Shown piece after piece: positions 1-64,000 of a stretch of 64,000 nt of DNA. The stretch is from Trypanosoma brucei. Lineage: Eukaryota. The notes beneath the pieces were generated by a model, which saw only the letters and a list, made by a program, of their open reading frames with translations, was not told where the DNA came from and did not search any database. Both the position numbers and the translations under genes were made by a program. The stretch lies in contig CM000207.1 of assembly GCA_000002445.1 (NCBI GenBank), positions 1,952,001 to 2,016,000 of the forward strand. Direction: 5' to 3'. Positions within the stretch are counted from its first letter, which is position 1; the number at the start of each line of letters is the position of its first letter.

Positions 1-810
1 TTCGGAACGAAGAGTCAGAAGAAAAAACCAAAGTGTTCTGAATGTGATGGAAGCGGCCACGTCGTGCAGCATCATCGTTTTGGACCAGGTATGGTACAGC
101 AGACAGTGTCACAGTGCCCACGCTGTGGTGGAGCGGGTACCGTCGCAAAACCCGACGACAAGTGCCCCAAGTGCAAAGGCATGGGCTACCGGCACCTCGT
201 GCAAAGCGTAAGCATTGACATTCCCGCTGGCGTACCGCCAGACGTCACGTTGGTTGTACGAGGTGAGGGTGGCACAATGCCTGAGGCCGAGCCCGGTGAC
301 TTACACGTGCATGTTGAAGTCGAAGAACACAATGTCTTCAAGCGTCGGGGAAATGATCTTGTGGTGGAGAGGGATGTCACCCTTTCGGAAGCGTTGTTGG
401 AGTTTGATCTGTCACTGAAAACGCTTGATGGTCGTTCAATTACTGTGAAGTCACCAAAAAGTTCTGTGCTGCAGCCGAACAGTGTTTTGAGGGTGGCTGG
501 TGAGGGCATGCCGAACTCCAGTGGCGGTAATGGAGACCTCTACATCGTTACGAAACTCAAATTGCCCCGTACCCTCACGGATCAGCAAAAGGAAGCTGTC
601 AAGAAAGCGTTTGGAGAACCAAAGAAGAAAGACCCAGACAGCGGTTCTGACAAAACTGTCACAGCATCTGTGCTTCGAGGAGGCGTACGGGAAATGGAGG
701 AGGCATTACATAGCAACTGGGACTCAGAACGGGGAGGTGGATCACAGCAAGGTAACGGCCGCCGCCGCAGTGGTCGTAAGCAACATACAGCCGAGTGCGT
801 TCATCAGTAG
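1..810 (+). CDS. DnaJ/Hsp40 type-I co-chaperone, 5'-truncated by window edge (zinc-finger CxxCxGxG repeats + C-terminal domain), ends in CaaX box CVHQ
   Basis: Frame 1 is open from nt 1. CxxCxGxG repeats are CSECDGSG, CPRCGGAG and CPKCKGMG. A DnaJ C-terminal beta-sandwich segment follows, then a Gly/Arg-rich tail. The terminal CVHQ (nt 796-807) is a farnesylation-type CaaX as in Ydj1-like DnaJs. The ORF-track start at 64 is GTG, so it is internal. Confidence 0.8.
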   Translation, partial: FGTKSQKKKPKCSECDGSGHVVQHHRFGPGMVQQTVSQCPRCGGAGTVAKPDDKCPKCKGMGYRHLVQSVSIDIPAGVPPDVTLVVRGEGGTMPEAEPGDLHVHVEVEEHNVFKRRGNDLVVERDVTLSEALLEFDLSLKTLDGRSITVKSPKSSVLQPNSVLRVAGEGMPNSSGGNGDLYIVTKLKLPRTLTDQQKEAVKKAFGEPKKKDPDSGSDKTVTASVLRGGVREMEEALHSNWDSERGGGSQQGNGRRRSGRKQHTAECVHQ

Positions 811-1610
811 TCTTTCTTTAGGAGGATATCGGAGTGCTTCCTTTTTATTGTGTTTTTTTTGTTAATTCTCACAGTACATGAAGGCTAACGTCTACATTCA
901 ACTAAATTTACTGTATATTTCTCGGTGTTGTTGGTGTTCTTGTCGTGAAGCTTACTGGAGGGAGACCCTGCTTATTTCCACTTCTTATAGTCTTCACCGC
1001 ACCTGTGGTGGTATAACGTCTGCTTGTTTATCTGTGTTTGTGTGAGCAGGGGTTTGCATCGTACATTTTTTCCACACATAAGCTGCGACCAAAATTGTTG
1101 ATTTTTATTAGTTTGCCGCTTCTCTTGTTTGTTTGTTCGTTTCTTTCTCCCTCCCCCTTCCCGTCCATACGTCTCCCCCCCCTTTCTCGACGTTTTGAGT
1201 GTGTCAGCAACCAACATGAGCCGGTGGGAGTGTAAATAATCTCAGACGCACAACGCATAAAAAACAGGGAATGGAAGAAAGAGTTACGATTCGATACCTG
1301 CATCAGGGAGAAATAATAGAGGGAGGGGGAGAAATTAGTGAGCGAATGAATTATAGAGTGGGGTGAGAAGAGGATGTGAGGGCCGACTAACTCCCAGGCA
1401 TGCAGTTGACAGCAGGTTACTCACACGAAATTTAATCGTACATACCATTTTAAAACATAACGGTAACAATATTAAAATGAAATTATCACTACTTTTACTT
1501 ACGATATCAGACTCGGCAATGATGTCTGTGTATGGTTAGATTCATATGCGTGTGTTGCTGTGTACACGTGCACATTGCAGAGATACCATCTGTGAGCATT
1601 GACTGATATG

Positions 1611-1662
1611 CTGCTTCCCTTTTCACTGGTTTTCAAACATATTTACATTTTTTGGTCGGTAG
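1611..1662 (+). promoter_or_regulatory. polypyrimidine tract + AG: candidate spliced-leader trans-splice acceptor for the 1755 gene
   Basis: The pyrimidine-rich run ctgcttcccttttcactggttttcaaacatatttacattttttggtcggtag is followed by AG. There is no ATG between it and 1755. Confidence 0.4.
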
Positions 1663-1754
1663 AACCCACTGTGTGTTGGAACTCATTCTTAGCGTGCAGA
1701 GGGGGGAAAAAGCAGCATTGCAAAGTAGCGGGGGTGTGCTGAAAGAACATTTAA

Positions 1755-2996
1755 ATGGGTTCAAAGTATGACCGAGTTAAGGTGAAAGTTCATCTCGATG
1801 ATGAGCATTACTATATACTGTCGCGCTTCATACTGTCAAAAATGCTTACAGCATGTAAGTTACCAACCACAGCGGCAGTTTGCGTGAGCCTTGCGCTAAA
1901 GAAATCGTTGGTGGATCAGGAAAGGCTTGATATATCGCAGAGGGAGCTGGAGGCTGCCACTCTCTCAACAATGGCGCAACACGGTTACGGGGCCGCGTTT
2001 ACACGCCTTCTTCCGGTTATGACTCGTTTTTTCATTGAGCGCACCCCGCTTATTGTTTTCATGGCCGGGAGTGGGTGCTGTGGCAAAACCTCTATGGCAC
2101 GTTCTCTGAGTGTGAGACTGAATACGCACAACATTGTCAGTACGGACTTGTTGCTCGATATTCTTAGAGCAACGCACCATGCGTACCCATCTAGTGCTCT
2201 GCGCGGTGATCTGGTTGAGCTTTCCGATGAAAGAGTGTTACCATGTGTAAGCGAACATTCGCTATGGTTGAGTGACACGTTAGCGGTTGATGATTTTGTG
2301 CGGCTGTGGCGAACGCTTACGAGAGCCATTCGCTCGTTAGTGGAAGGAGAGGTAGAAAAAGCGTTAGTGGAGGGGAAAGTTCTCATAGTGGAGGGGAGTC
2401 TTATTGACCTCTCACTGTACCACAATTACCTGTTGGATAGCTTTCAATCCCAACGTGGTGTTATTGCAGTGGCATTTCATATCAGCTCTGATGAAATGTC
2501 TCGCAACTTTGCAGTTGAACGGCTTGTCTCCACGTATCGCAGTGTACTTCCTCTTTCCTATACCGATAATTACAATGGTGCTCTGGAATGGGTTCAGTGT
2601 CGGTTGAGGGCTATTGAAGGGGAACACCTCCGAGTGTTACGAGGTGACAGCAGTGCCATGCAGCTCCATTGTATTGATGACAGTTTGTGTGACCCAGCTA
2701 CCGGTGACTCAACCTCCGTACGGGATCTTAGTGAATCGTACAGTAATGAGACTTCCTCTACTTGTGATACACGACAGTTAAGGTTATCACAAGACAATGC
2801 AGAAATAGTTCCCGTATATGGTGTAACGAACAGCATGGCTGCATCCTCAAGGGTATGTGAGTCCATGCACGGTCTTATTTTAGACCGAATAATCAGCGCA
2901 CTGAAACAAAAAGGACCACTAAATTTGGAGCATGGAAACGTAGTTTGGTGTCAAGCAATGGATTCCGAATACATGTCGCCTACTAACGATACGTGA
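1755..2996 (+). CDS. P-loop NTPase, 2-phosphoglycerate-kinase-like family protein
   Basis: 413-aa ORF with an ATG start. Its Walker A region FMAGSGCCGKTSMARSLSVRLNTHNIVSTDLLLDILR (about nt 2050-2160) matches the G-SG-GK-T..A..L..RL...STD..IR pattern of 2PGK-like P-loop proteins. A polypyrimidine tract lies upstream. Confidence 0.5.
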   Translation: MGSKYDRVKVKVHLDDEHYYILSRFILSKMLTACKLPTTAAVCVSLALKKSLVDQERLDISQRELEAATLSTMAQHGYGAAFTRLLPVMTRFFIERTPLIVFMAGSGCCGKTSMARSLSVRLNTHNIVSTDLLLDILRATHHAYPSSALRGDLVELSDERVLPCVSEHSLWLSDTLAVDDFVRLWRTLTRAIRSLVEGEVEKALVEGKVLIVEGSLIDLSLYHNYLLDSFQSQRGVIAVAFHISSDEMSRNFAVERLVSTYRSVLPLSYTDNYNGALEWVQCRLRAIEGEHLRVLRGDSSAMQLHCIDDSLCDPATGDSTSVRDLSESYSNETSSTCDTRQLRLSQDNAEIVPVYGVTNSMAASSRVCESMHGLILDRIISALKQKGPLNLEHGNVVWCQAMDSEYMSPTNDT

Positions 2997-4140
2997 TTTG
3001 ATGTCAAAAACCTTTTTTTTGTCCCACCATCTAGGTGGATGATCACGATGCTTTGTTTTTTTTTGCTATGGGAACCTTTCCCCTTTCGTCCTTTGCGTCC
3101 ACACGTGGGAGAGGGTGCTAGTTTTTTTTTAATTTTTTGCCAGTTGAAAATAAGACCAATTCGCGCGCACAATTTTGGATGTGTCTCCCTTCTCTCATGT
3201 TGCCACATTAACCACACATTTAATGCATTTTCTTCTGTTCTGCTCTGTTTATTTTTTTTTGAACATGTACACGCACACATTAAAATATATAACACCATGT
3301 GTTTCTCCCTCTTTTCTCTTCGTTTGTGTAATTGAAAACAACAAATGAGGCACCGAAGTAAAAAAAAAAAAGGTAAAATGTTCAACCCGCTCGCACCGAT
3401 GATATTAGCACGGCATGGGGAACGTTTCAGCTGTTATTAGGTCGTCCAGTATGGTGCTTTTAGTCACTTTTGGATTTATTCAACGGCAGCGAGATTCCAC
3501 CTCTGCGTTCCTTTCCGTACTCATGCGTGCCCATTTTTGGTGAGGATTTCATACTGTGTCATGGGCTTTCACCTCAAATGAAAGTCCTTCATATGGTGAC
3601 AAACTTTGCATCTTATGTTAAAATATGCTTTCGACCCTTTTTGAGCTGAGGAGAGCTTTAAAAAAAAAAATGAGGTTTAATGTGTTTATTTGATAAAGCC
3701 GGTAGTTTCCTCACCGATGAATGGGATTCCCCCTAATATTGCGATGGACAATGACATTCACCATTTGTTTTCATATTTTCGCAACCGGCAGTTGCACGAA
3801 CCCACACTTAGAAACGTATCCCCGCTTCCCGAACAATTTGTTAATAATGGCAATAATCTGAAAAAAACGCTCCTATACACACTCCCTGTTGATTTCACAA
3901 TAACTTTTCGTATCGTAGTGATTGCTAATGCTCATGCTATGCTCTGTTGCTATTGACTCACATTGCTTTTGTTTTTTTTTCGTGTATTGGCTCGGTGGTG
4001 TTCACTAAATTCTTTCGTTACGTACTTCTTTGAGATAAAGGCACAAAACAACATTAGGAGCAATACAACAAGGGAACTACAACCCCCCTTATTATAACTG
4101 TAATTATTCTCATTGTTGATAGGACTTCGAGCAAAATTAT

Positions 4141-5172
4141 ATGCTTCGCCGCACGCTGCGGAAGAGGGGCGGATTCTTTCAGAATTTCAAATCCGATAAA
4201 AATAATTTCTTTACTTCGCTGTGGAATAAGCCACAAACCCGTGATGAACGCGTTAAAAGTTATGTGCCAGAGGTGATTGAGGAAAGTCTTCAGGAACAGC
4301 GCGCCGTGCTGCAAGAGAATACTGCACGTGATGTTGTAGTTGAACTTGGTTATAAAATCTTGCGCGAGATCGAAAACAAGCGGCCGACGCCGAGTATCGC
4401 GCCACATCTGGACAAAATCCTCCAAGAGTACGGATGCAAAGACCTTATCGCCCAACGGCCACTAAGTTACTTGCTTTATCCATGTTCCAGTATGAGTGGT
4501 GGGCACCAGCCGCATGAACTGGTCTCTAACTTCACGGAAAATTTTCGTGAACTTGTAGAAGAGGTAGAGCGCAGTGGCTGCTCGTTACGCGTTGGTAAGC
4601 GTGCCAACATAAGTAAAACGACTCGAGGAAAGGACACATTAGAAAATGTTTCTGACGATGCTGCCACCTTGCAGGAAGCGTCCTCGGATGATAAGCCATC
4701 GGATACGTCGAAGTCTGGACCTGTTATAATGGTGGCAAAAGAGGAGCATGAACCAATGGATGTTACGCTCTTCATAAGGGTGGTGTCTGCAATGGCACTC
4801 GCCAACGTACAAAACGGTGATTTGAGCAGTGCTGTGCGGTGTGTGGACGTATGCCTGGATTATGTGGTTGAGCCTTCACGCCACGGTGGCCTACTAGGAA
4901 TGAAAGCGGGGATTCTCGTGCATCAGCGGAAGTTCGAAGAAGCCGTCCAATGCGCAAATGAAGCTGTTCAAGTATCTGGGAATATACAGGGGTATATACA
5001 TGGGGCCTTTGCATTACGTATGTTGAACAAACTTAAAGAGGTGGTTCAGTTACTTGAAAAGGGGAGAGAAGATCATCCAATGAACACACAAATTGTTGAT
5101 TTGATTGAGGAAGCGCGTAAAGACCTTGAGGATAAGCCAGTAGTGGAAGAAACAAAGAAAATTACCTCATAA
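4141..5172 (+). CDS. hypothetical protein with C-terminal TPR-like helical repeats
   Basis: 343-aa ORF with an ATG start and no earlier ATG after the upstream poly-Y/AG. The C-terminal 120 aa show TPR-like periodicity (ALANVQNGDLSSAVRCVDVCLDYV ... AVQCANEAVQV). Confidence 0.5.
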   Translation: MLRRTLRKRGGFFQNFKSDKNNFFTSLWNKPQTRDERVKSYVPEVIEESLQEQRAVLQENTARDVVVELGYKILREIENKRPTPSIAPHLDKILQEYGCKDLIAQRPLSYLLYPCSSMSGGHQPHELVSNFTENFRELVEEVERSGCSLRVGKRANISKTTRGKDTLENVSDDAATLQEASSDDKPSDTSKSGPVIMVAKEEHEPMDVTLFIRVVSAMALANVQNGDLSSAVRCVDVCLDYVVEPSRHGGLLGMKAGILVHQRKFEEAVQCANEAVQVSGNIQGYIHGAFALRMLNKLKEVVQLLEKGREDHPMNTQIVDLIEEARKDLEDKPVVEETKKITS

Positions 5173-5589
5173 ATGACGACGAAAATTACGTGAAGTTGAA
5201 GAGAAGAATATGGATGTGGGAAGGTAAAAAAAAAAATGACAAAAAGGGGTTCCCGGTGGTAAAATCAGGTTTTGCAACAATAATAGCGAATTGTGCAACA
5301 GCGTTTCGACGTGGGAAACTGGCATTTGCTAATACAATGGATCGTACTAACAAAGCCAGACGTTTGTTAACTGTGGATCCATCATCATTTTCGCTTTTGT
5401 ACTCGAACTGGTTCCACATAATCCTTTTCTACTCCAATGGAGCGTCACTTTTGGGTCCGTGCTGATTATATCATGAATGCTCTGATTATGACGACATCGG
5501 TGAGAGCCCCTCGAATTCGACGTTCACTTTTATATCTTTAAGACACATCGAAGAGAACACATATATTTCCGATGCGGGTCACTAGTATC

Positions 5590-5600
5590 GGGGGGGGGGG
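5590..5600. repeat. G11 homopolymer
   Basis: Direct reading: ggggggggggg in intergenic DNA. Confidence 0.9.
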
Positions 5601-6359
5601 TGTAACTTCAAAACACTTATTTTTCGTTTCGTGCATCGAATTTTGTTAACCTACCACGGAGAATATTGTCGAATCACAACTGCCCGGATTTTAGGGGATC
5701 TGCTGCAGCACGTCTGAGGGCCATCATTATTTCACGCTCACAACACTCTTTCTTTTCTTTGCGTGCGGTATGGGTGAACGCTTTTGCTACCTTTTGATGC
5801 GCAATGAATTTCCGTTCTATCCCGATTATCGTGACTACTTGGCGATTAAATATCTTTCTTTTTTGTCACCAACCCTGTTGATGGTTTAACGCGTGGATTA
5901 CAGACCAACATATACCATCATTTTCTATCTGGGAACTGTGGAAAAATTGGTTACGTCACGAAATTTCTAATGGATGTGAGGGGAGGAGGTGCCAACCTTA
6001 CGTTTTATTACAAATATGAAAAACGATCAACATCAGCCACAGTATGTGGTGGTCGTGTTTATTCAAATTTTGATCACGACTTAACTTAACGTCGTCATAT
6101 GTTGTTTCGCTGGGCTGGAAGAGAACTCTCATATCGAATTCGTCCCGACTCTGACGAATTAAGGGGTGGAATTCGGGAGTAAGTTGTTTATCACATCGAC
6201 ACGGGGGATGCTGTTTTGAGTTCTTTTATTTTATATCTTCTTTTGTATTGGTGGCAGTACGTACGGACAGATGTGTATACAGACGGAACGGATATTGGGG
6301 TTTTGGTTACTTTGTATAGGCTTTCTTTTATGTCCGCACCTGTGGATCTGACAAGCTCT

Positions 6360-6440
6360 ATAATGTTACTCTTTTTCTTTTTCTTTTGCTTTGTGCATTG
6401 TGTTTCACCTTTTTTCTCCTTAAAAAATCTCAAAAAATTC
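6360..6440 (+). promoter_or_regulatory. polypyrimidine tract: candidate trans-splicing/polyadenylation signal upstream of PPR gene
   Basis: ttactctttttctttttcttttgctttgtgcattgtgtttcaccttttttctcc. Confidence 0.4.
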
Positions 6441-6628
6441 CCACCATATAACGATGTAGTGACACAGGCAGGAACAGTGGATCGAGCTTGTTTTTGTTGT
6501 GTGTGTGTGTGGAACAACACTACGTACGGTTTAATTTCGGTAGGCCGTGACAACGGGTGGTTTCTAATAACGACGTAACGCTATCTACCTGTGCCGTTAA
6601 TCACACGACGATAAATAATAACAATAAC

Positions 6629-9600
6629 ATGAAACTACTGCGACGAGGGATCGTCCGCATCCGGAATGTGGCAGCCTTTCCCATTCCCCCCGCACTGCTT
6701 TGCGCACGGCGTGGCGTGACCTCTACGCCGGTTTCTATGCAGAACGCACGTAGTGGGCATTTTCGTCCCTTTTCATCAGACGATGAAGCCCAGCTGGCGG
6801 CAATACTCACAACAAAACCGCGGCATGTGGCTCGATACGTTCGTCAGTCGGTTCTTCATTCACGGCGAAAAATAACCCACTTTCGCAACAGCGTTACCTT
6901 TCTCATGATTGCTTTGCAGTCGAGACTGCAACGAAGTGAAATATCTCCAGCAGATGCTTCTGCACTGGTAGAGAGTCTTATGAAAGAGTGTGTTGAGCTT
7001 CGGCAGGGGGATATGGCGCATCTCCTCTTTCGGGCGTCTATTCGATTCCGTAAATACGGTATGCCTATGCATTATCCCTTAGTAAAACATCTATTTGACT
7101 CCTACAGATCTGATAACGCTCGGGACCTCATGAAAAACATGGCTGATGAGCTGCGTGGTGACGAAACCCTGCGAATGTTAGCGGTACTATCGTATCAACT
7201 GTCCGGAAAATATGAGGAGGGGGAGAAACTCCTGCAAGAAATTCCCTTGGAGAAGATTGGCACAGAAGACTATTGTGCTCTTCTAGGAACGTATGGAATG
7301 ACTTCACAATACAGGCGTATCATTTCCCTCACCAATCAGCTACTGAATCATCGAGAGGCGGCGAACGGGTCACGTTTTGATTTCGACGCCATATTTTCAG
7401 CTGCAATCATAGCGATCCGTGGCGATGGTGACATGCTTGAGGAGGTGACGAAACAGGCACTGGACAATCGGGCGCAGTTATCAGACCAAGCTATCGGAAC
7501 CCTCATGCGGGCTCGGTTGCAGCGGTGTCGCACTGCCTCCGATGTGTACGAGGCTGAAAGGTTGCTTCGTGAGGATTTAGGGGTTAACATGCTGGGGATG
7601 GCTGCTCAAACGGCAGTAATTGCTCGCTGCAGCGAAATCTTATCGAAAGGTCAAAAGGTGAGCGACGAGATTATGCTGCAGAAGGTTCAACTCCTCGACA
7701 GTGCAGTTGATGAGTCTGTGGCAAATGACGCCATTGATAACTTGGAGCCATCCTACCTGACGTCACTTATTAAGGGGTATGGCGTACTTGGTCGTTTTGA
7801 TGACATGAAGCGATGCTTCAACCGCCTAAAGGAAGCTGGTGCCTTGCATGACGGTCGTTTGTATGACGAAATGCTACGCTGGTATGCACACGCGTACAAC
7901 CTTAAAGAGGTTATTGCGTTGAAGGAGGAGATGCAGGAGCAGCATATTTATCACACAGCGTATACTTACCAGCATTTGTTTCGTGTTCTCGATAAATACT
8001 ACCCTCGTATGGTAGAGAAGTACATGAACGAGATGCGTAGCAAGGGGATCCAGATTGAATATTACATGTATCCGACGCTTCTGCGCGTGTTCGGTGTTTT
8101 GCAGGACTACTCAATTGTGGAGCAGCTTTACCGGGAGATTAAAGGTAAGGTTGCTGCTGGAGATGTCCAAGTCTTTTCTCCTGCAGTTGCAGTGCAATTA
8201 CTGAAGACATATCAACACGACACAAGTCGTTGCGAGGTTATTATACAAGAAGCTGAGAACTACGGATTACTAGCGAACGAAGCAGTGCAAGCTGAGATCG
8301 TGCAATACTACTCCATGAATAACCGACACGAGGATTTAAATGCTTTGGTTTCACGAATACCATATAAATCTCCGGATATCTATCGCGTTCTCCTTCGTGA
8401 TACGTCAAAGCACCGCAATCGTCAAGGTTTCGACGCTCTTCTCAAAGAAATGCGGGAGAGGCACGTTTCTGTAAATGAGCGAACATTCGGCGAGGTGATA
8501 ACGGGTTTGGGGCACTTTAACGACTTAGAAGGTGTAAAGCGGTATTTCCATGAAGCCCTTACCAGCAATGCCGTACGGTCGCCATTGTTCTTCGCCGTTG
8601 CAGCGTCTGCCTTTGCCCGTTTGGGCGATGCGCAGGCAGTGGACGAGTGTTGGAACGATCTCCTGCAATCCAAGGTTACCATAACGATGCCCGTGTACAA
8701 CAAGTTTCTTGATTTGTACATGGCTAGCAACAATGTGGAAATGGTGCAGCAGATTCTCAACACTATGATGAAACTCGTGCCACCCAACCCTGTAACGGCT
8801 ACGACAGTTGTTGACATGCTTGGAAAGATGGGCAGGCTCAGTGAGATGGAGTGCGTGTTAGAGGAGATGTCTCGATCCGCCAATGCAGCCCCCACGCAGG
8901 TGACGTACCACCAGGCAATGAATGCCTATGCGAAAAGCGGGGACGTTACTAAGATGGAGGCGATGCGGGAAAAAATGAAAGAAGAAGGGTTTCAGGAGAA
9001 TCACATCACATTTAATATTCTTTTTGAGGGTTACGGGCGCGCTAAGCGATACGAACGCGTAAAGGAATTGGTGGAGGAACGTAAAAGCAAGCAAATAGCA
9101 ATGGAAGAATTTGGCTATGCCGTGCTTCTCAACATTTACTCACGTGCGCACATGGTGGAAGAAACGACACAGATTGTAGAAGAAATGGTTTCTGCCGGTG
9201 TACCGTTTACTAGCCGCATGCTGGCAACCCTCGCAACTTCTTTTAGCTACATTGGTGATATACCAAAGGTGGAGCACTACGTGTCGCTACTCCTCTCCCA
9301 CAGGGACCGACGACAACGGGACGTGGAATCAGTTTACCTCATGTACGCTAAAATGCGTGACACTGTAAAGATTCAGGAGCTTTTGGATTCTGAGAAACTT
9401 CCCAAGACACAGTTTATTTATAACGTGTGTGTAGGTGCGTTTGCGCGGGCCGGTGAGCACACTAAGGTTGCGTCGCTGCTCACACAAATGGAAGAGAGAG
9501 GGTTCACCCTCTCCCGTAACACAAGCGTGACGCTCAGTACCCTTTTGCTCAAGGCTGGAAAGTTGGAGTTAGCTCAGACCGTGTTAAAGTGGAAGGGATG

Positions 9601-9697
9601 CACTCCTAGCGGGGGGAGGGAAAGGGAAGGTGAGGAAGGGGAGGAAATTGAAATCGAAGACACGACGGCTTTGGGTGCAGATGATCGTGCACATTAA
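6629..9697 (+). CDS. pentatricopeptide repeat (PPR) protein, predicted mitochondrial
   Basis: The ORF-track start 6557 is GTG; the first ATG is 6629 (MKLLRRGIVRIRNVAAFP...), which is Arg-rich like a mitochondrial presequence. Repeated 35-aa PPR-like units are visible, e.g. VTYHQAMNAYAKSGDVTKMEAMREKMKEEGFQENHITFNILFEGYGRAKRYERVKELVEE and YAVLLNIYSRAHMVEETTQIVEEMVSAGVPF. Confidence 0.7.
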   Translation: MKLLRRGIVRIRNVAAFPIPPALLCARRGVTSTPVSMQNARSGHFRPFSSDDEAQLAAILTTKPRHVARYVRQSVLHSRRKITHFRNSVTFLMIALQSRLQRSEISPADASALVESLMKECVELRQGDMAHLLFRASIRFRKYGMPMHYPLVKHLFDSYRSDNARDLMKNMADELRGDETLRMLAVLSYQLSGKYEEGEKLLQEIPLEKIGTEDYCALLGTYGMTSQYRRIISLTNQLLNHREAANGSRFDFDAIFSAAIIAIRGDGDMLEEVTKQALDNRAQLSDQAIGTLMRARLQRCRTASDVYEAERLLREDLGVNMLGMAAQTAVIARCSEILSKGQKVSDEIMLQKVQLLDSAVDESVANDAIDNLEPSYLTSLIKGYGVLGRFDDMKRCFNRLKEAGALHDGRLYDEMLRWYAHAYNLKEVIALKEEMQEQHIYHTAYTYQHLFRVLDKYYPRMVEKYMNEMRSKGIQIEYYMYPTLLRVFGVLQDYSIVEQLYREIKGKVAAGDVQVFSPAVAVQLLKTYQHDTSRCEVIIQEAENYGLLANEAVQAEIVQYYSMNNRHEDLNALVSRIPYKSPDIYRVLLRDTSKHRNRQGFDALLKEMRERHVSVNERTFGEVITGLGHFNDLEGVKRYFHEALTSNAVRSPLFFAVAASAFARLGDAQAVDECWNDLLQSKVTITMPVYNKFLDLYMASNNVEMVQQILNTMMKLVPPNPVTATTVVDMLGKMGRLSEMECVLEEMSRSANAAPTQVTYHQAMNAYAKSGDVTKMEAMREKMKEEGFQENHITFNILFEGYGRAKRYERVKELVEERKSKQIAMEEFGYAVLLNIYSRAHMVEETTQIVEEMVSAGVPFTSRMLATLATSFSYIGDIPKVEHYVSLLLSHRDRRQRDVESVYLMYAKMRDTVKIQELLDSEKLPKTQFIYNVCVGAFARAGEHTKVASLLTQMEERGFTLSRNTSVTLSTLLLKAGKLELAQTVLKWKGCTPSGGREREGEEGEEIEIEDTTALGADDRAH

Positions 9698-9949
9698 CAC
9701 AACTGAGCAAGGTTAAAGAGAGGAGGATGCTAACGCCACTTGCAAAATGCCACTTAACTGATCTAGTGTTGGTTGAAGTTGCAGCGTCCGATTAGCACAG
9801 GAAACTTCTTTATACATATATATGTTCTTATCGTTTTCCTTCCCCACACAAAATGGTGCTGTGTCCTCTTCTCGTATGTTGTAACCCTCGTATTCTTTTA
9901 TTTAATAATTATGTGAGGTTTCCCCGTACATCAGCAACTGTCGTTCTTT

Positions 9950-10017
9950 AATGTTCCCTCCTTCCCTTTGTTCCTGTTCTTTACGTGCTGTCTCTAGCTC
10001 TCACACCCCTGCGCTAG
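9950..10017 (+). promoter_or_regulatory. polypyrimidine tract + AG upstream of ATG 10089 (inside the longer 9951 ORF extension)
   Basis: ttccctccttccctttgttcctgttctttacgtgctgtctctagctctcacacccctgcgctagg. This supports 10089 as the functional start codon. Confidence 0.4.
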
Positions 10018-10088
10018 GGTTGATCATATCAACTCAGTTGCGGGTAGTTGCACGCAATAAAGCCGTTGCTACCTCACAAAACACCTTA

Positions 10089-13000
10089 ATGTCCATTGCG
10101 GTAGAAGAGAGTTCGGTTAGCACCGATGCAGCCGTTCAGCGAACAAATGATGATAGTGTCGTAAGCAAGCGGTCGGCGGTTCATAAGGGGTACTTTGATG
10201 ACCCGTATTTGCGTTTCTTTGTGAAGAAACTCTCCCGTCGATCGCCACTAATCAACCGTGGGTACTATCTACGTATGCTGGTTATCACTGACGTGATTGA
10301 GCGATGTATTCACCATTTACGTTGTTTGAAAATACGCTGCACCGTGAATACCCCTCCGTTGCCCCCAACTGGTAATGCTGTTGCACTACCCGTACAAGTG
10401 ATATCTCTTGGTGCTGGTTATGATACACTTGCCATGCGTTTGAAGCAGCGACCGGATTACGGCAACGTACACTTCTACGAGGTTGACTTCCCCGCCGTTA
10501 TGCAATCCAAGTCAATGCTTGTAAAGATGGCACCATTTGGTTCATTTCCAGAGGATATTGTGGCAGATCCCGGTGGAGAGTTAGTTAAACTTTATGGTAA
10601 CAACTACTGGGCGGTTGGTACGGATCTACGTAGCACAAATCGGGATCTTGTAACGTGCTTGAGGGAGGTATCGCCACAATTTTCCACAGACAATCCAACT
10701 GTGCTGTACGCCGAATGTGTGATGCAGTATATGCCTCCAGTTGCTGCATCACACCTCATCAAGCAAATCGCAAGTGCTTTTCCCTGCGCAATTTTTGTTG
10801 CATATGATCAGCTGCATCCATCGGACAGCTTTGGCACGGTTATGCTGTCAGCGTTACGCACGAAGAACAGTCCGCTTTTAAGTATTGGGGAGTGTCCCAG
10901 CGGTGCTGCAATGGTAAGGAGGGCAATTCAGCAAGGAATGTGCAAAGCGCGATTTGCCAACTTTCATGATCTCTCAAAATTTTATATATCGGGAGATAAT
11001 CACGATCGTGTGGAGGCACTGGAGCCGTTTGACGAGTGGGAGGAGTGGTGTGAAATGTGCGAGCACTATGGCATTACAATGGCTACCACATTATCAGATG
11101 AGGAAATGCCGGACCACTCGTGCTTTAAAGAGATAATGGAGCAGAAAGAAGAGGAATTGTGCGCAGGGTTACCTTGTAAGTCGCAGGGAAATGAGCAGAA
11201 CGCACTTAGGTTGGAAAATTGGCCCACAGGTCGGTTCGGTTTCGAGGGTTGGGGAAATGGTGGTGCAGTTGCAGAAAGGTTGTTCAGCGGAGATGTGCTT
11301 ATCATATCGTTTGGTGGGTTTTCCGTCACACGAGGTCACCAGCGGACGAATACCCTCCATGTCCATAGCTTGCGCAGTGGGGATCGCAAGGTGCTTCAGT
11401 CTTCTTTAAGTGTCGAGCCGCCGTCACTTGTGTTCCATTCAATGAGTCGTGTCTCGAGGGGAAGTTATGTGGTGTTTGGTGGTCGTACGAATCCTCAAGA
11501 TGTGGCTTCGGATGCTTATTTACTTCGACTTGAACTACCTACTGATGGATATGGCGAGGAAGCAAACATTGTGGCGACATGGAGCAAACTACAGCAAACC
11601 GCGGATGACGGCAAGTTGCCGGTTGCGCGGTATCGGCATGCTGCCACCAGTGTGACTAATAGTGGTTGTGACGAAAACACTGATATGCGTAATATTTTTG
11701 TCTTCGGTGGCCGTTGCGCTACCGGTGAGTTCTTGAATGATGCATGGCTGGGGAGTGTTGGCGACGGAATTATTCACTGGAAACTGTTGCGACTCTCTGG
11801 GGACATACCACCGCCCTGCTGCTCCAGTGGAGTAGTTGACGCTACAATGGGAAGCATCGTACTGCTAAGCGGTGGTCTTCTCCGTGGTGGCGTCAGTGAC
11901 AGTTCCTTGTGGAGTATTGACTGGGTTACTGGTGTTTGCAACAAACGGGACGCAATCGTTGGCCCACGCTTCTCCCATACGATGTGTCGAGTAAGTGTGA
12001 ATGGTGTCACAGGAGTGCTTGTCGTGGGTGGTTCCTCGACTGAACCCAGTGCGTCCTTTCAAGCAACGCAGATTTTACTTCTGGACCCGGTCTCTGGTGA
12101 GATAACTGAAGCACTGAAACTCCCACCCATGTGCCCCACGTGGACCCGCCATTCTTGTGTTGCACTCGAGGATGGCGCTGTTGGCGTACTAGGGAGCGGG
12201 TTCACATGCTTTTCATTTGGAACTTTCGCCACAAAGCCGCTACTGCTACTTTTGGGTGGGAAACGCGGTGGTCGTAATGCTCACAGCTGGGACGTATCCA
12301 AATTGGAAAGCACATCCACATCAGCTGCTGCTAATGCCTTTTCCATCTGCTGCACAGTACAAAGGCGTCCCGTTGAAGAGCAATCCCTTAGTGTGGGAAG
12401 TTTCTCGGTGTTGGTGAATCATCCTTTCAAACCAGTGGTGTTCCGCGACGTTGACATGGGCTGTTGTGTCAAGGCATGGAGTGATCCAGCGTATCTAAAT
12501 CGCGTAGAGGGGAATACACGAGTTTCTGTCCATGTCGCGCGGAATACGGAACTGCTTGATTTTGTTACGAAAAACTTTTCTTTTCAGCATGTGTCATTCA
12601 ATGAGCTTCTCGATCATTGCCTAGCTAGCTCTGCAGCACTAGCAGAAAGCGGTAACTTACCAGGGAAACTGAATGAAGAAAGAGAAACTTGGTACCTCCG
12701 CGCCGTGGCATCCAATATGAAGAGCGAGCGGGCGAACATATGGCGTGATTTCCAAGGTCTAAAGGACGATTTTGTACTACCGTCAGCAACAGTCGATCAC
12801 ATTAAGCCGCGCATGCACCAAGCCTGCTTGCGGATAAGCGCTCCGCCTCTGCAGTTGTGGACGCACTACGACACGCTTGACAACGTACTCTGCCAAATAG
12901 TGGGTAGAAAGCGCGTAGTACTTTTCCCTCCCAGTGAATACAACAACCTTTATATTAGCGGTAGCTCCTCAGCCGTTACCAATATCGATAAACCGGATTA

Positions 13001-13388
13001 CATGCGATTTCCTCGATTTATCGATGCATCTCGCCACGCTTTAGAGGTAGAAATCGGCCCAGGAGACATGCTGTTCATACCAGCACTATGGTTCCACCAT
13101 ATCACCACTCTTGAAGGAAGCTATTCGATGAGTGTTAATGTCTTCTTTGAGCGTCTCCCGCATGCGGACTATGATAAGAAGGACCTGTACGGCAACAAAG
13201 ATATTCCAGCTGCATCGCGCCTTCGCGCGGGTATAGTGAAGAAAGTAAAGGAAATGATTTCTGAAACTGCTGTCGAACGAACAAGTGATGGAAAAGCGCT
13301 GACACCAGATTTGGTGGAGTTTGCGCTGCGGCAGGCACTACAAGACTTGATGGAGGTGGCGGATGATATGTGTACTGCCCTTCGATAG
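10089..13388 (+). CDS. TYW4: tRNA wybutosine-synthesizing protein 4-like: leucine carboxyl methyltransferase (LCM) domain + Kelch beta-propeller + C-terminal JmjC (TYW5-like) domain
   Basis: LCM/PPM motifs are present: DAAVQRTNDDSVVSKR..GYFDDPYLRFF, INRGYYLR, VISLGAGYDTLAMRL, YEVDFPAVM, LYAECVMQYM (nt ~10150-11000). Kelch-like GG blades (VVFGGRTNP, IFVFGGRCATGEF, VLVVGGSS) span nt ~11200-12300. The JmjC core has the HYD...LFPP and ALWFHHI Fe(II) ligand pattern (nt ~12860-13100). The longest ORF starts at ATG 9951, but a poly-Y tract plus AG (~9950-10016) lies inside that extension. ATG 10089 gives the canonical LCMT N-terminus, so it is the preferred start. Confidence 0.65.
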   Translation: MSIAVEESSVSTDAAVQRTNDDSVVSKRSAVHKGYFDDPYLRFFVKKLSRRSPLINRGYYLRMLVITDVIERCIHHLRCLKIRCTVNTPPLPPTGNAVALPVQVISLGAGYDTLAMRLKQRPDYGNVHFYEVDFPAVMQSKSMLVKMAPFGSFPEDIVADPGGELVKLYGNNYWAVGTDLRSTNRDLVTCLREVSPQFSTDNPTVLYAECVMQYMPPVAASHLIKQIASAFPCAIFVAYDQLHPSDSFGTVMLSALRTKNSPLLSIGECPSGAAMVRRAIQQGMCKARFANFHDLSKFYISGDNHDRVEALEPFDEWEEWCEMCEHYGITMATTLSDEEMPDHSCFKEIMEQKEEELCAGLPCKSQGNEQNALRLENWPTGRFGFEGWGNGGAVAERLFSGDVLIISFGGFSVTRGHQRTNTLHVHSLRSGDRKVLQSSLSVEPPSLVFHSMSRVSRGSYVVFGGRTNPQDVASDAYLLRLELPTDGYGEEANIVATWSKLQQTADDGKLPVARYRHAATSVTNSGCDENTDMRNIFVFGGRCATGEFLNDAWLGSVGDGIIHWKLLRLSGDIPPPCCSSGVVDATMGSIVLLSGGLLRGGVSDSSLWSIDWVTGVCNKRDAIVGPRFSHTMCRVSVNGVTGVLVVGGSSTEPSASFQATQILLLDPVSGEITEALKLPPMCPTWTRHSCVALEDGAVGVLGSGFTCFSFGTFATKPLLLLLGGKRGGRNAHSWDVSKLESTSTSAAANAFSICCTVQRRPVEEQSLSVGSFSVLVNHPFKPVVFRDVDMGCCVKAWSDPAYLNRVEGNTRVSVHVARNTELLDFVTKNFSFQHVSFNELLDHCLASSAALAESGNLPGKLNEERETWYLRAVASNMKSERANIWRDFQGLKDDFVLPSATVDHIKPRMHQACLRISAPPLQLWTHYDTLDNVLCQIVGRKRVVLFPPSEYNNLYISGSSSAVTNIDKPDYMRFPRFIDASRHALEVEIGPGDMLFIPALWFHHITTLEGSYSMSVNVFFERLPHADYDKKDLYGNKDIPAASRLRAGIVKKVKEMISETAVERTSDGKALTPDLVEFALRQALQDLMEVADDMCTALR

Positions 13389-14439
13389 TGTCATACGCTC
13401 CGGATGGGCGATTTGACTACTTTCTCCTTCAAGCCGGCACCAGTGTCGTAGCGGCGGCACAATTTGTCGCAAAAGGCGCTCACAACGTTTATCGTACCTG
13501 TAACTATGCACTGAATTATTAATTAAAAAAAAACTCCATCTGTAACTGTCTGGTATGTTCTTTGTTTTGTGATACTGACTATACACCTACAATGGGTACT
13601 CGACCTCTTGCCAATATACTATATATATATACATATATATTCTCAACCTATCTTTTTTCCTTTCTTTTTGTTTATTCTGAACTCCCTTTCTTGTTGCTAT
13701 TCCGACGCAAACACATTTTGTCCAGTTATTCCCACAACCAAAAGCCGGGGTCTCCTCCACCGTTTTGTGGGGTGTCTTGTACAGTCCACTGGGGGCACTG
13801 AGCCTAAACTGTGCGCAACCCAGGAGAGGGCAAAAAGTGCGACAGCAGCAACAGAAAGAGCAAAAACAAGAGGGAGGGGAAAGGGAGTTTTTTTTTATTA
13901 TTTTGAGCGCCACCTAGCCGGACGGCTTTACTGATTTGTTAATACCATTTTTTTTTTAAGGAAGGAGAGGGGTGAGCCAGCAATATTAAATTATTTTAGT
14001 TGAGGAGCGACGATAACATTTTCAACAAGAAGGAGAAAGGGAAGCACAAATCTAGAAGCATTTTTCATCAGCAAAGTGCCGCAGGTGTAAAGTAAGAGGT
14101 GTAACATATCAAGGACACACAAAACTACACATTTATACAAATACATTAATACATCCTCTCCTCGATCTGCAGAGGCGTGAGGGCGAAAGAAGGGGGAGAT
14201 TTTTTTTCGTCGTTTTTCCTTCGCTCAGCTTCGCTACGTCTCAACCTCAATAGTAAGGAGACAACGGTGAGCAGTCAACCAATTGGGACGTTGAGGTGCT
14301 TAGAGCGCAGAGTGAAACAAGAAAGGGTAGAAGCGTAAAGTCGGAACAAGTGTGTTAGGTGCACACAGAAAGGAGGTGGGAAAGGGGACAATAAAATAAA
14401 AGGAGGGGGGCGGAAAACATACAATTGAGTTTCCTCTTC

Positions 14440-14510
14440 CCTCTATTACACGCGCGCCCTTTCCTACGTGCGTAATTGATTTAGTCTTAGCTCCGCTTAC
14501 AATCTTTTAG
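14440..14510 (+). promoter_or_regulatory. polypyrimidine tract + AG 5 nt upstream of ATG 14513
   Basis: tttcctcttccctctattacacgcgcgccctttcctacgtgcgtaattgatttagtcttagctccgcttacaatcttttag. Confidence 0.4.
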
Positions 14511-14512
14511 AA

Positions 14513-16186
14513 ATGATGATATATCCTCGCATGAGAGTGGAGGTTTCCTACTCTGCCACTCTCATGGTGTTGTGGGCGCTTCTACTAACTTTCATGTCGT
14601 GGAGAGTTAACCAATCGTCGGAGGGTATGGCTGTGCTTTTGTTGACTATCATGTCCGTTGCCACGCCGGATGGTGAAAGCCATCTTTTTCTCCCGTTATT
14701 GTTTCTGGCAGAGCGGTTACTGGGGGAAGTAATGTCGTGCAGAATGCTGCCTCACGAGTTTCATGCGTCAACGATTCTGTCGTTCATGACAACTTCCTAC
14801 TCTCATACCTTGTGGAAAAGGGACTCTCGTCCCAGAATTTTTATGTGTGGTATTCGTGATGTCATAGTGTGGCTGCTCTTAATCTTCATTGCATTTAAGG
14901 ACTGCGGCGTCACCGTTGGTGGTGGAGTTTTTGTTGTGTTTGGTTTTGTTTTCTACGTAACACTGAAGCGAATTCTTGGTGAAAGTGAGGCAATTTTGGT
15001 TGGTGGGTTGGTTGGCTTCTACGCGTTCGACGCCGTTAGTGGCTGGGGATTTAGTAGTGTCGGTGCATTCAATGCGGACGCACCTAATAAAGAGGGTTTA
15101 CATACGGTCAGTGTTATGACCAAAGCACACATTGTCAGTCGTACGGCAATAATGTGCGCTGTAGTGATGGCATCGGTGCTGTATTTTGCCTCGCGCTTCT
15201 GTCTAGTGGCCAAGTTTGATAACTCAAAATCATCTGAGCAGGTTATGAACGTGCCACGGATCACGTTTGCCTTCTGGATGTCTCTAACGATCATTGTAGC
15301 GTCGGCGTACGCGGTGGGAAGCATGGAAATAGGAGAGGATATAGCGTTGTGGCTGGTGCGATACATAACAGCCAGCAGATTTCGTATCTTAACAATTGTG
15401 TATTGGAGTATTGCCGTACCTTCGATGGTTGTAGTAGTGGATGTTTTCACCAAAGACTTGAGTAAGGTTGTAAGACGGAAGTTGTTTCACTTTCTGGCCG
15501 TTGCAGCCTTCACCCCTGCCGCTATTGCTGATCCCCAGTTCCTTTCGTTATCGTTGTCTGTTGCCACAAGCCTCTCCATATTATTGGAGTTGGGGCGCTA
15601 CTACGGAGTGAGTGGCGCTTCCTATGTAAATGCTTTTGTGGTCCATCACATCGACAGCCGTGATTCCATCAAAGGTGTCGTCCGCACGCATATTTATCTC
15701 ATTTATGGATTGGGACTTTCCATGATGCTTTACTACCGTCGTGAACGCAACGGAAAAACAGAGCATCATAATAGTTTGTTGGAGCTCTCTATCAGTGTCA
15801 TTCCCGGCCTTGTGTCGCTCGGCGTTGTTGATGCATGTGCAGGTATTGTTGGAAGCTCATTTCTTCTTTCCTACAGACGGGCACTGGGTCGATATCTTAG
15901 CAATAATGTCTACACTGAAAGAGCTAATGCAACCATTACACACAAGACAACCACGGGAACATTAGGTGGGTTTGTGTGCGGGGTTGTGTTTTGGGTTTTC
16001 GTGTTGTTTGTGTCTAACGTGGAACAGCACGGCCAAGCGGCCATGTCTCTTGTTCTCGTTGTTGTGTGTAGCGTTGCGGAGTGCTTTACAGATGGTATTG
16101 ACAACTTGCAGCTTCCTTTAGCATTGTATGGGGCTGTGACGACATTATTCGCGTTTTCAGGGTGGGGTGAAGATAGTTGTGCTTAG
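14513..16186 (+). CDS. polytopic membrane protein, dolichol kinase-like (CTP-dependent polyprenol kinase / CDS family)
   Basis: 557 aa with more than 10 predicted TM helices. The C-terminal motifs KTTTGTLGGFVCG (nt ~15940-15980) and ECFTDGIDNLQLPLAL resemble the K(T/W)xEGTxGG and DNLxxP motifs of dolichol kinase / phosphatidate cytidylyltransferase-family enzymes. Confidence 0.45.
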   Translation: MMIYPRMRVEVSYSATLMVLWALLLTFMSWRVNQSSEGMAVLLLTIMSVATPDGESHLFLPLLFLAERLLGEVMSCRMLPHEFHASTILSFMTTSYSHTLWKRDSRPRIFMCGIRDVIVWLLLIFIAFKDCGVTVGGGVFVVFGFVFYVTLKRILGESEAILVGGLVGFYAFDAVSGWGFSSVGAFNADAPNKEGLHTVSVMTKAHIVSRTAIMCAVVMASVLYFASRFCLVAKFDNSKSSEQVMNVPRITFAFWMSLTIIVASAYAVGSMEIGEDIALWLVRYITASRFRILTIVYWSIAVPSMVVVVDVFTKDLSKVVRRKLFHFLAVAAFTPAAIADPQFLSLSLSVATSLSILLELGRYYGVSGASYVNAFVVHHIDSRDSIKGVVRTHIYLIYGLGLSMMLYYRRERNGKTEHHNSLLELSISVIPGLVSLGVVDACAGIVGSSFLLSYRRALGRYLSNNVYTERANATITHKTTTGTLGGFVCGVVFWVFVLFVSNVEQHGQAAMSLVLVVVCSVAECFTDGIDNLQLPLALYGAVTTLFAFSGWGEDSCA

Positions 16187-16290
16187 TTGGTTCATCAGTT
16201 CGTAGGGAATTAAGAAACGTGAATTGACACAGTATAGGGAAACGGGCTAATCGAAAGAAGGTAGATAAAAGAAAAACAAAAGAAACCAAG

Positions 16291-16312
16291 CACACACACA
16301 CACACACACACA
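16291..16312. repeat. (CA)11 dinucleotide microsatellite in intergenic/UTR region
   Basis: Direct reading: cacacacacacacacacacaca. Confidence 0.9.
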
Positions 16313-16439
16313 TACACTCATGCACTCATACGTACATAAAAAGAGTATGGAAAAGGGAAGAGGGAGCTGAAAGCGCAAATGATGATACACCTGGAGAGAT
16401 ACGGAATAAGATGATGTGGGAGATCGTGAACATTTTTGT

Positions 16440-16560
16440 GACATACCGAATGTGCGGGGTTGAGGAGCGAAGCAAAAGGAAAAGCCGGAGGGTGGAGAAA
16501 AGGAGGAAGAAAGGGAGCAAAGGAGGAATTAAGGAACGCGGAAAAGAGGAGATGAATTTA
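16440..16560. repeat. purine-rich (GA/GGA) low-complexity tract
   Basis: ggagcgaagcaaaaggaaaagccggagggtggagaaaaggaggaagaaagggagcaaaggaggaattaaggaacgcggaaaagaggag. Confidence 0.7.
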
Positions 16561-16753
16561 GATATGCATAATCCGTGGCTGTAAGGTAAGCTGTCTGTAG
16601 ATTTCATGGGACTCCCAACCCCAATTACCTTGCCCCCTTCATCACGAATCTGCTTTTTACATATGTTTTTGGTTGCACGCCTTTTATAGTTGCTGATGTT
16701 AGTGGTGATGGGGAGTCATGTGGTTTATGACCTCTTGCACTCTTTGTTGTTGT

Positions 16754-16772
16754 TATATATATATATATATAT
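16754..16772. repeat. (TA)9 microsatellite
   Basis: Direct reading: tatatatatatatatatat. Confidence 0.85.
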
Positions 16773-17022
16773 CGTTGCTTTTTGTCACGACGAAAGTGTG
16801 ACTTTTTTTTTTTTGGTGCGTGTCGTCGGTGTGTGTGTGTATTGGCGCATTGCGTCGACAGACTGTGCGCATTGGTATAAGAGGGCAACTTTAATGATTA
16901 TTATATCTATCTGCCATACAACATTTTTTTTGTTAAAGGATACTTTTTTTAAAAAAAAGAAGAGTGTGCAATTAACTAAAGAGTGATGGTGGTCAAAAAG
17001 ATGTTGCGGATACTGGGTGTGA

Positions 17023-17033
17023 GGGGGGGGGGG
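17023..17033. repeat. G11 homopolymer
   Basis: Direct reading in the long 16187-18152 intergenic region. Confidence 0.85.
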
Positions 17034-18152
17034 AATATAAAGGAAAAAACACGTACGGGCGATATAATAATAAAATTTATATTAATGGTTTAATAAATTA
17101 TAAATATGTTTAAATTTACTTGTATGCGTTTATATTTGAATGTGCATCTGCAATGCATCCATCCCCATAAGGGGGGGAAAGGAGGGAAACTGTGTTGAAG
17201 GAAAGAAAAGACGTGAGGGGAAACGAAACGAAAAAAAAAGAGGGTTAAGAGCATGGAGAGAAATGTCCGCTTCTTCGTAAAAATTTGAAGACACAAAAGC
17301 AAAGATAAAAAAGAAAAAGAAGAGAAGAAGGACGGAAGCTGGTACTAGAGGATTATATATTCCCCCACTAGTCAAGTGAGTCACTTTCATAGTGCATTCC
17401 CCTTTCATTCGGTCTTTCGCTTGTGTTTTTTTGTATTTCCTCCTCGGTATTTAACAAAAAAAAACTTTCCCTCATTTCGTTCTTTGTTTCCTTTAAAGTT
17501 TCAAGGCACTTCTTCTTGGGTCGCATACTTGAGTTGGCACTTTCCGTGATTTTTTTCTTATTTGCCCCTCCACCGCCACAGCATCCTAACACCTTGTATT
17601 TATTATGAAATATACGAACGTATTCGTTTATTTAACTTGTTGAGAGTCGTTTTTCACCCCCTGTTCTGCTATGTTTTCCCCCTTTTGTCCCCATACCTAC
17701 TCGATTTTTCCCTCGGAGGCACGCGCTATACCCTTCGTGCAAGAGAGCGCTGTATTTTAACATGATGAGTATACCCTCTATTTATAAACACGTGTCACAT
17801 TTGTGTTGTTGTTTTCTTACTCAATATAAACTACTTATGTATATGTAATTGCTCCATCTTTTTTCCACTTCTTTTCTTGTTTTTCTTTTGCATTATCAAC
17901 AATACGTCCCGTTTCCTTTATTACACCACAAAATCATTTCGCCAGACACACTGTTAATAATAGTATCAATAACTTTAATTAGAAGTGGTAAGGGTACTTG
18001 TATATTGCTCTGTTCCTGTTTGTTATTGACCTTTCATTTTCCCTCCTTTTCCGCGGGTAGAGAAGGAACTCACATCTTGACAAACACCAGTGCGCCGCTA
18101 CGCGAATATTGACAGTGCGAACATAGGGGGGGGGAAGAAATATCGAAGAGAA

Positions 18153-21100
18153 ATGGACGGCTGCGTCAACTACAGTGCAGCGGGCGGTAGTAATGAGGCG
18201 GGGAGGGTGCATTCGTCCCGGTTTCAAAATGTAAGAAGAGTGGTGAGTAGCGATGTGAATGTGACAAGCATCGGAGGTCTCCCCGCCATTCAAAATGCAT
18301 CCGGGCAGAGGGAAACCCCCTCACAAAACCCATTGTCGCTGAACGCATCGGAGAGTAAAGCAAGGGCAAACCGAATTATGATACAAGAACGCTGGCGAAG
18401 TGTCCTCCTAGAGTACGAAGTAGGTCTAAAGGAGCTGGTAACGAACAGCATGGAGGAACCACCGAGCGCCATACGCACCATGAAAACGTTTCAGCTGTAC
18501 GACTCCGTCACCCGCGCGGTTGCGCAGCAATCGCCTGAGTTCGGTAACATGCTGAGAATGTTTCGCATGGAATTTTGTCGGGCGATATTTACTCAACCCA
18601 CCCTCACTGCCAGTTATCTTCATCCGGAGGACGAAGGTTCCGGGCAGAGTGAGGAGCTGGGTGCGACATATTTTGATCAAACGGAGATGCTGCTACGCGA
18701 GAATGCCGCATTGCGTCTCGAAGTAAACCTTGGAAACACACGAGACAATCTGGCAAGACTAAGACAGGAACTTGAAAATTTTAGAGAAGCAGTAACGTAC
18801 TATGAAAATGAAGTAAGTCGCCTTGAGAGGGAGAATGAGCGATATGCAGCAAGCTATGTGACCGCGAGGGATGAGTTGACGAGCGAGCGGGAGAAGAATA
18901 GGAAAATCAAGAACGAATTCGATGACGTGCGGCTGCGGCTGTTGCAAGAAAATAAGGACCTCCACTTGCGTATTTGCAGGCTGCGGAAGTGTCTCAGTGA
19001 TAACGAATCTGTATTCGTGAAGGATGCGTACAAGGTAATAAAAGATAAGCGAATGACCCTGCTCCAAGGATTATTTGAACAGGGCGATGAGCGAGTTGTG
19101 CTTTTGGTGATGCTTAGCCAGTTGGAGAGTCGTATGAACGAACTGCTTGACCAATACGATAGGGACGTCTTGTTTGGCGATTATGCCGGAGAGTACGAAC
19201 AGTGTAGGCGAACACTTGGTGTCGTTGCTCTGTTAATAGAGGAGATGCACTTGTGTGAGCAACGGTATATGCAATTACTCCCACGTGATGGGAAATTAAT
19301 AAATGACGAACAGGATGAGACGGATGTATTCGCCTCCCTCCTGAGCGACCCTCGCATGTACGAGGCACTGGTGGCCAGGTTGTGTATTCGGCAGGGTGGA
19401 AGCTCTAAGACTACACCGCAACTTTTGAAATTGGTAGACGATGCTCTTCCTGACGGTCCAGAGGTTAGGATGTCCCTTGCTGTGTATAAAGGGGCGCAAA
19501 CAACAAGTCCAGCAGAATCCAACACGCAAAATAGTGTTTCGGCAGTGAGGGAGATGGATGACACTGTAGCGCAGGTACCCGCCCCAAGCAGGAAGGTATC
19601 AATTCTTTATAGCCACGATGGTAATCCCGACACTTCCTCAAATACAATTCCTAATGATTCGTTTTGTCATCTGCGCACAGCATCGTCACCAGATGACTCG
19701 GAAGAGGCGGCGAAGAGAAAATCTGAAGGAGAGGCTGGGGAACCGCAAAAACCACCGATTATCCAAAAGTTGGGGGGGAAGAAATTTCCTTTGGAGATGC
19801 CCCAATCATTCGTGGATCTTCCTGAAGAAATGTTCGAAGAGGCCAAGCGAAAGCAAGAAGAGTGGGTGGCGAATATCCTTCTGACGAGTGACGAAGGCGA
19901 TCAACTGCTCCAGCGCGTGAAGGCTGGCGGCGCCTCTAGCAGCCACTTGACGAAAGGAGAGCAGCTCATGCGGCACTTTCTTATGAAACCGATGTTGGAT
20001 GTGAGCGCCAATAAGTTTCACTGTGGAATCGACGTCTTTACCGGTCCTGCACAGCATACACAAGCTCTTCTGTGTTCTGTCAATCATGTGGACCCTGTTG
20101 AACCATTTGCTGTACCTCAGGGGACGCGCTTCATGCATATAAAGTATCGCAATGTACTGCGAGAAGAGGCAGTTGTTAAAGGAGATGATTCCTCAAACAA
20201 TCTATCCGTGTCGGAGGCTCTTGAGGAATGGGGTGGTAAGACGATATTTACACGTGTCGATTGCGCCCACGAGCAAAATAAGAATGAAGTGGCCGAAATG
20301 TTGAGTAAGTCACATTTGTTTGGTGAACTCAAGCCATCCAACTACTCAAAAAGCCTCCTGAAAGGTGTTATGGCATCTTCTTCAACATCACCCGCAACTG
20401 CAGTGTTTTTACGCCTTAACCCTCTTTCACCTAACCGGTCGCCAGAGTGGTTGCTTTACCAGAATATGTTTGGCGGCTATAGGCCGATTACTCCGAGACT
20501 CATTGATGTGTCTACTATCGGGCACATTTTACTAAACTCGTGCGAACGCCACTTTCAACGGGCGGAAGAGCGGTACCTCCGGTGCCTAGAGCAAACTAAA
20601 ACTCGAGCAACTAATAGTGAAATGGTACGTATGCTGGTTGAGTCAGTCTTCAGGGAGTCGTATGTTTTGACGGAATTCCAAGAGTCATTTGTAAAGGAAC
20701 TAGAGTCTCGTTATTGCTACCCAGAACTCGTGGCGAAGACCATGTACGAAATTTTGTGTTACTTTGATGCAACGATGGCGGCACAGCCACTGGTGGATCT
20801 CTACCTTAGCTGCATTCGGGGTTTCGAGTCCCCTACACGTATTCATTACATCACGTACGTAATGCACCAGATATCGGCCAACTGGCCTTCCTCCAACCCA
20901 GAGGAAGCAATAGAAAAGGAGGACGTACTCACATTACTTGAACATGTATATAAGAGAGCTTCCGGTGTGATAAGTATGGGCCCCAGTGAAATCATCTCTG
21001 AGTACCAACTAGCCACACACTCTGCTCCAATTACACTCAACGCACTCCGTGGTTACCTGGTGACTATCATGCTTCATTATGAAGATCCATTGTCACTTTA

Positions 21101-21332
21101 CTTTAATGGTCTGCTTAGTTACCGTGCGAAGTCCAACTCTGTTGTGACCATGAACTATGAACAATTTGAGGCAGCATTGGAGGGGACATGGGAGGAGGCG
21201 GTGGAGGGAAAACTTTTCATCCGGTACCTTGTTTCTGGATGTGGTTTCAACAAAACCGAGGAACTTTCAACAAAGGAATTGGCATGTGTCGCGACGAGTA
21301 TGTGGAGTTCACACATGTGGAAGAGTATGTAA
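18153..21332 (+). CDS. hypothetical protein, 1059 aa, with central coiled-coil
   Basis: Long open frame. The track start 18090 is GTG; the first ATG is 18153 (MDGCVNYS...). The coiled-coil segment LRLEVNLGNTRDNLARLRQELENFREAVTYYENEVSRLERENERY... is present, and I recognised no catalytic motifs. Confidence 0.65.
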   Translation: MDGCVNYSAAGGSNEAGRVHSSRFQNVRRVVSSDVNVTSIGGLPAIQNASGQRETPSQNPLSLNASESKARANRIMIQERWRSVLLEYEVGLKELVTNSMEEPPSAIRTMKTFQLYDSVTRAVAQQSPEFGNMLRMFRMEFCRAIFTQPTLTASYLHPEDEGSGQSEELGATYFDQTEMLLRENAALRLEVNLGNTRDNLARLRQELENFREAVTYYENEVSRLERENERYAASYVTARDELTSEREKNRKIKNEFDDVRLRLLQENKDLHLRICRLRKCLSDNESVFVKDAYKVIKDKRMTLLQGLFEQGDERVVLLVMLSQLESRMNELLDQYDRDVLFGDYAGEYEQCRRTLGVVALLIEEMHLCEQRYMQLLPRDGKLINDEQDETDVFASLLSDPRMYEALVARLCIRQGGSSKTTPQLLKLVDDALPDGPEVRMSLAVYKGAQTTSPAESNTQNSVSAVREMDDTVAQVPAPSRKVSILYSHDGNPDTSSNTIPNDSFCHLRTASSPDDSEEAAKRKSEGEAGEPQKPPIIQKLGGKKFPLEMPQSFVDLPEEMFEEAKRKQEEWVANILLTSDEGDQLLQRVKAGGASSSHLTKGEQLMRHFLMKPMLDVSANKFHCGIDVFTGPAQHTQALLCSVNHVDPVEPFAVPQGTRFMHIKYRNVLREEAVVKGDDSSNNLSVSEALEEWGGKTIFTRVDCAHEQNKNEVAEMLSKSHLFGELKPSNYSKSLLKGVMASSSTSPATAVFLRLNPLSPNRSPEWLLYQNMFGGYRPITPRLIDVSTIGHILLNSCERHFQRAEERYLRCLEQTKTRATNSEMVRMLVESVFRESYVLTEFQESFVKELESRYCYPELVAKTMYEILCYFDATMAAQPLVDLYLSCIRGFESPTRIHYITYVMHQISANWPSSNPEEAIEKEDVLTLLEHVYKRASGVISMGPSEIISEYQLATHSAPITLNALRGYLVTIMLHYEDPLSLYFNGLLSYRAKSNSVVTMNYEQFEAALEGTWEEAVEGKLFIRYLVSGCGFNKTEELSTKELACVATSMWSSHMWKSM

Positions 21333-21366
21333 AGTGGCGGAGGTTTTGGTCGTCGTGAGGATGGGT

Positions 21367-21383
21367 GTTGTTTGTTGTTGTTG

Positions 21384-21412
<29 letters not shown>
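21367..21412. repeat. compound microsatellite (TTG)5(TG)14 immediately downstream of the stop codon of the 18153-21332 gene (3'UTR)
   Basis: Direct reading: gttgtttgttgttgttgttgtgtgtgtgtgtgtgtgtgtgtgtgtg. Confidence 0.9.
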
Positions 21413-21414
<2 letters not shown>

Positions 21415-21977
21415 GCGCTTTTGTTGGGGTGGGATTTGTGATGCTGGTTGCCGGAGGAGATTCAGCCGTTACTTTCTTTATGTAGAGTTACAGTGAAATG
21501 GGCTTTTATCGTGTCCTAGGGCTGTATTGTGAACAATAAAACTGCGAACCCCCGGTTGTAGGTGCTTGTTCTAGACTCCTTATCTTACCCGAAGCAAATT
21601 CACCGGTATCTTTCCTTGTTGTAGTTTTAAAGTTTTCGCCAGCATGAGTATGGAGGAAGGGGGCTTTGTCTCTACCATATTGGTTAATGTTTTTCGTATA
21701 TATATATATATTGTTTCCTGTACTACACGAAGTTGTATGTTGCGCTAAACTTGTTGTTCGCTGGAATAAACTACATATTTTTTTTATACTTTGTCATTAC
21801 CCCCCCCTTCTGCACGAAGAACCTTACACGCATATGCAGACAGTGCTACAGATAGTAAAGGACCACAAGTGACTCACTTGAATACCGCGTATAACCATAG
21901 AGTAGTGTACGTATCATCATACATTTAAATTGCGTCCTGGAATTATATGCGAGGTCAGCCTTAAAGGCAAGGAAAGA

Positions 21978-23573
21978 ATGACTTCTCACAACATAGTGAT
22001 GAGGCAAAGGACACTAAATGAGTTTTTCCCTCAAACCCCTTCAGCGGCTGGCACACACGGTAGAACAATAGTGCTGCCATGGCAGGAAAAAAGAGATGAA
22101 AACAACTCGCCGCATGGTTACATAGGCTGGGATATCGTAACTGCAGCTCTAATGGAGTCGGATACGACAGACACATCAAGCCTCAGAATACTTCTTCAGG
22201 TGCTTTATACGCGGAAAATTATTTCTGAAACTCGTCAGGTGCTGTGCTTTGGGGTACTTTGTCATGTTCTCGATCACGTCATGACTGCTGAAGAACGTGT
22301 GCAGTTTTTTTGTTTCACTTTACCCTGGATGAAGCGCGCCGTACTCCGGGGACCTGAGTTGTTTCCCCAAGAGATTCCTATTTTATCACAGAGTGATACC
22401 CATCGTTTGCTGTTCACACATGAAGAGGCCTCAACACTGCTGGTTTGTGGTTTTTTCTCCCTTTTCCAGGGAAGATCTCAGGTGCATAAATTTGGAAGCT
22501 CTACTGGGCTACACAAACTTTCTTCCTTTAACTTTGTGCGCCTTCTTTGCAATGAAAAGCCTGATCGGTTTAGCAGTCAATGTGCGAAGGTGCAGTGTTT
22601 ACTACAGTATTTTAGATATTGCGCTCGTTGCACGAAGGAAGTGTGGCCGTGCGTGGAGATCTATCGCGTTGCACGTACATCCTTTCCTGACTTTGAAAGA
22701 AGCACCCGCGCTATGGAGCCTGTCGTAATTTCCGAAAACTTGCTCATTGAAGAGAGTTATACGAACTTACAAGTGGATTTCGCCAACCGGTGTATCGGGG
22801 GTGGTGTTTTGTCTTCTGGTTGTCTCCAAGAGGAGATACGCTTCGTCACATCTCCGGAGCTACTTCTTTCTTGTCTCGTTTGTGAGGAGCTGTTAGACAA
22901 TGAAGTGGTGTTTGTTGCCGGCGCCGCGTCCTACAGTGTTACGGAGGGTTATGCGAAGACTTTCCGTTATATTAGCGGGTGTACACCGGACATTATTCCT
23001 TTAAGTGGCCGGATGTTCAGGGTGGATTCATGCGAACAAGGGATGCATGTAGATAAAGTGCCTGTTAAGCTAGTTGGGAGAAATGATGAGGCTCCAAGGT
23101 TTGTGCGCAACACGTGTATAGTGGCCATGGACGCAGTCGATTTCAGTGATGCCGTGGACAACCAATTTCGTAAGGATTTTATAATCCGTGAAACCCATAA
23201 AGCTTTTGTGGCATTCAAAGGAATTCCTGACAGCACTCTATCATCCGTGCACTCTGGTCCTATTGCGACGGGGAACTGGGGCTGCGGTGCCTTTGGTGGC
23301 GATAGAGAACTTAAACTGTTATTACAGTGGTGTGCGGCCTCTCAGGCAGGACGACCGTTAATTTATTCCGCGTTCGGTGATATTGCGTTATGCAATGGTT
23401 TTCATAAAGTTTACAAGAAGCTACGCGAAGAGGAATGGACCGTAGGGGAGGTTTTTACTATGATTCTGTTCTGCTCCAGCATGTTTCCGAGACCACGCAA
23501 CCAGTTGTTTGAGTGCTTCCTCACAATGCCGTGGTGTCGCCTTCCTCTGGGCACACATCTGGTGTTAATTTAG
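21978..23573 (+). CDS. PARG: poly(ADP-ribose) glycohydrolase (PARG)
   Basis: The PARG catalytic signature GGG-X7-QEE appears as IGGGVLSSGCLQEE (nt 22797-22835). The downstream motif TGNWGCGAFGGD (nt ~23272-23304) is typical of canonical PARGs. The track start 21930 is TTG; the first in-frame ATG is 21978. Confidence 0.8.
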   Translation: MTSHNIVMRQRTLNEFFPQTPSAAGTHGRTIVLPWQEKRDENNSPHGYIGWDIVTAALMESDTTDTSSLRILLQVLYTRKIISETRQVLCFGVLCHVLDHVMTAEERVQFFCFTLPWMKRAVLRGPELFPQEIPILSQSDTHRLLFTHEEASTLLVCGFFSLFQGRSQVHKFGSSTGLHKLSSFNFVRLLCNEKPDRFSSQCAKVQCLLQYFRYCARCTKEVWPCVEIYRVARTSFPDFERSTRAMEPVVISENLLIEESYTNLQVDFANRCIGGGVLSSGCLQEEIRFVTSPELLLSCLVCEELLDNEVVFVAGAASYSVTEGYAKTFRYISGCTPDIIPLSGRMFRVDSCEQGMHVDKVPVKLVGRNDEAPRFVRNTCIVAMDAVDFSDAVDNQFRKDFIIRETHKAFVAFKGIPDSTLSSVHSGPIATGNWGCGAFGGDRELKLLLQWCAASQAGRPLIYSAFGDIALCNGFHKVYKKLREEEWTVGEVFTMILFCSSMFPRPRNQLFECFLTMPWCRLPLGTHLVLI

Positions 23574-23639
23574 AAAAGATGAGAATTGTGGGACGGGTAA
23601 ATTGGTGGCATTGTTCGTGTAACTTCATTTCTGTTATTT

Positions 23640-23760
23640 TCATTTTCTTTTTGCGCGTGTCTGTGTGTGCATCTCCATGAACTTTGTATTGTTATTCTTC
23701 TTTCTATTTCTGTTTGTTTGTTTCTTTTTTTTTTTTGTGACTATCGCAGCCTCATAGTTT
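23640..23760 (+). promoter_or_regulatory. long polypyrimidine tract between PARG and Tctex1 genes (polyA/trans-splice coupling region)
   Basis: cattttctttttgcgcgtgtctgtgtgtgc...ttctttctatttctgtttgtttgtttcttttttttttttgtgac. Confidence 0.45.
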
Positions 23761-23816
23761 GTTGAATACTTCTGCATAAGTATATTATTAGGAGCATAAT
23801 TCAAGCATACACCATT

Positions 23817-24191
23817 ATGCAAACAGATTTTGGAGATGCCACTACTTTTTCCCTGAGGCCGGACCACAAGCGGAAGTTCCGACCGAATGATATCCGCCCA
23901 GTTGTTCGTAGCCTTCTTGAATCGAGGCTTGAGAATGAAGTTTACAAGGCGGACGAGATGCAGAGCATTAGCAAAGAAATTGCTGACGGCGTCCGTGATC
24001 GGATTCGGTCTATGGAACTTGAGCGATACAAAATAATGGTGCATTGTATGATCGGGGAGCAACGTGGGCAGGGACTTCGCGCTGGTTGCAAAATGTTTTG
24101 GGATTCTGATACGGATGACTACTTTGAGGAGGTTTACGTGACTCAACATCTCTTTGCTGTGGTGACGGTATTCGGCCTCTATCAATATTAA
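23817..24191 (+). CDS. Tctex-1 family dynein light chain
   Basis: 124-aa ORF with an ATG start. The C-terminal half, YKIMVHCMIGEQRGQGLRAGCKMFWDSDTDDYFEEVYVTQHLFAVVTVFGLYQY, has the Tctex1/DYNLT fold signature. A poly-Y tract lies upstream at 23640-23760. Confidence 0.75.
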   Translation: MQTDFGDATTFSLRPDHKRKFRPNDIRPVVRSLLESRLENEVYKADEMQSISKEIADGVRDRIRSMELERYKIMVHCMIGEQRGQGLRAGCKMFWDSDTDDYFEEVYVTQHLFAVVTVFGLYQY

Positions 24192-25011
24192 AAGGCGGAT
24201 TGATCGCTGGCCGGGAAAGGACAGGGATTTTGGAACCAACGCTATGCATCACTTTGGGACAACTCTTCCACCGTGTCTATTCGCTCAGGTCCATATCTTT
24301 CCTTATTTTATTACCTCTTCTTTCTGTTCGCTTACTTTATATTCTTTCCCATATTCCATGGGTAGGAGATTATCCGTGTGTAAATATATGTGTATGTTTT
24401 GAAAAAAAAAAATGACCGGTTTCCCCTCAGCAAGGTGTGGCATACAACTTGGCATGACATGTTGTATAGTTATGAATGAATGTTGCATCACATGAGGTTT
24501 CCTCTCACTTACTGCCGCACCTCACACACTTCTGGTGGCGAAATGAATTCATAAGAAGGGGAAGTGGGAAATACAGCCGAGAAGGAAAGAAAGGAGGAAT
24601 GGTGATTAAAAAGGGGGGAAGATAACGCCAGTGAGAGCTAGAAGTGTTCGTTATTTCCTGTTTGTTCCTCTCAAGAATGTTTGTGTTTCTTTTTTTCTTT
24701 ACAACTGACTTTTAAAACACTGAGGTTGTCGATGCATCGAAAAATCTTTGCATGCGATATGGCCGTTAGTATTCACGGTGCTTCACCAGACCCCCGCGCA
24801 ATCTGTTTGCGTTATGTTTTTTCACCCTCTTCTATACTTCTTTATTCCTCATTTCCACCGACTAAAGGGTTTGCAGCATCGACGGCAGCAAGATATATAA
24901 CGAAATTCATATCTTATACATAAAATATACATTTATATTTACGCTTAGGTTTTTTTTTAAGAGAAAAAATCATATAGAATTGACGAAGGATATAGAGAGG
25001 GGAATAAAGCG

Positions 25012-26772
25012 ATGCAGAAAAATGCACCCAAGTTTTCCGTCAGTAAATGGAACATCCTACCGGCAAATCGCCGTAGCAAATTTTTCTGGGAAAAACTCAA
25101 TGAATACCTAGAACCTTTGTTGAGCGCCGATTTTCCTCTCATGGATGAGGAGTTTCGCGGTCTCTGTAATGTAGCGAATCAGCCCCCAGGAACGCACCCA
25201 GTTCTTAGCGAAACCCTCATAGCAACAGTGAAGAATTTGCGCAGTTACTGTGAGGGTGTTACGCTATGGAACCCCTTGTCCCTCGCCGCCCATCTCGACA
25301 TACCACCAACTGATGTCATTGAACAATTACTGCTCGCTAAGGAGGCTGGTTTAGTTTCCATGGTCTTTGTTGTTCCCTGTCAGTCATGCGGGTGTGATAT
25401 GTTACGTGCGAACTCAGTGGGTGAAATATGCTTTAGAGCGACATATCATAAAAGCAATGTTATTGACTGCCCAATGTGCACAGATCGTAACGAGGTTGAC
25501 AACCTCGCCAGGGTTGCCGTGTACTTTCAAGATGCCACACCCTTACCCCTGTTATCGCGAAAATTTCATCGTTTGTTTTATAGTCAGGAAGTGGTGCGGC
25601 GGTGCTTGGAAACAGTGTTTTGCCCACAAGATTGTGCTTTCATGTTTAACATGAGACTGCCTGAAGGAACGTTCCTAATCATTGCCCCCGGTTTGGGTGT
25701 GATTGTTCAGTTGGAGGTAGAGACTGGCGCGCAGTTCTTGGAGCGCAACCGTCCGTATCATGATGTTCGGCTTTTGCTATCAAAGTTCGTAACTGAAAAT
25801 AACTCAGATTCTGCTGAAACCGCCAATGTGGCTCAAGATCGAAATATAATTAAGGTGAAGCATGGTAAACTGTCCTTCCGTGTGTTTAACGATACACAGC
25901 ATGCAACCTTCTTGGATATTTGCATAGCTTTCGATGTACGACTGGAATTCTTGTCTCCGAAGAAGCCCGTAGTTACGACCGTGCCGATGCTCCTCCACCA
26001 CTCGACGCGGGGCCTGCGCTCCCCCTTGTTTTATCTGTTTACTCCAGCACCACCAGGTGTGAGGACGAGCGGTGTTTACGTGCTGCATTCCTTTGAAATG
26101 CCGAACCAGGACATGGAGGAAGTAATTTTGTCTGGTAGTGACTCTACCGTCGCTGTCATACGTGAGGTCCACCGCTATTCGTTAGAGGACCATAGTGGCC
26201 TTTTACTATCTGTAGGCGTCGGTGGTGCAACTTTCGAGTCATCCTTTATGTCCTACACCGCCGCCTTGGCCTCCTCGTTGTGCTTTGCACAACGCTTAGT
26301 AACTCGACTTGGCAATGACATCGCAGGAGCTCTGTCCTGCAGCATCACTGCAGGTGAGCTTTATATGGCTTCCTTTAAGGGACAGTATGATGATGACGAA
26401 AACGAACGTTCCGCTTACCCTAGTGTGCAGATTATTGGACCTGCGGTGTATGCAGGACATCATCCACCGCCTGCCGTAGATCCACCCTGCACGAACGAGC
26501 TAATGCAAAAATACACTCGTAACGTTCGCTTTGAAATGCGCGTGGTATCAGACGACAATACAGGCGTTTGTCTCAAGTCCCTCGCCGCAGATGAGATGTT
26601 GGATCCGTTTCTGACTTACATGCAGGAAAACTTTGTGGGAGTGGAAATAAAGGAAGAGCCACAAGCATTAGTTGTTGTTGTTCCACTAGATACGCTCAAT
26701 GCAAAGGTGAAACTTGCTTCCTTAGTGGACTCAACAACATATACTAAGGAAATACATGGCCCCTTTGGTTAG
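25012..26772 (+). CDS. hypothetical protein, 586 aa, with N-terminal Cys cluster (possible zinc ribbon)
   Basis: ATG start with poly-Y upstream. The Cys-rich segment is VVPCQSCGCDMLRANSVGEICFRATYHKSNVIDCPMCTDRN. No other domain recognised. Confidence 0.6.
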   Translation: MQKNAPKFSVSKWNILPANRRSKFFWEKLNEYLEPLLSADFPLMDEEFRGLCNVANQPPGTHPVLSETLIATVKNLRSYCEGVTLWNPLSLAAHLDIPPTDVIEQLLLAKEAGLVSMVFVVPCQSCGCDMLRANSVGEICFRATYHKSNVIDCPMCTDRNEVDNLARVAVYFQDATPLPLLSRKFHRLFYSQEVVRRCLETVFCPQDCAFMFNMRLPEGTFLIIAPGLGVIVQLEVETGAQFLERNRPYHDVRLLLSKFVTENNSDSAETANVAQDRNIIKVKHGKLSFRVFNDTQHATFLDICIAFDVRLEFLSPKKPVVTTVPMLLHHSTRGLRSPLFYLFTPAPPGVRTSGVYVLHSFEMPNQDMEEVILSGSDSTVAVIREVHRYSLEDHSGLLLSVGVGGATFESSFMSYTAALASSLCFAQRLVTRLGNDIAGALSCSITAGELYMASFKGQYDDDENERSAYPSVQIIGPAVYAGHHPPPAVDPPCTNELMQKYTRNVRFEMRVVSDDNTGVCLKSLAADEMLDPFLTYMQENFVGVEIKEEPQALVVVVPLDTLNAKVKLASLVDSTTYTKEIHGPFG

Positions 26773-26849
26773 GAGGAATCTTGACTAGAGTATTATGTGA
26801 AAGGTTCGAGTATGAACTTTGGCGAACACATGTAACCATGTAAATATAG

Positions 26850-26940
26850 AAGTAAACAGAGAAGGAGAACAAGGGAGGGAAACGGAAAGGAAAAGGGAAG
26901 CAAAGAAAAAAAGAAAGAGGAAGGGTGTATAGAAAGTGCC
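26850..26940. repeat. purine-rich (GAA/GGA) low-complexity tract in 3' intergenic region
   Basis: gaaggagaacaagggagggaaacggaaaggaaaagggaagcaaagaaaaaaagaaagaggaagg. Confidence 0.7.
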
Positions 26941-28291
26941 GAGCGATGACAGAAGGGGGGTAATTATTTATAAATGGATGAACGCACCAACCTTCTGTTC
27001 GGGAAGAAAATAGTAAAAGAAGGAAAAGGGGTGAGGAAAGGAAGTGGCGACGTGCGAAGTCGAACCTAGTAAATTGGTGCTTGGGGGGAGCTGTTGGAGA
27101 CGCAACAAATCGATGCAATCAGCCACTTTTCCCCTCCCTTTCGTCTTACTCAGAAACGCGGGCAGCTTTTTGTCTCCTCGAATGCTCAACTAAATTCGGG
27201 TTGCTATCTACGTTTGGTGAATGGGCTGCTTTTGAGGCGATAAAATGGAAAACATTTCTTTTCGATGGTGGTTTAATTTTCTTTGTTTTACTTTATTATT
27301 ATTATTTTTTTTTGTCGTTATTGTCTTATGCGGCTGTGCGTTCTTCCGCATGATGCACAAGTTTTGTGGCATCATATCCATGCTACCTTGCGCGGACCTG
27401 TGGAATACAAACACAGACCGGCGTCCCCATATCTTCCGCAAAGAATAAAAAAAGAGAACAAAAGGGAACAAATCAATAAAATGAGAAGAGGAGGAAAAGT
27501 GTAAAGCCAAAGAGGAGAAGGGTCACAACATTAATAATAGTAAAAATAGCTTGACAACAGTTTTTTTTTACTATTTTCTTCTTTCCATGCCGGTGGAAAA
27601 CGTTATAGACAGGGATGCAGCGTTACGGACCAAAAACCTTAACAATGATTTGAAAGATATCTATACGTTTACGATGAAACACAAAAAAATAAGGTGTGCA
27701 AACGAGAGAAAAGTGGCACTGGTGCCTTTCTGCTTTTTCTCTTCACATTACTTTTCATACCTTAACTTTCTCTTTTTTACACTTTTTTATTTAAAAAAAA
27801 ATGGTAAAACAATTTTTTCATTTCCTTCGTCACTGTTGTTGTTGTCTGTGGCTGCGACGCCTATCATGCAGCTTGAAGAATCATTTTTCTTCAAAAAAAA
27901 AATGAAGCTCACTTTCTAAAAAAAGAAAAAAAATCCTCTTTCTACATCTGACTAAAATATGGATCATCATTTTTTTTTCTTACCTTCCTGTTGCTAACCT
28001 TTTGAAATGCATGTATTTTTTTTATTTGTATGTGTATCGATGCGTTATTATCTTTGTATACGGATGCTCATTTAACTTTCGCAATTTTCTTTCATTAATT
28101 TTAGCTGTTGGGGTGGAGGGAAGGGGGCGGTTTTACAATTATTTTAATAGTAGGTGAGAAGAAGTGTGCTTAGGAAGTCACACCATTTGCATGGTGGAGG
28201 CGACCCCAACAGTGTGACGGTGTGTACAAGATATTGACGGCAAAACCGTGGCGTTTTATAGGAGAAAAAAAGCAGAAAGGATTGAAGAAAA

Positions 28292-30052
28292 ATGCACTGG
28301 CCGCACGGAAAATGCGGTATAGTGCTAACGGTAAGGTTACCACTGTTGATGGTGGATGCTATGCCCCGGAAGAACTTTCTGCGTGCACCTCTTTCACATT
28401 CATTTATGCATATCGGTTTTGCAATTATGTCGCAACGGCGTTGGCAATCGACCATAGGTGAGCAACGGCCCACCGCACGTCGCTCAAAGAATGCCTACAG
28501 CCATCCTTTGGCGCCCAAAGATCCCGCTTCCCGCAACATCGTTGTTCCGGATGCTGTTCACGCAAAGGTGGGCTCACCAGATACGCTTCCCGCCGAGATA
28601 TTGCAGAAACGGGCACAACGCGCCTTACTCATGCAGTTGCAGCAGAATGTTATATGGGAAGGTACAGTAATAAGTGACGAACGGCACCATCTCATACAGC
28701 ATTTCGTCAAACTTCGCCAAAACCCAAAATACCGCTCGTCGAAACAAATGATGGTTGTTGGGGGCAGGCATTTGCTGCACGAACTGCACAAGCGAGGGTA
28801 CACACCGAGACATCTGCTCGTCCGTGAGGGACAGCAAAAACCGAAGTGGGCAACGAATACGGGGGTTAAAACGGAAATTATTCGGGTGGACCGACACGTA
28901 GCCGATGTCTGCTCCCCCGGTAACGATGGTTTCATAGGTGACTTTGATATCCCAAAGCCACCCCCAAAGGAAAGTCTCATAGCAAACAAGCAGAGGTTTG
29001 ATCGCGTACTTGTGCTTGACAACGTGGATGATCCCGGTCTTCTTGGTACAGTGTTACGTACAGCGGCCGGGTTTCACTATGACGCGGTTATAGCGACAAA
29101 TCATTGTGCAGATTTATACGATCATCGGGTGATTCGCGCAGCTCGCGGTGCCCATTTCCAAAAGGCCGTTCCCATTTATACGTTGAAGGAGGAAGATGGA
29201 GATAACGTGTACGGAATGTTGAACCACATTCTGCAAAGAAACGATTTGTCACCCGTCTGCTTTGCAGCGAGGGATGATAACGACGCAACTGACGAACTAG
29301 GTGACCTTGTCAGACAGTTACGGTCTGGTTGCGCTCAGCCCAAATCGCGGACCTCACCTTGCGGATCCCCAGCGGTAAAGCGGGAAACACTTAGTGATTA
29401 CTGTCGCAATAACTTTACTAAAAGCGATGCGAAGGGTCAACTTCTCATGGTTGGGCCCAATCACAAACGTAATTCAGTTCGGCGTTGGTCAAAACAACTT
29501 AGCATACCAGTGACCCAATTGCTTCTGGACGAAGTATCGCAGACTGATGCTCTCATCGCCTTTTCTGTTGTGCTTCACGCCCTGCGGCCACATGGTAATT
29601 GGGACTACCTTCCCCTTCACAACAACCAGGAGCAACAGGAGACAGCTTCATTGGAACTTCAGGGGATGAAGGCCTCTGTGGATATTGGACCCAATCGGTT
29701 CGATTTAAATGAGAAGGATCTTAGCCTTGATGAAGAAGAGCAAGTGGAGAAAGCGCGGCTAGATAACGAATTGATGCGCTGGCGACGCCTACAACGTGCA
29801 CAAGGAAGTGACTATGACCATTGGATGGAGGCGGAGACGCGGCGCATCCAAGAGATGGCATCTAACGAGAGCCGCAAGCAAGTTAGTCCCTGGGCACGGC
29901 TTCGAACGCGCTGGCAGAAGGGTGCAGCAGGGATGCCGCCGTGGGTCCCGAATATTGTTGATGAGTATCGCACGCCACTTGACAGAGATGCTTTACGGGT
30001 AGAAAGGGAGGTAAGCGAGTCTCATGTTAGACCGGAGAATTACGACAGGTGA
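28292..30052 (+). CDS. SpoU/TrmH-family RNA 2'-O-ribose methyltransferase (SPOUT class) with long C-terminal extension
   Basis: SPOUT motifs are present: RVLVLDNVDDPGLLGTVLRTAAGF, HRVIRAARGAHF and MVGPNHK (nt ~29000-29480). An acidic/coiled C-terminal extension of roughly 150-200 aa (DEEEQVEKARLDNELMRWRRLQRAQ...) follows. The N-terminus is basic, so possibly organellar. Confidence 0.7.
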   Translation: MHWPHGKCGIVLTVRLPLLMVDAMPRKNFLRAPLSHSFMHIGFAIMSQRRWQSTIGEQRPTARRSKNAYSHPLAPKDPASRNIVVPDAVHAKVGSPDTLPAEILQKRAQRALLMQLQQNVIWEGTVISDERHHLIQHFVKLRQNPKYRSSKQMMVVGGRHLLHELHKRGYTPRHLLVREGQQKPKWATNTGVKTEIIRVDRHVADVCSPGNDGFIGDFDIPKPPPKESLIANKQRFDRVLVLDNVDDPGLLGTVLRTAAGFHYDAVIATNHCADLYDHRVIRAARGAHFQKAVPIYTLKEEDGDNVYGMLNHILQRNDLSPVCFAARDDNDATDELGDLVRQLRSGCAQPKSRTSPCGSPAVKRETLSDYCRNNFTKSDAKGQLLMVGPNHKRNSVRRWSKQLSIPVTQLLLDEVSQTDALIAFSVVLHALRPHGNWDYLPLHNNQEQQETASLELQGMKASVDIGPNRFDLNEKDLSLDEEEQVEKARLDNELMRWRRLQRAQGSDYDHWMEAETRRIQEMASNESRKQVSPWARLRTRWQKGAAGMPPWVPNIVDEYRTPLDRDALRVEREVSESHVRPENYDR

Positions 30053-30169
30053 GCGAGCGAATAATTTGATGAATGTGGTGTGGTGTGTTGAGGGTTGCGT
30101 GATAACTTAAATGGGTTGACAACACAAGAGCTTCTGGACCTCACTTATATCTATCACGAATAGAGAACC

Positions 30170-30247
30170 AATTGTTTGATTTGTCCTTATTTGTAGCTTT
30201 TCAGCCATTTCGCTTCTGTTGTTATTGCTCTCTGAGTTGTTTATAGA
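30170..30247 (+). promoter_or_regulatory. polypyrimidine tract + AG upstream of Bet5 ATG 30256
   Basis: tttgatttgtccttatttgtagcttttcagccatttcgcttctgttgttattgctctctgagttgtttatag. Confidence 0.4.
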
Positions 30248-30255
30248 AGGTGCCA

Positions 30256-30678
30256 ATGACGTTGTATTCTATTTACATCTTCAATCGATATGGTGACAAC
30301 ATATTCTACAAGGAGTGGAATCGAACTACGGCGCCTCAGGAGGGTGAGGCGGGGCTTGTAGCTGGATTCATATATACGCTACAGCACTTCTCATCGCAGC
30401 TTTCGTCCTCTGGAGAGGGTGGCTTTTACGCAGTTCGGACTCCGCTTTACAAACTTCATTATAACGAGACAATGACTGGTTATCGCGTTGCACTTCTAAG
30501 TGACAAGGATCTCAAGACAGATGTGGTGCAGAACATCTTGCGTAAGATGTTTAGTGATGTTTTCCAAAGGTACGTAACAAAGGATCCCAACTACAGTCAC
30601 ACGCAGGGTCGTGTAATCACTTCCACAGCGTTTGGGGAAGCCCTGGACCAGTTTTTCCACTCTCAGAAGATCCTTTAG
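30256..30678 (+). CDS. TRAPP complex subunit Bet5/TRAPPC1 (sybindin-like longin fold)
   Basis: The track start 30250 is GTG; the first ATG is 30256. The N-terminus MTLYSIYIFNRYGDNIFYKEWNR matches the Bet5/TRAPPC1 consensus (MT.Y..YIFDR.G.C..Y.EW.R). At ~140 aa it is the right size for Bet5. Confidence 0.65.
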   Translation: MTLYSIYIFNRYGDNIFYKEWNRTTAPQEGEAGLVAGFIYTLQHFSSQLSSSGEGGFYAVRTPLYKLHYNETMTGYRVALLSDKDLKTDVVQNILRKMFSDVFQRYVTKDPNYSHTQGRVITSTAFGEALDQFFHSQKIL

Positions 30679-30998
30679 CTTGCTGTAACTCCGACGCATG
30701 CATCGAGAAAACCGCATGAAATTTTCCAAAGGGAAGGAACACGTGGTTTCGTCCGAAGTTTGAACATTTGAAGTGAAGCGAGGAGACGAGAGAAGTTTGT
30801 GGTGATTCCCCTCTGTCCCCATGCTACCAACACGTGAATGGAACCGTCCGCCATATATAAGGATACTCTTTTTCATCCTTTCTGCTTTGTTGTGCGTTTA
30901 ACGACAAATTATCTACTCACATTCATCGCATCTCCGCTTTTCAACTTCTCCAGTTCTCATCATTTTCGCCAGCAGTAGCTTGGAATTAATATCGTACA

Positions 30999-33062
30999 AT
31001 GGATGACGGAACTGGACACCTCCTTCGGCCTCACTCCATTATTGGTATGGGTGCATATGGCACAGTTTTCAAGGCCTTTCGGCTCGCAAAAGAGCGTGCA
31101 GGAGACGAAGAAGCGTGGGAACGAGAAGGAAAACCGGTGGCAGTGAAGCAAACTATTTTCTCGGAGGTTACCGAAGACATTACCGTTGTGCTGAAAGAAG
31201 TTTCTTATTTGAGCAACCTTCAGCATCCCAACATCGTCACCTACTACACCGCCTTTACAGGTCAGGGCAAACTCGAAAGCATCTCGCAAGCCAAGCGAAC
31301 CAGCGCAGAGTTAGGTGCGCCTACCAAGGAACCCGGGTCGAAGAGGAACGCAGAGGGAAAGGTACCAAAATCATCACTGAGCTTCTCCACTGAACCTTCT
31401 TTGTGTATTGTTGAGGAGCTCGTGGAAGGCGCCTCCGTTGCTAAGGTAATAAAAATGGCTGCGGAGCAAAGTGTAAAGCAAATGACGGAAGCGGAGATAG
31501 CTGCGGTTGTGTACGATGTTCTGCAAGCACTTTTGTACATCCACGAGGAGTGTCAACTGGTCCACCGCGATATCAAACCCCTGAATATGTTGCTTGATCG
31601 TAACGCCTCTTCTGTGAAACTTTGCGACTTTGGTACGTGCGCAGACCTGAGCCAGCAAGATGGGCGGTTTACTGTCATTGGTACCATCGGTTGGATTGCC
31701 CCCGAAGTTTTGGATAGTGGAATGATGGACCATCGCTCAGGGCACATCACTTCCCATAGTTTTCCGTCGGATGTTTGGTCGTTAGGTGTCTCTGCATTGG
31801 AGATGACGCAGGTGGGGATGACCAGATCCGCTTTATCAGAGTACATCAAGGACCTCTCCGTTATGCCATGCTCTGTCCAAGAAACGGTGACGGGTTCGCG
31901 CAAGAGTTTTCTTCAGGAGAAGCTGCCAACTGGTCACCTACGTGACTTTATTGCTTGCTGCTTGCGCAGGGATCCGCAGATACGCCCAAAAGTGCGCCAG
32001 TTACTTGAGCATAAGTTAATCGTAACGAGTGGCGTGGCAAATGCGAAGGAACGCAGCGCTAAAATAGCGGGTATTATCGCAGCAGTGACCATCGCAGGGA
32101 AGAAAAAAATCGGTAACAATGAGAAGATGAACGATGAGGCAATTGTTCTCCCACAATTCGCAGATTCAACGCTGACAAAGAACCGGTGCATGGAGGCTGT
32201 TGCTGCCCTGAAGCGTGAGTTCTTTGCGGCACAGGCACCGTTGCTAGAAACTTCGCGGTACTCTTGGTGCACACCCTCCCATATTTCTCGGATGACGACG
32301 TCGGATGACTTCCGTAACCTGCCAAAGCCACCAAAGCTGCTGGATCCGGAAATGAGCACCAATGCAAAAGTCTCTCTGCCAAGTCGCAGCTCTGAAGCCG
32401 CTAAGTCTCTCTTTGACGCGGTTGTAGTTCCAGCAACAGTAGAAAGTCAACGAACAGTGTTGAACATTGTGGGTCAATATCGTAAATTGGGTGGTGTACA
32501 TACCAGCGATGGTTGGGCAGATATTGACAATAGGGCTGCAGCTTGCTATACATTTGAGGAGCTGGCGTGCAAGAACATCAAGCATGAGACTTTTGTTCAA
32601 CTTCACGATGACCTTATACGGTGCTTCAAGGCGTGTTGCATGTCAATTCCAGACTTTGAAGCAACCTTTCTTCCTGCCTTCTTGCAGGCGTTAACGTCGC
32701 CTGGGGATTTGTATGATGTACGGCGGTTTATCGCATATGTGCACCAGCTACAAAGAGATGACCTCAGGCACACCTACCACGGCCGCCTCGATGCTGGTGA
32801 TTCAAAAAGGGACGCGGCACGGAAAGCTAGCTGCTCCCAGCAACAACCACCATTACCGAATCTAACGGCGGCTGATTGGATGCGCTTTCCTAGAATGCCT
32901 CAGTCGATGGGGTGTATAGGGACTAGTGGCAATATCGGTGGAGACAAGAGTGATACGTCCACCGATGGTCTACGGCATCAGGCGCCACTAGTAAGTCCAC
33001 CGGCTTATTTATACAATAAATGGTTGAAGGAGAAACAAGCAAGGGCTATGGGTCCCATATGA
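30999..33062 (+). CDS. serine/threonine protein kinase with kinase-domain insert and ~350-aa C-terminal extension
   Basis: Kinase motifs are GMGAYGTV, VAVKQ, HRDIKPLNMLLD (nt ~31563-31598), DFG (31626-31634) and GTIGWIAPEV. A ~50-aa insert follows subdomain IV (after YYTAF). Confidence 0.8.
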   Translation: MDDGTGHLLRPHSIIGMGAYGTVFKAFRLAKERAGDEEAWEREGKPVAVKQTIFSEVTEDITVVLKEVSYLSNLQHPNIVTYYTAFTGQGKLESISQAKRTSAELGAPTKEPGSKRNAEGKVPKSSLSFSTEPSLCIVEELVEGASVAKVIKMAAEQSVKQMTEAEIAAVVYDVLQALLYIHEECQLVHRDIKPLNMLLDRNASSVKLCDFGTCADLSQQDGRFTVIGTIGWIAPEVLDSGMMDHRSGHITSHSFPSDVWSLGVSALEMTQVGMTRSALSEYIKDLSVMPCSVQETVTGSRKSFLQEKLPTGHLRDFIACCLRRDPQIRPKVRQLLEHKLIVTSGVANAKERSAKIAGIIAAVTIAGKKKIGNNEKMNDEAIVLPQFADSTLTKNRCMEAVAALKREFFAAQAPLLETSRYSWCTPSHISRMTTSDDFRNLPKPPKLLDPEMSTNAKVSLPSRSSEAAKSLFDAVVVPATVESQRTVLNIVGQYRKLGGVHTSDGWADIDNRAAACYTFEELACKNIKHETFVQLHDDLIRCFKACCMSIPDFEATFLPAFLQALTSPGDLYDVRRFIAYVHQLQRDDLRHTYHGRLDAGDSKRDAARKASCSQQQPPLPNLTAADWMRFPRMPQSMGCIGTSGNIGGDKSDTSTDGLRHQAPLVSPPAYLYNKWLKEKQARAMGPI

Positions 33063-33603
33063 GACGTTGGACTACAACCTCACAAACCGCAGCTCCCCTT
33101 CCCGTCGATTTTTTCTTACTTTATGTCTCTGAAACTTTACAGAGACGGATTTTCTTTGCTCTGCATACTCGTGACTTTATTCTTCTGACTGCTACGCATG
33201 ACCGTAAGTGAATTTGGGAATAATCGGTGCAGTATTGGATGGACAGTTGAATAGATGGCACATGTTTCTGACGAGGCAGGTGAGTAATGCTTTACTTGTT
33301 TACTGTTATGGCCGTCGTGCGCGACAATTTTTTTCCTGCCTACTGATTGATCATTTTTCGTTTTATTTCTACTGACTTACTAGCAGCTCATCCTTGTAAA
33401 GCATACGGCGCCCAAGATTGTGAAATCGCAGTTCAGAGGTGTGTGCACACAAGTCTATACACACATAGACGAAAGGGAGAGTGCGTGCTCACAGCTTCCA
33501 AAGAAGTGGTGTCTAAGTGCCAAAACAAGTAAAAAGGATAACTTCTATCGTTGATCCCCTTAGATCTGCGCAGTTCCTACTTTATCCGCTAGTTACCGTC
33601 ATC

Positions 33604-34026
33604 ATGACGAAACTGGTGCGCAAACTCAAACAAATGGCCAAGAAAAGGGCCCACCGAAATACCGTGTTGAAGCGTAAGGCAGAGCGGGCTCAAAAAGAAC
33701 TTGAGGAAAATGCCAAACGAGAAAAAGAACGGTTGGAGCGGGAGACAACACTCGAGATGCAGCGGGTTGCCCGAGGTGATGAAGCTTCAGCTACCGGGGA
33801 ATCAACGGGGCTAAGCAATAAGGTAATGCGTGTAGTAGGAGATCTAATGTTAGAACTACCAAAACAAAGGGCGAAGAAGCAAGTGTCACGTAAGCAGGCG
33901 AAGCGCAAGGAGGCCGCTCGAGAACGTGGCGAAGCAATTGCCGCCCAAATGGGAAAGAAATGGGAGGCAAAAAAACGACGTGTGAAGCAGCGGGCGCAGA
34001 TCCGGAATGAGGATCTGCATGATTAA
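33604..34026 (+). CDS. small Lys/Arg-rich coiled-coil protein (hypothetical)
   Basis: The track start 33517 is GTG; the first ATG is 33604 (MTKLVRKLKQMAKKRAHRNTV...). The composition is highly basic, consistent with a nucleolar or ribosome-associated protein. Low complexity makes this an uncertain call. Confidence 0.4.
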   Translation: MTKLVRKLKQMAKKRAHRNTVLKRKAERAQKELEENAKREKERLERETTLEMQRVARGDEASATGESTGLSNKVMRVVGDLMLELPKQRAKKQVSRKQAKRKEAARERGEAIAAQMGKKWEAKKRRVKQRAQIRNEDLHD

Positions 34027-34341
34027 ACCAGAACATGAGGTTGCTGATTGCAAGACCATGTTTATCGTGCTTGTGCACTTGCATGATGTTTTTTAAGTCG
34101 CAGCGGATCGCAGTGTCGCAGGAACTTACTTTACTATTGGAGTACTATCACCATCGAGCGGCATGTTTGCACCTGTGTTCATGTCCGCAACTCACCTTAA
34201 CTTGAGTAGAACCTCTCATTAGAATTCCCTTTTTTTTTCTTTGTTCTTTGCTTTTCATCCACACGTAGGTACTTTTTATTTTTCTATTTTGCCTCACCTA
34301 GTCGGCTTTCGTTGACAGTTGAGTTATTTTCCCTGCCGAAA

Positions 34342-36084
34342 ATGTATCGACACGGTCTGGAATCAGAAGAACAACGGCATGAGGATCTTCTATTACTTCC
34401 CACGCAATCGGACACGCAGACGACGGAGGAAAGAACAACGGCGAACCCAACCACTCAGGGTGCCACTGATGAGGGCGGCAGCGGTGCTGCAGATGGGGAA
34501 GGTGCAGCGACTTACCTCACACCGCGTGCAGTGAGTGTGGACTCTGATTTAACCTTGGAAGACCTCTTTGGTCCGTTCTTTTATGTGGACAAGTCACTAG
34601 TAGTAGTGGATCCCGCCCTACTTGGATCTCGAAGTTTACTGCGGCGATTCTTCGGGGACACTATATGCGAGACAGATGTGGACATTACGAGCGACAATGA
34701 AGAAGCGCTAAGAAAAGAGGTGGAATTGGCCAGGAAGGAGGCTTGTGTAAACTATGTCTATGAATTATTTGGTGAGGAAGGTGCAGCAATTATCGGTACT
34801 CAGGAGCCTAAGCCATTCGATTGCTTAGTTTCTTCTGTACCAGATAAACAGAATGTTGGTCTTTATGAGGAAATGTGGCTTACGGATATGCCAAAAATTG
34901 CCCCTAACCGTCAGACACTTCACATGGAACCGCGGCCGTACGTTTCTTCAAACCCTTCGGCTCCATTGAGAAGCACGGAGCGGAGCCTTTATACAACACA
35001 GAACGTCATCCGGTGGTCGATTGGCTGCCGCGACAAGTTATTTGTTAGCAATGCACGCATTGTGCGATGGAGTGACGGTAGCACCACATTGCGGGTTGGC
35101 AGTGACTCTTTCCCGTTACAGCTGTCAAGAGATAACGCAATCACAATGCTGGCTTCTCCATCCGCGATTAGTAAGGGAGACCTCACTTTACCCGCGATGG
35201 TTTCTGTAATCAACCCCAGTAAACACTTCGTTGCAGAATGCAACAGTGCAGCTTCAATTGAAAAAGCTGTTAACGAAGAGAATCAACGGATCAGGTCTGT
35301 GTCGGCCCAGCACAACCTTGCATACAGTGTTCCAACACTTCCAAGTGTTGACTGGAACAATTTAGCTGCATCTGGAACACCTGAAGGGGAGTTCCTCGCG
35401 AGGTCGTACAATCTTCGTAAAAAGATGATGGAACAAAGGAAGAACAGAGGAGAACCCATGACGCTTACTGAGCAGCTGCAAATGGAAAGTGAACTATTTG
35501 AGAAATTGCAGAGTCTCAGTGCCAAGGAACTTCTGGAGCAACAGCAGGAACAGGAGCGACAAGCAGCCCTCCGCTCTCTGACGCGGCAGAATCAGACAGC
35601 TCATCGCCGTCGTTTCGAGAGGACTGTAGAGCTTGAAGGTGGTGAATATCGTGAGGGACATAATAGTATGGGTGGGGGTAATACTGGCTTGAACGGTGGA
35701 GACTTTGATAATAATGATGAGGATGAAGAAATCGAAGATGATTACGAAACAATGCTGGAAAACGTGCGGCGCAAGCGGCAGCGAGAAGACGATGAGGCCG
35801 ATGCGAAACATGCTCGCAATATTCGCTTGTATGAACAAGCAAGGGCGGGGCAGTACGGCAGCCTCATAGATTCCATGCAGGATCTTCTTTCTCAACTCCC
35901 GGACGGTTCCATTGTTCGGGAAAGCGTGGACGAAACGGTTGAGTTCCTTCGTGCTGGGTCTTTTTCCCCTGCGGTCGTCATTAAGGAGGTTCCACTGATG
36001 CTGGAGGGAGTGGCGAGTGAGTGCCCGGATGTTGACATCGGTAAGGTGAGGGAGGAATTGCGCAAGCTACATGAGCGAAAGTGA
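34342..36084 (+). CDS. LEO1: RNA polymerase II-associated factor (PAF complex) subunit LEO1
   Basis: The Leo1 core motif SNARIVRWSDGSTTLRVGSDSFPL (nt ~35047-35115) matches human LEO1 [24 protein letters not shown] closely. Acidic N- and C-terminal regions are present. The track start 34312 is TTG; the first ATG is 34342. Confidence 0.65.
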   Translation: MYRHGLESEEQRHEDLLLLPTQSDTQTTEERTTANPTTQGATDEGGSGAADGEGAATYLTPRAVSVDSDLTLEDLFGPFFYVDKSLVVVDPALLGSRSLLRRFFGDTICETDVDITSDNEEALRKEVELARKEACVNYVYELFGEEGAAIIGTQEPKPFDCLVSSVPDKQNVGLYEEMWLTDMPKIAPNRQTLHMEPRPYVSSNPSAPLRSTERSLYTTQNVIRWSIGCRDKLFVSNARIVRWSDGSTTLRVGSDSFPLQLSRDNAITMLASPSAISKGDLTLPAMVSVINPSKHFVAECNSAASIEKAVNEENQRIRSVSAQHNLAYSVPTLPSVDWNNLAASGTPEGEFLARSYNLRKKMMEQRKNRGEPMTLTEQLQMESELFEKLQSLSAKELLEQQQEQERQAALRSLTRQNQTAHRRRFERTVELEGGEYREGHNSMGGGNTGLNGGDFDNNDEDEEIEDDYETMLENVRRKRQREDDEADAKHARNIRLYEQARAGQYGSLIDSMQDLLSQLPDGSIVRESVDETVEFLRAGSFSPAVVIKEVPLMLEGVASECPDVDIGKVREELRKLHERK

Positions 36085-36448
36085 CCGAGATAGGGATATA
36101 CCGGTGTCACGTGCTCTCACCGTTCGGATCACCTGCTCGTGTTGATGCTGTTGTTCATGTTTCCTTTCTTGTTTCTGTGGTGGTGGTTGATTACGTATTG
36201 CATATCCCTAAGAGCCGCATCTGCAGTATTAGGAGGGAAGAAGAAAAAAATCTTGATGGAAAGATCTGGCAGATCTTACCCTGGCAGCGTCTGATTTTTA
36301 CTAACAGCCTCCCCCTCTATCAATCCTCGCACGCACACTCGAAAGCCGACACCGCGGTGGCGTGGGAGTTTCAAAATGATCCACGACAGAATGCGAAGAC
36401 AGGGTCACTTCGATACGGAGAAATGAGGGGGATGTGAGTATGGTAGAA

Positions 36449-36475
36449 ATATATATATATATATATATATATATA
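36449..36475. repeat. (AT)13 microsatellite in the LEO1 3' intergenic region
   Basis: Direct reading: atatatatatatatatatatatatat. Confidence 0.9.
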
Positions 36476-36803
36476 TTACTGAGTTCGTTTACCTCATCTT
36501 TTAAACCGCGACATTTTCTTCCCTGTTGTGGGAAATCCCAGGGGTTCCCCTTATTTCGAAGAGTAAAAATAATTTTGAAGTGCAAGCCCTGGCACCTTGT
36601 GTAATTTGTTGGAGAGTTGCGTTTTTTTTGTCCCGCTGCCCACTCTCCTTTTTTCTCATCCCTTTTTTTTTCTTCGCCTCAATATAATATACTTTCATGT
36701 GCTCACCAGTCCGCATTTAAAAAATTGTTTTCTCATTCTTTGCAATTACCGAATCATCGTCTCTTGCTTATACGATATTTCTTACTATATTTGTGTTTAG
36801 GGA

Positions 36804-38159
36804 ATGTGTAGCATTGAGGGCCCGCCACTCAAAAAACTGCGACCGCAGCCGCTCACGCCCACAGACCCTATTCCCATTTATTTGGACTACAATGCCACTA
36901 CACCACTCTGCATGGAATCTTGGAGGGCCATGTCGGCTATTGTACCATTTTCGTGGGGGAACCCCAGTTCAGTCCATCCATATGGTTTGGCGGCAAAATT
37001 TGTGCTGGATGAGGCGAGGGGGAAAGTAGCAAACGCCATTCGTGCGGTAACTCCTGCGAATGTTATTTTCACTTCGGGTGGGACGGAGGCTAATAACTTA
37101 GCAATAATCGGCGGGTTCACGGCATTGCGGGAACGGTTTCCAAGTCGACACTATATAATTACGACAAACGTTGAGCACCCCGCCGTTGAGGAAGTGTTAA
37201 AGTTTTTGGAAAGAGAGCATTCGGCAGTGGTGAAGGGAGGAGATAGACGCATGTCAGGTGGAAAAAAGCAACAGCCACCACCCGTAGAGGTGTACCGCTT
37301 CCCTGTCGATCCTAGGACCGGTTGCGTGCGCACCGACGAGTGGCGCAAACTTCTACTCGAACTTCCGGGTGGCCCACAAAACGTTGCACTAGTAACAGTG
37401 ATGCACGCCAACAATGAAATTGGTGGTATTAATCCTATTGATGACCTCGTGAAACTTGTGAAGGAAATATGTGGTGAGGAAACACTGTTTCACACTGATG
37501 CAGCACAATCTATCGGGAAAGTGCCCGTAAATGTCAGCGCCATGCGCGTTGACATGCTGTCCATTTGTTCGCACAAATTCTATGGCCCAAAGGGTGTTGG
37601 TGCGTTATATGTCAGGGATGGTGTGCGTATACGAAATATTCTCTTCGGAGCAAATCATGAAAATGGTGCACGCCCAGGCACAGAGAATGTGCTCTTGGTA
37701 ACAGGTATGGCGGAGGCGCTTCATGTGGCCTGCAAGAACCTAACCGCAAACGCTGCCACAATGCGCAATACTCGCGACGAATTATTTCGGGTGATAAAGC
37801 AAGAAGTTTCCAAGGTGGGTATGGATTGTGTGTTGAATGGTGACATCGACCATGCTCTTCCTAATACATTGAGTGTTGCATTGTTTAAAGTGACAGATAG
37901 TGGTAAGCGAAGATACATTTCCGCCCACGGACTCATTCAGGCGGTCGGTGATAAGGTGTGCATGTCCTCGGGCGCGGCCTGCCATTCTGCAGAGGAGAAC
38001 GTTGTTGTTTCCGCCTCACTGCGCAGCGTTGGTGTGGATTTGGATCGTGCGGTAGGCACACTCCGTCTTTCTACAGGACGAACAACAACGATGGCGGAGG
38101 TGCGGCGAGCGGCTCGCATCATTGTTCGGCGGGCCGTGCAACAGTTCGGTGAGTTTTAG
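36804..38159 (+). CDS. class-V aminotransferase, NifS-like cysteine desulfurase / selenocysteine lyase-like
   Basis: Supporting motifs are IYLDYNATTPL, SGGTEANNLAI, PLP-lysine SICSHKFYGPKGVGALYV (nt ~37567-37620) and the C-terminal active-site Cys loop SSGAACHS (~37963-37986). It is divergent, with insertions relative to IscS/Nfs, so it is more likely the selenocysteine-lyase paralogue than the housekeeping mitochondrial Nfs. Confidence 0.65.
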   Translation: MCSIEGPPLKKLRPQPLTPTDPIPIYLDYNATTPLCMESWRAMSAIVPFSWGNPSSVHPYGLAAKFVLDEARGKVANAIRAVTPANVIFTSGGTEANNLAIIGGFTALRERFPSRHYIITTNVEHPAVEEVLKFLEREHSAVVKGGDRRMSGGKKQQPPPVEVYRFPVDPRTGCVRTDEWRKLLLELPGGPQNVALVTVMHANNEIGGINPIDDLVKLVKEICGEETLFHTDAAQSIGKVPVNVSAMRVDMLSICSHKFYGPKGVGALYVRDGVRIRNILFGANHENGARPGTENVLLVTGMAEALHVACKNLTANAATMRNTRDELFRVIKQEVSKVGMDCVLNGDIDHALPNTLSVALFKVTDSGKRRYISAHGLIQAVGDKVCMSSGAACHSAEENVVVSASLRSVGVDLDRAVGTLRLSTGRTTTMAEVRRAARIIVRRAVQQFGEF

Positions 38160-38329
38160 AGCGGCAGCGCATCTCTCCCTTACCTACCGTCGCAAATAAA
38201 TGCATCAGCAAGTATCAAGGATGTCAAGAGTCGTTTGAAAAGGAAGGAGTGGTGGGGTGTTACCGTGGAAAAAAGGGTAATATCGCTCTGTGGACCAGAC
38301 GAATGGTGAGCCAAAGTCCTCCTAACCAC

Positions 38330-38460
38330 GCGTCTCTTGCTTACTGTTTACGTGGGATTTATCTCTTCACCTGCACCGTTGTTTGTTTTCCCTCTATTAC
38401 TCGCCTCACACTTTCCTTTCCTCTCTATACAACGTATAGATTATGTTCATCTATTGGTTT
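38330..38460 (+). promoter_or_regulatory. polypyrimidine tract upstream of 38561 gene
   Basis: cgtctcttgcttactgtttacgtgggatttatctcttcacctgcaccgttgtttgttttccctctattactcgcctcacactttcctttcctctctatac. Confidence 0.4.
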
Positions 38461-38560
38461 CATTTTCTTGTATGATTCTATTTTCACGTCTAGTTAATTA
38501 ATGGTTTCTCGTGGTGAAGGAACTGAAGGGCGTTGGGTGGAAGGATAAAAGGAAGGGGTC

Positions 38561-39778
38561 ATGGAAACGAAAGGTTCTTCTGTTCATGTATGCAGCAACG
38601 CATGGAAGCTGACGCACCATGTCACATGGAAGGATGATGGTTTCCCTTTTGTGCTTCACGTTCCTGAACTTGAGTTACGTATTGATTTCCCTATTGCACA
38701 CTACAAGTGCTGTTGGGCCTGCGCCATGCTACATCCCGTGTGGAAAAGGGTGGCGAAATGCAGTCCAAGACAAGAGTATGCGAGACAAACAAATGCATCG
38801 GTATGCATCCATAAACCCACCTTACGAGAAGCAGGCGACGTATTGTCGGAGCTATCGTCGTTCACTCTCGCACTTGACAAGCGGCAGAAACAACACTATC
38901 CCAGGAGCAGCGTTAGTAGACTAAGGTTCGTTCACAGTCTGCCAACTATAATTCGTTTAGGGAACGGTATAAAGGGAACCATCACTGCCACATTTACGCT
39001 TCAACGATGTGTTGCGGATGGGAATAATTCCTCCACTTTGTTCCCTACATTTATTGCCGTTGAGTCAGTCGGTCTCATAGATTGTTTTGTGGTTGACGCA
39101 ATCCCGAGGTCGAGAAAGGGCCATGAACGCAACGGGGTGACTTTGTTGCCACTCCAGAACATAAGCAGTGGCGGTGAAACAGCAACGTACGACGCGCTCA
39201 ATATCCAGCTGCGTTTCGACTGCCTTCCACCGTCGTTTGACAGTTCGCTTACTTCTCACGAGATACCGTGGGAGCTCCGCGTGTATGCCGTCTTTTACGA
39301 GTCGTTAGATGCACAGGTACGCCTTGACGACGCGTTCAGGCGGCTCGCTGAATGGCATCCAAGTAAAACAATGGAAGAGCGGTTTGCCGTCGTGAGCCCC
39401 GGGGTCGATCCCTCCATATCCATAAATATGGAACTAAGACATAAGGGGTGGCTGCATCGTCACATCAAAGAGGCATTAAACCAGATGGACTGCAGAGTAG
39501 AAGGTGACAATGAGGACGCAGGTCATCCTCCAGCTGAACTTCGACCTATCGCCACTCTTGAAGGAGCCGACAACGTTGTAGTGGAGACGTGTCCACAGGC
39601 AGGCAGTAGTGCTGTTGTAGCTGTGTTACCGAGAGATACGAAGTGGCCGTTAGTAGTCGCTGTTGAAACAGAAAAAGGGATGGGGAAACAGTCCCCTCCG
39701 ATACCGGGTTCCTCGTCTCTCGAGCGGCTCTCCCGTGAATTCATCAAGCTGTGGGAAAGACTTAGTGTTGACGATTAA
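38561..39778 (+). CDS. hypothetical protein, 405 aa
   Basis: Long ATG-initiated ORF in the same orientation as its neighbours, with an upstream poly-Y tract at 38330-38460. No motifs recognised. Confidence 0.5.
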   Translation: METKGSSVHVCSNAWKLTHHVTWKDDGFPFVLHVPELELRIDFPIAHYKCCWACAMLHPVWKRVAKCSPRQEYARQTNASVCIHKPTLREAGDVLSELSSFTLALDKRQKQHYPRSSVSRLRFVHSLPTIIRLGNGIKGTITATFTLQRCVADGNNSSTLFPTFIAVESVGLIDCFVVDAIPRSRKGHERNGVTLLPLQNISSGGETATYDALNIQLRFDCLPPSFDSSLTSHEIPWELRVYAVFYESLDAQVRLDDAFRRLAEWHPSKTMEERFAVVSPGVDPSISINMELRHKGWLHRHIKEALNQMDCRVEGDNEDAGHPPAELRPIATLEGADNVVVETCPQAGSSAVVAVLPRDTKWPLVVAVETEKGMGKQSPPIPGSSSLERLSREFIKLWERLSVDD

Positions 39779-40679
39779 GAGTCATTTGACTACATATTTG
39801 ATGTGGTTAAATATGTGTACAAGACCACCTCTCACTTAGTGGAACCTTAGAGTTGGAGGAGTGTTCGCATAGCTTCATCGATTTTGTGGTATATGCATAA
39901 CTTGACCCACCCATGCTCGTGGATCCGCTGACCTAGTTTGGCGCGGGTTATATACTGTGTGTTTCACCGGTAGACAGTGAGGCGGGTACTCCGCTTTTAC
40001 GGTGCCGTAGAGTTTCTAGAGGACAAATTGGGGAGTGGTGTTTCTCCCACTTATTCAAACCTTCCAGTTTCACATCGGACATATGGGTAACTGTTGCATT
40101 GCATGACGTATCTGCACTTATACGTTTGTGTATTTGTGTGCTATAAGCATATACTCACTTCATGTTGTCAAACAATATAGATTGATGTGACTGGTGTCTA
40201 TGTTAATCTTTTCAGCTGTTTTCTTGCTCCGCAACGTTAGACCATCCTTATTTCCCCTGCGCTACTCTTTCTGTGATTTATAAATAATTCTTTATTAGAA
40301 AAATAATAACATAGTCACACCTACATCCCCCTTTTCATCGTGGGCTCATAGAGGGAAAGTATAGCTCTTAACTTAAAAGAACTGTGCAGGGCCTCAGAAC
40401 GTTGTTCCCACTACGAACCGGTGCACGGGCCGAGCGGTTGGTTGGATAGAGGGGTGACAAAGGTTAAAAGAATTTTCCTTTTCCTCTGGAAAAAAGGGTG
40501 TATTGATTAGTGATAACAATTAGTTACAGCAGCCACACTTAACTGCTTTCACAATTTGTTTTTTTTTCACTGTTCTAGTTTCCTTTCCCTCTTTTTTTTT
40601 TTATCGTCAAAAGACGATATCTTTGTTCACTATTTAATTGCGTACGTTCAGTTGTTCGTTATTAAATTGAGACAAAGAA

Positions 40680-42455
40680 ATGCAACAAAAATCGGACGCC
40701 GTTACACCGCTTCCCCTGAAGCAGATGTTCCCGTTAGCACTCGTTCTGCTAAACGAAAGTCTTTGTTCTTCAATACTTCTGCCCTATGTTGGATACCTCG
40801 TGTCATTCTTCGAAAAGTGTCCCCCAGAGGAGGCCGGTTACATGTCAGGAGTGGTTTTGGGATCCTTCATGCTTGGGCAGTTCACGAGCGGCAAAATGTG
40901 GGGTTGGATGAGTGACTATTACGGTCGTAAACCAACCCTTGCGTTAGGTCTTATTATCGGTGGGTTGATGGTTCTTTGCTTTGGCTTCAGCGGCAACATC
41001 TGGGTTTGCATCATTTTTCGTTTCTTTCATGGCCTCTCGAACGGAAACCTTTTGGTCGCAAAGACAGTACTGGCTGATATTCTCGACAGAACCAATGAAG
41101 CCCAAGGGTTTGCGATGGTTAGTTTCACGTACGGTTTCGGGATTCTAATCGGTCCGGCGATGGGTGGACTGCTGTACGATCCCGCAAACAGCAATATGTT
41201 TCGTTGGGCAGGTTTCAGAAAAGATGGCGTTTTCGCCCGCTACCCGGGACTGATGCCAGCAGTTGCATGCTTCTTCTACGCTATTTTTGCTCTTGTCATA
41301 TGTTTGGTGTTTCTAGCGGAGACCAATCCTCATGCTCGACCTTTACCAGGGTGGATTTTGGCGCTCCTACCATCTTCGCTGCGACTCAGAGCCACACATG
41401 AGGTGGTCCCAAATAATGAAAATATAGAGGCTGTAGTTGTCGAGCCGGAGCCGGATTATTTTTTCAATGGGTTACCTGATGAGTCTGATATCTTAGGTGA
41501 AAATCATGGGACTGCGACATGGGAGAAGTCTCAACAGCTTTCTTTTCGGAAGGACGGAACAAACGAAGAAGCGAAGCAACACAAAGAAGCAGCACCTAAC
41601 GGTACAAATGGTCGGGTGGATTCTCATCTAGAAGTAGATCGCGAGGCGAGTGCCCCGGCTCTGCGCGGTGCAGATGAAATAAGTGTTGCTACTTCTCAAG
41701 AAAAGGAACCGTTTGGGTACAGAGATTCATTTGTAAACCCCAATACGAGGTGTGTATTAGTCACCTACATGCTCATTTGCTGTGGAGATGTGGCGTTCTC
41801 GGAGATTTTTTCGTTGTGGGCGATTGCAGGGACATCTCATGGAGGACTCGGTTATCAGGCCAGTGCGGTTGGGACGCTTCTCTTAACGAACAGTTTCCCG
41901 TGTCTCTTGTCTAACGTCACGTTGCACCTCGCATGTCGCGTGATTACCAACAAATTAGTTTTGTGGCGTATTTCCGTGATGATAATTTCTGTGGTAGTTG
42001 GTTTGATGCCTTTCGTGACGTATGCGGTGGGAGGTGCACAGATCCCCTTACTTCTCATGTGCACATTTGCCAGGCAGTGGTTTAGTTCCTGGGCTTTCGG
42101 ACTCATTACAATATTTACTGCTCGCGTTGCGCCACCCCTTCACACAGGTACAATGTATGGTATTGCCCAATCTTGTGGCTCAATAGTGCGTTGCGTGATT
42201 CCGTTCGCAATTACCCCACTGTTTGCGTGGTCAATATCAGGTCATAAGCCCATTCCATTCAACAGCGTGCTTACCTTTCTCATTTCATCCGTAATGTTTA
42301 TCTCTGCATGTGTTGGTTCGTTAGGTCTCAAGGTTGAAGACGAAAACGAGCTGCAAAACGAACAGCAACTCGAAACAAACTATGTGGTGGTTATGGATTG
42401 CGAATTTGATGACGGGGACGCTAGGGGTGGAATTTTCACAGGTATTAAGGGGTGA
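40680..42455 (+). CDS. major facilitator superfamily (MFS) transporter
   Basis: About 12 TM helices. The MFS signature GWMSDYYGRKP (nt ~40900-40935) lies between TM2 and TM3. A large hydrophilic central loop is present. Confidence 0.7.
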   Translation: MQQKSDAVTPLPLKQMFPLALVLLNESLCSSILLPYVGYLVSFFEKCPPEEAGYMSGVVLGSFMLGQFTSGKMWGWMSDYYGRKPTLALGLIIGGLMVLCFGFSGNIWVCIIFRFFHGLSNGNLLVAKTVLADILDRTNEAQGFAMVSFTYGFGILIGPAMGGLLYDPANSNMFRWAGFRKDGVFARYPGLMPAVACFFYAIFALVICLVFLAETNPHARPLPGWILALLPSSLRLRATHEVVPNNENIEAVVVEPEPDYFFNGLPDESDILGENHGTATWEKSQQLSFRKDGTNEEAKQHKEAAPNGTNGRVDSHLEVDREASAPALRGADEISVATSQEKEPFGYRDSFVNPNTRCVLVTYMLICCGDVAFSEIFSLWAIAGTSHGGLGYQASAVGTLLLTNSFPCLLSNVTLHLACRVITNKLVLWRISVMIISVVVGLMPFVTYAVGGAQIPLLLMCTFARQWFSSWAFGLITIFTARVAPPLHTGTMYGIAQSCGSIVRCVIPFAITPLFAWSISGHKPIPFNSVLTFLISSVMFISACVGSLGLKVEDENELQNEQQLETNYVVVMDCEFDDGDARGGIFTGIKG

Positions 42456-44849
42456 AATAGAGAAAAAAATGGGCAATAGATTTGTTAATGAGAGCATATA
42501 TATACATATGTATATATACGCTACATTTTATATATGTGACGCGAGGAAGAAGAAAAAAAATGATTAATCAAAGAATGTGTAATCGGTTAGTATCCACTTA
42601 CAAGAATTTATGTTTATATTCCTCTGTATGTGCATGTTTGGTGATTCGTAACCAAACCGTCTTTTGCGTGGTCTTACCATCCGATTCCCCTTATCTTGCT
42701 TAAACGTGATTATGTTTGTTGCAGCCCAAAGTGCTTGACGTGCACTTCGCTCCTGTCATCAGTTTGTGCGCGGCCAAAAATTTTTTTATTGTGTTCCTTC
42801 GCCCTCGTAAAGAAAAGGGCTGTGAGCGAGGAAGAGAAAGAGGAAGGTGTCACGAGCACGCTAACATTCTTTACAAAAATCATCCCTTTACATACAGGCT
42901 GCGCGCAATAAGGCAAGCATGTGTGCTTTATGACTGTGTGTTACATAGTACAAAAATTTCAGTTGTCGCGGCGCGAAGTAAGCAAGGAGAAATAATAAGT
43001 GGGTTAGAAGGTATGGGGGAAAAACAAACAAACATACTACAAATATATATCTGTATCTATATATAAATATACATGCTTCTATATTTATAATAACGAGGCA
43101 AAGTTGGTAACGACAACGGCAAAAGGGAGTGCAAATAAAGTGATGTCGCAACGACAAGGGGTAAAAAAGGGAATTCAAGCGGAGGAAGCGTTTCGACTTG
43201 GTATACCTTTTTTAAAAGTGAATGTTTAATAAAGGGGTGATCGATACAAAAACGGCAAAAATGAAACAACGAAACGAAAAGAAGCACATATGTGGCTGCG
43301 TGGGATACCCTAAAGTTAAATTTCTCGCTCACTCTTTTGTCTTTCTTCCTCTTTTTTTTTCGACTTCCTTCATTCTTTCATAAATAAACAGACTGAGACA
43401 GATTGTGAGAAGGTAAAAGGAACTAATCGAGAAAGGATAAAAGGAATATAACAGTAAAGAAAATTAGAGTATGTATCGTGCCCATTTCTTCGCGTCGGTT
43501 CTGCTACTGACGATGTGGATTTGTTCCCTTTGATGATCCTCTTATTTATAATCATCATTGCTTTTGTTGCTTTTATTATTTTAACTTTACTTTTCATCCT
43601 TCCTTCTGTTTTGGCATTTTACTCGCATTTTTTTCTTTATTTCGTTGTTATTTGTGAACCTTCTCAGACATCGAATGCATCTTACTACTGTTATTATAAT
43701 TGGAGAGAAAGATCAGAATCCACAAATCATTCCTCTTGATGTCTGTTTTGTTTTTTTTTTTTGGTTTGGTTCTTATGATTTTATTTGGGCCTTATTGTTT
43801 ATTGACGCTGGCTTCTTTCTCCTTTCTGCTGGACCATTCAGTACCATGGGTGTCCGTTAACTCCCCCTTTCGTAGCGTTATTCAGTCCCTTTCTAATATC
43901 AAAATTTATACTGTCATCACTATTTATATTTGGTATGTGAAACAAAATCCAAATGGCAACGATTAGGTTGGGACGCACACTGAGATGAGGCTGGCGCTGC
44001 GTCGAATAGAAACAATCACTTATTTGTTGATACCTATTCATTTGGTTGCTACTGTACGCTACAATACGGGGTTTATATTAGGATTTACTTATATATATAT
44101 GTGTGTGTATATGTATGTATTCCTCACGAATGAGTGTATGAATATGCAAGAATGCGTATTCATATGTAGCTGAAAGTGTATACCGCATATTGTGTGTTTT
44201 TACCTGTGTGTTTGCATGTGTTACATGTACTGCGTTTGATGTGACAATATATCTTTTCTGATGGCTTTGTTGTGAATTGAGTCTCTGCACCAGTTTCGTG
44301 TGGGTTGTGTTAATTTTCCTCTTCATTATTCTTCCCATCTTTTCCTTAGTATTCTTCGAAGTACACAGCAGTTAGCTTAACCACTGATCCCTTGGTTATT
44401 CACAGCATTTGTATTTGTTGGCGGTGGAACTTATCACCAAAACGGGCTTTCTTTCGTACGATCTCCGGGCAAAACTTTGCATATATTTTAAAATATATTG
44501 GTTGTGTTGTAAGCACGAGGGCCATACGAGCGCGTCTGACTGAGGGGGGGGAAAACAAGACTCGTCAAACCTCACTGAATTACCCTTGTGTGTTATTACT
44601 GTTTTCCGGGAACTTTAAGTGTCGTAGTGTATAAAAAGATTTTCTGCCTCGGAAAAGGAATTTGGGGAACGAGATTCAGTGTTTAGCCGAAAATTACAGA
44701 AAAGAGTAACTTTTTTGGTATATACATATATTATACGGCCGCCAAATTTGTCGTTTTCTGTTAAAGTTAAGAAAAACAAAAGAAGGAGCTGCAAAGCTTC
44801 GGGAAGTGGTAGAGAACGATTAGAAGAAAATAGTGAAATAACAACGTGA

Positions 44850-46118
44850 ATGTCCGTCGTTGAAATGGAGAAGGATTCTCAACCAGAACAACCAATGAGG
44901 TCGAAGAACTTCCTTCACCGCGTTGGCACAACGATTTTATTCGTTGGAACATCCTTTGCTCTTAGCGTGTGCACCCCAAGATTTCTTCCATCAGCGGTGA
45001 AAGATTTCGCTCCAACCATCATGTGGGGGTTCACGTGTTTTTGTGTCCGGAGAGCCTTCAAAATGATGATGACGCTCGTGCTGATTACGCATCTGCTGGC
45101 ATCCGGAGCCTCACTATGGTCTTGTGGGTTCTCCAACCGTGTTGCGAATCGTGCCCTAATATTTCCCTCCTTTGCTTCGCTTGCAGCACTTCTCGCCACT
45201 TGGCGGTTACCGACGATGCCTCTTGAACGTGCGATTGGAGTGAGTCTGGTGCAGACATGGTCCATTTCTTGTGGTCTGATTCTCTTTGCCGTATTTCCTG
45301 CAACTCTCATATCCGGCAGCAACTGGAATCAGGCCAAACGCGATGCGCGCTTTGATCAGGTTATTGAACGTGCAACAGATCAGCGGGTGGAGAGGTTTAC
45401 CGTCCAATCTACGGGTGGTGTTCAGTTGGATGCCGTAGCGGTGATGCCGGAGGACCCAACAGAGCACTGGGTTGCATACTTTGGCGGGAATGCGGAAATA
45501 ATGGAAAACAGCACGGAGGATATGGCTTTTTCTAATCACCTTGTGCATGCTAATTGGTTGTTTCACAACCCGCGCGGCGTAGGAAGAAGCAGTGGATATG
45601 TATGTTGGGCTAACGACTTGGTGGACGATGCCGAGGCTGTTGTGTGGGAAGCGGTTCGACGTTACAATATTAACCCCAAAAATCTTATTTTGTGGGGACA
45701 CAGTATTGGTGGCGGGGTTGCAGCTGCACTAGCAGGGCGCTATAGCGATTTCCCCTTCCCAGTGTTGTTGGATAGGACATTCTCGCGCCTTAGCGATGCT
45801 GCCGTGTCCTTCTCACCGTTTCCTGCCACTGTGACAAGGGGTGCTATTAAGGTAACAACAGGTGACCTTAATGTTGTTAAGAGCTGCCGCAGTTTGAAGG
45901 GTCGTAATGTGTTGGTTATATTCCACCGCTCGGATGAAATAATTCGGTTCAATATTTCCTCAATCGCACGTCCCACTGCGGTAAAGAAGTCGGGTTTAAA
46001 TAAAAGTTCGTTTTTGGAGCTCCAGAGCACGTTCGTCCCCTCTCCTCACAACACTCCACTGGATTATTTTCCTGAGGTGACGCAGATACAAAGGCGTATC
46101 ATTCAACTTTATGAATAA
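44850..46118 (+). CDS. membrane-anchored alpha/beta hydrolase (GHSxG serine hydrolase)
   Basis: N-terminal TM helices are present. The nucleophile elbow LILWGHSIGGGVAAALAG (nt ~45694-45740) is typical of ABHD-type esterases/lipases. Confidence 0.6.
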   Translation: MSVVEMEKDSQPEQPMRSKNFLHRVGTTILFVGTSFALSVCTPRFLPSAVKDFAPTIMWGFTCFCVRRAFKMMMTLVLITHLLASGASLWSCGFSNRVANRALIFPSFASLAALLATWRLPTMPLERAIGVSLVQTWSISCGLILFAVFPATLISGSNWNQAKRDARFDQVIERATDQRVERFTVQSTGGVQLDAVAVMPEDPTEHWVAYFGGNAEIMENSTEDMAFSNHLVHANWLFHNPRGVGRSSGYVCWANDLVDDAEAVVWEAVRRYNINPKNLILWGHSIGGGVAAALAGRYSDFPFPVLLDRTFSRLSDAAVSFSPFPATVTRGAIKVTTGDLNVVKSCRSLKGRNVLVIFHRSDEIIRFNISSIARPTAVKKSGLNKSSFLELQSTFVPSPHNTPLDYFPEVTQIQRRIIQLYE

Positions 46119-46910
46119 TCGCGAAATACTTTAACAAAATACAAAAAGGAAAAAATCGACACACACACACACATGCACTTCGTACATCTGGCGTTGTTGT
46201 TGCTTTGTGAGACCTCGTGCGCATCGCACCCTTCCCCCTTTTTTTGTTCTTCACCATCTACTTTTTATTGTGAAGAAATTCGCATGAGCATCCTTCCTTC
46301 TTCTCCCTTCTCGCCTACCCTTGTTTCATCCCAATTCAAGAGACTCGAGGAGTTTTTGACGGCGTGATGTAAAAACATGTGAACTCTGTGATTTTTTTTT
46401 AATATATGCGTTTGTGGTAACCTGTTCTTATCCCAATTCATCACCGGTTGCTATTGTTGTGGTGGGTAGTAATAGTGAAATTGCAATGAAACAGCGCCAC
46501 AGGCACGTTCAAGAGCGTAACAAAGCTGTGTGCACATGGTTTTATACGCACGCATACGTTTTAATTTGATCAACTTTCTACTATATTTGCTACCTACGTC
46601 ATGTTGTTGACCTTTTCTCGCAATAGACTTCTGCCTTGTTAGGCTGCCGATCAGTTTACTTATTTATTTTTTTAACTGCATTCTTTTACCCCAATACTCC
46701 TTTCACCTAGAACACGCGTTTTAACGTGAGTGTTGCTACCCAAAGAGTGAGGGAAAACAATAAGAAAGGGAATAGAACAAAAGGGAGCCGCCATTAACAT
46801 AGCGAGAATAGTGACAGCTACACCTGCATTGGTGAACACGAGACCTGTAAATATCACGAGGAATAAACGGCTGAGTAGCGTTTATTTCATAGGAAGGGGA
46901 GATAGCTGCA

Positions 46911-49900
46911 ATGAAACTCTTCACACCAGAGGAGACCAAACGGGATGAGTCGCGACAGCGAGACCACGCGTCACCCGCGGAGGGTTCCGGGTCTAATGTA
47001 ACTGTCGTTTCTGGTGTTTGCTCCGCTGAAAGAAGTGTCATACGCGATGCGGAACAGGCCTTTAAGGATGTGGTGACAACCTCACTTGAGGAAATATTAC
47101 GATTGCGACCACGTGAACCTATGCGGCTCCTGGTAGACAATTTGCTGAAAAGTAGTTCAACCCATGAAATAGAACGTCACGAGATTTCTGTGGGAGACGG
47201 TACGAACTGTGTTCTCTCAAAGGCATGCACACGGAAGAATGGAGCGGACTCGCTATGTGTCGGTGGCCTTCCACTCCTGCGACTTATAGCACCGAACAGT
47301 TTTGAGGTAGACGCGGCGGTTCGTTGCCTTAGCGAAACAATCGACCCCGATGCGAAATTGATTGTTTTCATCGAACAGCCGAATCCATCTGTCGATTTGT
47401 TTTTTGTGGGAGGTATACCATACTTCGCTAATTTGACGGAGCAATTAATGGCACGGCGTCGTGACGGTAATCCTGACACAGTTCTTGATAGCGCCGTTGG
47501 CACTGATAAAATAATAGCTCATATTGGAGAGGCACTGAGGTTAGGCACTAAAACAATAAAGGAAACTATCGGTTCACTTGCTGCATCAATGCAGCGGTGT
47601 TCATTTATTGAGCTTCCCAGGCTGCAGCGTAACTTCTTCGAGATGTTTCATGTCGTGGACGCTGCTCTACACTCTCGCAAGCACGACCACCTATTTCCTC
47701 ACTCGGTTACATCTGTTCCGGGCGTTCTTCTGGTTTCATATAACCCATCTACGGCTCCCATGACCTTCACAAGGGTTATCGCAACTGTTTTGCCGTTGTA
47801 CGAAGAAGTGCAGCGCCTTAAGGTGGCGGAAACTCTTCTTGCAAATAAAACCCGCATACAAAAGTTAGACTTTCACTACGTCACGGAATATTGGAGGGGA
47901 GTGCTTCAGAGACGTGATTCACGGGACAAAACGCGGGGAGAATCGGTCACAGTAAGCCAGCGTGCTCCAAAGAAAGCATCCGGGCGTAACCCCAAGGGGA
48001 ATCCACCAAAACCGAAAACATTGCCAGTGGAGCAACTTCTAAGGGTGCAGAGGCGTGAGAGCGAGGACGCGGCGTTTCTTCGTGTTGTTCAACACCTTCA
48101 GTCGAATGCTGTGGTGCGTATTCAGGCGCTGTATCGCGGGCACCGATGGAGGAAACGGCTTGGATCGGCATTGAGTGACAAGTTACGGACCCGTGCCCAA
48201 ACATCTAGTGAGGCACAGTGGGTGGAGGATCTTCCCCTGTCAACACCACCTCTCTTGCGACAGTGCGTTGAAAAGGTCAGTGCGGCACACGGTGAGTTGT
48301 TTGGCAATTATGTGATATCATGCCCGCCCATGCCACGCATCGTAAAAATTTTGAAACCTACATCACGTGCGATCAAGGTACGTAAAGAAGACGGCACTGA
48401 AGATGTTGACAGCGAAGAGGAAACGTGGGAGGAGGAGCATATTGTTGTGCCAGTGAATCGTCAAACGAAACCGCCACCTCACTTTAACTTGCTACGTCGC
48501 CTTATGGAGTGCGAATATGCTGGTAGGTGCAACACCGTGAAGTACGCTGCTAATATCCAACAAGATTGCGCCGGTCTTTCAACGCTTCAACGACGTGCAT
48601 ATGATTGTTACAAGTCGCTGGTGCTAAATCTCCTACATATTGCATACTTGGAATTGTATCGCAGGGGGAGGATACCTTTAACCGTAAGGAATTTTGAAGA
48701 ATATGTTAACCGCTGGCACTCGGAAATATTTAGCTGGTTCTCAGCGCCGCACATTTTTTCGCGTATCGCCCTCCGAAAGGCGATGAAACCACCATACCCT
48801 GTTCCGGTAATATGCACGAAGGAGACTTTGGAGAAGGAGCGCGTACTCATTGTACGGGCATACGGTAGGGGTGGGATCTACCATGGTCCTAGTTCGGAGA
48901 AGGGTGCCGTGAAGGAGTGTAAGGAGAGCCTAACCGAGGAAGAAAGAGATGAGGAACAGGAAGAATTCTTGCAAACACTACCACCCCTCCCGCCTTTAGA
49001 TTCCGGTGTGGACAACGAACATTACATTTCCGGAGTATACGCAGCACCGGTCCTTCTCTCTCAAAGATGGTGGGAAGCAACTTTGAAAAGACTAACCTCA
49101 AGCAACCGTGAAGCGAAAGTGGCTTGGTGGACCCTTTATGATAATCCGGCAGTGTATATCAACGGTCAACCAGTCTCTTTGGTCCCTCGTCATGAGTTGC
49201 AGGAAGTTGAAGGTCGTCCATCCTTTGACGAACTAGTGCCGTGCATAGAAGTAGCACGAAAAGCTCCATGTAACTCAACATCATCAAAGGAATGTTCGAA
49301 CTGTGATCCAATATCCCCGGCGCGCTGCCGTCGATTTACCCTAAGTTGTGCGGGTGGCGAAACAGTGTCCCCGGAACCAACTAGCGATCATCGGGTTGAA
49401 GAAGGTAAGACGACACCTGGTGCGAGTGGTGCAGTAGATGCAGCTACCGATACCGATGGTGAAAGCTCTGTCTCTACCTTTGGTGTTTCGCTAGAGAGCG
49501 AGGACTCTCACCTCGTACACGAGTTGCAGCAAAATTTTCTTGACGATCAGACGGAGACATACCCTCAGTATTGTACGGTAGGTCCTCTCTGTCAGTACAG
49601 TATTCCTGCCCCTGTACATGGTCTACAACCACTTATTATCGCACCGCCAATGCCCAGTGTGCATTGCAGCGAACACGGCTACCAGTGTAGAGAAGATCGC
49701 AACACCTCTTCCACAGGTATCGACTCCGCGTGCTACTTTCCGAGTGACCATGCCGTCTCCCATGGAAGTGAGACGGCGTTTAATCATCAGAACTCCGTAA
49801 CACTGGAATGGGACGACTTTTCGGTCGCATCGCAAAGAAAACCTTCGGTTGGGCAACCGTCTCGAACAACCGCCAAAAAGAGTTCCGCTTTTGGGGAAGG

Positions 49901-50756
49901 CGCCAATGTACACAACGTCGCGACCGTTAGTGCCATGGCGACACATGTGGGTCAGCGAATTATGCACGAAGGACGGTTTTTACACGAAAGACCTTGGCTC
50001 ACGCCAGTTTGTATTCGGTCGCGAGGTCCATCCTTCTCTGATTTTATGATCAAGTGTCTTCACCAGATGCGTGACGGTTACAAGATCGTTGTTGCAGTGG
50101 ATGAACCGTATCAGATCATGTTGTTCAACGCCGTATGTCTGTTGAAGATGGCGGCGAAGGAAGAGGAAGATTTAGAGAGAACCCTGGCCCCAGATACGCC
50201 ACTTCAAGAAGAATCAGTGGTCCCTACATTAGCGCCACATGAGCTCCTTTCAAGCGAAACGGCGGAGTGCCTTTCCCTCTTACAACCCTTCTATGATGAA
50301 CTGAGTAAGAGCGTTGACAACACTGTTGTTTCTGTTGAAGGGTGCGCCATTATGGTGCAGAAAGTAATGAAGCGGATGTCTCCAGGAGGACTCTTGTTTC
50401 TTGATCAAATTCCCATGCTTATGGAGCAAGCAGAAAGGGAAAAAAACCAGCGTTTGCTCGGTGAATCCATACTTGCAGTTGTGCAGCGGATAGAGTTGTT
50501 TTGCTGGTTGGTAATCTTCGAAGCGTTTCTCGCATCAGCGATTAGAAGTCAATCAAACGGCATGAAAATTGATGAGATTTTGCCAAAGTTTCACACGTAT
50601 GTTAACGCTTCCAATGTTGTGCATTGGATTGACTACATCGACCCTTGGAAGGATGTGCCTCACCGATCGCCAGATCCGTTTCATTTGCGGTACAGCAATG
50701 GGCTGCGGCGATGGGACAATCCAAGTTTCATTTTTAGAGGCGCGACTGTGTTGTAG
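46911..50756 (+). CDS. hypothetical 1281-aa protein with N-terminal Dpy-30/RIIa-like motif and an IQ calmodulin-binding motif
   Basis: SLEEILRLRPREPMRLLVDNLLK (nt ~47080-47150) resembles the Dpy-30 docking motif RPxxPIEFLAxYLLK. IQALYRGHRWRKRLG (nt ~48121-48165) is an IQ motif. The rest is unassigned. Confidence 0.55.
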   Translation: MKLFTPEETKRDESRQRDHASPAEGSGSNVTVVSGVCSAERSVIRDAEQAFKDVVTTSLEEILRLRPREPMRLLVDNLLKSSSTHEIERHEISVGDGTNCVLSKACTRKNGADSLCVGGLPLLRLIAPNSFEVDAAVRCLSETIDPDAKLIVFIEQPNPSVDLFFVGGIPYFANLTEQLMARRRDGNPDTVLDSAVGTDKIIAHIGEALRLGTKTIKETIGSLAASMQRCSFIELPRLQRNFFEMFHVVDAALHSRKHDHLFPHSVTSVPGVLLVSYNPSTAPMTFTRVIATVLPLYEEVQRLKVAETLLANKTRIQKLDFHYVTEYWRGVLQRRDSRDKTRGESVTVSQRAPKKASGRNPKGNPPKPKTLPVEQLLRVQRRESEDAAFLRVVQHLQSNAVVRIQALYRGHRWRKRLGSALSDKLRTRAQTSSEAQWVEDLPLSTPPLLRQCVEKVSAAHGELFGNYVISCPPMPRIVKILKPTSRAIKVRKEDGTEDVDSEEETWEEEHIVVPVNRQTKPPPHFNLLRRLMECEYAGRCNTVKYAANIQQDCAGLSTLQRRAYDCYKSLVLNLLHIAYLELYRRGRIPLTVRNFEEYVNRWHSEIFSWFSAPHIFSRIALRKAMKPPYPVPVICTKETLEKERVLIVRAYGRGGIYHGPSSEKGAVKECKESLTEEERDEEQEEFLQTLPPLPPLDSGVDNEHYISGVYAAPVLLSQRWWEATLKRLTSSNREAKVAWWTLYDNPAVYINGQPVSLVPRHELQEVEGRPSFDELVPCIEVARKAPCNSTSSKECSNCDPISPARCRRFTLSCAGGETVSPEPTSDHRVEEGKTTPGASGAVDAATDTDGESSVSTFGVSLESEDSHLVHELQQNFLDDQTETYPQYCTVGPLCQYSIPAPVHGLQPLIIAPPMPSVHCSEHGYQCREDRNTSSTGIDSACYFPSDHAVSHGSETAFNHQNSVTLEWDDFSVASQRKPSVGQPSRTTAKKSSAFGEGANVHNVATVSAMATHVGQRIMHEGRFLHERPWLTPVCIRSRGPSFSDFMIKCLHQMRDGYKIVVAVDEPYQIMLFNAVCLLKMAAKEEEDLERTLAPDTPLQEESVVPTLAPHELLSSETAECLSLLQPFYDELSKSVDNTVVSVEGCAIMVQKVMKRMSPGGLLFLDQIPMLMEQAEREKNQRLLGESILAVVQRIELFCWLVIFEAFLASAIRSQSNGMKIDEILPKFHTYVNASNVVHWIDYIDPWKDVPHRSPDPFHLRYSNGLRRWDNPSFIFRGATVL

Positions 50757-51413
50757 GTGTTCATAGCCCCTTTATTATCTCAGCCTTCCAATAGGGTGGC
50801 TGTAGAACTGAGGTACGTAGGGAGCGGCACTGAGAGGTAAAGGATAATGTCAAGATGATAAACATTAAGGTGTTTCTTGTTGTGTTCCTGGGACACCTTT
50901 TGTGCTCTGGTGTAGCCTGATGTGTGGTTCATTTGTTGTTCCGCTATCACATCACCTCCACCATCGTCTCGCGTTTGTTTTTCCGCTTTTCGTACTGGAT
51001 GTGTCTACATTAGATTTGATTTTTATGTATGTGTGTGTTATTATTATTGTTATTTTTAATCAAATAAAAAAAACAGTTTGCATGCTGCTGGCCATCAAAG
51101 GAAGAAAATACATTAAATTTGTATACTTGTGGTGGCAGGAGGTGGGCACGATGGCGTTCTGGTGCACATCAAATGTAAGAAGATAGGACATTTCCTCTGT
51201 CGTCTTCTTTCGTTCCATTCAAAGGTCGGCAGTTTGTTGTCTATGTCCTTTGCAAATTCTGTGCTGTTACCATCAAGCGAGTGTGTCGGTACCCCTCCAT
51301 GTTTCTATTAACGGCCCTTCATTTCCCCCCCCCTTTTTTAACACTTCTCTGCGCAAGGCTTCCATCCCCTTTTTGCCGCCCCCACGGGGTGCAAGCTACT
51401 TTGTGTGCTGTTC

Positions 51414-53318
51414 ATGTGGTGGAGTGTTCGCCTTTTCCAACGCGGGACGGCAGCCGGCCCAACCGCAATGACCGCCGCCTCACCGCTCACTGAATCATGC
51501 GCCACGCAGCAGGTAACAACCAAGAATGTTCGTCGTCCAAGCAAGTTACAACGTCAAATGTTTATGGATCGCATGAAGAAGCGGCACCGTGCAAGGGTGA
51601 AAATGATCGCTGCACAAGAGCAATCACATTTGGCTACGGTACGCTCCTCGAATTTGAACGGGCGCGACGTCATTATGGCTCAGCTTGCGGATGAAATATT
51701 TAGCAGGGGACATAAACACGTCTGCTGTGCCACAAACATCTCTTTTGTACCAGATGGTAACCCCGCAATGCCAGAGGTTGCACTCGCAGGACGGGGGCAG
51801 TGTGGAAAAAGTTCACTGTTGAGGTCTCTGTTTCGCTCGTCTAGAGAAGTAGGACGCTCGAACGTGAAGTTGCGTCGTGATGCGATGAACTTTTTTAATG
51901 TGGGTGGAGGTGTCTTCAATATTGTGGATCTTCCGGGATTCGGCGGCACTTCGGTGCCATGGTCCACGCTCCTTCAACATGCTGTTCTACTACGGAACTT
52001 TGTGCGGTGCCGACCGAACCTCAAGATGTTGTATTATTGCATGGATGTGCACTACAGGCACGGAGTTTATATTCAAGACCTCGATCTGCTGCGTTTCCTT
52101 TCCAAGGAAGTACCAAATTTCACGATTGTCGTAACAAAAGGTGACCAGTTAGACACTACAAAGTCGCGAAATGTGTTTAGGTTGGAGGATATACGAAAAG
52201 AGCTGTTATTCCATGACATAACGCATCCAGTACTTGTTACAAGTGCCTATCATATGGGAGGTGTTGATGCACTTCGCTTTGACATGGTGATGAACTGCCT
52301 TCACGCACTTCCCACGGAACGCCTAACAATAACTGAAGCGAAGCGACTGTCGGAGCGGCTCCTAACACAGCGCGAAATTGGGACCGTACGACATTTGCCG
52401 TTGGCACCCACACAACTGCAGGATGAATTAAGGAACTGGAGCGAAGAAGTGGAAAAAGAACGGGCAATAGAGCCAGTTACACCGGGAAGTATGGAGCAGA
52501 AGCATGAGGGTGAATCCGCACATGGTTTAAGCGAGCGTGACACAAACACCAGTGGTTGTTCAAGAGGCAAATGCACTTCAAAGGCAGTAGCGGTTGAGGT
52601 GGGTAGCTCTGTTACTCCCGCTGATATCTCCCTTGCGCTAGATCAGGCAGAAGCGTTTACCTCTCTCAAGAAAAAGGTAACCAACGAAGGGTTGATGAAA
52701 TACGTTAGACAAACAAGTCCGTGGCGCAATCCACTCTTGTGGCCAGAAAATGTTGTGCCAACAAAACATCCGAAGGCCAATATCATGCGATGTCCGGAGG
52801 ACCCACACAACCCTTATCTTACTCAGGCGCATTTTGTGTGCCCACGCGCCGACATGTACTTCCGTCGACCAAACGTTGGTACCCGCAAGGGTGTGGAAAA
52901 GGGTCGCTACGAGGCAGATCGGCCACTGGCCTTCCTCCTTAAACCTTATACCATTCCGTATTTCCCTGATGTTGTCGACGTGAAAATGCATCCACTACCG
53001 TGGACATTTCTCGGAAGTCGTGAGGCATACTATGAATCAACTGGTGGGCGTCAACTCGGGGTGCGCATGGCACAGTACGTTACTAACGGTGAGATACGCG
53101 CACTTAACGACAACCCTGCACCCACACAACCTGATCTTACGAAGGAGCTTCAGAAGTTGGAGCGTAAGAGGTATGGTTCATCCATCGCGATGCTACGACC
53201 ACCGGGAAAGCAGGTGAAGGGTCTAACCACCGGTATGCCGTCAGTGCTTATTCACGGTAGCGAATGTGTTGATCAAGTAACCGCAGCGCCTCCACAACCC
53301 TTAGGCGCAGGAAAGTAA
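51414..53318 (+). CDS. EngB/YihA-like GTP-binding protein with ~400-aa C-terminal extension, probable mitochondrial
   Basis: G1 AGRGQCGKSSLLRSLF (nt ~51790-51830), G3 DLPGFGG and G4 TKGDQLD match the EngB pattern (GxSNVGKSS / DLPGYG / TKADK). The track start 51405 is GTG; the first ATG 51414 gives MWWSVRLFQRGTAAG..., which is presequence-like. Confidence 0.6.
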   Translation: MWWSVRLFQRGTAAGPTAMTAASPLTESCATQQVTTKNVRRPSKLQRQMFMDRMKKRHRARVKMIAAQEQSHLATVRSSNLNGRDVIMAQLADEIFSRGHKHVCCATNISFVPDGNPAMPEVALAGRGQCGKSSLLRSLFRSSREVGRSNVKLRRDAMNFFNVGGGVFNIVDLPGFGGTSVPWSTLLQHAVLLRNFVRCRPNLKMLYYCMDVHYRHGVYIQDLDLLRFLSKEVPNFTIVVTKGDQLDTTKSRNVFRLEDIRKELLFHDITHPVLVTSAYHMGGVDALRFDMVMNCLHALPTERLTITEAKRLSERLLTQREIGTVRHLPLAPTQLQDELRNWSEEVEKERAIEPVTPGSMEQKHEGESAHGLSERDTNTSGCSRGKCTSKAVAVEVGSSVTPADISLALDQAEAFTSLKKKVTNEGLMKYVRQTSPWRNPLLWPENVVPTKHPKANIMRCPEDPHNPYLTQAHFVCPRADMYFRRPNVGTRKGVEKGRYEADRPLAFLLKPYTIPYFPDVVDVKMHPLPWTFLGSREAYYESTGGRQLGVRMAQYVTNGEIRALNDNPAPTQPDLTKELQKLERKRYGSSIAMLRPPGKQVKGLTTGMPSVLIHGSECVDQVTAAPPQPLGAGK

Positions 53319-53659
53319 CGACATGTTCACGGAGGCCTGTTTCTTCACAAATATGTTTCTGAATGACGCAGTGGAGGAGATCTACATGAGTGGTATATAC
53401 TTTCTGTCATTAACGTCACCCATGCGAGCGAACGCAAAAAAAGTGTGAGGGTTGCTGCTGAAGTTGCGGCACGTAGGGATGCAAGGTTTAAGTCCCGCTT
53501 CAGTCGAGCCGGGTTTATGAACTGTTACTACTTTAGTTTGGTGTACACGCACCTGTGGGTTGCACAGATGTAACCATTCTCAGATTCTCCATACTTTGAT
53601 CCCTCTCGATTGTCCTTGTGTACATGTACAAAAACTAATGCAGGTAGCTTAGTGTTTAA

Positions 53660-54805
53660 ATGAAGTTGGTCCGTCATATAGAAACCATAGAAAATCGTGG
53701 CTACCTCTTCGAATTTACAATTGATGTGAACTCACCTGATGAACCCGAACTCTCGCGGGCTCGGCGGTACTACGTGGTAGCCACAGATCCGTCGCCGTCA
53801 CGAGCCTTTTGTTACTTATCCATATATTTCCGTGATCCTTCGCTTTATTCCCCAAAGAGCCGCTGGTTTTCGCTGCACAACCGGGTCTTCGGTCCCATAG
53901 GGCACGACCGTTTTGTTGGGGAACTTCTCAAGGTGTCCCAAGCCGAGGCTGAGAGCTATAGTCTGTTCACGGATGAGCCAGCTGCGCGAGCAGCACTCGG
54001 TGTAATCTCCACCAACAGGGTGGACCCAACGGGAGGGAGGGCGGCGCGTGGTGGGGATGCGCATGGATCCCCCTTTGAAACGCCACGGGATGTGAAAACG
54101 GCAGCCGCAGTTCAAATTCTCTCAGAAAATGTAAAGGCACGTTTGGGGAAGGGCGTAGAGACCCTTTTAGGACCACCATACACAGTGTCAAAGGAAGCTA
54201 TGACTTCCACACGTGACGCTGACTTCCAGTCGCAAGGGAATCAGCTACGAGAGGCACGTCAGCTTCTACAACTTGAACGGAACCAACATGAGAAAGACGT
54301 GGAACATTTGATGAGTGAGATTAGCCAACTACACAAGCAATTGAAAAACGTCGGTTATGAAGGAAAGGCAAGGCAACAGGAACAGCAAACAACCGCCCTG
54401 AGAGACTCTCAGGAGCGTGAGCGACTTTTGCAGCTGACAATAGACGAAAATGTTTTGCTTAAACAACGTTACCACCATGCTTGCGTAGAGTTGGAGCACT
54501 GGCGTATGGAATGTCGCCGACTGAAGCACAAATGTGACCAAAAGGCGATGGCTTCAACGCAAGCAACTAAGTGTGTGAGCCAGGAAGAGTATAACGACCT
54601 GGAAAAGCGTCACCGACTCCTACATAAGGAGCTTCATGAGCTTTCAGAGGAAAAGATGGAATTAGAGAGTAGGTTGCGCAAAGCCGATGAGGAGGCGGCC
54701 CGAAGAAGTATGGAATTGAGGCTCGCCTTGCAGGCACTGCACTCACTGGGGAGGGGTCTAGACAACGTACAGCACAAATTGCCTCTCGTGTTGCGGAGTG
54801 AATAA
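53660..54805 (+). CDS. hypothetical coiled-coil protein, 381 aa
   Basis: ATG start. The C-terminal ~200 aa form a heptad-rich coiled coil (LQLERNQHEKDVEHLMSEISQLHKQLKN... ELHELSEEKMELESRLRKADEEAARR). Confidence 0.55.
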   Translation: MKLVRHIETIENRGYLFEFTIDVNSPDEPELSRARRYYVVATDPSPSRAFCYLSIYFRDPSLYSPKSRWFSLHNRVFGPIGHDRFVGELLKVSQAEAESYSLFTDEPAARAALGVISTNRVDPTGGRAARGGDAHGSPFETPRDVKTAAAVQILSENVKARLGKGVETLLGPPYTVSKEAMTSTRDADFQSQGNQLREARQLLQLERNQHEKDVEHLMSEISQLHKQLKNVGYEGKARQQEQQTTALRDSQERERLLQLTIDENVLLKQRYHHACVELEHWRMECRRLKHKCDQKAMASTQATKCVSQEEYNDLEKRHRLLHKELHELSEEKMELESRLRKADEEAARRSMELRLALQALHSLGRGLDNVQHKLPLVLRSE

Positions 54806-55903
54806 CGCGTGTTAGGAGAGTTGTCGGAGTGGGCAAAAAGGGATTGTTATGCCGATGGGATTCGAGCTGGGAAGGGTGAGGAAAGACCCTACGGAAGGTG
54901 CAGTTGTGTTATGCAAAGTATTATTATTATATATATGGCTATCGGTGACAATAATTACCTACTTCGTTTTATCCAAATTGTGAGCAATGTATGAAAATGC
55001 GTAATTTTTAATCCACTTAGTGCTTCGTCGTCCAACTTGACTGCCATTTTATGTTCTCCCTCTTCCCTCCCCCTTTGTCCGCACACTTTTCCATGTGCAA
55101 ACATATGGAGCAAAGACAGTAGGCGAGAAAAGAAGTGCAATGGGGATGCTTAACAACTGATATGTGCACCAAACGGGCAGTCTAGCTACTACCACCATAC
55201 TCACACACTTATCCATAGAAATATCGTACTTTCTCAACGGGACCTCACGAACTGATTTCGTGATGTATATACCTTTGCTAAGTAATAATTTTAGCGGAGT
55301 GTATCTCCTTCCATGTTGCTGTGCAGCACTGGGGAATAACAATAAGTGAAGGTGTGAACTATATCCCATGCTGTTTAGGTAGTCAAATGGGGAAGAGCGG
55401 ATGGGGACTTTGCCTTCACTACTTCATATCTCCTGTTCCGTTATGGGAAAGGAGAGGAATTTTTTTTCCTTCCTCCCTCTTCCAAAGCGGACTTGTTGAT
55501 ATTTTTAATTTCGTTGCTGAGACGTCTGTCATTACACCATTTGTTCACTTCTTCCAGTTGTCTTTGTATTCGATGGAAGGATTTCTGTAAGAAGGTGGCC
55601 ATATTTATGCCGCTTGCTCATCATTCTCCAGGGTGCCACTACTGAACTCGGACGAGGAGCCCATTCCTTTTATTCAGGGATGTTATGCATGAAATATCCC
55701 CACGTCACCTGCTCTGTGAAACCATTTAGTGTGGTCTATTATTGTTGATATTGGCAGCCGGTGGGTCGCTGTTTTAAACGTCTCTTTTCTTTATCCACCA
55801 CCGAGCTCCACCTCTGAAACACGTTGTGAACTCCTTGTATTAGCACATATACAGAAAGGGAAGACAAGAATAAGAGAAAGAAAGAAAAGTAGAGCCCTCT
55901 CAA

Positions 55904-56821
55904 ATGGCGACCCGTGACCGTACGACAGAGTTTCTTCAATACCGCAGCGCCAAAACTCGCCAAACTGACTCGCAAGGTCTCTTACAAGAGGACAGAGGTG
56001 CTTCAACCTTTAGCACCTTCGTTGCACCTCTGTGGATGCAGAAGATGGATGAGGTTCGCGAGCTGCAGAGAAAGATTCGGAAGCATATGGAGTCGCTGGA
56101 AAAGCTGTGGCGAAACAATCTAAAGATTGAGTTTAGCTCGTCGCGAGACGAGGGACGTGAGGAAATGGATATTGAGCGTCTGCGAGTTTCTATTGATAAT
56201 CTCTTCAAGCAGAGTGAGAAAGTAGTTAATGAACTCGAAGTGGCCTACATGCGTGAGCTCCCTGACGAGGGAACTGATGCGGAGTTGAGTATACTTCGTA
56301 ATGTGAAGATGTGTCTTGTTAACGAACTCAGCAACATTGGTAAATTATACCGTGAGAGCGAGCGGCGATACGTTATGGATCTAAAAAAGCAGCAATCGGT
56401 CGCGAAGCGATGGGGAAACAGTGAACGACAGCGAGTCATCGAGCAGGAGCTTGAAACCGATGCTGTAATGAACCGTTGCCTCCAAAAGGGCATGTCTCAG
56501 GAGCAGGTAGAGGCGATGCTTCTCAATCAACAATTGGCGGATGAGCGTGTGAAGGAATTTGAACACATATATACATCAATAAAGTCCATGCACGAGATGT
56601 TCTCTGACATGAAAACGCTCGTTATTGAGCAAGGTGCCGTGCTCGACCGTATTGATTACAACATGTCGATCACTCACGAACGCGTGCAGAGTGGTAGAGC
56701 GGAGTTGGAAAAGGCAGCGGAATATCAGGAGGCCGGGTTGTTCAAAACATGTTTCTTGTTTTTAGTGGTAACTATCTTTGTGCTTTTGTTCATTCTTCTG
56801 TTTCAAAAGATGCTGTCTTAA
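55904..56821 (+). CDS. Qa-SNARE, syntaxin 5 (Sed5)-like, C-terminal TM anchor
   Basis: The N-terminal MATRDRTTEFLQY matches the Sly1-binding DRTxEF motif of syntaxin 5. The SNARE heptad region contains the central Gln (VIEQGAVLDRIDYNM). The C-terminal TM helix is FKTCFLFLVVTIFVLLFILLF (nt ~56740-56818). Confidence 0.7.
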   Translation: MATRDRTTEFLQYRSAKTRQTDSQGLLQEDRGASTFSTFVAPLWMQKMDEVRELQRKIRKHMESLEKLWRNNLKIEFSSSRDEGREEMDIERLRVSIDNLFKQSEKVVNELEVAYMRELPDEGTDAELSILRNVKMCLVNELSNIGKLYRESERRYVMDLKKQQSVAKRWGNSERQRVIEQELETDAVMNRCLQKGMSQEQVEAMLLNQQLADERVKEFEHIYTSIKSMHEMFSDMKTLVIEQGAVLDRIDYNMSITHERVQSGRAELEKAAEYQEAGLFKTCFLFLVVTIFVLLFILLFQKMLS

Positions 56822-57501
56822 ACCTGAATCCATTACGCAACAACCCCCGGCGGCATTAACCCTGGGAAATGCAAACGGATCCCTCAAACTGTTGCTGAGA
56901 CATCTATGTCTATTGCTCATGAATAAAGGCGAAAAGCACAGAAAGGAAAGGGAATAATATCTTCACTTTTGTTCCTTGCTTCCTTTTCCCTGCCACATAA
57001 TCTTCTATAGTTTCGTTTTGGGTTCATGATTGTGCCTTGATGGAGTATGAGCAGTGCATCTGGCGGGAGACTTCCAGAATTTAGCACCACAAACACACCT
57101 ACGTATACGTACACCTTATTTATTCACGGCTCTTACTGTTGCATCAGACTGCGCGACCGAAAGCACCGTCAACATCTTGGTGTTATCTTGTTGCTATTCG
57201 TGCCCCTGTGGAGGGAGAGGGGATGGTTATACCTTCTGGTAATGCGATATGAAGAAAAGTTTTCCTAAGTGAATCGGTGGATTTTATTTCCAGAATTGCT
57301 ATCTCTGACCACCTCTTGACCCTATTCTCTTAAAATTAACCTTTATTTTTCCGGTGCTGCTTTCTTACCTTTAATTATTATTATTATTATTTTTGTGGGG
57401 TGACCAACAAGAGATAGTGTATCCTATCAACACAACATAATTTGTGGTATGAAGCGGGAAAGTAAGGAAACCTTGTCGCGAGATTTATTTTTTATTTTCA
57501 T

Positions 57502-58749
57502 ATGAACTTCGTTCCTCTTTATAGATCAATTTTGAAGGGGATTCATACCGCAAAACAACATCCATACCACCTGCAAGATATACGTTTCATCCTTTCGTAC
57601 CCGCTCGTGAAACCGGTGTATTATGCGACCAAACCGAACAGCGAGTTGAAGCAACTGGAGCCCCTGCAGGGAATTGACACCCCGCTCCTTGTCCGAACTT
57701 GTCTTGAGGACCTCCGCAGGGCTTTCATGTCTGTGCCTTCGAAAGACATGTCGGTGGCGCAGCAATTCGTATACATGCGTGAGTTGGGGTGGTTGAAGTG
57801 TAGATTGGAGAATATTGCTAGCGAGTCGACTGATGCAATTCTCAAAGAAGCACGCGTGGTTGCTTCCGAAGTGACGGATGATGACTTCCTAGACGACCAA
57901 ATCATTGTGCGACAGGGCCGCCCCAACAATAAAGAACTTCAGTGTGTACAGACAGGTAATAATGGGAGTGAAATGGGGGATTGTGGGTACGGAGTGGCAT
58001 CTGCGGGTGCAATTGGGCTGCGCTATGAGATGTTCATTCTTCAAAACGTCGCACCGTTACCACTTGTTAAGGAATTTCTTTCTTCCTTCTCCCAGAACAC
58101 AGAAGCCGCTGCTGCTGCTGCAACGTCTAACCAGAAATTGCAGGAATTTGCTAGGCGCTACGTACCGCGTACCGTAGTGTGTCAGAATGAGGACCTCACA
58201 CTGACAATCACCGTGAACGCATTTGATGCGGCATTAACCCGCAAATCAACGGAAGAAAACAACCCCTTCGCACGTGTGCATCGTTACTTCATGATTCGCT
58301 TTGACTTATCTCCAAGTGACCCCTTAGTTTTGGGTGTGGATGTTGTCAACTCGTACTTTCTTAGGTTGGACGCTGGGTCAGCTGAGCTTGTGGAGGACAT
58401 TGGGTACCTTCATGCTGCCGATGTCTGGAAATTGTCCCAGGAGTTGAGGGTGAAAGGCAGCGGGAGCAGCACCGATAGCGACGACACCAAAGACAATGGC
58501 TGCGTCGACGGCAGCGTAAGTAGTAAAGAGCACGCCGCTGAAGGAAATGTAAACTGCATGGACCACAATGAGCACGAACACAACCCTACATCGCATTTTG
58601 AGTTGAGTTTTATAAATCCGTCGGACGGACCTACAATCATGAAAGGGCAATTGTACTACACGCTGCGAACAAAATCTAGCGCCTCCGCCTCCAAAATGAA
58701 CGTGGGTGTCATTTCGTTCGGGCACATTCTTTTGTTTAACGACGAATAG
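57502..58749 (+). CDS. hypothetical protein, 415 aa
   Basis: ATG-initiated long ORF with an upstream poly-Y tract at 57290-57400. No recognisable motifs. Confidence 0.5.
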   Translation: MNFVPLYRSILKGIHTAKQHPYHLQDIRFILSYPLVKPVYYATKPNSELKQLEPLQGIDTPLLVRTCLEDLRRAFMSVPSKDMSVAQQFVYMRELGWLKCRLENIASESTDAILKEARVVASEVTDDDFLDDQIIVRQGRPNNKELQCVQTGNNGSEMGDCGYGVASAGAIGLRYEMFILQNVAPLPLVKEFLSSFSQNTEAAAAAATSNQKLQEFARRYVPRTVVCQNEDLTLTITVNAFDAALTRKSTEENNPFARVHRYFMIRFDLSPSDPLVLGVDVVNSYFLRLDAGSAELVEDIGYLHAADVWKLSQELRVKGSGSSTDSDDTKDNGCVDGSVSSKEHAAEGNVNCMDHNEHEHNPTSHFELSFINPSDGPTIMKGQLYYTLRTKSSASASKMNVGVISFGHILLFNDE

Positions 58750-59439
58750 TTGAAATTTTATTTAAAGGGGGGGCCAAATAACTATGTTGTAACAAAAGCT
58801 AATTTGATATGCCCACAGTAAAGCAGTGGGTGCTGTATTAGTAATTTGGCAACCAGGTGACTTCGACCCTTTTTGTTTCGTTTGAAAGGGGAAATGTTCT
58901 CTCGCTCTCCCGATGTTTCAGGGGAGGGAATAGTGAGGGCAATGAAAATGTACACATTTGTATAACTGCATGCAGTGTTATACAACATGTCTCGCGGGTC
59001 TACTGTTCCCAATAATGCCTTGGTCCCAATCAACACCCCCGTAGGGGGGAGGAGGGAGGATATAAAGGGGAAAGGTTGTACTGTGAAGAGGCTGGTGTGA
59101 GCGAAAGGGAAGTTATAACATGCCCCCCCCCTTCTCGGGTAGTTCCCCCCTCATTGGTAATCTTCGCAATACTGCGGGGTATGCAATTCTCTCCTCCCCT
59201 CCCCACAACAGATTTAGAAGCGGTGGGGCACTGTGACTCGTTTCTGAATATTTAAATATTGGTTTGGGGGGAGAAAGGGGTGAAAATGGGTTGACTTACA
59301 CATTGTGATGCGTTCCTCCCGTGACCATGCGCTAACAAAATTGTGCATTACCACTTAGGTAAGGCACACCGAATAATCTTTGCGGTGGCACCCATTGGGT
59401 GCACATTGCATTGACAATAATGAGCAGAATTGAGCCGCT

Positions 59440-59566
59440 TCTTTTTCCAACCCTATACGTTGTTTAGCGTTTCCCCCCCCCCCTCTTAGTTATATCCCAT
59501 TTTTCTAGCCTTTGGGCATTTCACTCTAACTTTCTTTTTGTTACTTTATTACGCTTTTTGCAAGCC
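59440..59566 (+). promoter_or_regulatory. polypyrimidine tract (incl. C11) + AG upstream of TRAPPC9-like ATG 59573
   Basis: cttctttttccaaccctatacgttgtttagcgtttccccccccccctcttagttatatcccatttttctagcctttgggcatttcactctaactttctttttgttactttattacgctttttgcaag. Confidence 0.4.
59473..59483. repeat. C11 homopolymer within the polypyrimidine tract upstream of the TRAPPC9-like gene
   Basis: Direct reading: ccccccccccc. Confidence 0.9.
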
Positions 59567-59572
59567 AAACAC

Positions 59573-62500
59573 ATGAAGGATCCTGTAGTTAGCGGTTCAC
59601 CAGTTGTTGACGCGGCAGTGCTGCCATGCACTCAACTCCGCGCTAACCGTCGCATGCCCCTGTTGTGGCTTCCCATGTCTCTGTGTAAGCAGTTGTATTC
59701 GGAGCATGGAGAGGGCAATGCAACAACCATCGGACGTAATGGTGAGGACAACATGCATGGTAACATGAGCGGGGACAGTGTTGAGCAGGTGCTAGAGTGC
59801 CTCTCTGGTTTGGAGCGTGGTGTTCTCAATGCAGTATTGAGGCAGCCCTTCCTCCCCATCCACACACTTCGTGAGGCGTTCCCAGTTGGGAGGAATTACA
59901 ATTTTGACGACGATTTATTTGAGATCCTTGTGCGGGTGGCCAGCAATGTCGACTCCGTTACCGCCTCTGCCTCCGCGGAAGTGGAAGTTCATATGGGCAC
60001 GGCTGCTGTTGTCGTGGTGCTGAACTGTTACGAACATGAGCCAAACTTGGCCCTCAAGGCGGTGGGATACGTTTTCGAGAAATACTTTAAAAATTGTGCC
60101 TGCCGCTGCGTGGTGCTCGACCCACCAGCAGACATAGAATCAGGTGGTCTACGGGAAGTTCTCATCCCAGTCTCTACAGGAGCATCCATTAATGACGTGG
60201 CTAACCACGTCTTGAGAGAGGTTGCATTTGCCATGGTGCGGCGCGCAGACGCACGACTCGTTGAGCTGTCGTCGATGATCGCGTCAATAGTTGAGGCGAA
60301 ACCTGGACCAAGTGACCTGAGCAGCGTCTTGAGATTTAAGAGTAGTAGCAAGAGTGGGAAGGGAAGTGCCACCGCTGATGCTGCGCCGTCATACGGTTCG
60401 GGGACATCGCTGATGAAAAGAAAAGGGGATTTGCTGCTTATTTTAGGTTCGTTCAACGCTGCCCTCATGTCGTATGACGAAGCTCTAGGAGGAGCAGATG
60501 CGTTGTGGTGCGCGGCAACATTGGAGGCGATTGCCACACTACGATTCATGCAGAATGCACCGCTGCTTGCGTTGAGGGAAAGCGCTGAGTCCACATTTGT
60601 ATCGCTTGCATTTGACGGTTCAGTGTGGTCGAATGACATGAAAAAAACTATGGATGAGATAGATAAAGTGACATCAACCCTCCAAGTCTCCCAGCGGAAG
60701 GCACTTACTGCTTTAAAGCGTAACACTGCACTTTCAGTCTTGGGGAAAAGGTTAACGAAGGAAGTAGAAGACCCCCTTTCATCGCAGTGCGAAAGTCTTA
60801 GGCGTCGGATCAGATCACTTGACGAAACGATGTCCAACGAAAGAGTGGAGAAATACGGGAGGAGGGCTCTAGGGTGCCTGCGGCAGATTATTCACCTTAG
60901 TTTCCATGAACTACATCTTTACCTCAACGAGGCACTACAGCTTCTAAGAACTGTTGTAGGCGCAAGGACTCTTTTGCGGGAAAGGGAGTTGAACATACAC
61001 GTAAAGCGAGCAGAACTTCTGGCAGAGGAGGGCGACAAACAGTCTATGTTAGAGTGCTTCAGTTTAATAAAGGATCTGGCCGCCCAGAGCGGTGATGGGA
61101 CTTTGCAACAGCGAATTCGTACGCAAATACCCCGTATCTGTGCTCGTGCGGGTTGTTGTCGGAAAGCAATACATTATATCGCCGATGCAGCACTCACCCA
61201 GAGGCGGAAGGGGGCGAATGGATCCGCGATTTTGCTACTTTTGATGGCGTGTCGAGTAGCTGGCATTCCATTTCCCGAAAATGGTTTAGGTGACGACATT
61301 ACCGTCTTGACTTGCAGTCGACAGGGGCAAGATATTTTGAGCCCTGCCGTTGCCAACGGTGACGCAAAAAGTAGTAGCACAAAGAAGGAATGTGCGTCGT
61401 TGAGGTTGGGTACACGTCCCTGTGAGGCACAAGCTGTACCATTACTTACAGAACTACTCGACGCCATAACGGAGGAGGGATTTGACTCTGATGCCAAGTG
61501 TTCTGTAGCCTCCATGCTGCTATTTGATTACTACCCGTTTCTCAGTGACGACACGCAGGAGTCGCTGATGACACTCATTGCGAAAAAGAGTGCACATTAC
61601 CAGTCACTTCACTGCTCGACACCTCCTTTTCTGGACGATATGGAGGTACTCCCGTTACCTCCACATTTGGAACCGAAAACAATTTCACTAAGCGGGGCGC
61701 AATTCACCTTTATTGACACCGGACGACTTAAGATGACTGTACTCACTTTAAACGGGAAGATTATTCCTCAGGGACAGGTGGTGTGGTCTGTTGGTACTGT
61801 CGGTGAGGTGACAGTGGTATTGAAAAACCCTCTTCGTACACAAGTTGAACTCTCATCCGTCGCACTTAGCTGTTGCCCTGTCTCGTCGCTCAACGGTGAC
61901 GGTGGCACCACGAACTTGGAAGAGGAACACGGTCTGACCACCGATGCGCCGTCGACTTATGTGGTAACCAATGTCACGCTTCAGCCCATGTCGAAGCTTC
62001 AGTTGTGCCTGCAAGTGCTGCCAACTACACCGGGGTTTCTCTCTGTGAAGGGTGTGGAGATTAGGTTCAGCAACATGCCGTGGTGTGGAACTTTTATGAT
62101 GCCTGTGAGGAAGCCAGAGGTGATACCTGTGCTACAGGAACTACCGATGGTATCGTGCGCCCTTGGGGTGAATGAGGTAGAGATTTTTTGCGGGCAAACA
62201 GTTGAATTTACGTTACACGTGGTCAACACTGGTAGGGTGCCGGTGCACAAATTTCAAATAACGGTTCACGACGAATCCTGTCAATTAGACACGTGCGAAG
62301 GGTGCAAAGAGCGCTTAAGTGCCTCCTCCCTATACGTCACTATCGAACGCGATCCCTCCACTGAGCAACGTTCAGAATCCTCACTTGAAGTTGGTGGCGT
62401 CACAACTAGGCGCGTCACAATCGCTTCACCCCTGGGAAGTGACAATAAGGCGTTTCAGCACATTGTGTTCCGCACGTGTATGGAGTTGCCATATAATCAG

Positions 62501-63307
62501 CCTACCGCTCCCCCCGGCATTCCTAGTGCCGTTCCCGTCTTTGCTGTCATCCCGAGACGCGTTCAGGAAACATACCTTCGTGTCTTTGAGGCTCCAAGTT
62601 TAGCGGTAACATCTGTTTCCCTTTCACGTGACAGGAGGTATGTAGAGCTGTGTGTGCGGAATATGAACACGGTTCACACGATTGAGTTGCTGTGTAGTCA
62701 CTTGAGTTTTGCTAATATACCGGATGCACTGATTGTTGCAGGAGCTGAGTACCTTGTTCCACCCATTGAGATAATCAAGGTGCCACGCGGAACGAAGCAA
62801 ATTCCACTCCCATGGGTGGTTCGAGGACAGCCCAAGTGCGGTGGCACACTTTACGTGGACTTTTCAATTGCCTCAGCAGAAGCTGTATGCATGGAACCAC
62901 TGGAAGATGCCATCGTCACCATCAAAACACTCCCAAACGATCTTGGTGGACTTCGTAATCAACAGTTGGTAAACGTTACCGGAGGTGAGTTGGCTTCAAT
63001 CATATTACCTGTAATGAAACCTGTGCAACTACTTGTTTGTGTGAGCGCACCGTGGAAGCGTGTCGTTCCGCTGCGGGTTCGTCTTGCAATGGAGCAACAA
63101 GCGCTTGATATGAGCGTATTGAGCGGTGCCGTTGACGCGGTGCACACTGTAGGCGGTGGGGAAACCAACGATGCAACTCGGTTGTATCAGGAGGTAGTAG
63201 AGGTTTTTGCCTTTAAAATGGGAGAACACCCACTTTCCGTAACGCTATCCGACGCGGATGGGCGAGAGACAACACACACTGTAAGGTTGCAGTGGAAACA
63301 CATCTGA
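59573..63307 (+). CDS. TRAPP II-specific large subunit, TRAPPC9/TRAPPC10 (Trs120/Trs130) family
   Basis: The N-terminal conserved blocks CACRCVVLDPPAD (nt ~60097-60135) resemble TRAPPC10 DRCVVLSDP. KGDLLLILGSFNAALMSYDEALGGADALWCAATLEAIATL (nt ~60424-60540) resembles TRAPPC9 [40 protein letters not shown]. The C-terminal half has the V.L.NP...V.L Ig-like patterns typical of the family. The track start 59558 is TTG; the first ATG is 59573. Confidence 0.55.
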   Translation: MKDPVVSGSPVVDAAVLPCTQLRANRRMPLLWLPMSLCKQLYSEHGEGNATTIGRNGEDNMHGNMSGDSVEQVLECLSGLERGVLNAVLRQPFLPIHTLREAFPVGRNYNFDDDLFEILVRVASNVDSVTASASAEVEVHMGTAAVVVVLNCYEHEPNLALKAVGYVFEKYFKNCACRCVVLDPPADIESGGLREVLIPVSTGASINDVANHVLREVAFAMVRRADARLVELSSMIASIVEAKPGPSDLSSVLRFKSSSKSGKGSATADAAPSYGSGTSLMKRKGDLLLILGSFNAALMSYDEALGGADALWCAATLEAIATLRFMQNAPLLALRESAESTFVSLAFDGSVWSNDMKKTMDEIDKVTSTLQVSQRKALTALKRNTALSVLGKRLTKEVEDPLSSQCESLRRRIRSLDETMSNERVEKYGRRALGCLRQIIHLSFHELHLYLNEALQLLRTVVGARTLLRERELNIHVKRAELLAEEGDKQSMLECFSLIKDLAAQSGDGTLQQRIRTQIPRICARAGCCRKAIHYIADAALTQRRKGANGSAILLLLMACRVAGIPFPENGLGDDITVLTCSRQGQDILSPAVANGDAKSSSTKKECASLRLGTRPCEAQAVPLLTELLDAITEEGFDSDAKCSVASMLLFDYYPFLSDDTQESLMTLIAKKSAHYQSLHCSTPPFLDDMEVLPLPPHLEPKTISLSGAQFTFIDTGRLKMTVLTLNGKIIPQGQVVWSVGTVGEVTVVLKNPLRTQVELSSVALSCCPVSSLNGDGGTTNLEEEHGLTTDAPSTYVVTNVTLQPMSKLQLCLQVLPTTPGFLSVKGVEIRFSNMPWCGTFMMPVRKPEVIPVLQELPMVSCALGVNEVEIFCGQTVEFTLHVVNTGRVPVHKFQITVHDESCQLDTCEGCKERLSASSLYVTIERDPSTEQRSESSLEVGGVTTRRVTIASPLGSDNKAFQHIVFRTCMELPYNQPTAPPGIPSAVPVFAVIPRRVQETYLRVFEAPSLAVTSVSLSRDRRYVELCVRNMNTVHTIELLCSHLSFANIPDALIVAGAEYLVPPIEIIKVPRGTKQIPLPWVVRGQPKCGGTLYVDFSIASAEAVCMEPLEDAIVTIKTLPNDLGGLRNQQLVNVTGGELASIILPVMKPVQLLVCVSAPWKRVVPLRVRLAMEQQALDMSVLSGAVDAVHTVGGGETNDATRLYQEVVEVFAFKMGEHPLSVTLSDADGRETTHTVRLQWKHI

Positions 63308-64000
63308 GGGGATGTGAGTCGGTCGACTTCTCTAACGCGTCGGGTATTGTGCTCGGCAGTTTCCTCTTCTGAAGAGGGAGAATAAAGCAGAAGAGAAAGT
63401 AGTGCCACCTCGCACGTATTCACCTCGTCTGCTCATTTCCGTTTGCGTTGGCAATCGTTTTCTCACCTCTTTCAGAACAAGCTGACAATTGTAGCCAATC
63501 ATTCCTGGTATCTGATCGATTTACCCTCTTTATATTGGTGTCGTGCCGCTTGTTTGTTTTATCAAATCGGGTGTATTCATACATATTTATACGCTTGTGT
63601 GTTTTCCTTTTAATTTTACTTTTCGTTCATTTGCAGAATCTTTACATCCACTCATTATGCCCCCTATTTTTTGTCTTTTAGCCATCTCCACGTATATTTT
63701 AGCAGCAGCGGTAGCCAAAAGGGAAAGTAACCACAAAGGCAGTTAACAAAAGCAAAAGGGAAGTAGTGACAATAGTAGGAACGGAAGGAAAGATAAGGAA
63801 ATAAGTAGTGCAAAATTAGTGTTTTTAGGGCCTTAACTTGGTGTTGTACCTGCCAGGGTCCTAAGCTAATATAGGTTAGTTTTATGCCTCCGAGAAGTGC
63901 TGGGGTGCGCGAAAGGCAAAAGCGAACTCGCGAAGACAGCAAAACCTCGGGGCAACTGCACAAACGCCAAAAGGTCCTGCCAGCGACTGCAACTCACCTC

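What the first reader, a model, noticed from the sequence alone, without database searches (positions are those of the whole stretch)
10089..13388. Single polypeptide combining LCM methyltransferase, Kelch propeller and JmjC dioxygenase (TYW4+TYW5-type fusion)
The N-terminal third carries unambiguous leucine-carboxyl-methyltransferase motifs. The middle has Kelch-like GG blades. The C-terminal ~200 aa have a JmjC double-stranded beta-helix with a HxD...H Fe(II) triad (HYD at ~12864, HH at ~13095). In the hydroxywybutosine pathway the JmjC enzyme TYW5 hydroxylates yW-72 and TYW4 (LCM+Kelch) then methylates/methoxycarbonylates. Having both activities in one chain would let position-37 wyosine chemistry be read from domain content. 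The 138-nt upstream ATG extension (9951) contains a poly-Y/AG and is probably 5'UTR.
Basis: partly seen in the sequence, partly recalled or inferred. Interest (0 to 1): 0.6.

Follow-up and report, generated by a model that had tools for sequence, protein, structure and literature searches.

The report
Known trypanosome TYW4/TYW5 fusion enzyme

Summary
The ORF 9951..13388 (+) is identical to XP_827514.1 of T. brucei brucei TREU927 (Tb927.9.12780). It has three domains. The first is an LCM methyltransferase (Pfam E 3.5e-18), closer to animal TYW4/LCMT2 than to LCMT1. The second is a six-bladed Kelch propeller. The third is a JmjC/Cupin_8 domain (E 3e-48) whose best solved relative is human TYW5 (E 8.5e-56).

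Every characterised catalytic residue is present: yeast Tyw4 Arg88, Tyr229 and the GxG motif, and human TYW5 Tyr106, Arg108, Arg149, His160, Asp162, Asn166, Lys175 and His235. The AlphaFold model (pLDDT 86.9, pTM 0.78) matches yeast TYW4 and human TYW5 crystal structures.

Iyer et al. 2010 used this kinetoplastid Tyw4–JmjC fusion to predict the wybutosine hydroxylase. Sample et al. 2015 named XP_827514.1 TbTYW4/5, found it cytosolic, and detected hydroxywybutosine in T. brucei tRNA.

Three other Trypanosoma species have a stop 3–14 codons upstream of their start, and T. equiperdum is annotated at the short start. It remains unproven without spliced-leader mapping.

The parts
9944..9984 (+). 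41-nt polypyrimidine tract spanning the upstream ATG at 9951. The next AG is at 9996-9997. It is a candidate trans-splice acceptor signal that would leave 10089 as the first ATG of the mRNA.
   Evidence: scan for 20-nt windows with at least 85% pyrimidine; sequence
9951..10088 (+). In-frame 46-codon upstream extension, included in the TREU927 and gambiense annotations (1145 aa). It is probably 5'UTR. It has no counterpart in T. vivax, T. cruzi marinkellei or T. theileri.
10089..13388 (+). Coding sequence of TbTYW4/5 (Tb927.9.12780), 1099 aa plus a stop at 13386-13388, counted from the conserved start.
10119..11093 (+). TYW4 N-terminal domain (aa 11-335): an LCM-type SAM-dependent methyltransferase. 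Its key residues are GxG Gly108-Ala-Gly110 (nt 10410-10418), Arg62 (nt 10272-10274, equivalent to yeast Arg88) and Tyr214 (nt 10728-10730, equivalent to yeast Tyr229).
11160..11195 (+). Low-confidence linker (aa 358-369) between the methyltransferase and the propeller.
   Evidence: pLDDT below 50
11208..12251 (+). Six-bladed Kelch-like beta-propeller (aa 374-721). The GG motifs after strand b are at aa 409-410, 464-465, 540-541, 595-596 and 647-648, with GSG at 702-704.
   Evidence: blade definition from PMC2685095
12261..12350 (+). Low-confidence, poorly conserved linker (aa 725-754) between the propeller and the JmjC domain.
12393..13382 (+). TYW5-type JmjC Fe(II)/2-oxoglutarate dioxygenase domain (aa 769-1098) with two C-terminal helices (aa 1040-1062 and 1073-1098). 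Its key residues are Tyr869 (12693-12695), Arg871 (12699-12701), Arg915 (12831-12833), His926 (12864-12866), Asp928 (12870-12872), Asn932 (12882-12884), Lys941 (12909-12911) and His1003 (13095-13097).

Best explanation
The ORF encodes TbTYW4/5, a cytosolic bifunctional enzyme that finishes hydroxywybutosine (OHyW) synthesis at position 37 of tRNA-Phe.

The C-terminal JmjC domain uses Fe(II), 2-oxoglutarate and O2 to hydroxylate the beta-carbon of the aminocarboxypropyl side chain of yW-72. Fe(II) is held by His926, Asp928 and His1003. 2-Oxoglutarate is held by Tyr869, Asn932 and Lys941. Arg871 and Arg915 bind the substrate carboxylate.

The N-terminal LCM methyltransferase, buttressed by the Kelch propeller, then uses two SAM molecules and CO2 to methylate the alpha-carboxyl and methoxycarbonylate the alpha-amino group. 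Its key residues are the GxG SAM motif, Arg62 and Tyr214.

Having both enzymes in one chain keeps them at 1:1 and next to the same tRNA anticodon loop.

What is shown:
- OHyW in T. brucei cytosolic tRNA, its dependence on TYW1L, and the cytosolic location of the tagged protein (PMC4417183).

What is inferred by homology: that this protein performs the three final reactions, and in what order. No knock-down or enzyme assay of this protein was found.

Translation most probably starts at ATG 10089.
For: Identity: the sequence is an exact match to XP_827514.1 / EAN77184.1. That is the accession Sample et al. 2015 call TbTYW4, with a TYW5-like JmjC extension. The gene ID is Tb927.9.12780.

Domains: Pfam finds LCM, Kelch and Cupin_8.

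Solved relatives by sequence: human TYW5 3al5, E 8.5e-56; LCMT1, E 9.5e-35; yeast Tyw4 2zw9, E 1.5e-21.

LCM subtype: the LCM domain alone scores 155-182 bits against animal TYW4/LCMT2 and 127 bits against human LCMT1.

Catalytic residues: the characterised residues of human TYW5 and yeast Tyw4 map onto conserved columns. All are invariant in the 14-sequence alignment and invariant or at least 90% conserved in the 51-sequence alignment.

Fold: the AlphaFold model has pLDDT 86.9 and pTM 0.78. Its best PDB fold matches are yeast TYW4 across methyltransferase plus propeller (TM-score normalised to the target, TMt, 0.77; E 6e-37) and human TYW5 (TMt 0.88-0.90; E about 1e-27).

Conservation of the architecture: the same three-domain layout occurs in all trypanosomatids listed, and in Perkinsela, Planoprotostelium, Monosiga and Pneumocystis.

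Literature: Iyer et al. 2010 report the kinetoplastid fusion. Sample et al. report OHyW by LC-MS and cytosolic TbTYW4/5.

Start codon: three other Trypanosoma species close the frame 3-14 codons upstream of their start, and T. equiperdum, with identical DNA, is annotated at 1099 aa.
Against: - No direct genetic or biochemical test of Tb927.9.12780 itself was found in the searchable library. Sample et al. knocked down only TYW1L and TYW1S.
- A 2026 T. cruzi survey assigns 'TYW4' to a stand-alone LCM protein (the orthologue of Tb927.10.4460) and only 'TYW5' to the fusion. That assignment is a best-BLAST-hit label at 25% identity and 40% coverage.
- The order of the reactions is taken from the human and yeast enzymes.
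- A second polypyrimidine tract and AG upstream of 9951 means the long form cannot be excluded.
Confidence: 0.93

Rival explanations
1. Only the JmjC half works in the wybutosine pathway. The methylation and methoxycarbonylation steps are done by the separate stand-alone LCM protein (Tb927.10.4460), and the LCM-Kelch part of the fusion acts as a tRNA-binding scaffold or is inactive.
For: The supplement of PMC13210174 labels the stand-alone LCM protein as the TYW4 homologue and the fusion as TYW5.
Against: - The fusion keeps the SAM GxG motif and the equivalents of yeast Arg88 and Tyr229, invariant across 51 sequences.
- Its LCM domain scores higher against animal TYW4 than against LCMT1.
- It has the LCM-plus-propeller architecture that defines TYW4, and its model superposes on yeast TYW4 over about 775 columns.
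- The stand-alone protein lacks a propeller and matched yeast TYW4 at only 25% identity over 40% coverage, as expected of the PP2A methyltransferase LCMT1.
Confidence: 0.04
2. The JmjC domain is a protein hydroxylase of the FIH/JMJD5 kind and the LCM domain methylates a protein C-terminus, so the protein has nothing to do with tRNA.
For: FIH and JMJD5 structures are also significant hits, at E 1e-16 and 1e-9. LCMT1 scores better than yeast Tyw4 in the PDB search.
Against: - Human TYW5 is better than FIH by about 40 orders of magnitude.
- The TYW5-specific arginines (human Arg108 and Arg149, which are Asp and Leu in FIH) are present and conserved.
- Yeast Tyw4 is simply divergent: animal TYW4 outscores LCMT1.
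- OHyW, the predicted product, is present in T. brucei.
Confidence: 0.02
3. The single chain is an annotation or assembly artefact that joins two neighbouring genes.
For: In the Bodo saltans assembly the LCM-Kelch part and the Cupin_8 part are annotated as two adjacent genes.
Against: - In the window the ORF is uninterrupted for 3.4 kb.
- The same continuous architecture is found in more than 50 proteins from independent assemblies.
- The Bodo locus itself carries short tandem duplications and frame breaks, and the last propeller blade lies between the two annotated genes. That is where the artefact is.
Confidence: 0.01

Closest known systems
TbTYW4/5 of Trypanosoma brucei (XP_827514.1, Tb927.9.12780), Sample et al. 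2015, Nucleic Acids Res 43:4262 (PMC4417183)
   Same: It is the same protein. The 1145-aa ORF is an exact sequence match. The paper describes the TYW5-like JmjC extension, the cytosolic location, and OHyW in T. brucei tRNA.
   Different: Nothing in the sequence differs.
Tyw4-JmjC fusions reported by Iyer, Abhiman, de Souza and Aravind 2010, Nucleic Acids Res 38:5261 (PMC2938197)
   Same: They describe a C-terminal JmjC domain added to Tyw4 (LCMT2 plus Kelch propeller) in kinetoplastids, choanoflagellates and several ascomycetes, and used it to predict the yW hydroxylase. One search shows the same groups, plus Amoebozoa (Planoprotostelium) and Perkinsela.
   Different: That work was comparative. 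It did not single out the T. brucei locus or its start codon.
Human TYW5 (PDB 3AL5/3AL6), Kato et al. 2011 (PMC3045595)
   Same: About 33-34% identity over about 330 aligned columns. The Fe(II) triad, the 2-oxoglutarate contacts and the two TYW5-specific arginines are the same, and the C-terminal helical region is present.
   Different: The human enzyme is a stand-alone 315-aa protein. Here the domain is tethered to TYW4 through a linker of about 30 residues that the model predicts with low confidence.
Yeast Tyw4/Ppm2 (PDB 2ZW9/2ZWA/2ZZK), Suzuki et al. 2009 (PMC2685095)
   Same: An LCM methyltransferase plus a six-bladed Kelch-like propeller. The equivalents of Arg88 and Tyr229 are conserved, and the model superposes on it with TMt 0.77.
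   Different: Only about 20% identity. Yeast has no JmjC domain and makes yW, not OHyW.

Membership tests
TYW4 / LCMT2 / Ppm2 | LCM-type Rossmann methyltransferase domain with a GxG SAM-binding motif | tested here: met
   PF04072, E 3.5e-18. Gly108-Ala-Gly110 in LGAGYD is invariant in 51 sequences.
TYW4 / LCMT2 / Ppm2 | Catalytic pocket residues equivalent to yeast Arg88 (R88A is inactive) and Tyr229 | tested here: met
   Arg62 and Tyr214 align with yeast Arg88 and Tyr229 (roles). Both are invariant.
TYW4 / LCMT2 / Ppm2 | Six-bladed Kelch-like beta-propeller following the methyltransferase, with a GG motif in each blade | tested here: met
   Kelch HMMs. The model has six four-stranded blades. 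There are GG motifs at five blades and GSG at the sixth. The model superposes on 2zwa over methyltransferase plus propeller.
TYW4 / LCMT2 / Ppm2 | LCM domain of the LCMT2 rather than the LCMT1 (PP2A methyltransferase) subtype | tested here: met
   phmmer with residues 1-340 gives 155-182 bits against animal TYW4 and 127 bits against human LCMT1. This is a score comparison, not a phylogeny.
TYW4 / LCMT2 / Ppm2 | Catalyses carboxyl methylation and methoxycarbonylation of (OH)yW-72 on tRNA-Phe | not testable with these tools
   No assay or knock-down of this protein was found. The end product OHyW is present in T. brucei.
TYW5 (yW hydroxylase, JmjC) | JmjC/Cupin_8 double-stranded beta-helix fold | tested here: met
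   PF13621, E 3.1e-48. The model matches 3al5 with TMt 0.88-0.90.
TYW5 (yW hydroxylase, JmjC) | HxD...H Fe(II) triad (human His160, Asp162, His235) | tested here: met
   His926, Asp928 and His1003 align with the human triad. All three are invariant in the 14-sequence alignment. In the 51-sequence alignment His926 and His1003 are invariant and Asp928 is at least 90% conserved.
TYW5 (yW hydroxylase, JmjC) | 2-Oxoglutarate contacts (human Tyr106, Asn166, Lys175) | tested here: met
   Tyr869, Asn932 and Lys941 align with them. They are invariant or at least 90% conserved.
TYW5 (yW hydroxylase, JmjC) | TYW5-specific arginines needed for activity (human Arg108 and Arg149, which are Asp and Leu in FIH) | tested here: met
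   Arg871 and Arg915 align with them. They are invariant in 14 sequences and at least 90% conserved in 51.
TYW5 (yW hydroxylase, JmjC) | Hydroxylates yW-72 on tRNA-Phe | not testable with these tools
   Inferred from homology and from OHyW in T. brucei and T. cruzi tRNA.

The most novel reading that the evidence does not exclude
The 46-codon extension (9951-10088) is confined to the T. brucei group. It might be translated from a minor, alternatively trans-spliced mRNA that uses the AG at 9916-9917. It is basic, has no acidic residues and is rich in Ser and Leu, so it could send a small fraction of TbTYW4/5 into the mitochondrion.

That would allow some OHyW to be completed inside the organelle. 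It would also offer an explanation for the roughly 50% drop in mitochondrial OHyW that Sample et al. saw after knock-down of the mitochondrial TYW1S.

Three points count against it:
- The composition of the extension is what translation of a polypyrimidine tract gives by default.
- No other Trypanosoma examined has such an extension.
- The tagged protein was found in the cytosol.
Probability: 0.04. Interest if true: 0.4.

Novelty: already known. Interest (0 to 1): 0.12.

Why it matters
It matters little as a discovery. The fusion is the textbook 'Rosetta stone' clue that led to the identification of the wybutosine hydroxylase in 2010. The T. brucei protein was named, located in the cell and placed in the pathway in 2015.

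Three practical points remain:
- The TREU927 and gambiense protein records probably start 46 codons too early.
- Best-hit annotation pipelines can split the fusion's two roles wrongly. The 2026 T. cruzi survey labels it only TYW5 and gives TYW4 to a likely LCMT1.
- No direct loss-of-function or enzymatic test of TbTYW4/5 turned up in the searchable library, so its three reactions still rest on homology.

Tried and rejected
- I asked whether the LCM domain might be LCMT1-like, because human LCMT1 outscored yeast Tyw4 in the PDB search. I rejected this: animal TYW4 proteins outscore LCMT1 for the same 340 residues.
- I asked whether the Bodo saltans split shows that the fusion arose after Bodo diverged. 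I rejected this as evidence. The Bodo locus has frame breaks and two short tandem duplications, the last propeller blade lies between the two gene models, and the earlier-branching Perkinsela has the fusion.
- I looked for published spliced-leader or functional data under the gene ID and under the TbTYW4 names and found nothing beyond Sample et al..
- I asked whether the two 586-aa ORFs downstream are tandem duplicates. They are unrelated.
- I scanned ten neighbouring ORFs for other wybutosine-pathway genes and found none, as expected in a trypanosome polycistronic unit.
Full report
**What is there.** The window is a Trypanosoma brucei chromosomal segment. Every ORF of 200 aa or more but one lies on the + strand, which is typical of a polycistronic unit. 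The flagged ORF runs 9951..13388 (1145 aa) and has a second in-frame ATG at 10089, giving 1099 aa. The 1145-aa translation is an exact match to XP_827514.1 / EAN77184.1 of T. brucei brucei TREU927, on a 3.06-Mb contig. The gene ID is Tb927.9.12780. Residue numbers below count from Met-10089.

**Checking the observation.** Pfam finds LCM (residues 103-228, E 3.5e-18), Kelch families (405-611, E 2e-18) and Cupin_8 (781-1023, E 3.1e-48), plus JmjC_2. Among solved structures the best sequence match is human TYW5, 3AL5 (E 8.5e-56, residues 779-1058). Human LCMT1 (E 9.5e-35) and yeast Tyw4/Ppm2, 2ZW9 (E 1.5e-21) follow. FIH and JMJD5 are far behind, at 1e-16 and 1e-9. The only corrections are that the TYW5-like region spans about 330 aa rather than 200, and that the sixth blade has GSG rather than GG.

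**Catalytic residues.**
- *TYW5 side.* Kato et al. (PMC3045595) define three groups of residues for human TYW5. The metal ligands are His160, Asp162 and His235. The 2-oxoglutarate contacts are Tyr106, Asn166 and Lys175. The two TYW5-specific arginines are Arg108 and Arg149, and changing either to alanine abolishes activity. Counting through the HMMER alignment (the 3al5_A chain is offset by 23 from native numbering), these correspond to His926, Asp928, His1003, Tyr869, Asn932, Lys941, Arg871 and Arg915.
- *TYW4 side.* Suzuki et al. (PMC2685095) identify the GxG SAM motif, Arg88 (R88A gives 0% complementation) and Tyr229. In one search these align with Gly108-Ala-Gly110, Arg62 and Tyr214.
- *Conservation.* All of these are invariant in a 14-sequence alignment reaching Monosiga, Planoprotostelium and Pneumocystis. 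In a 51-sequence alignment of fused homologues they are invariant or at least 90% conserved.
- *LCM subtype.* LCMT1 outscored yeast Tyw4 in the PDB search, so I compared the first 340 residues with both families. Animal TYW4/LCMT2 proteins score 155-182 bits and human LCMT1 scores 127 bits. The domain is therefore of the TYW4 type, and yeast Tyw4 is simply divergent.

**Structure.** AlphaFold2 with the 51-sequence alignment gives mean pLDDT 86.9 and pTM 0.78.
- Only three segments fall below pLDDT 50: the N-terminal 10 residues and two linkers, 358-369 and 725-754.
- The middle domain has six four-stranded blades.
- Two long C-terminal helices (1040-1062 and 1073-1098) follow the beta-helix.
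- Foldseek against the PDB puts yeast TYW4 first. The match covers methyltransferase plus propeller, about 775 columns, with TM-score normalised to the target (TMt) 0.77 and E 6e-37.
- Human TYW5 comes next (TMt 0.88-0.90, E about 1e-27), ahead of LCMT1, FIH and JMJD5.
- A pTM this high for a three-domain chain suggests a defined mutual arrangement. I could not inspect the coordinates, so this stays a suggestion.

**How it most likely works.** By homology, the JmjC domain hydroxylates the side chain of yW-72 at G37 of tRNA-Phe, using Fe(II), 2-oxoglutarate and O2. The LCM domain then methylates the carboxyl and methoxycarbonylates the amine at a single SAM site, with the propeller packed against it as in yeast. 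The product is hydroxywybutosine.
- *Shown by others.* OHyW is the only wyosine derivative in T. brucei cytosolic tRNA. It disappears on TYW1L RNAi. The epitope-tagged TbTYW4/5 is cytosolic (PMC4417183). OHyW is also present in T. cruzi (PMC13210174).
- *Not shown anywhere I could search.* No knock-down, mutant or assay of this protein itself turned up.

**Start codon.**
- The 46-codon extension has no counterpart in orthologues.
- In genomic DNA of T. vivax, T. cruzi marinkellei and T. theileri, the frame is closed 9, 3 and 14 codons upstream of the annotated ATG.
- T. equiperdum has identical DNA in this region but is annotated at the short start.
- A 41-nt polypyrimidine tract (9944-9984) followed by an AG at 9996-9997 would yield an mRNA whose first ATG is 10089.
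- A weaker tract (9823-9847), with an AG at 9916-9917, could instead retain 9951.
Spliced-leader mapping is still needed.

**Comparison with what is known.** The finding is already in the literature at two levels.
- Iyer et al. [quoted passage not shown] They recognised it as JmjC with an HxD...H triad, and from these fusions predicted the wybutosine hydroxylase.
- Sample et al. 2015 then listed XP_827514.1 as TbTYW4 with a TYW5-like JmjC extension, called it TbTYW4/5, and placed it last in the cytosolic pathway.

My homology search shows the same architecture throughout trypanosomatids, and in Perkinsela, Planoprotostelium, Monosiga and Pneumocystis.

**Verdict.** The feature is real and was correctly interpreted, but it is already known. 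Interest is low. The residual value lies in three places: the probable over-extension of the TREU927 protein record by 46 codons, the lack of a direct functional test of the protein, and a likely mislabelling of TYW4 in a recent T. cruzi survey.

Noticed in passing
L006 (Bodo saltans CYKH01001751.1), about 7150-7520; gene models 5001-7261 and 7492-8769: In Bodo saltans the LCM-Kelch part and the Cupin_8 part are annotated as two adjacent genes. The DNA between them holds two short tandem duplications of about 45 nt, and the last propeller-blade motif (GGGLTCFSFG) sits in a third frame. The first gene model does not translate colinearly (14 stops). This looks like an assembly or annotation problem, or a decaying gene, rather than a clean ancestral split.
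   Followed up: partly
Supplement of PMC13210174 (T. cruzi tRNA modification survey); concerns window 10089-13388: The survey labels the stand-alone LCM protein (C4B63_13g166 / Tb927.10.4460; 25% identity and 40% coverage to yeast Tyw4) as TYW4. It labels the fusion (C4B63_2g799 / Tb927.9.12780) only as TYW5. The stand-alone protein is more likely the PP2A methyltransferase LCMT1, and the fusion carries the TYW4 function.
   Followed up: partly
window 6557-9697 (+): A large PPR-repeat protein (1046 aa from a GTG, so the true start is probably a downstream ATG) lies immediately upstream. This PPR-TYW4/5 neighbourhood is conserved in T. vivax, T. cruzi marinkellei, T. theileri, T. equiperdum and Bodo saltans. 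A Pfam-less gene of about 550 aa follows downstream in the four Trypanosoma loci.
   Followed up: partly
window 1-64000: 22 of the 23 ORFs of 200 aa or more are on the + strand. The exception, 60028-60837 (-), lies inside a + strand ORF. Cumulative GC skew rises monotonically, so the window is one unidirectional polycistronic unit. Neighbours include a PARG (21930-23573), a SpoU/MRM3-like RNA methylase (28292-30052), a protein kinase (30999-33062) and a Leo1-like protein (34312-36084). None belongs to the wybutosine pathway.
   Followed up: partly
window 1755-2996 (+): A 413-aa ORF has a short Zeta_toxin (P-loop kinase) Pfam match (E 5e-7, residues 96-146). This is probably just the P-loop region of an unrelated kinase-like protein.
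   Followed up: no
window 13569-13934 (both strands): Two overlapping ORFs of 108-121 aa, both starting at GTG, lie on opposite strands in the intergenic region downstream of the gene. Their translations are of low complexity, and they are most likely 3'UTR or intergenic sequence rather than genes.
   Followed up: no
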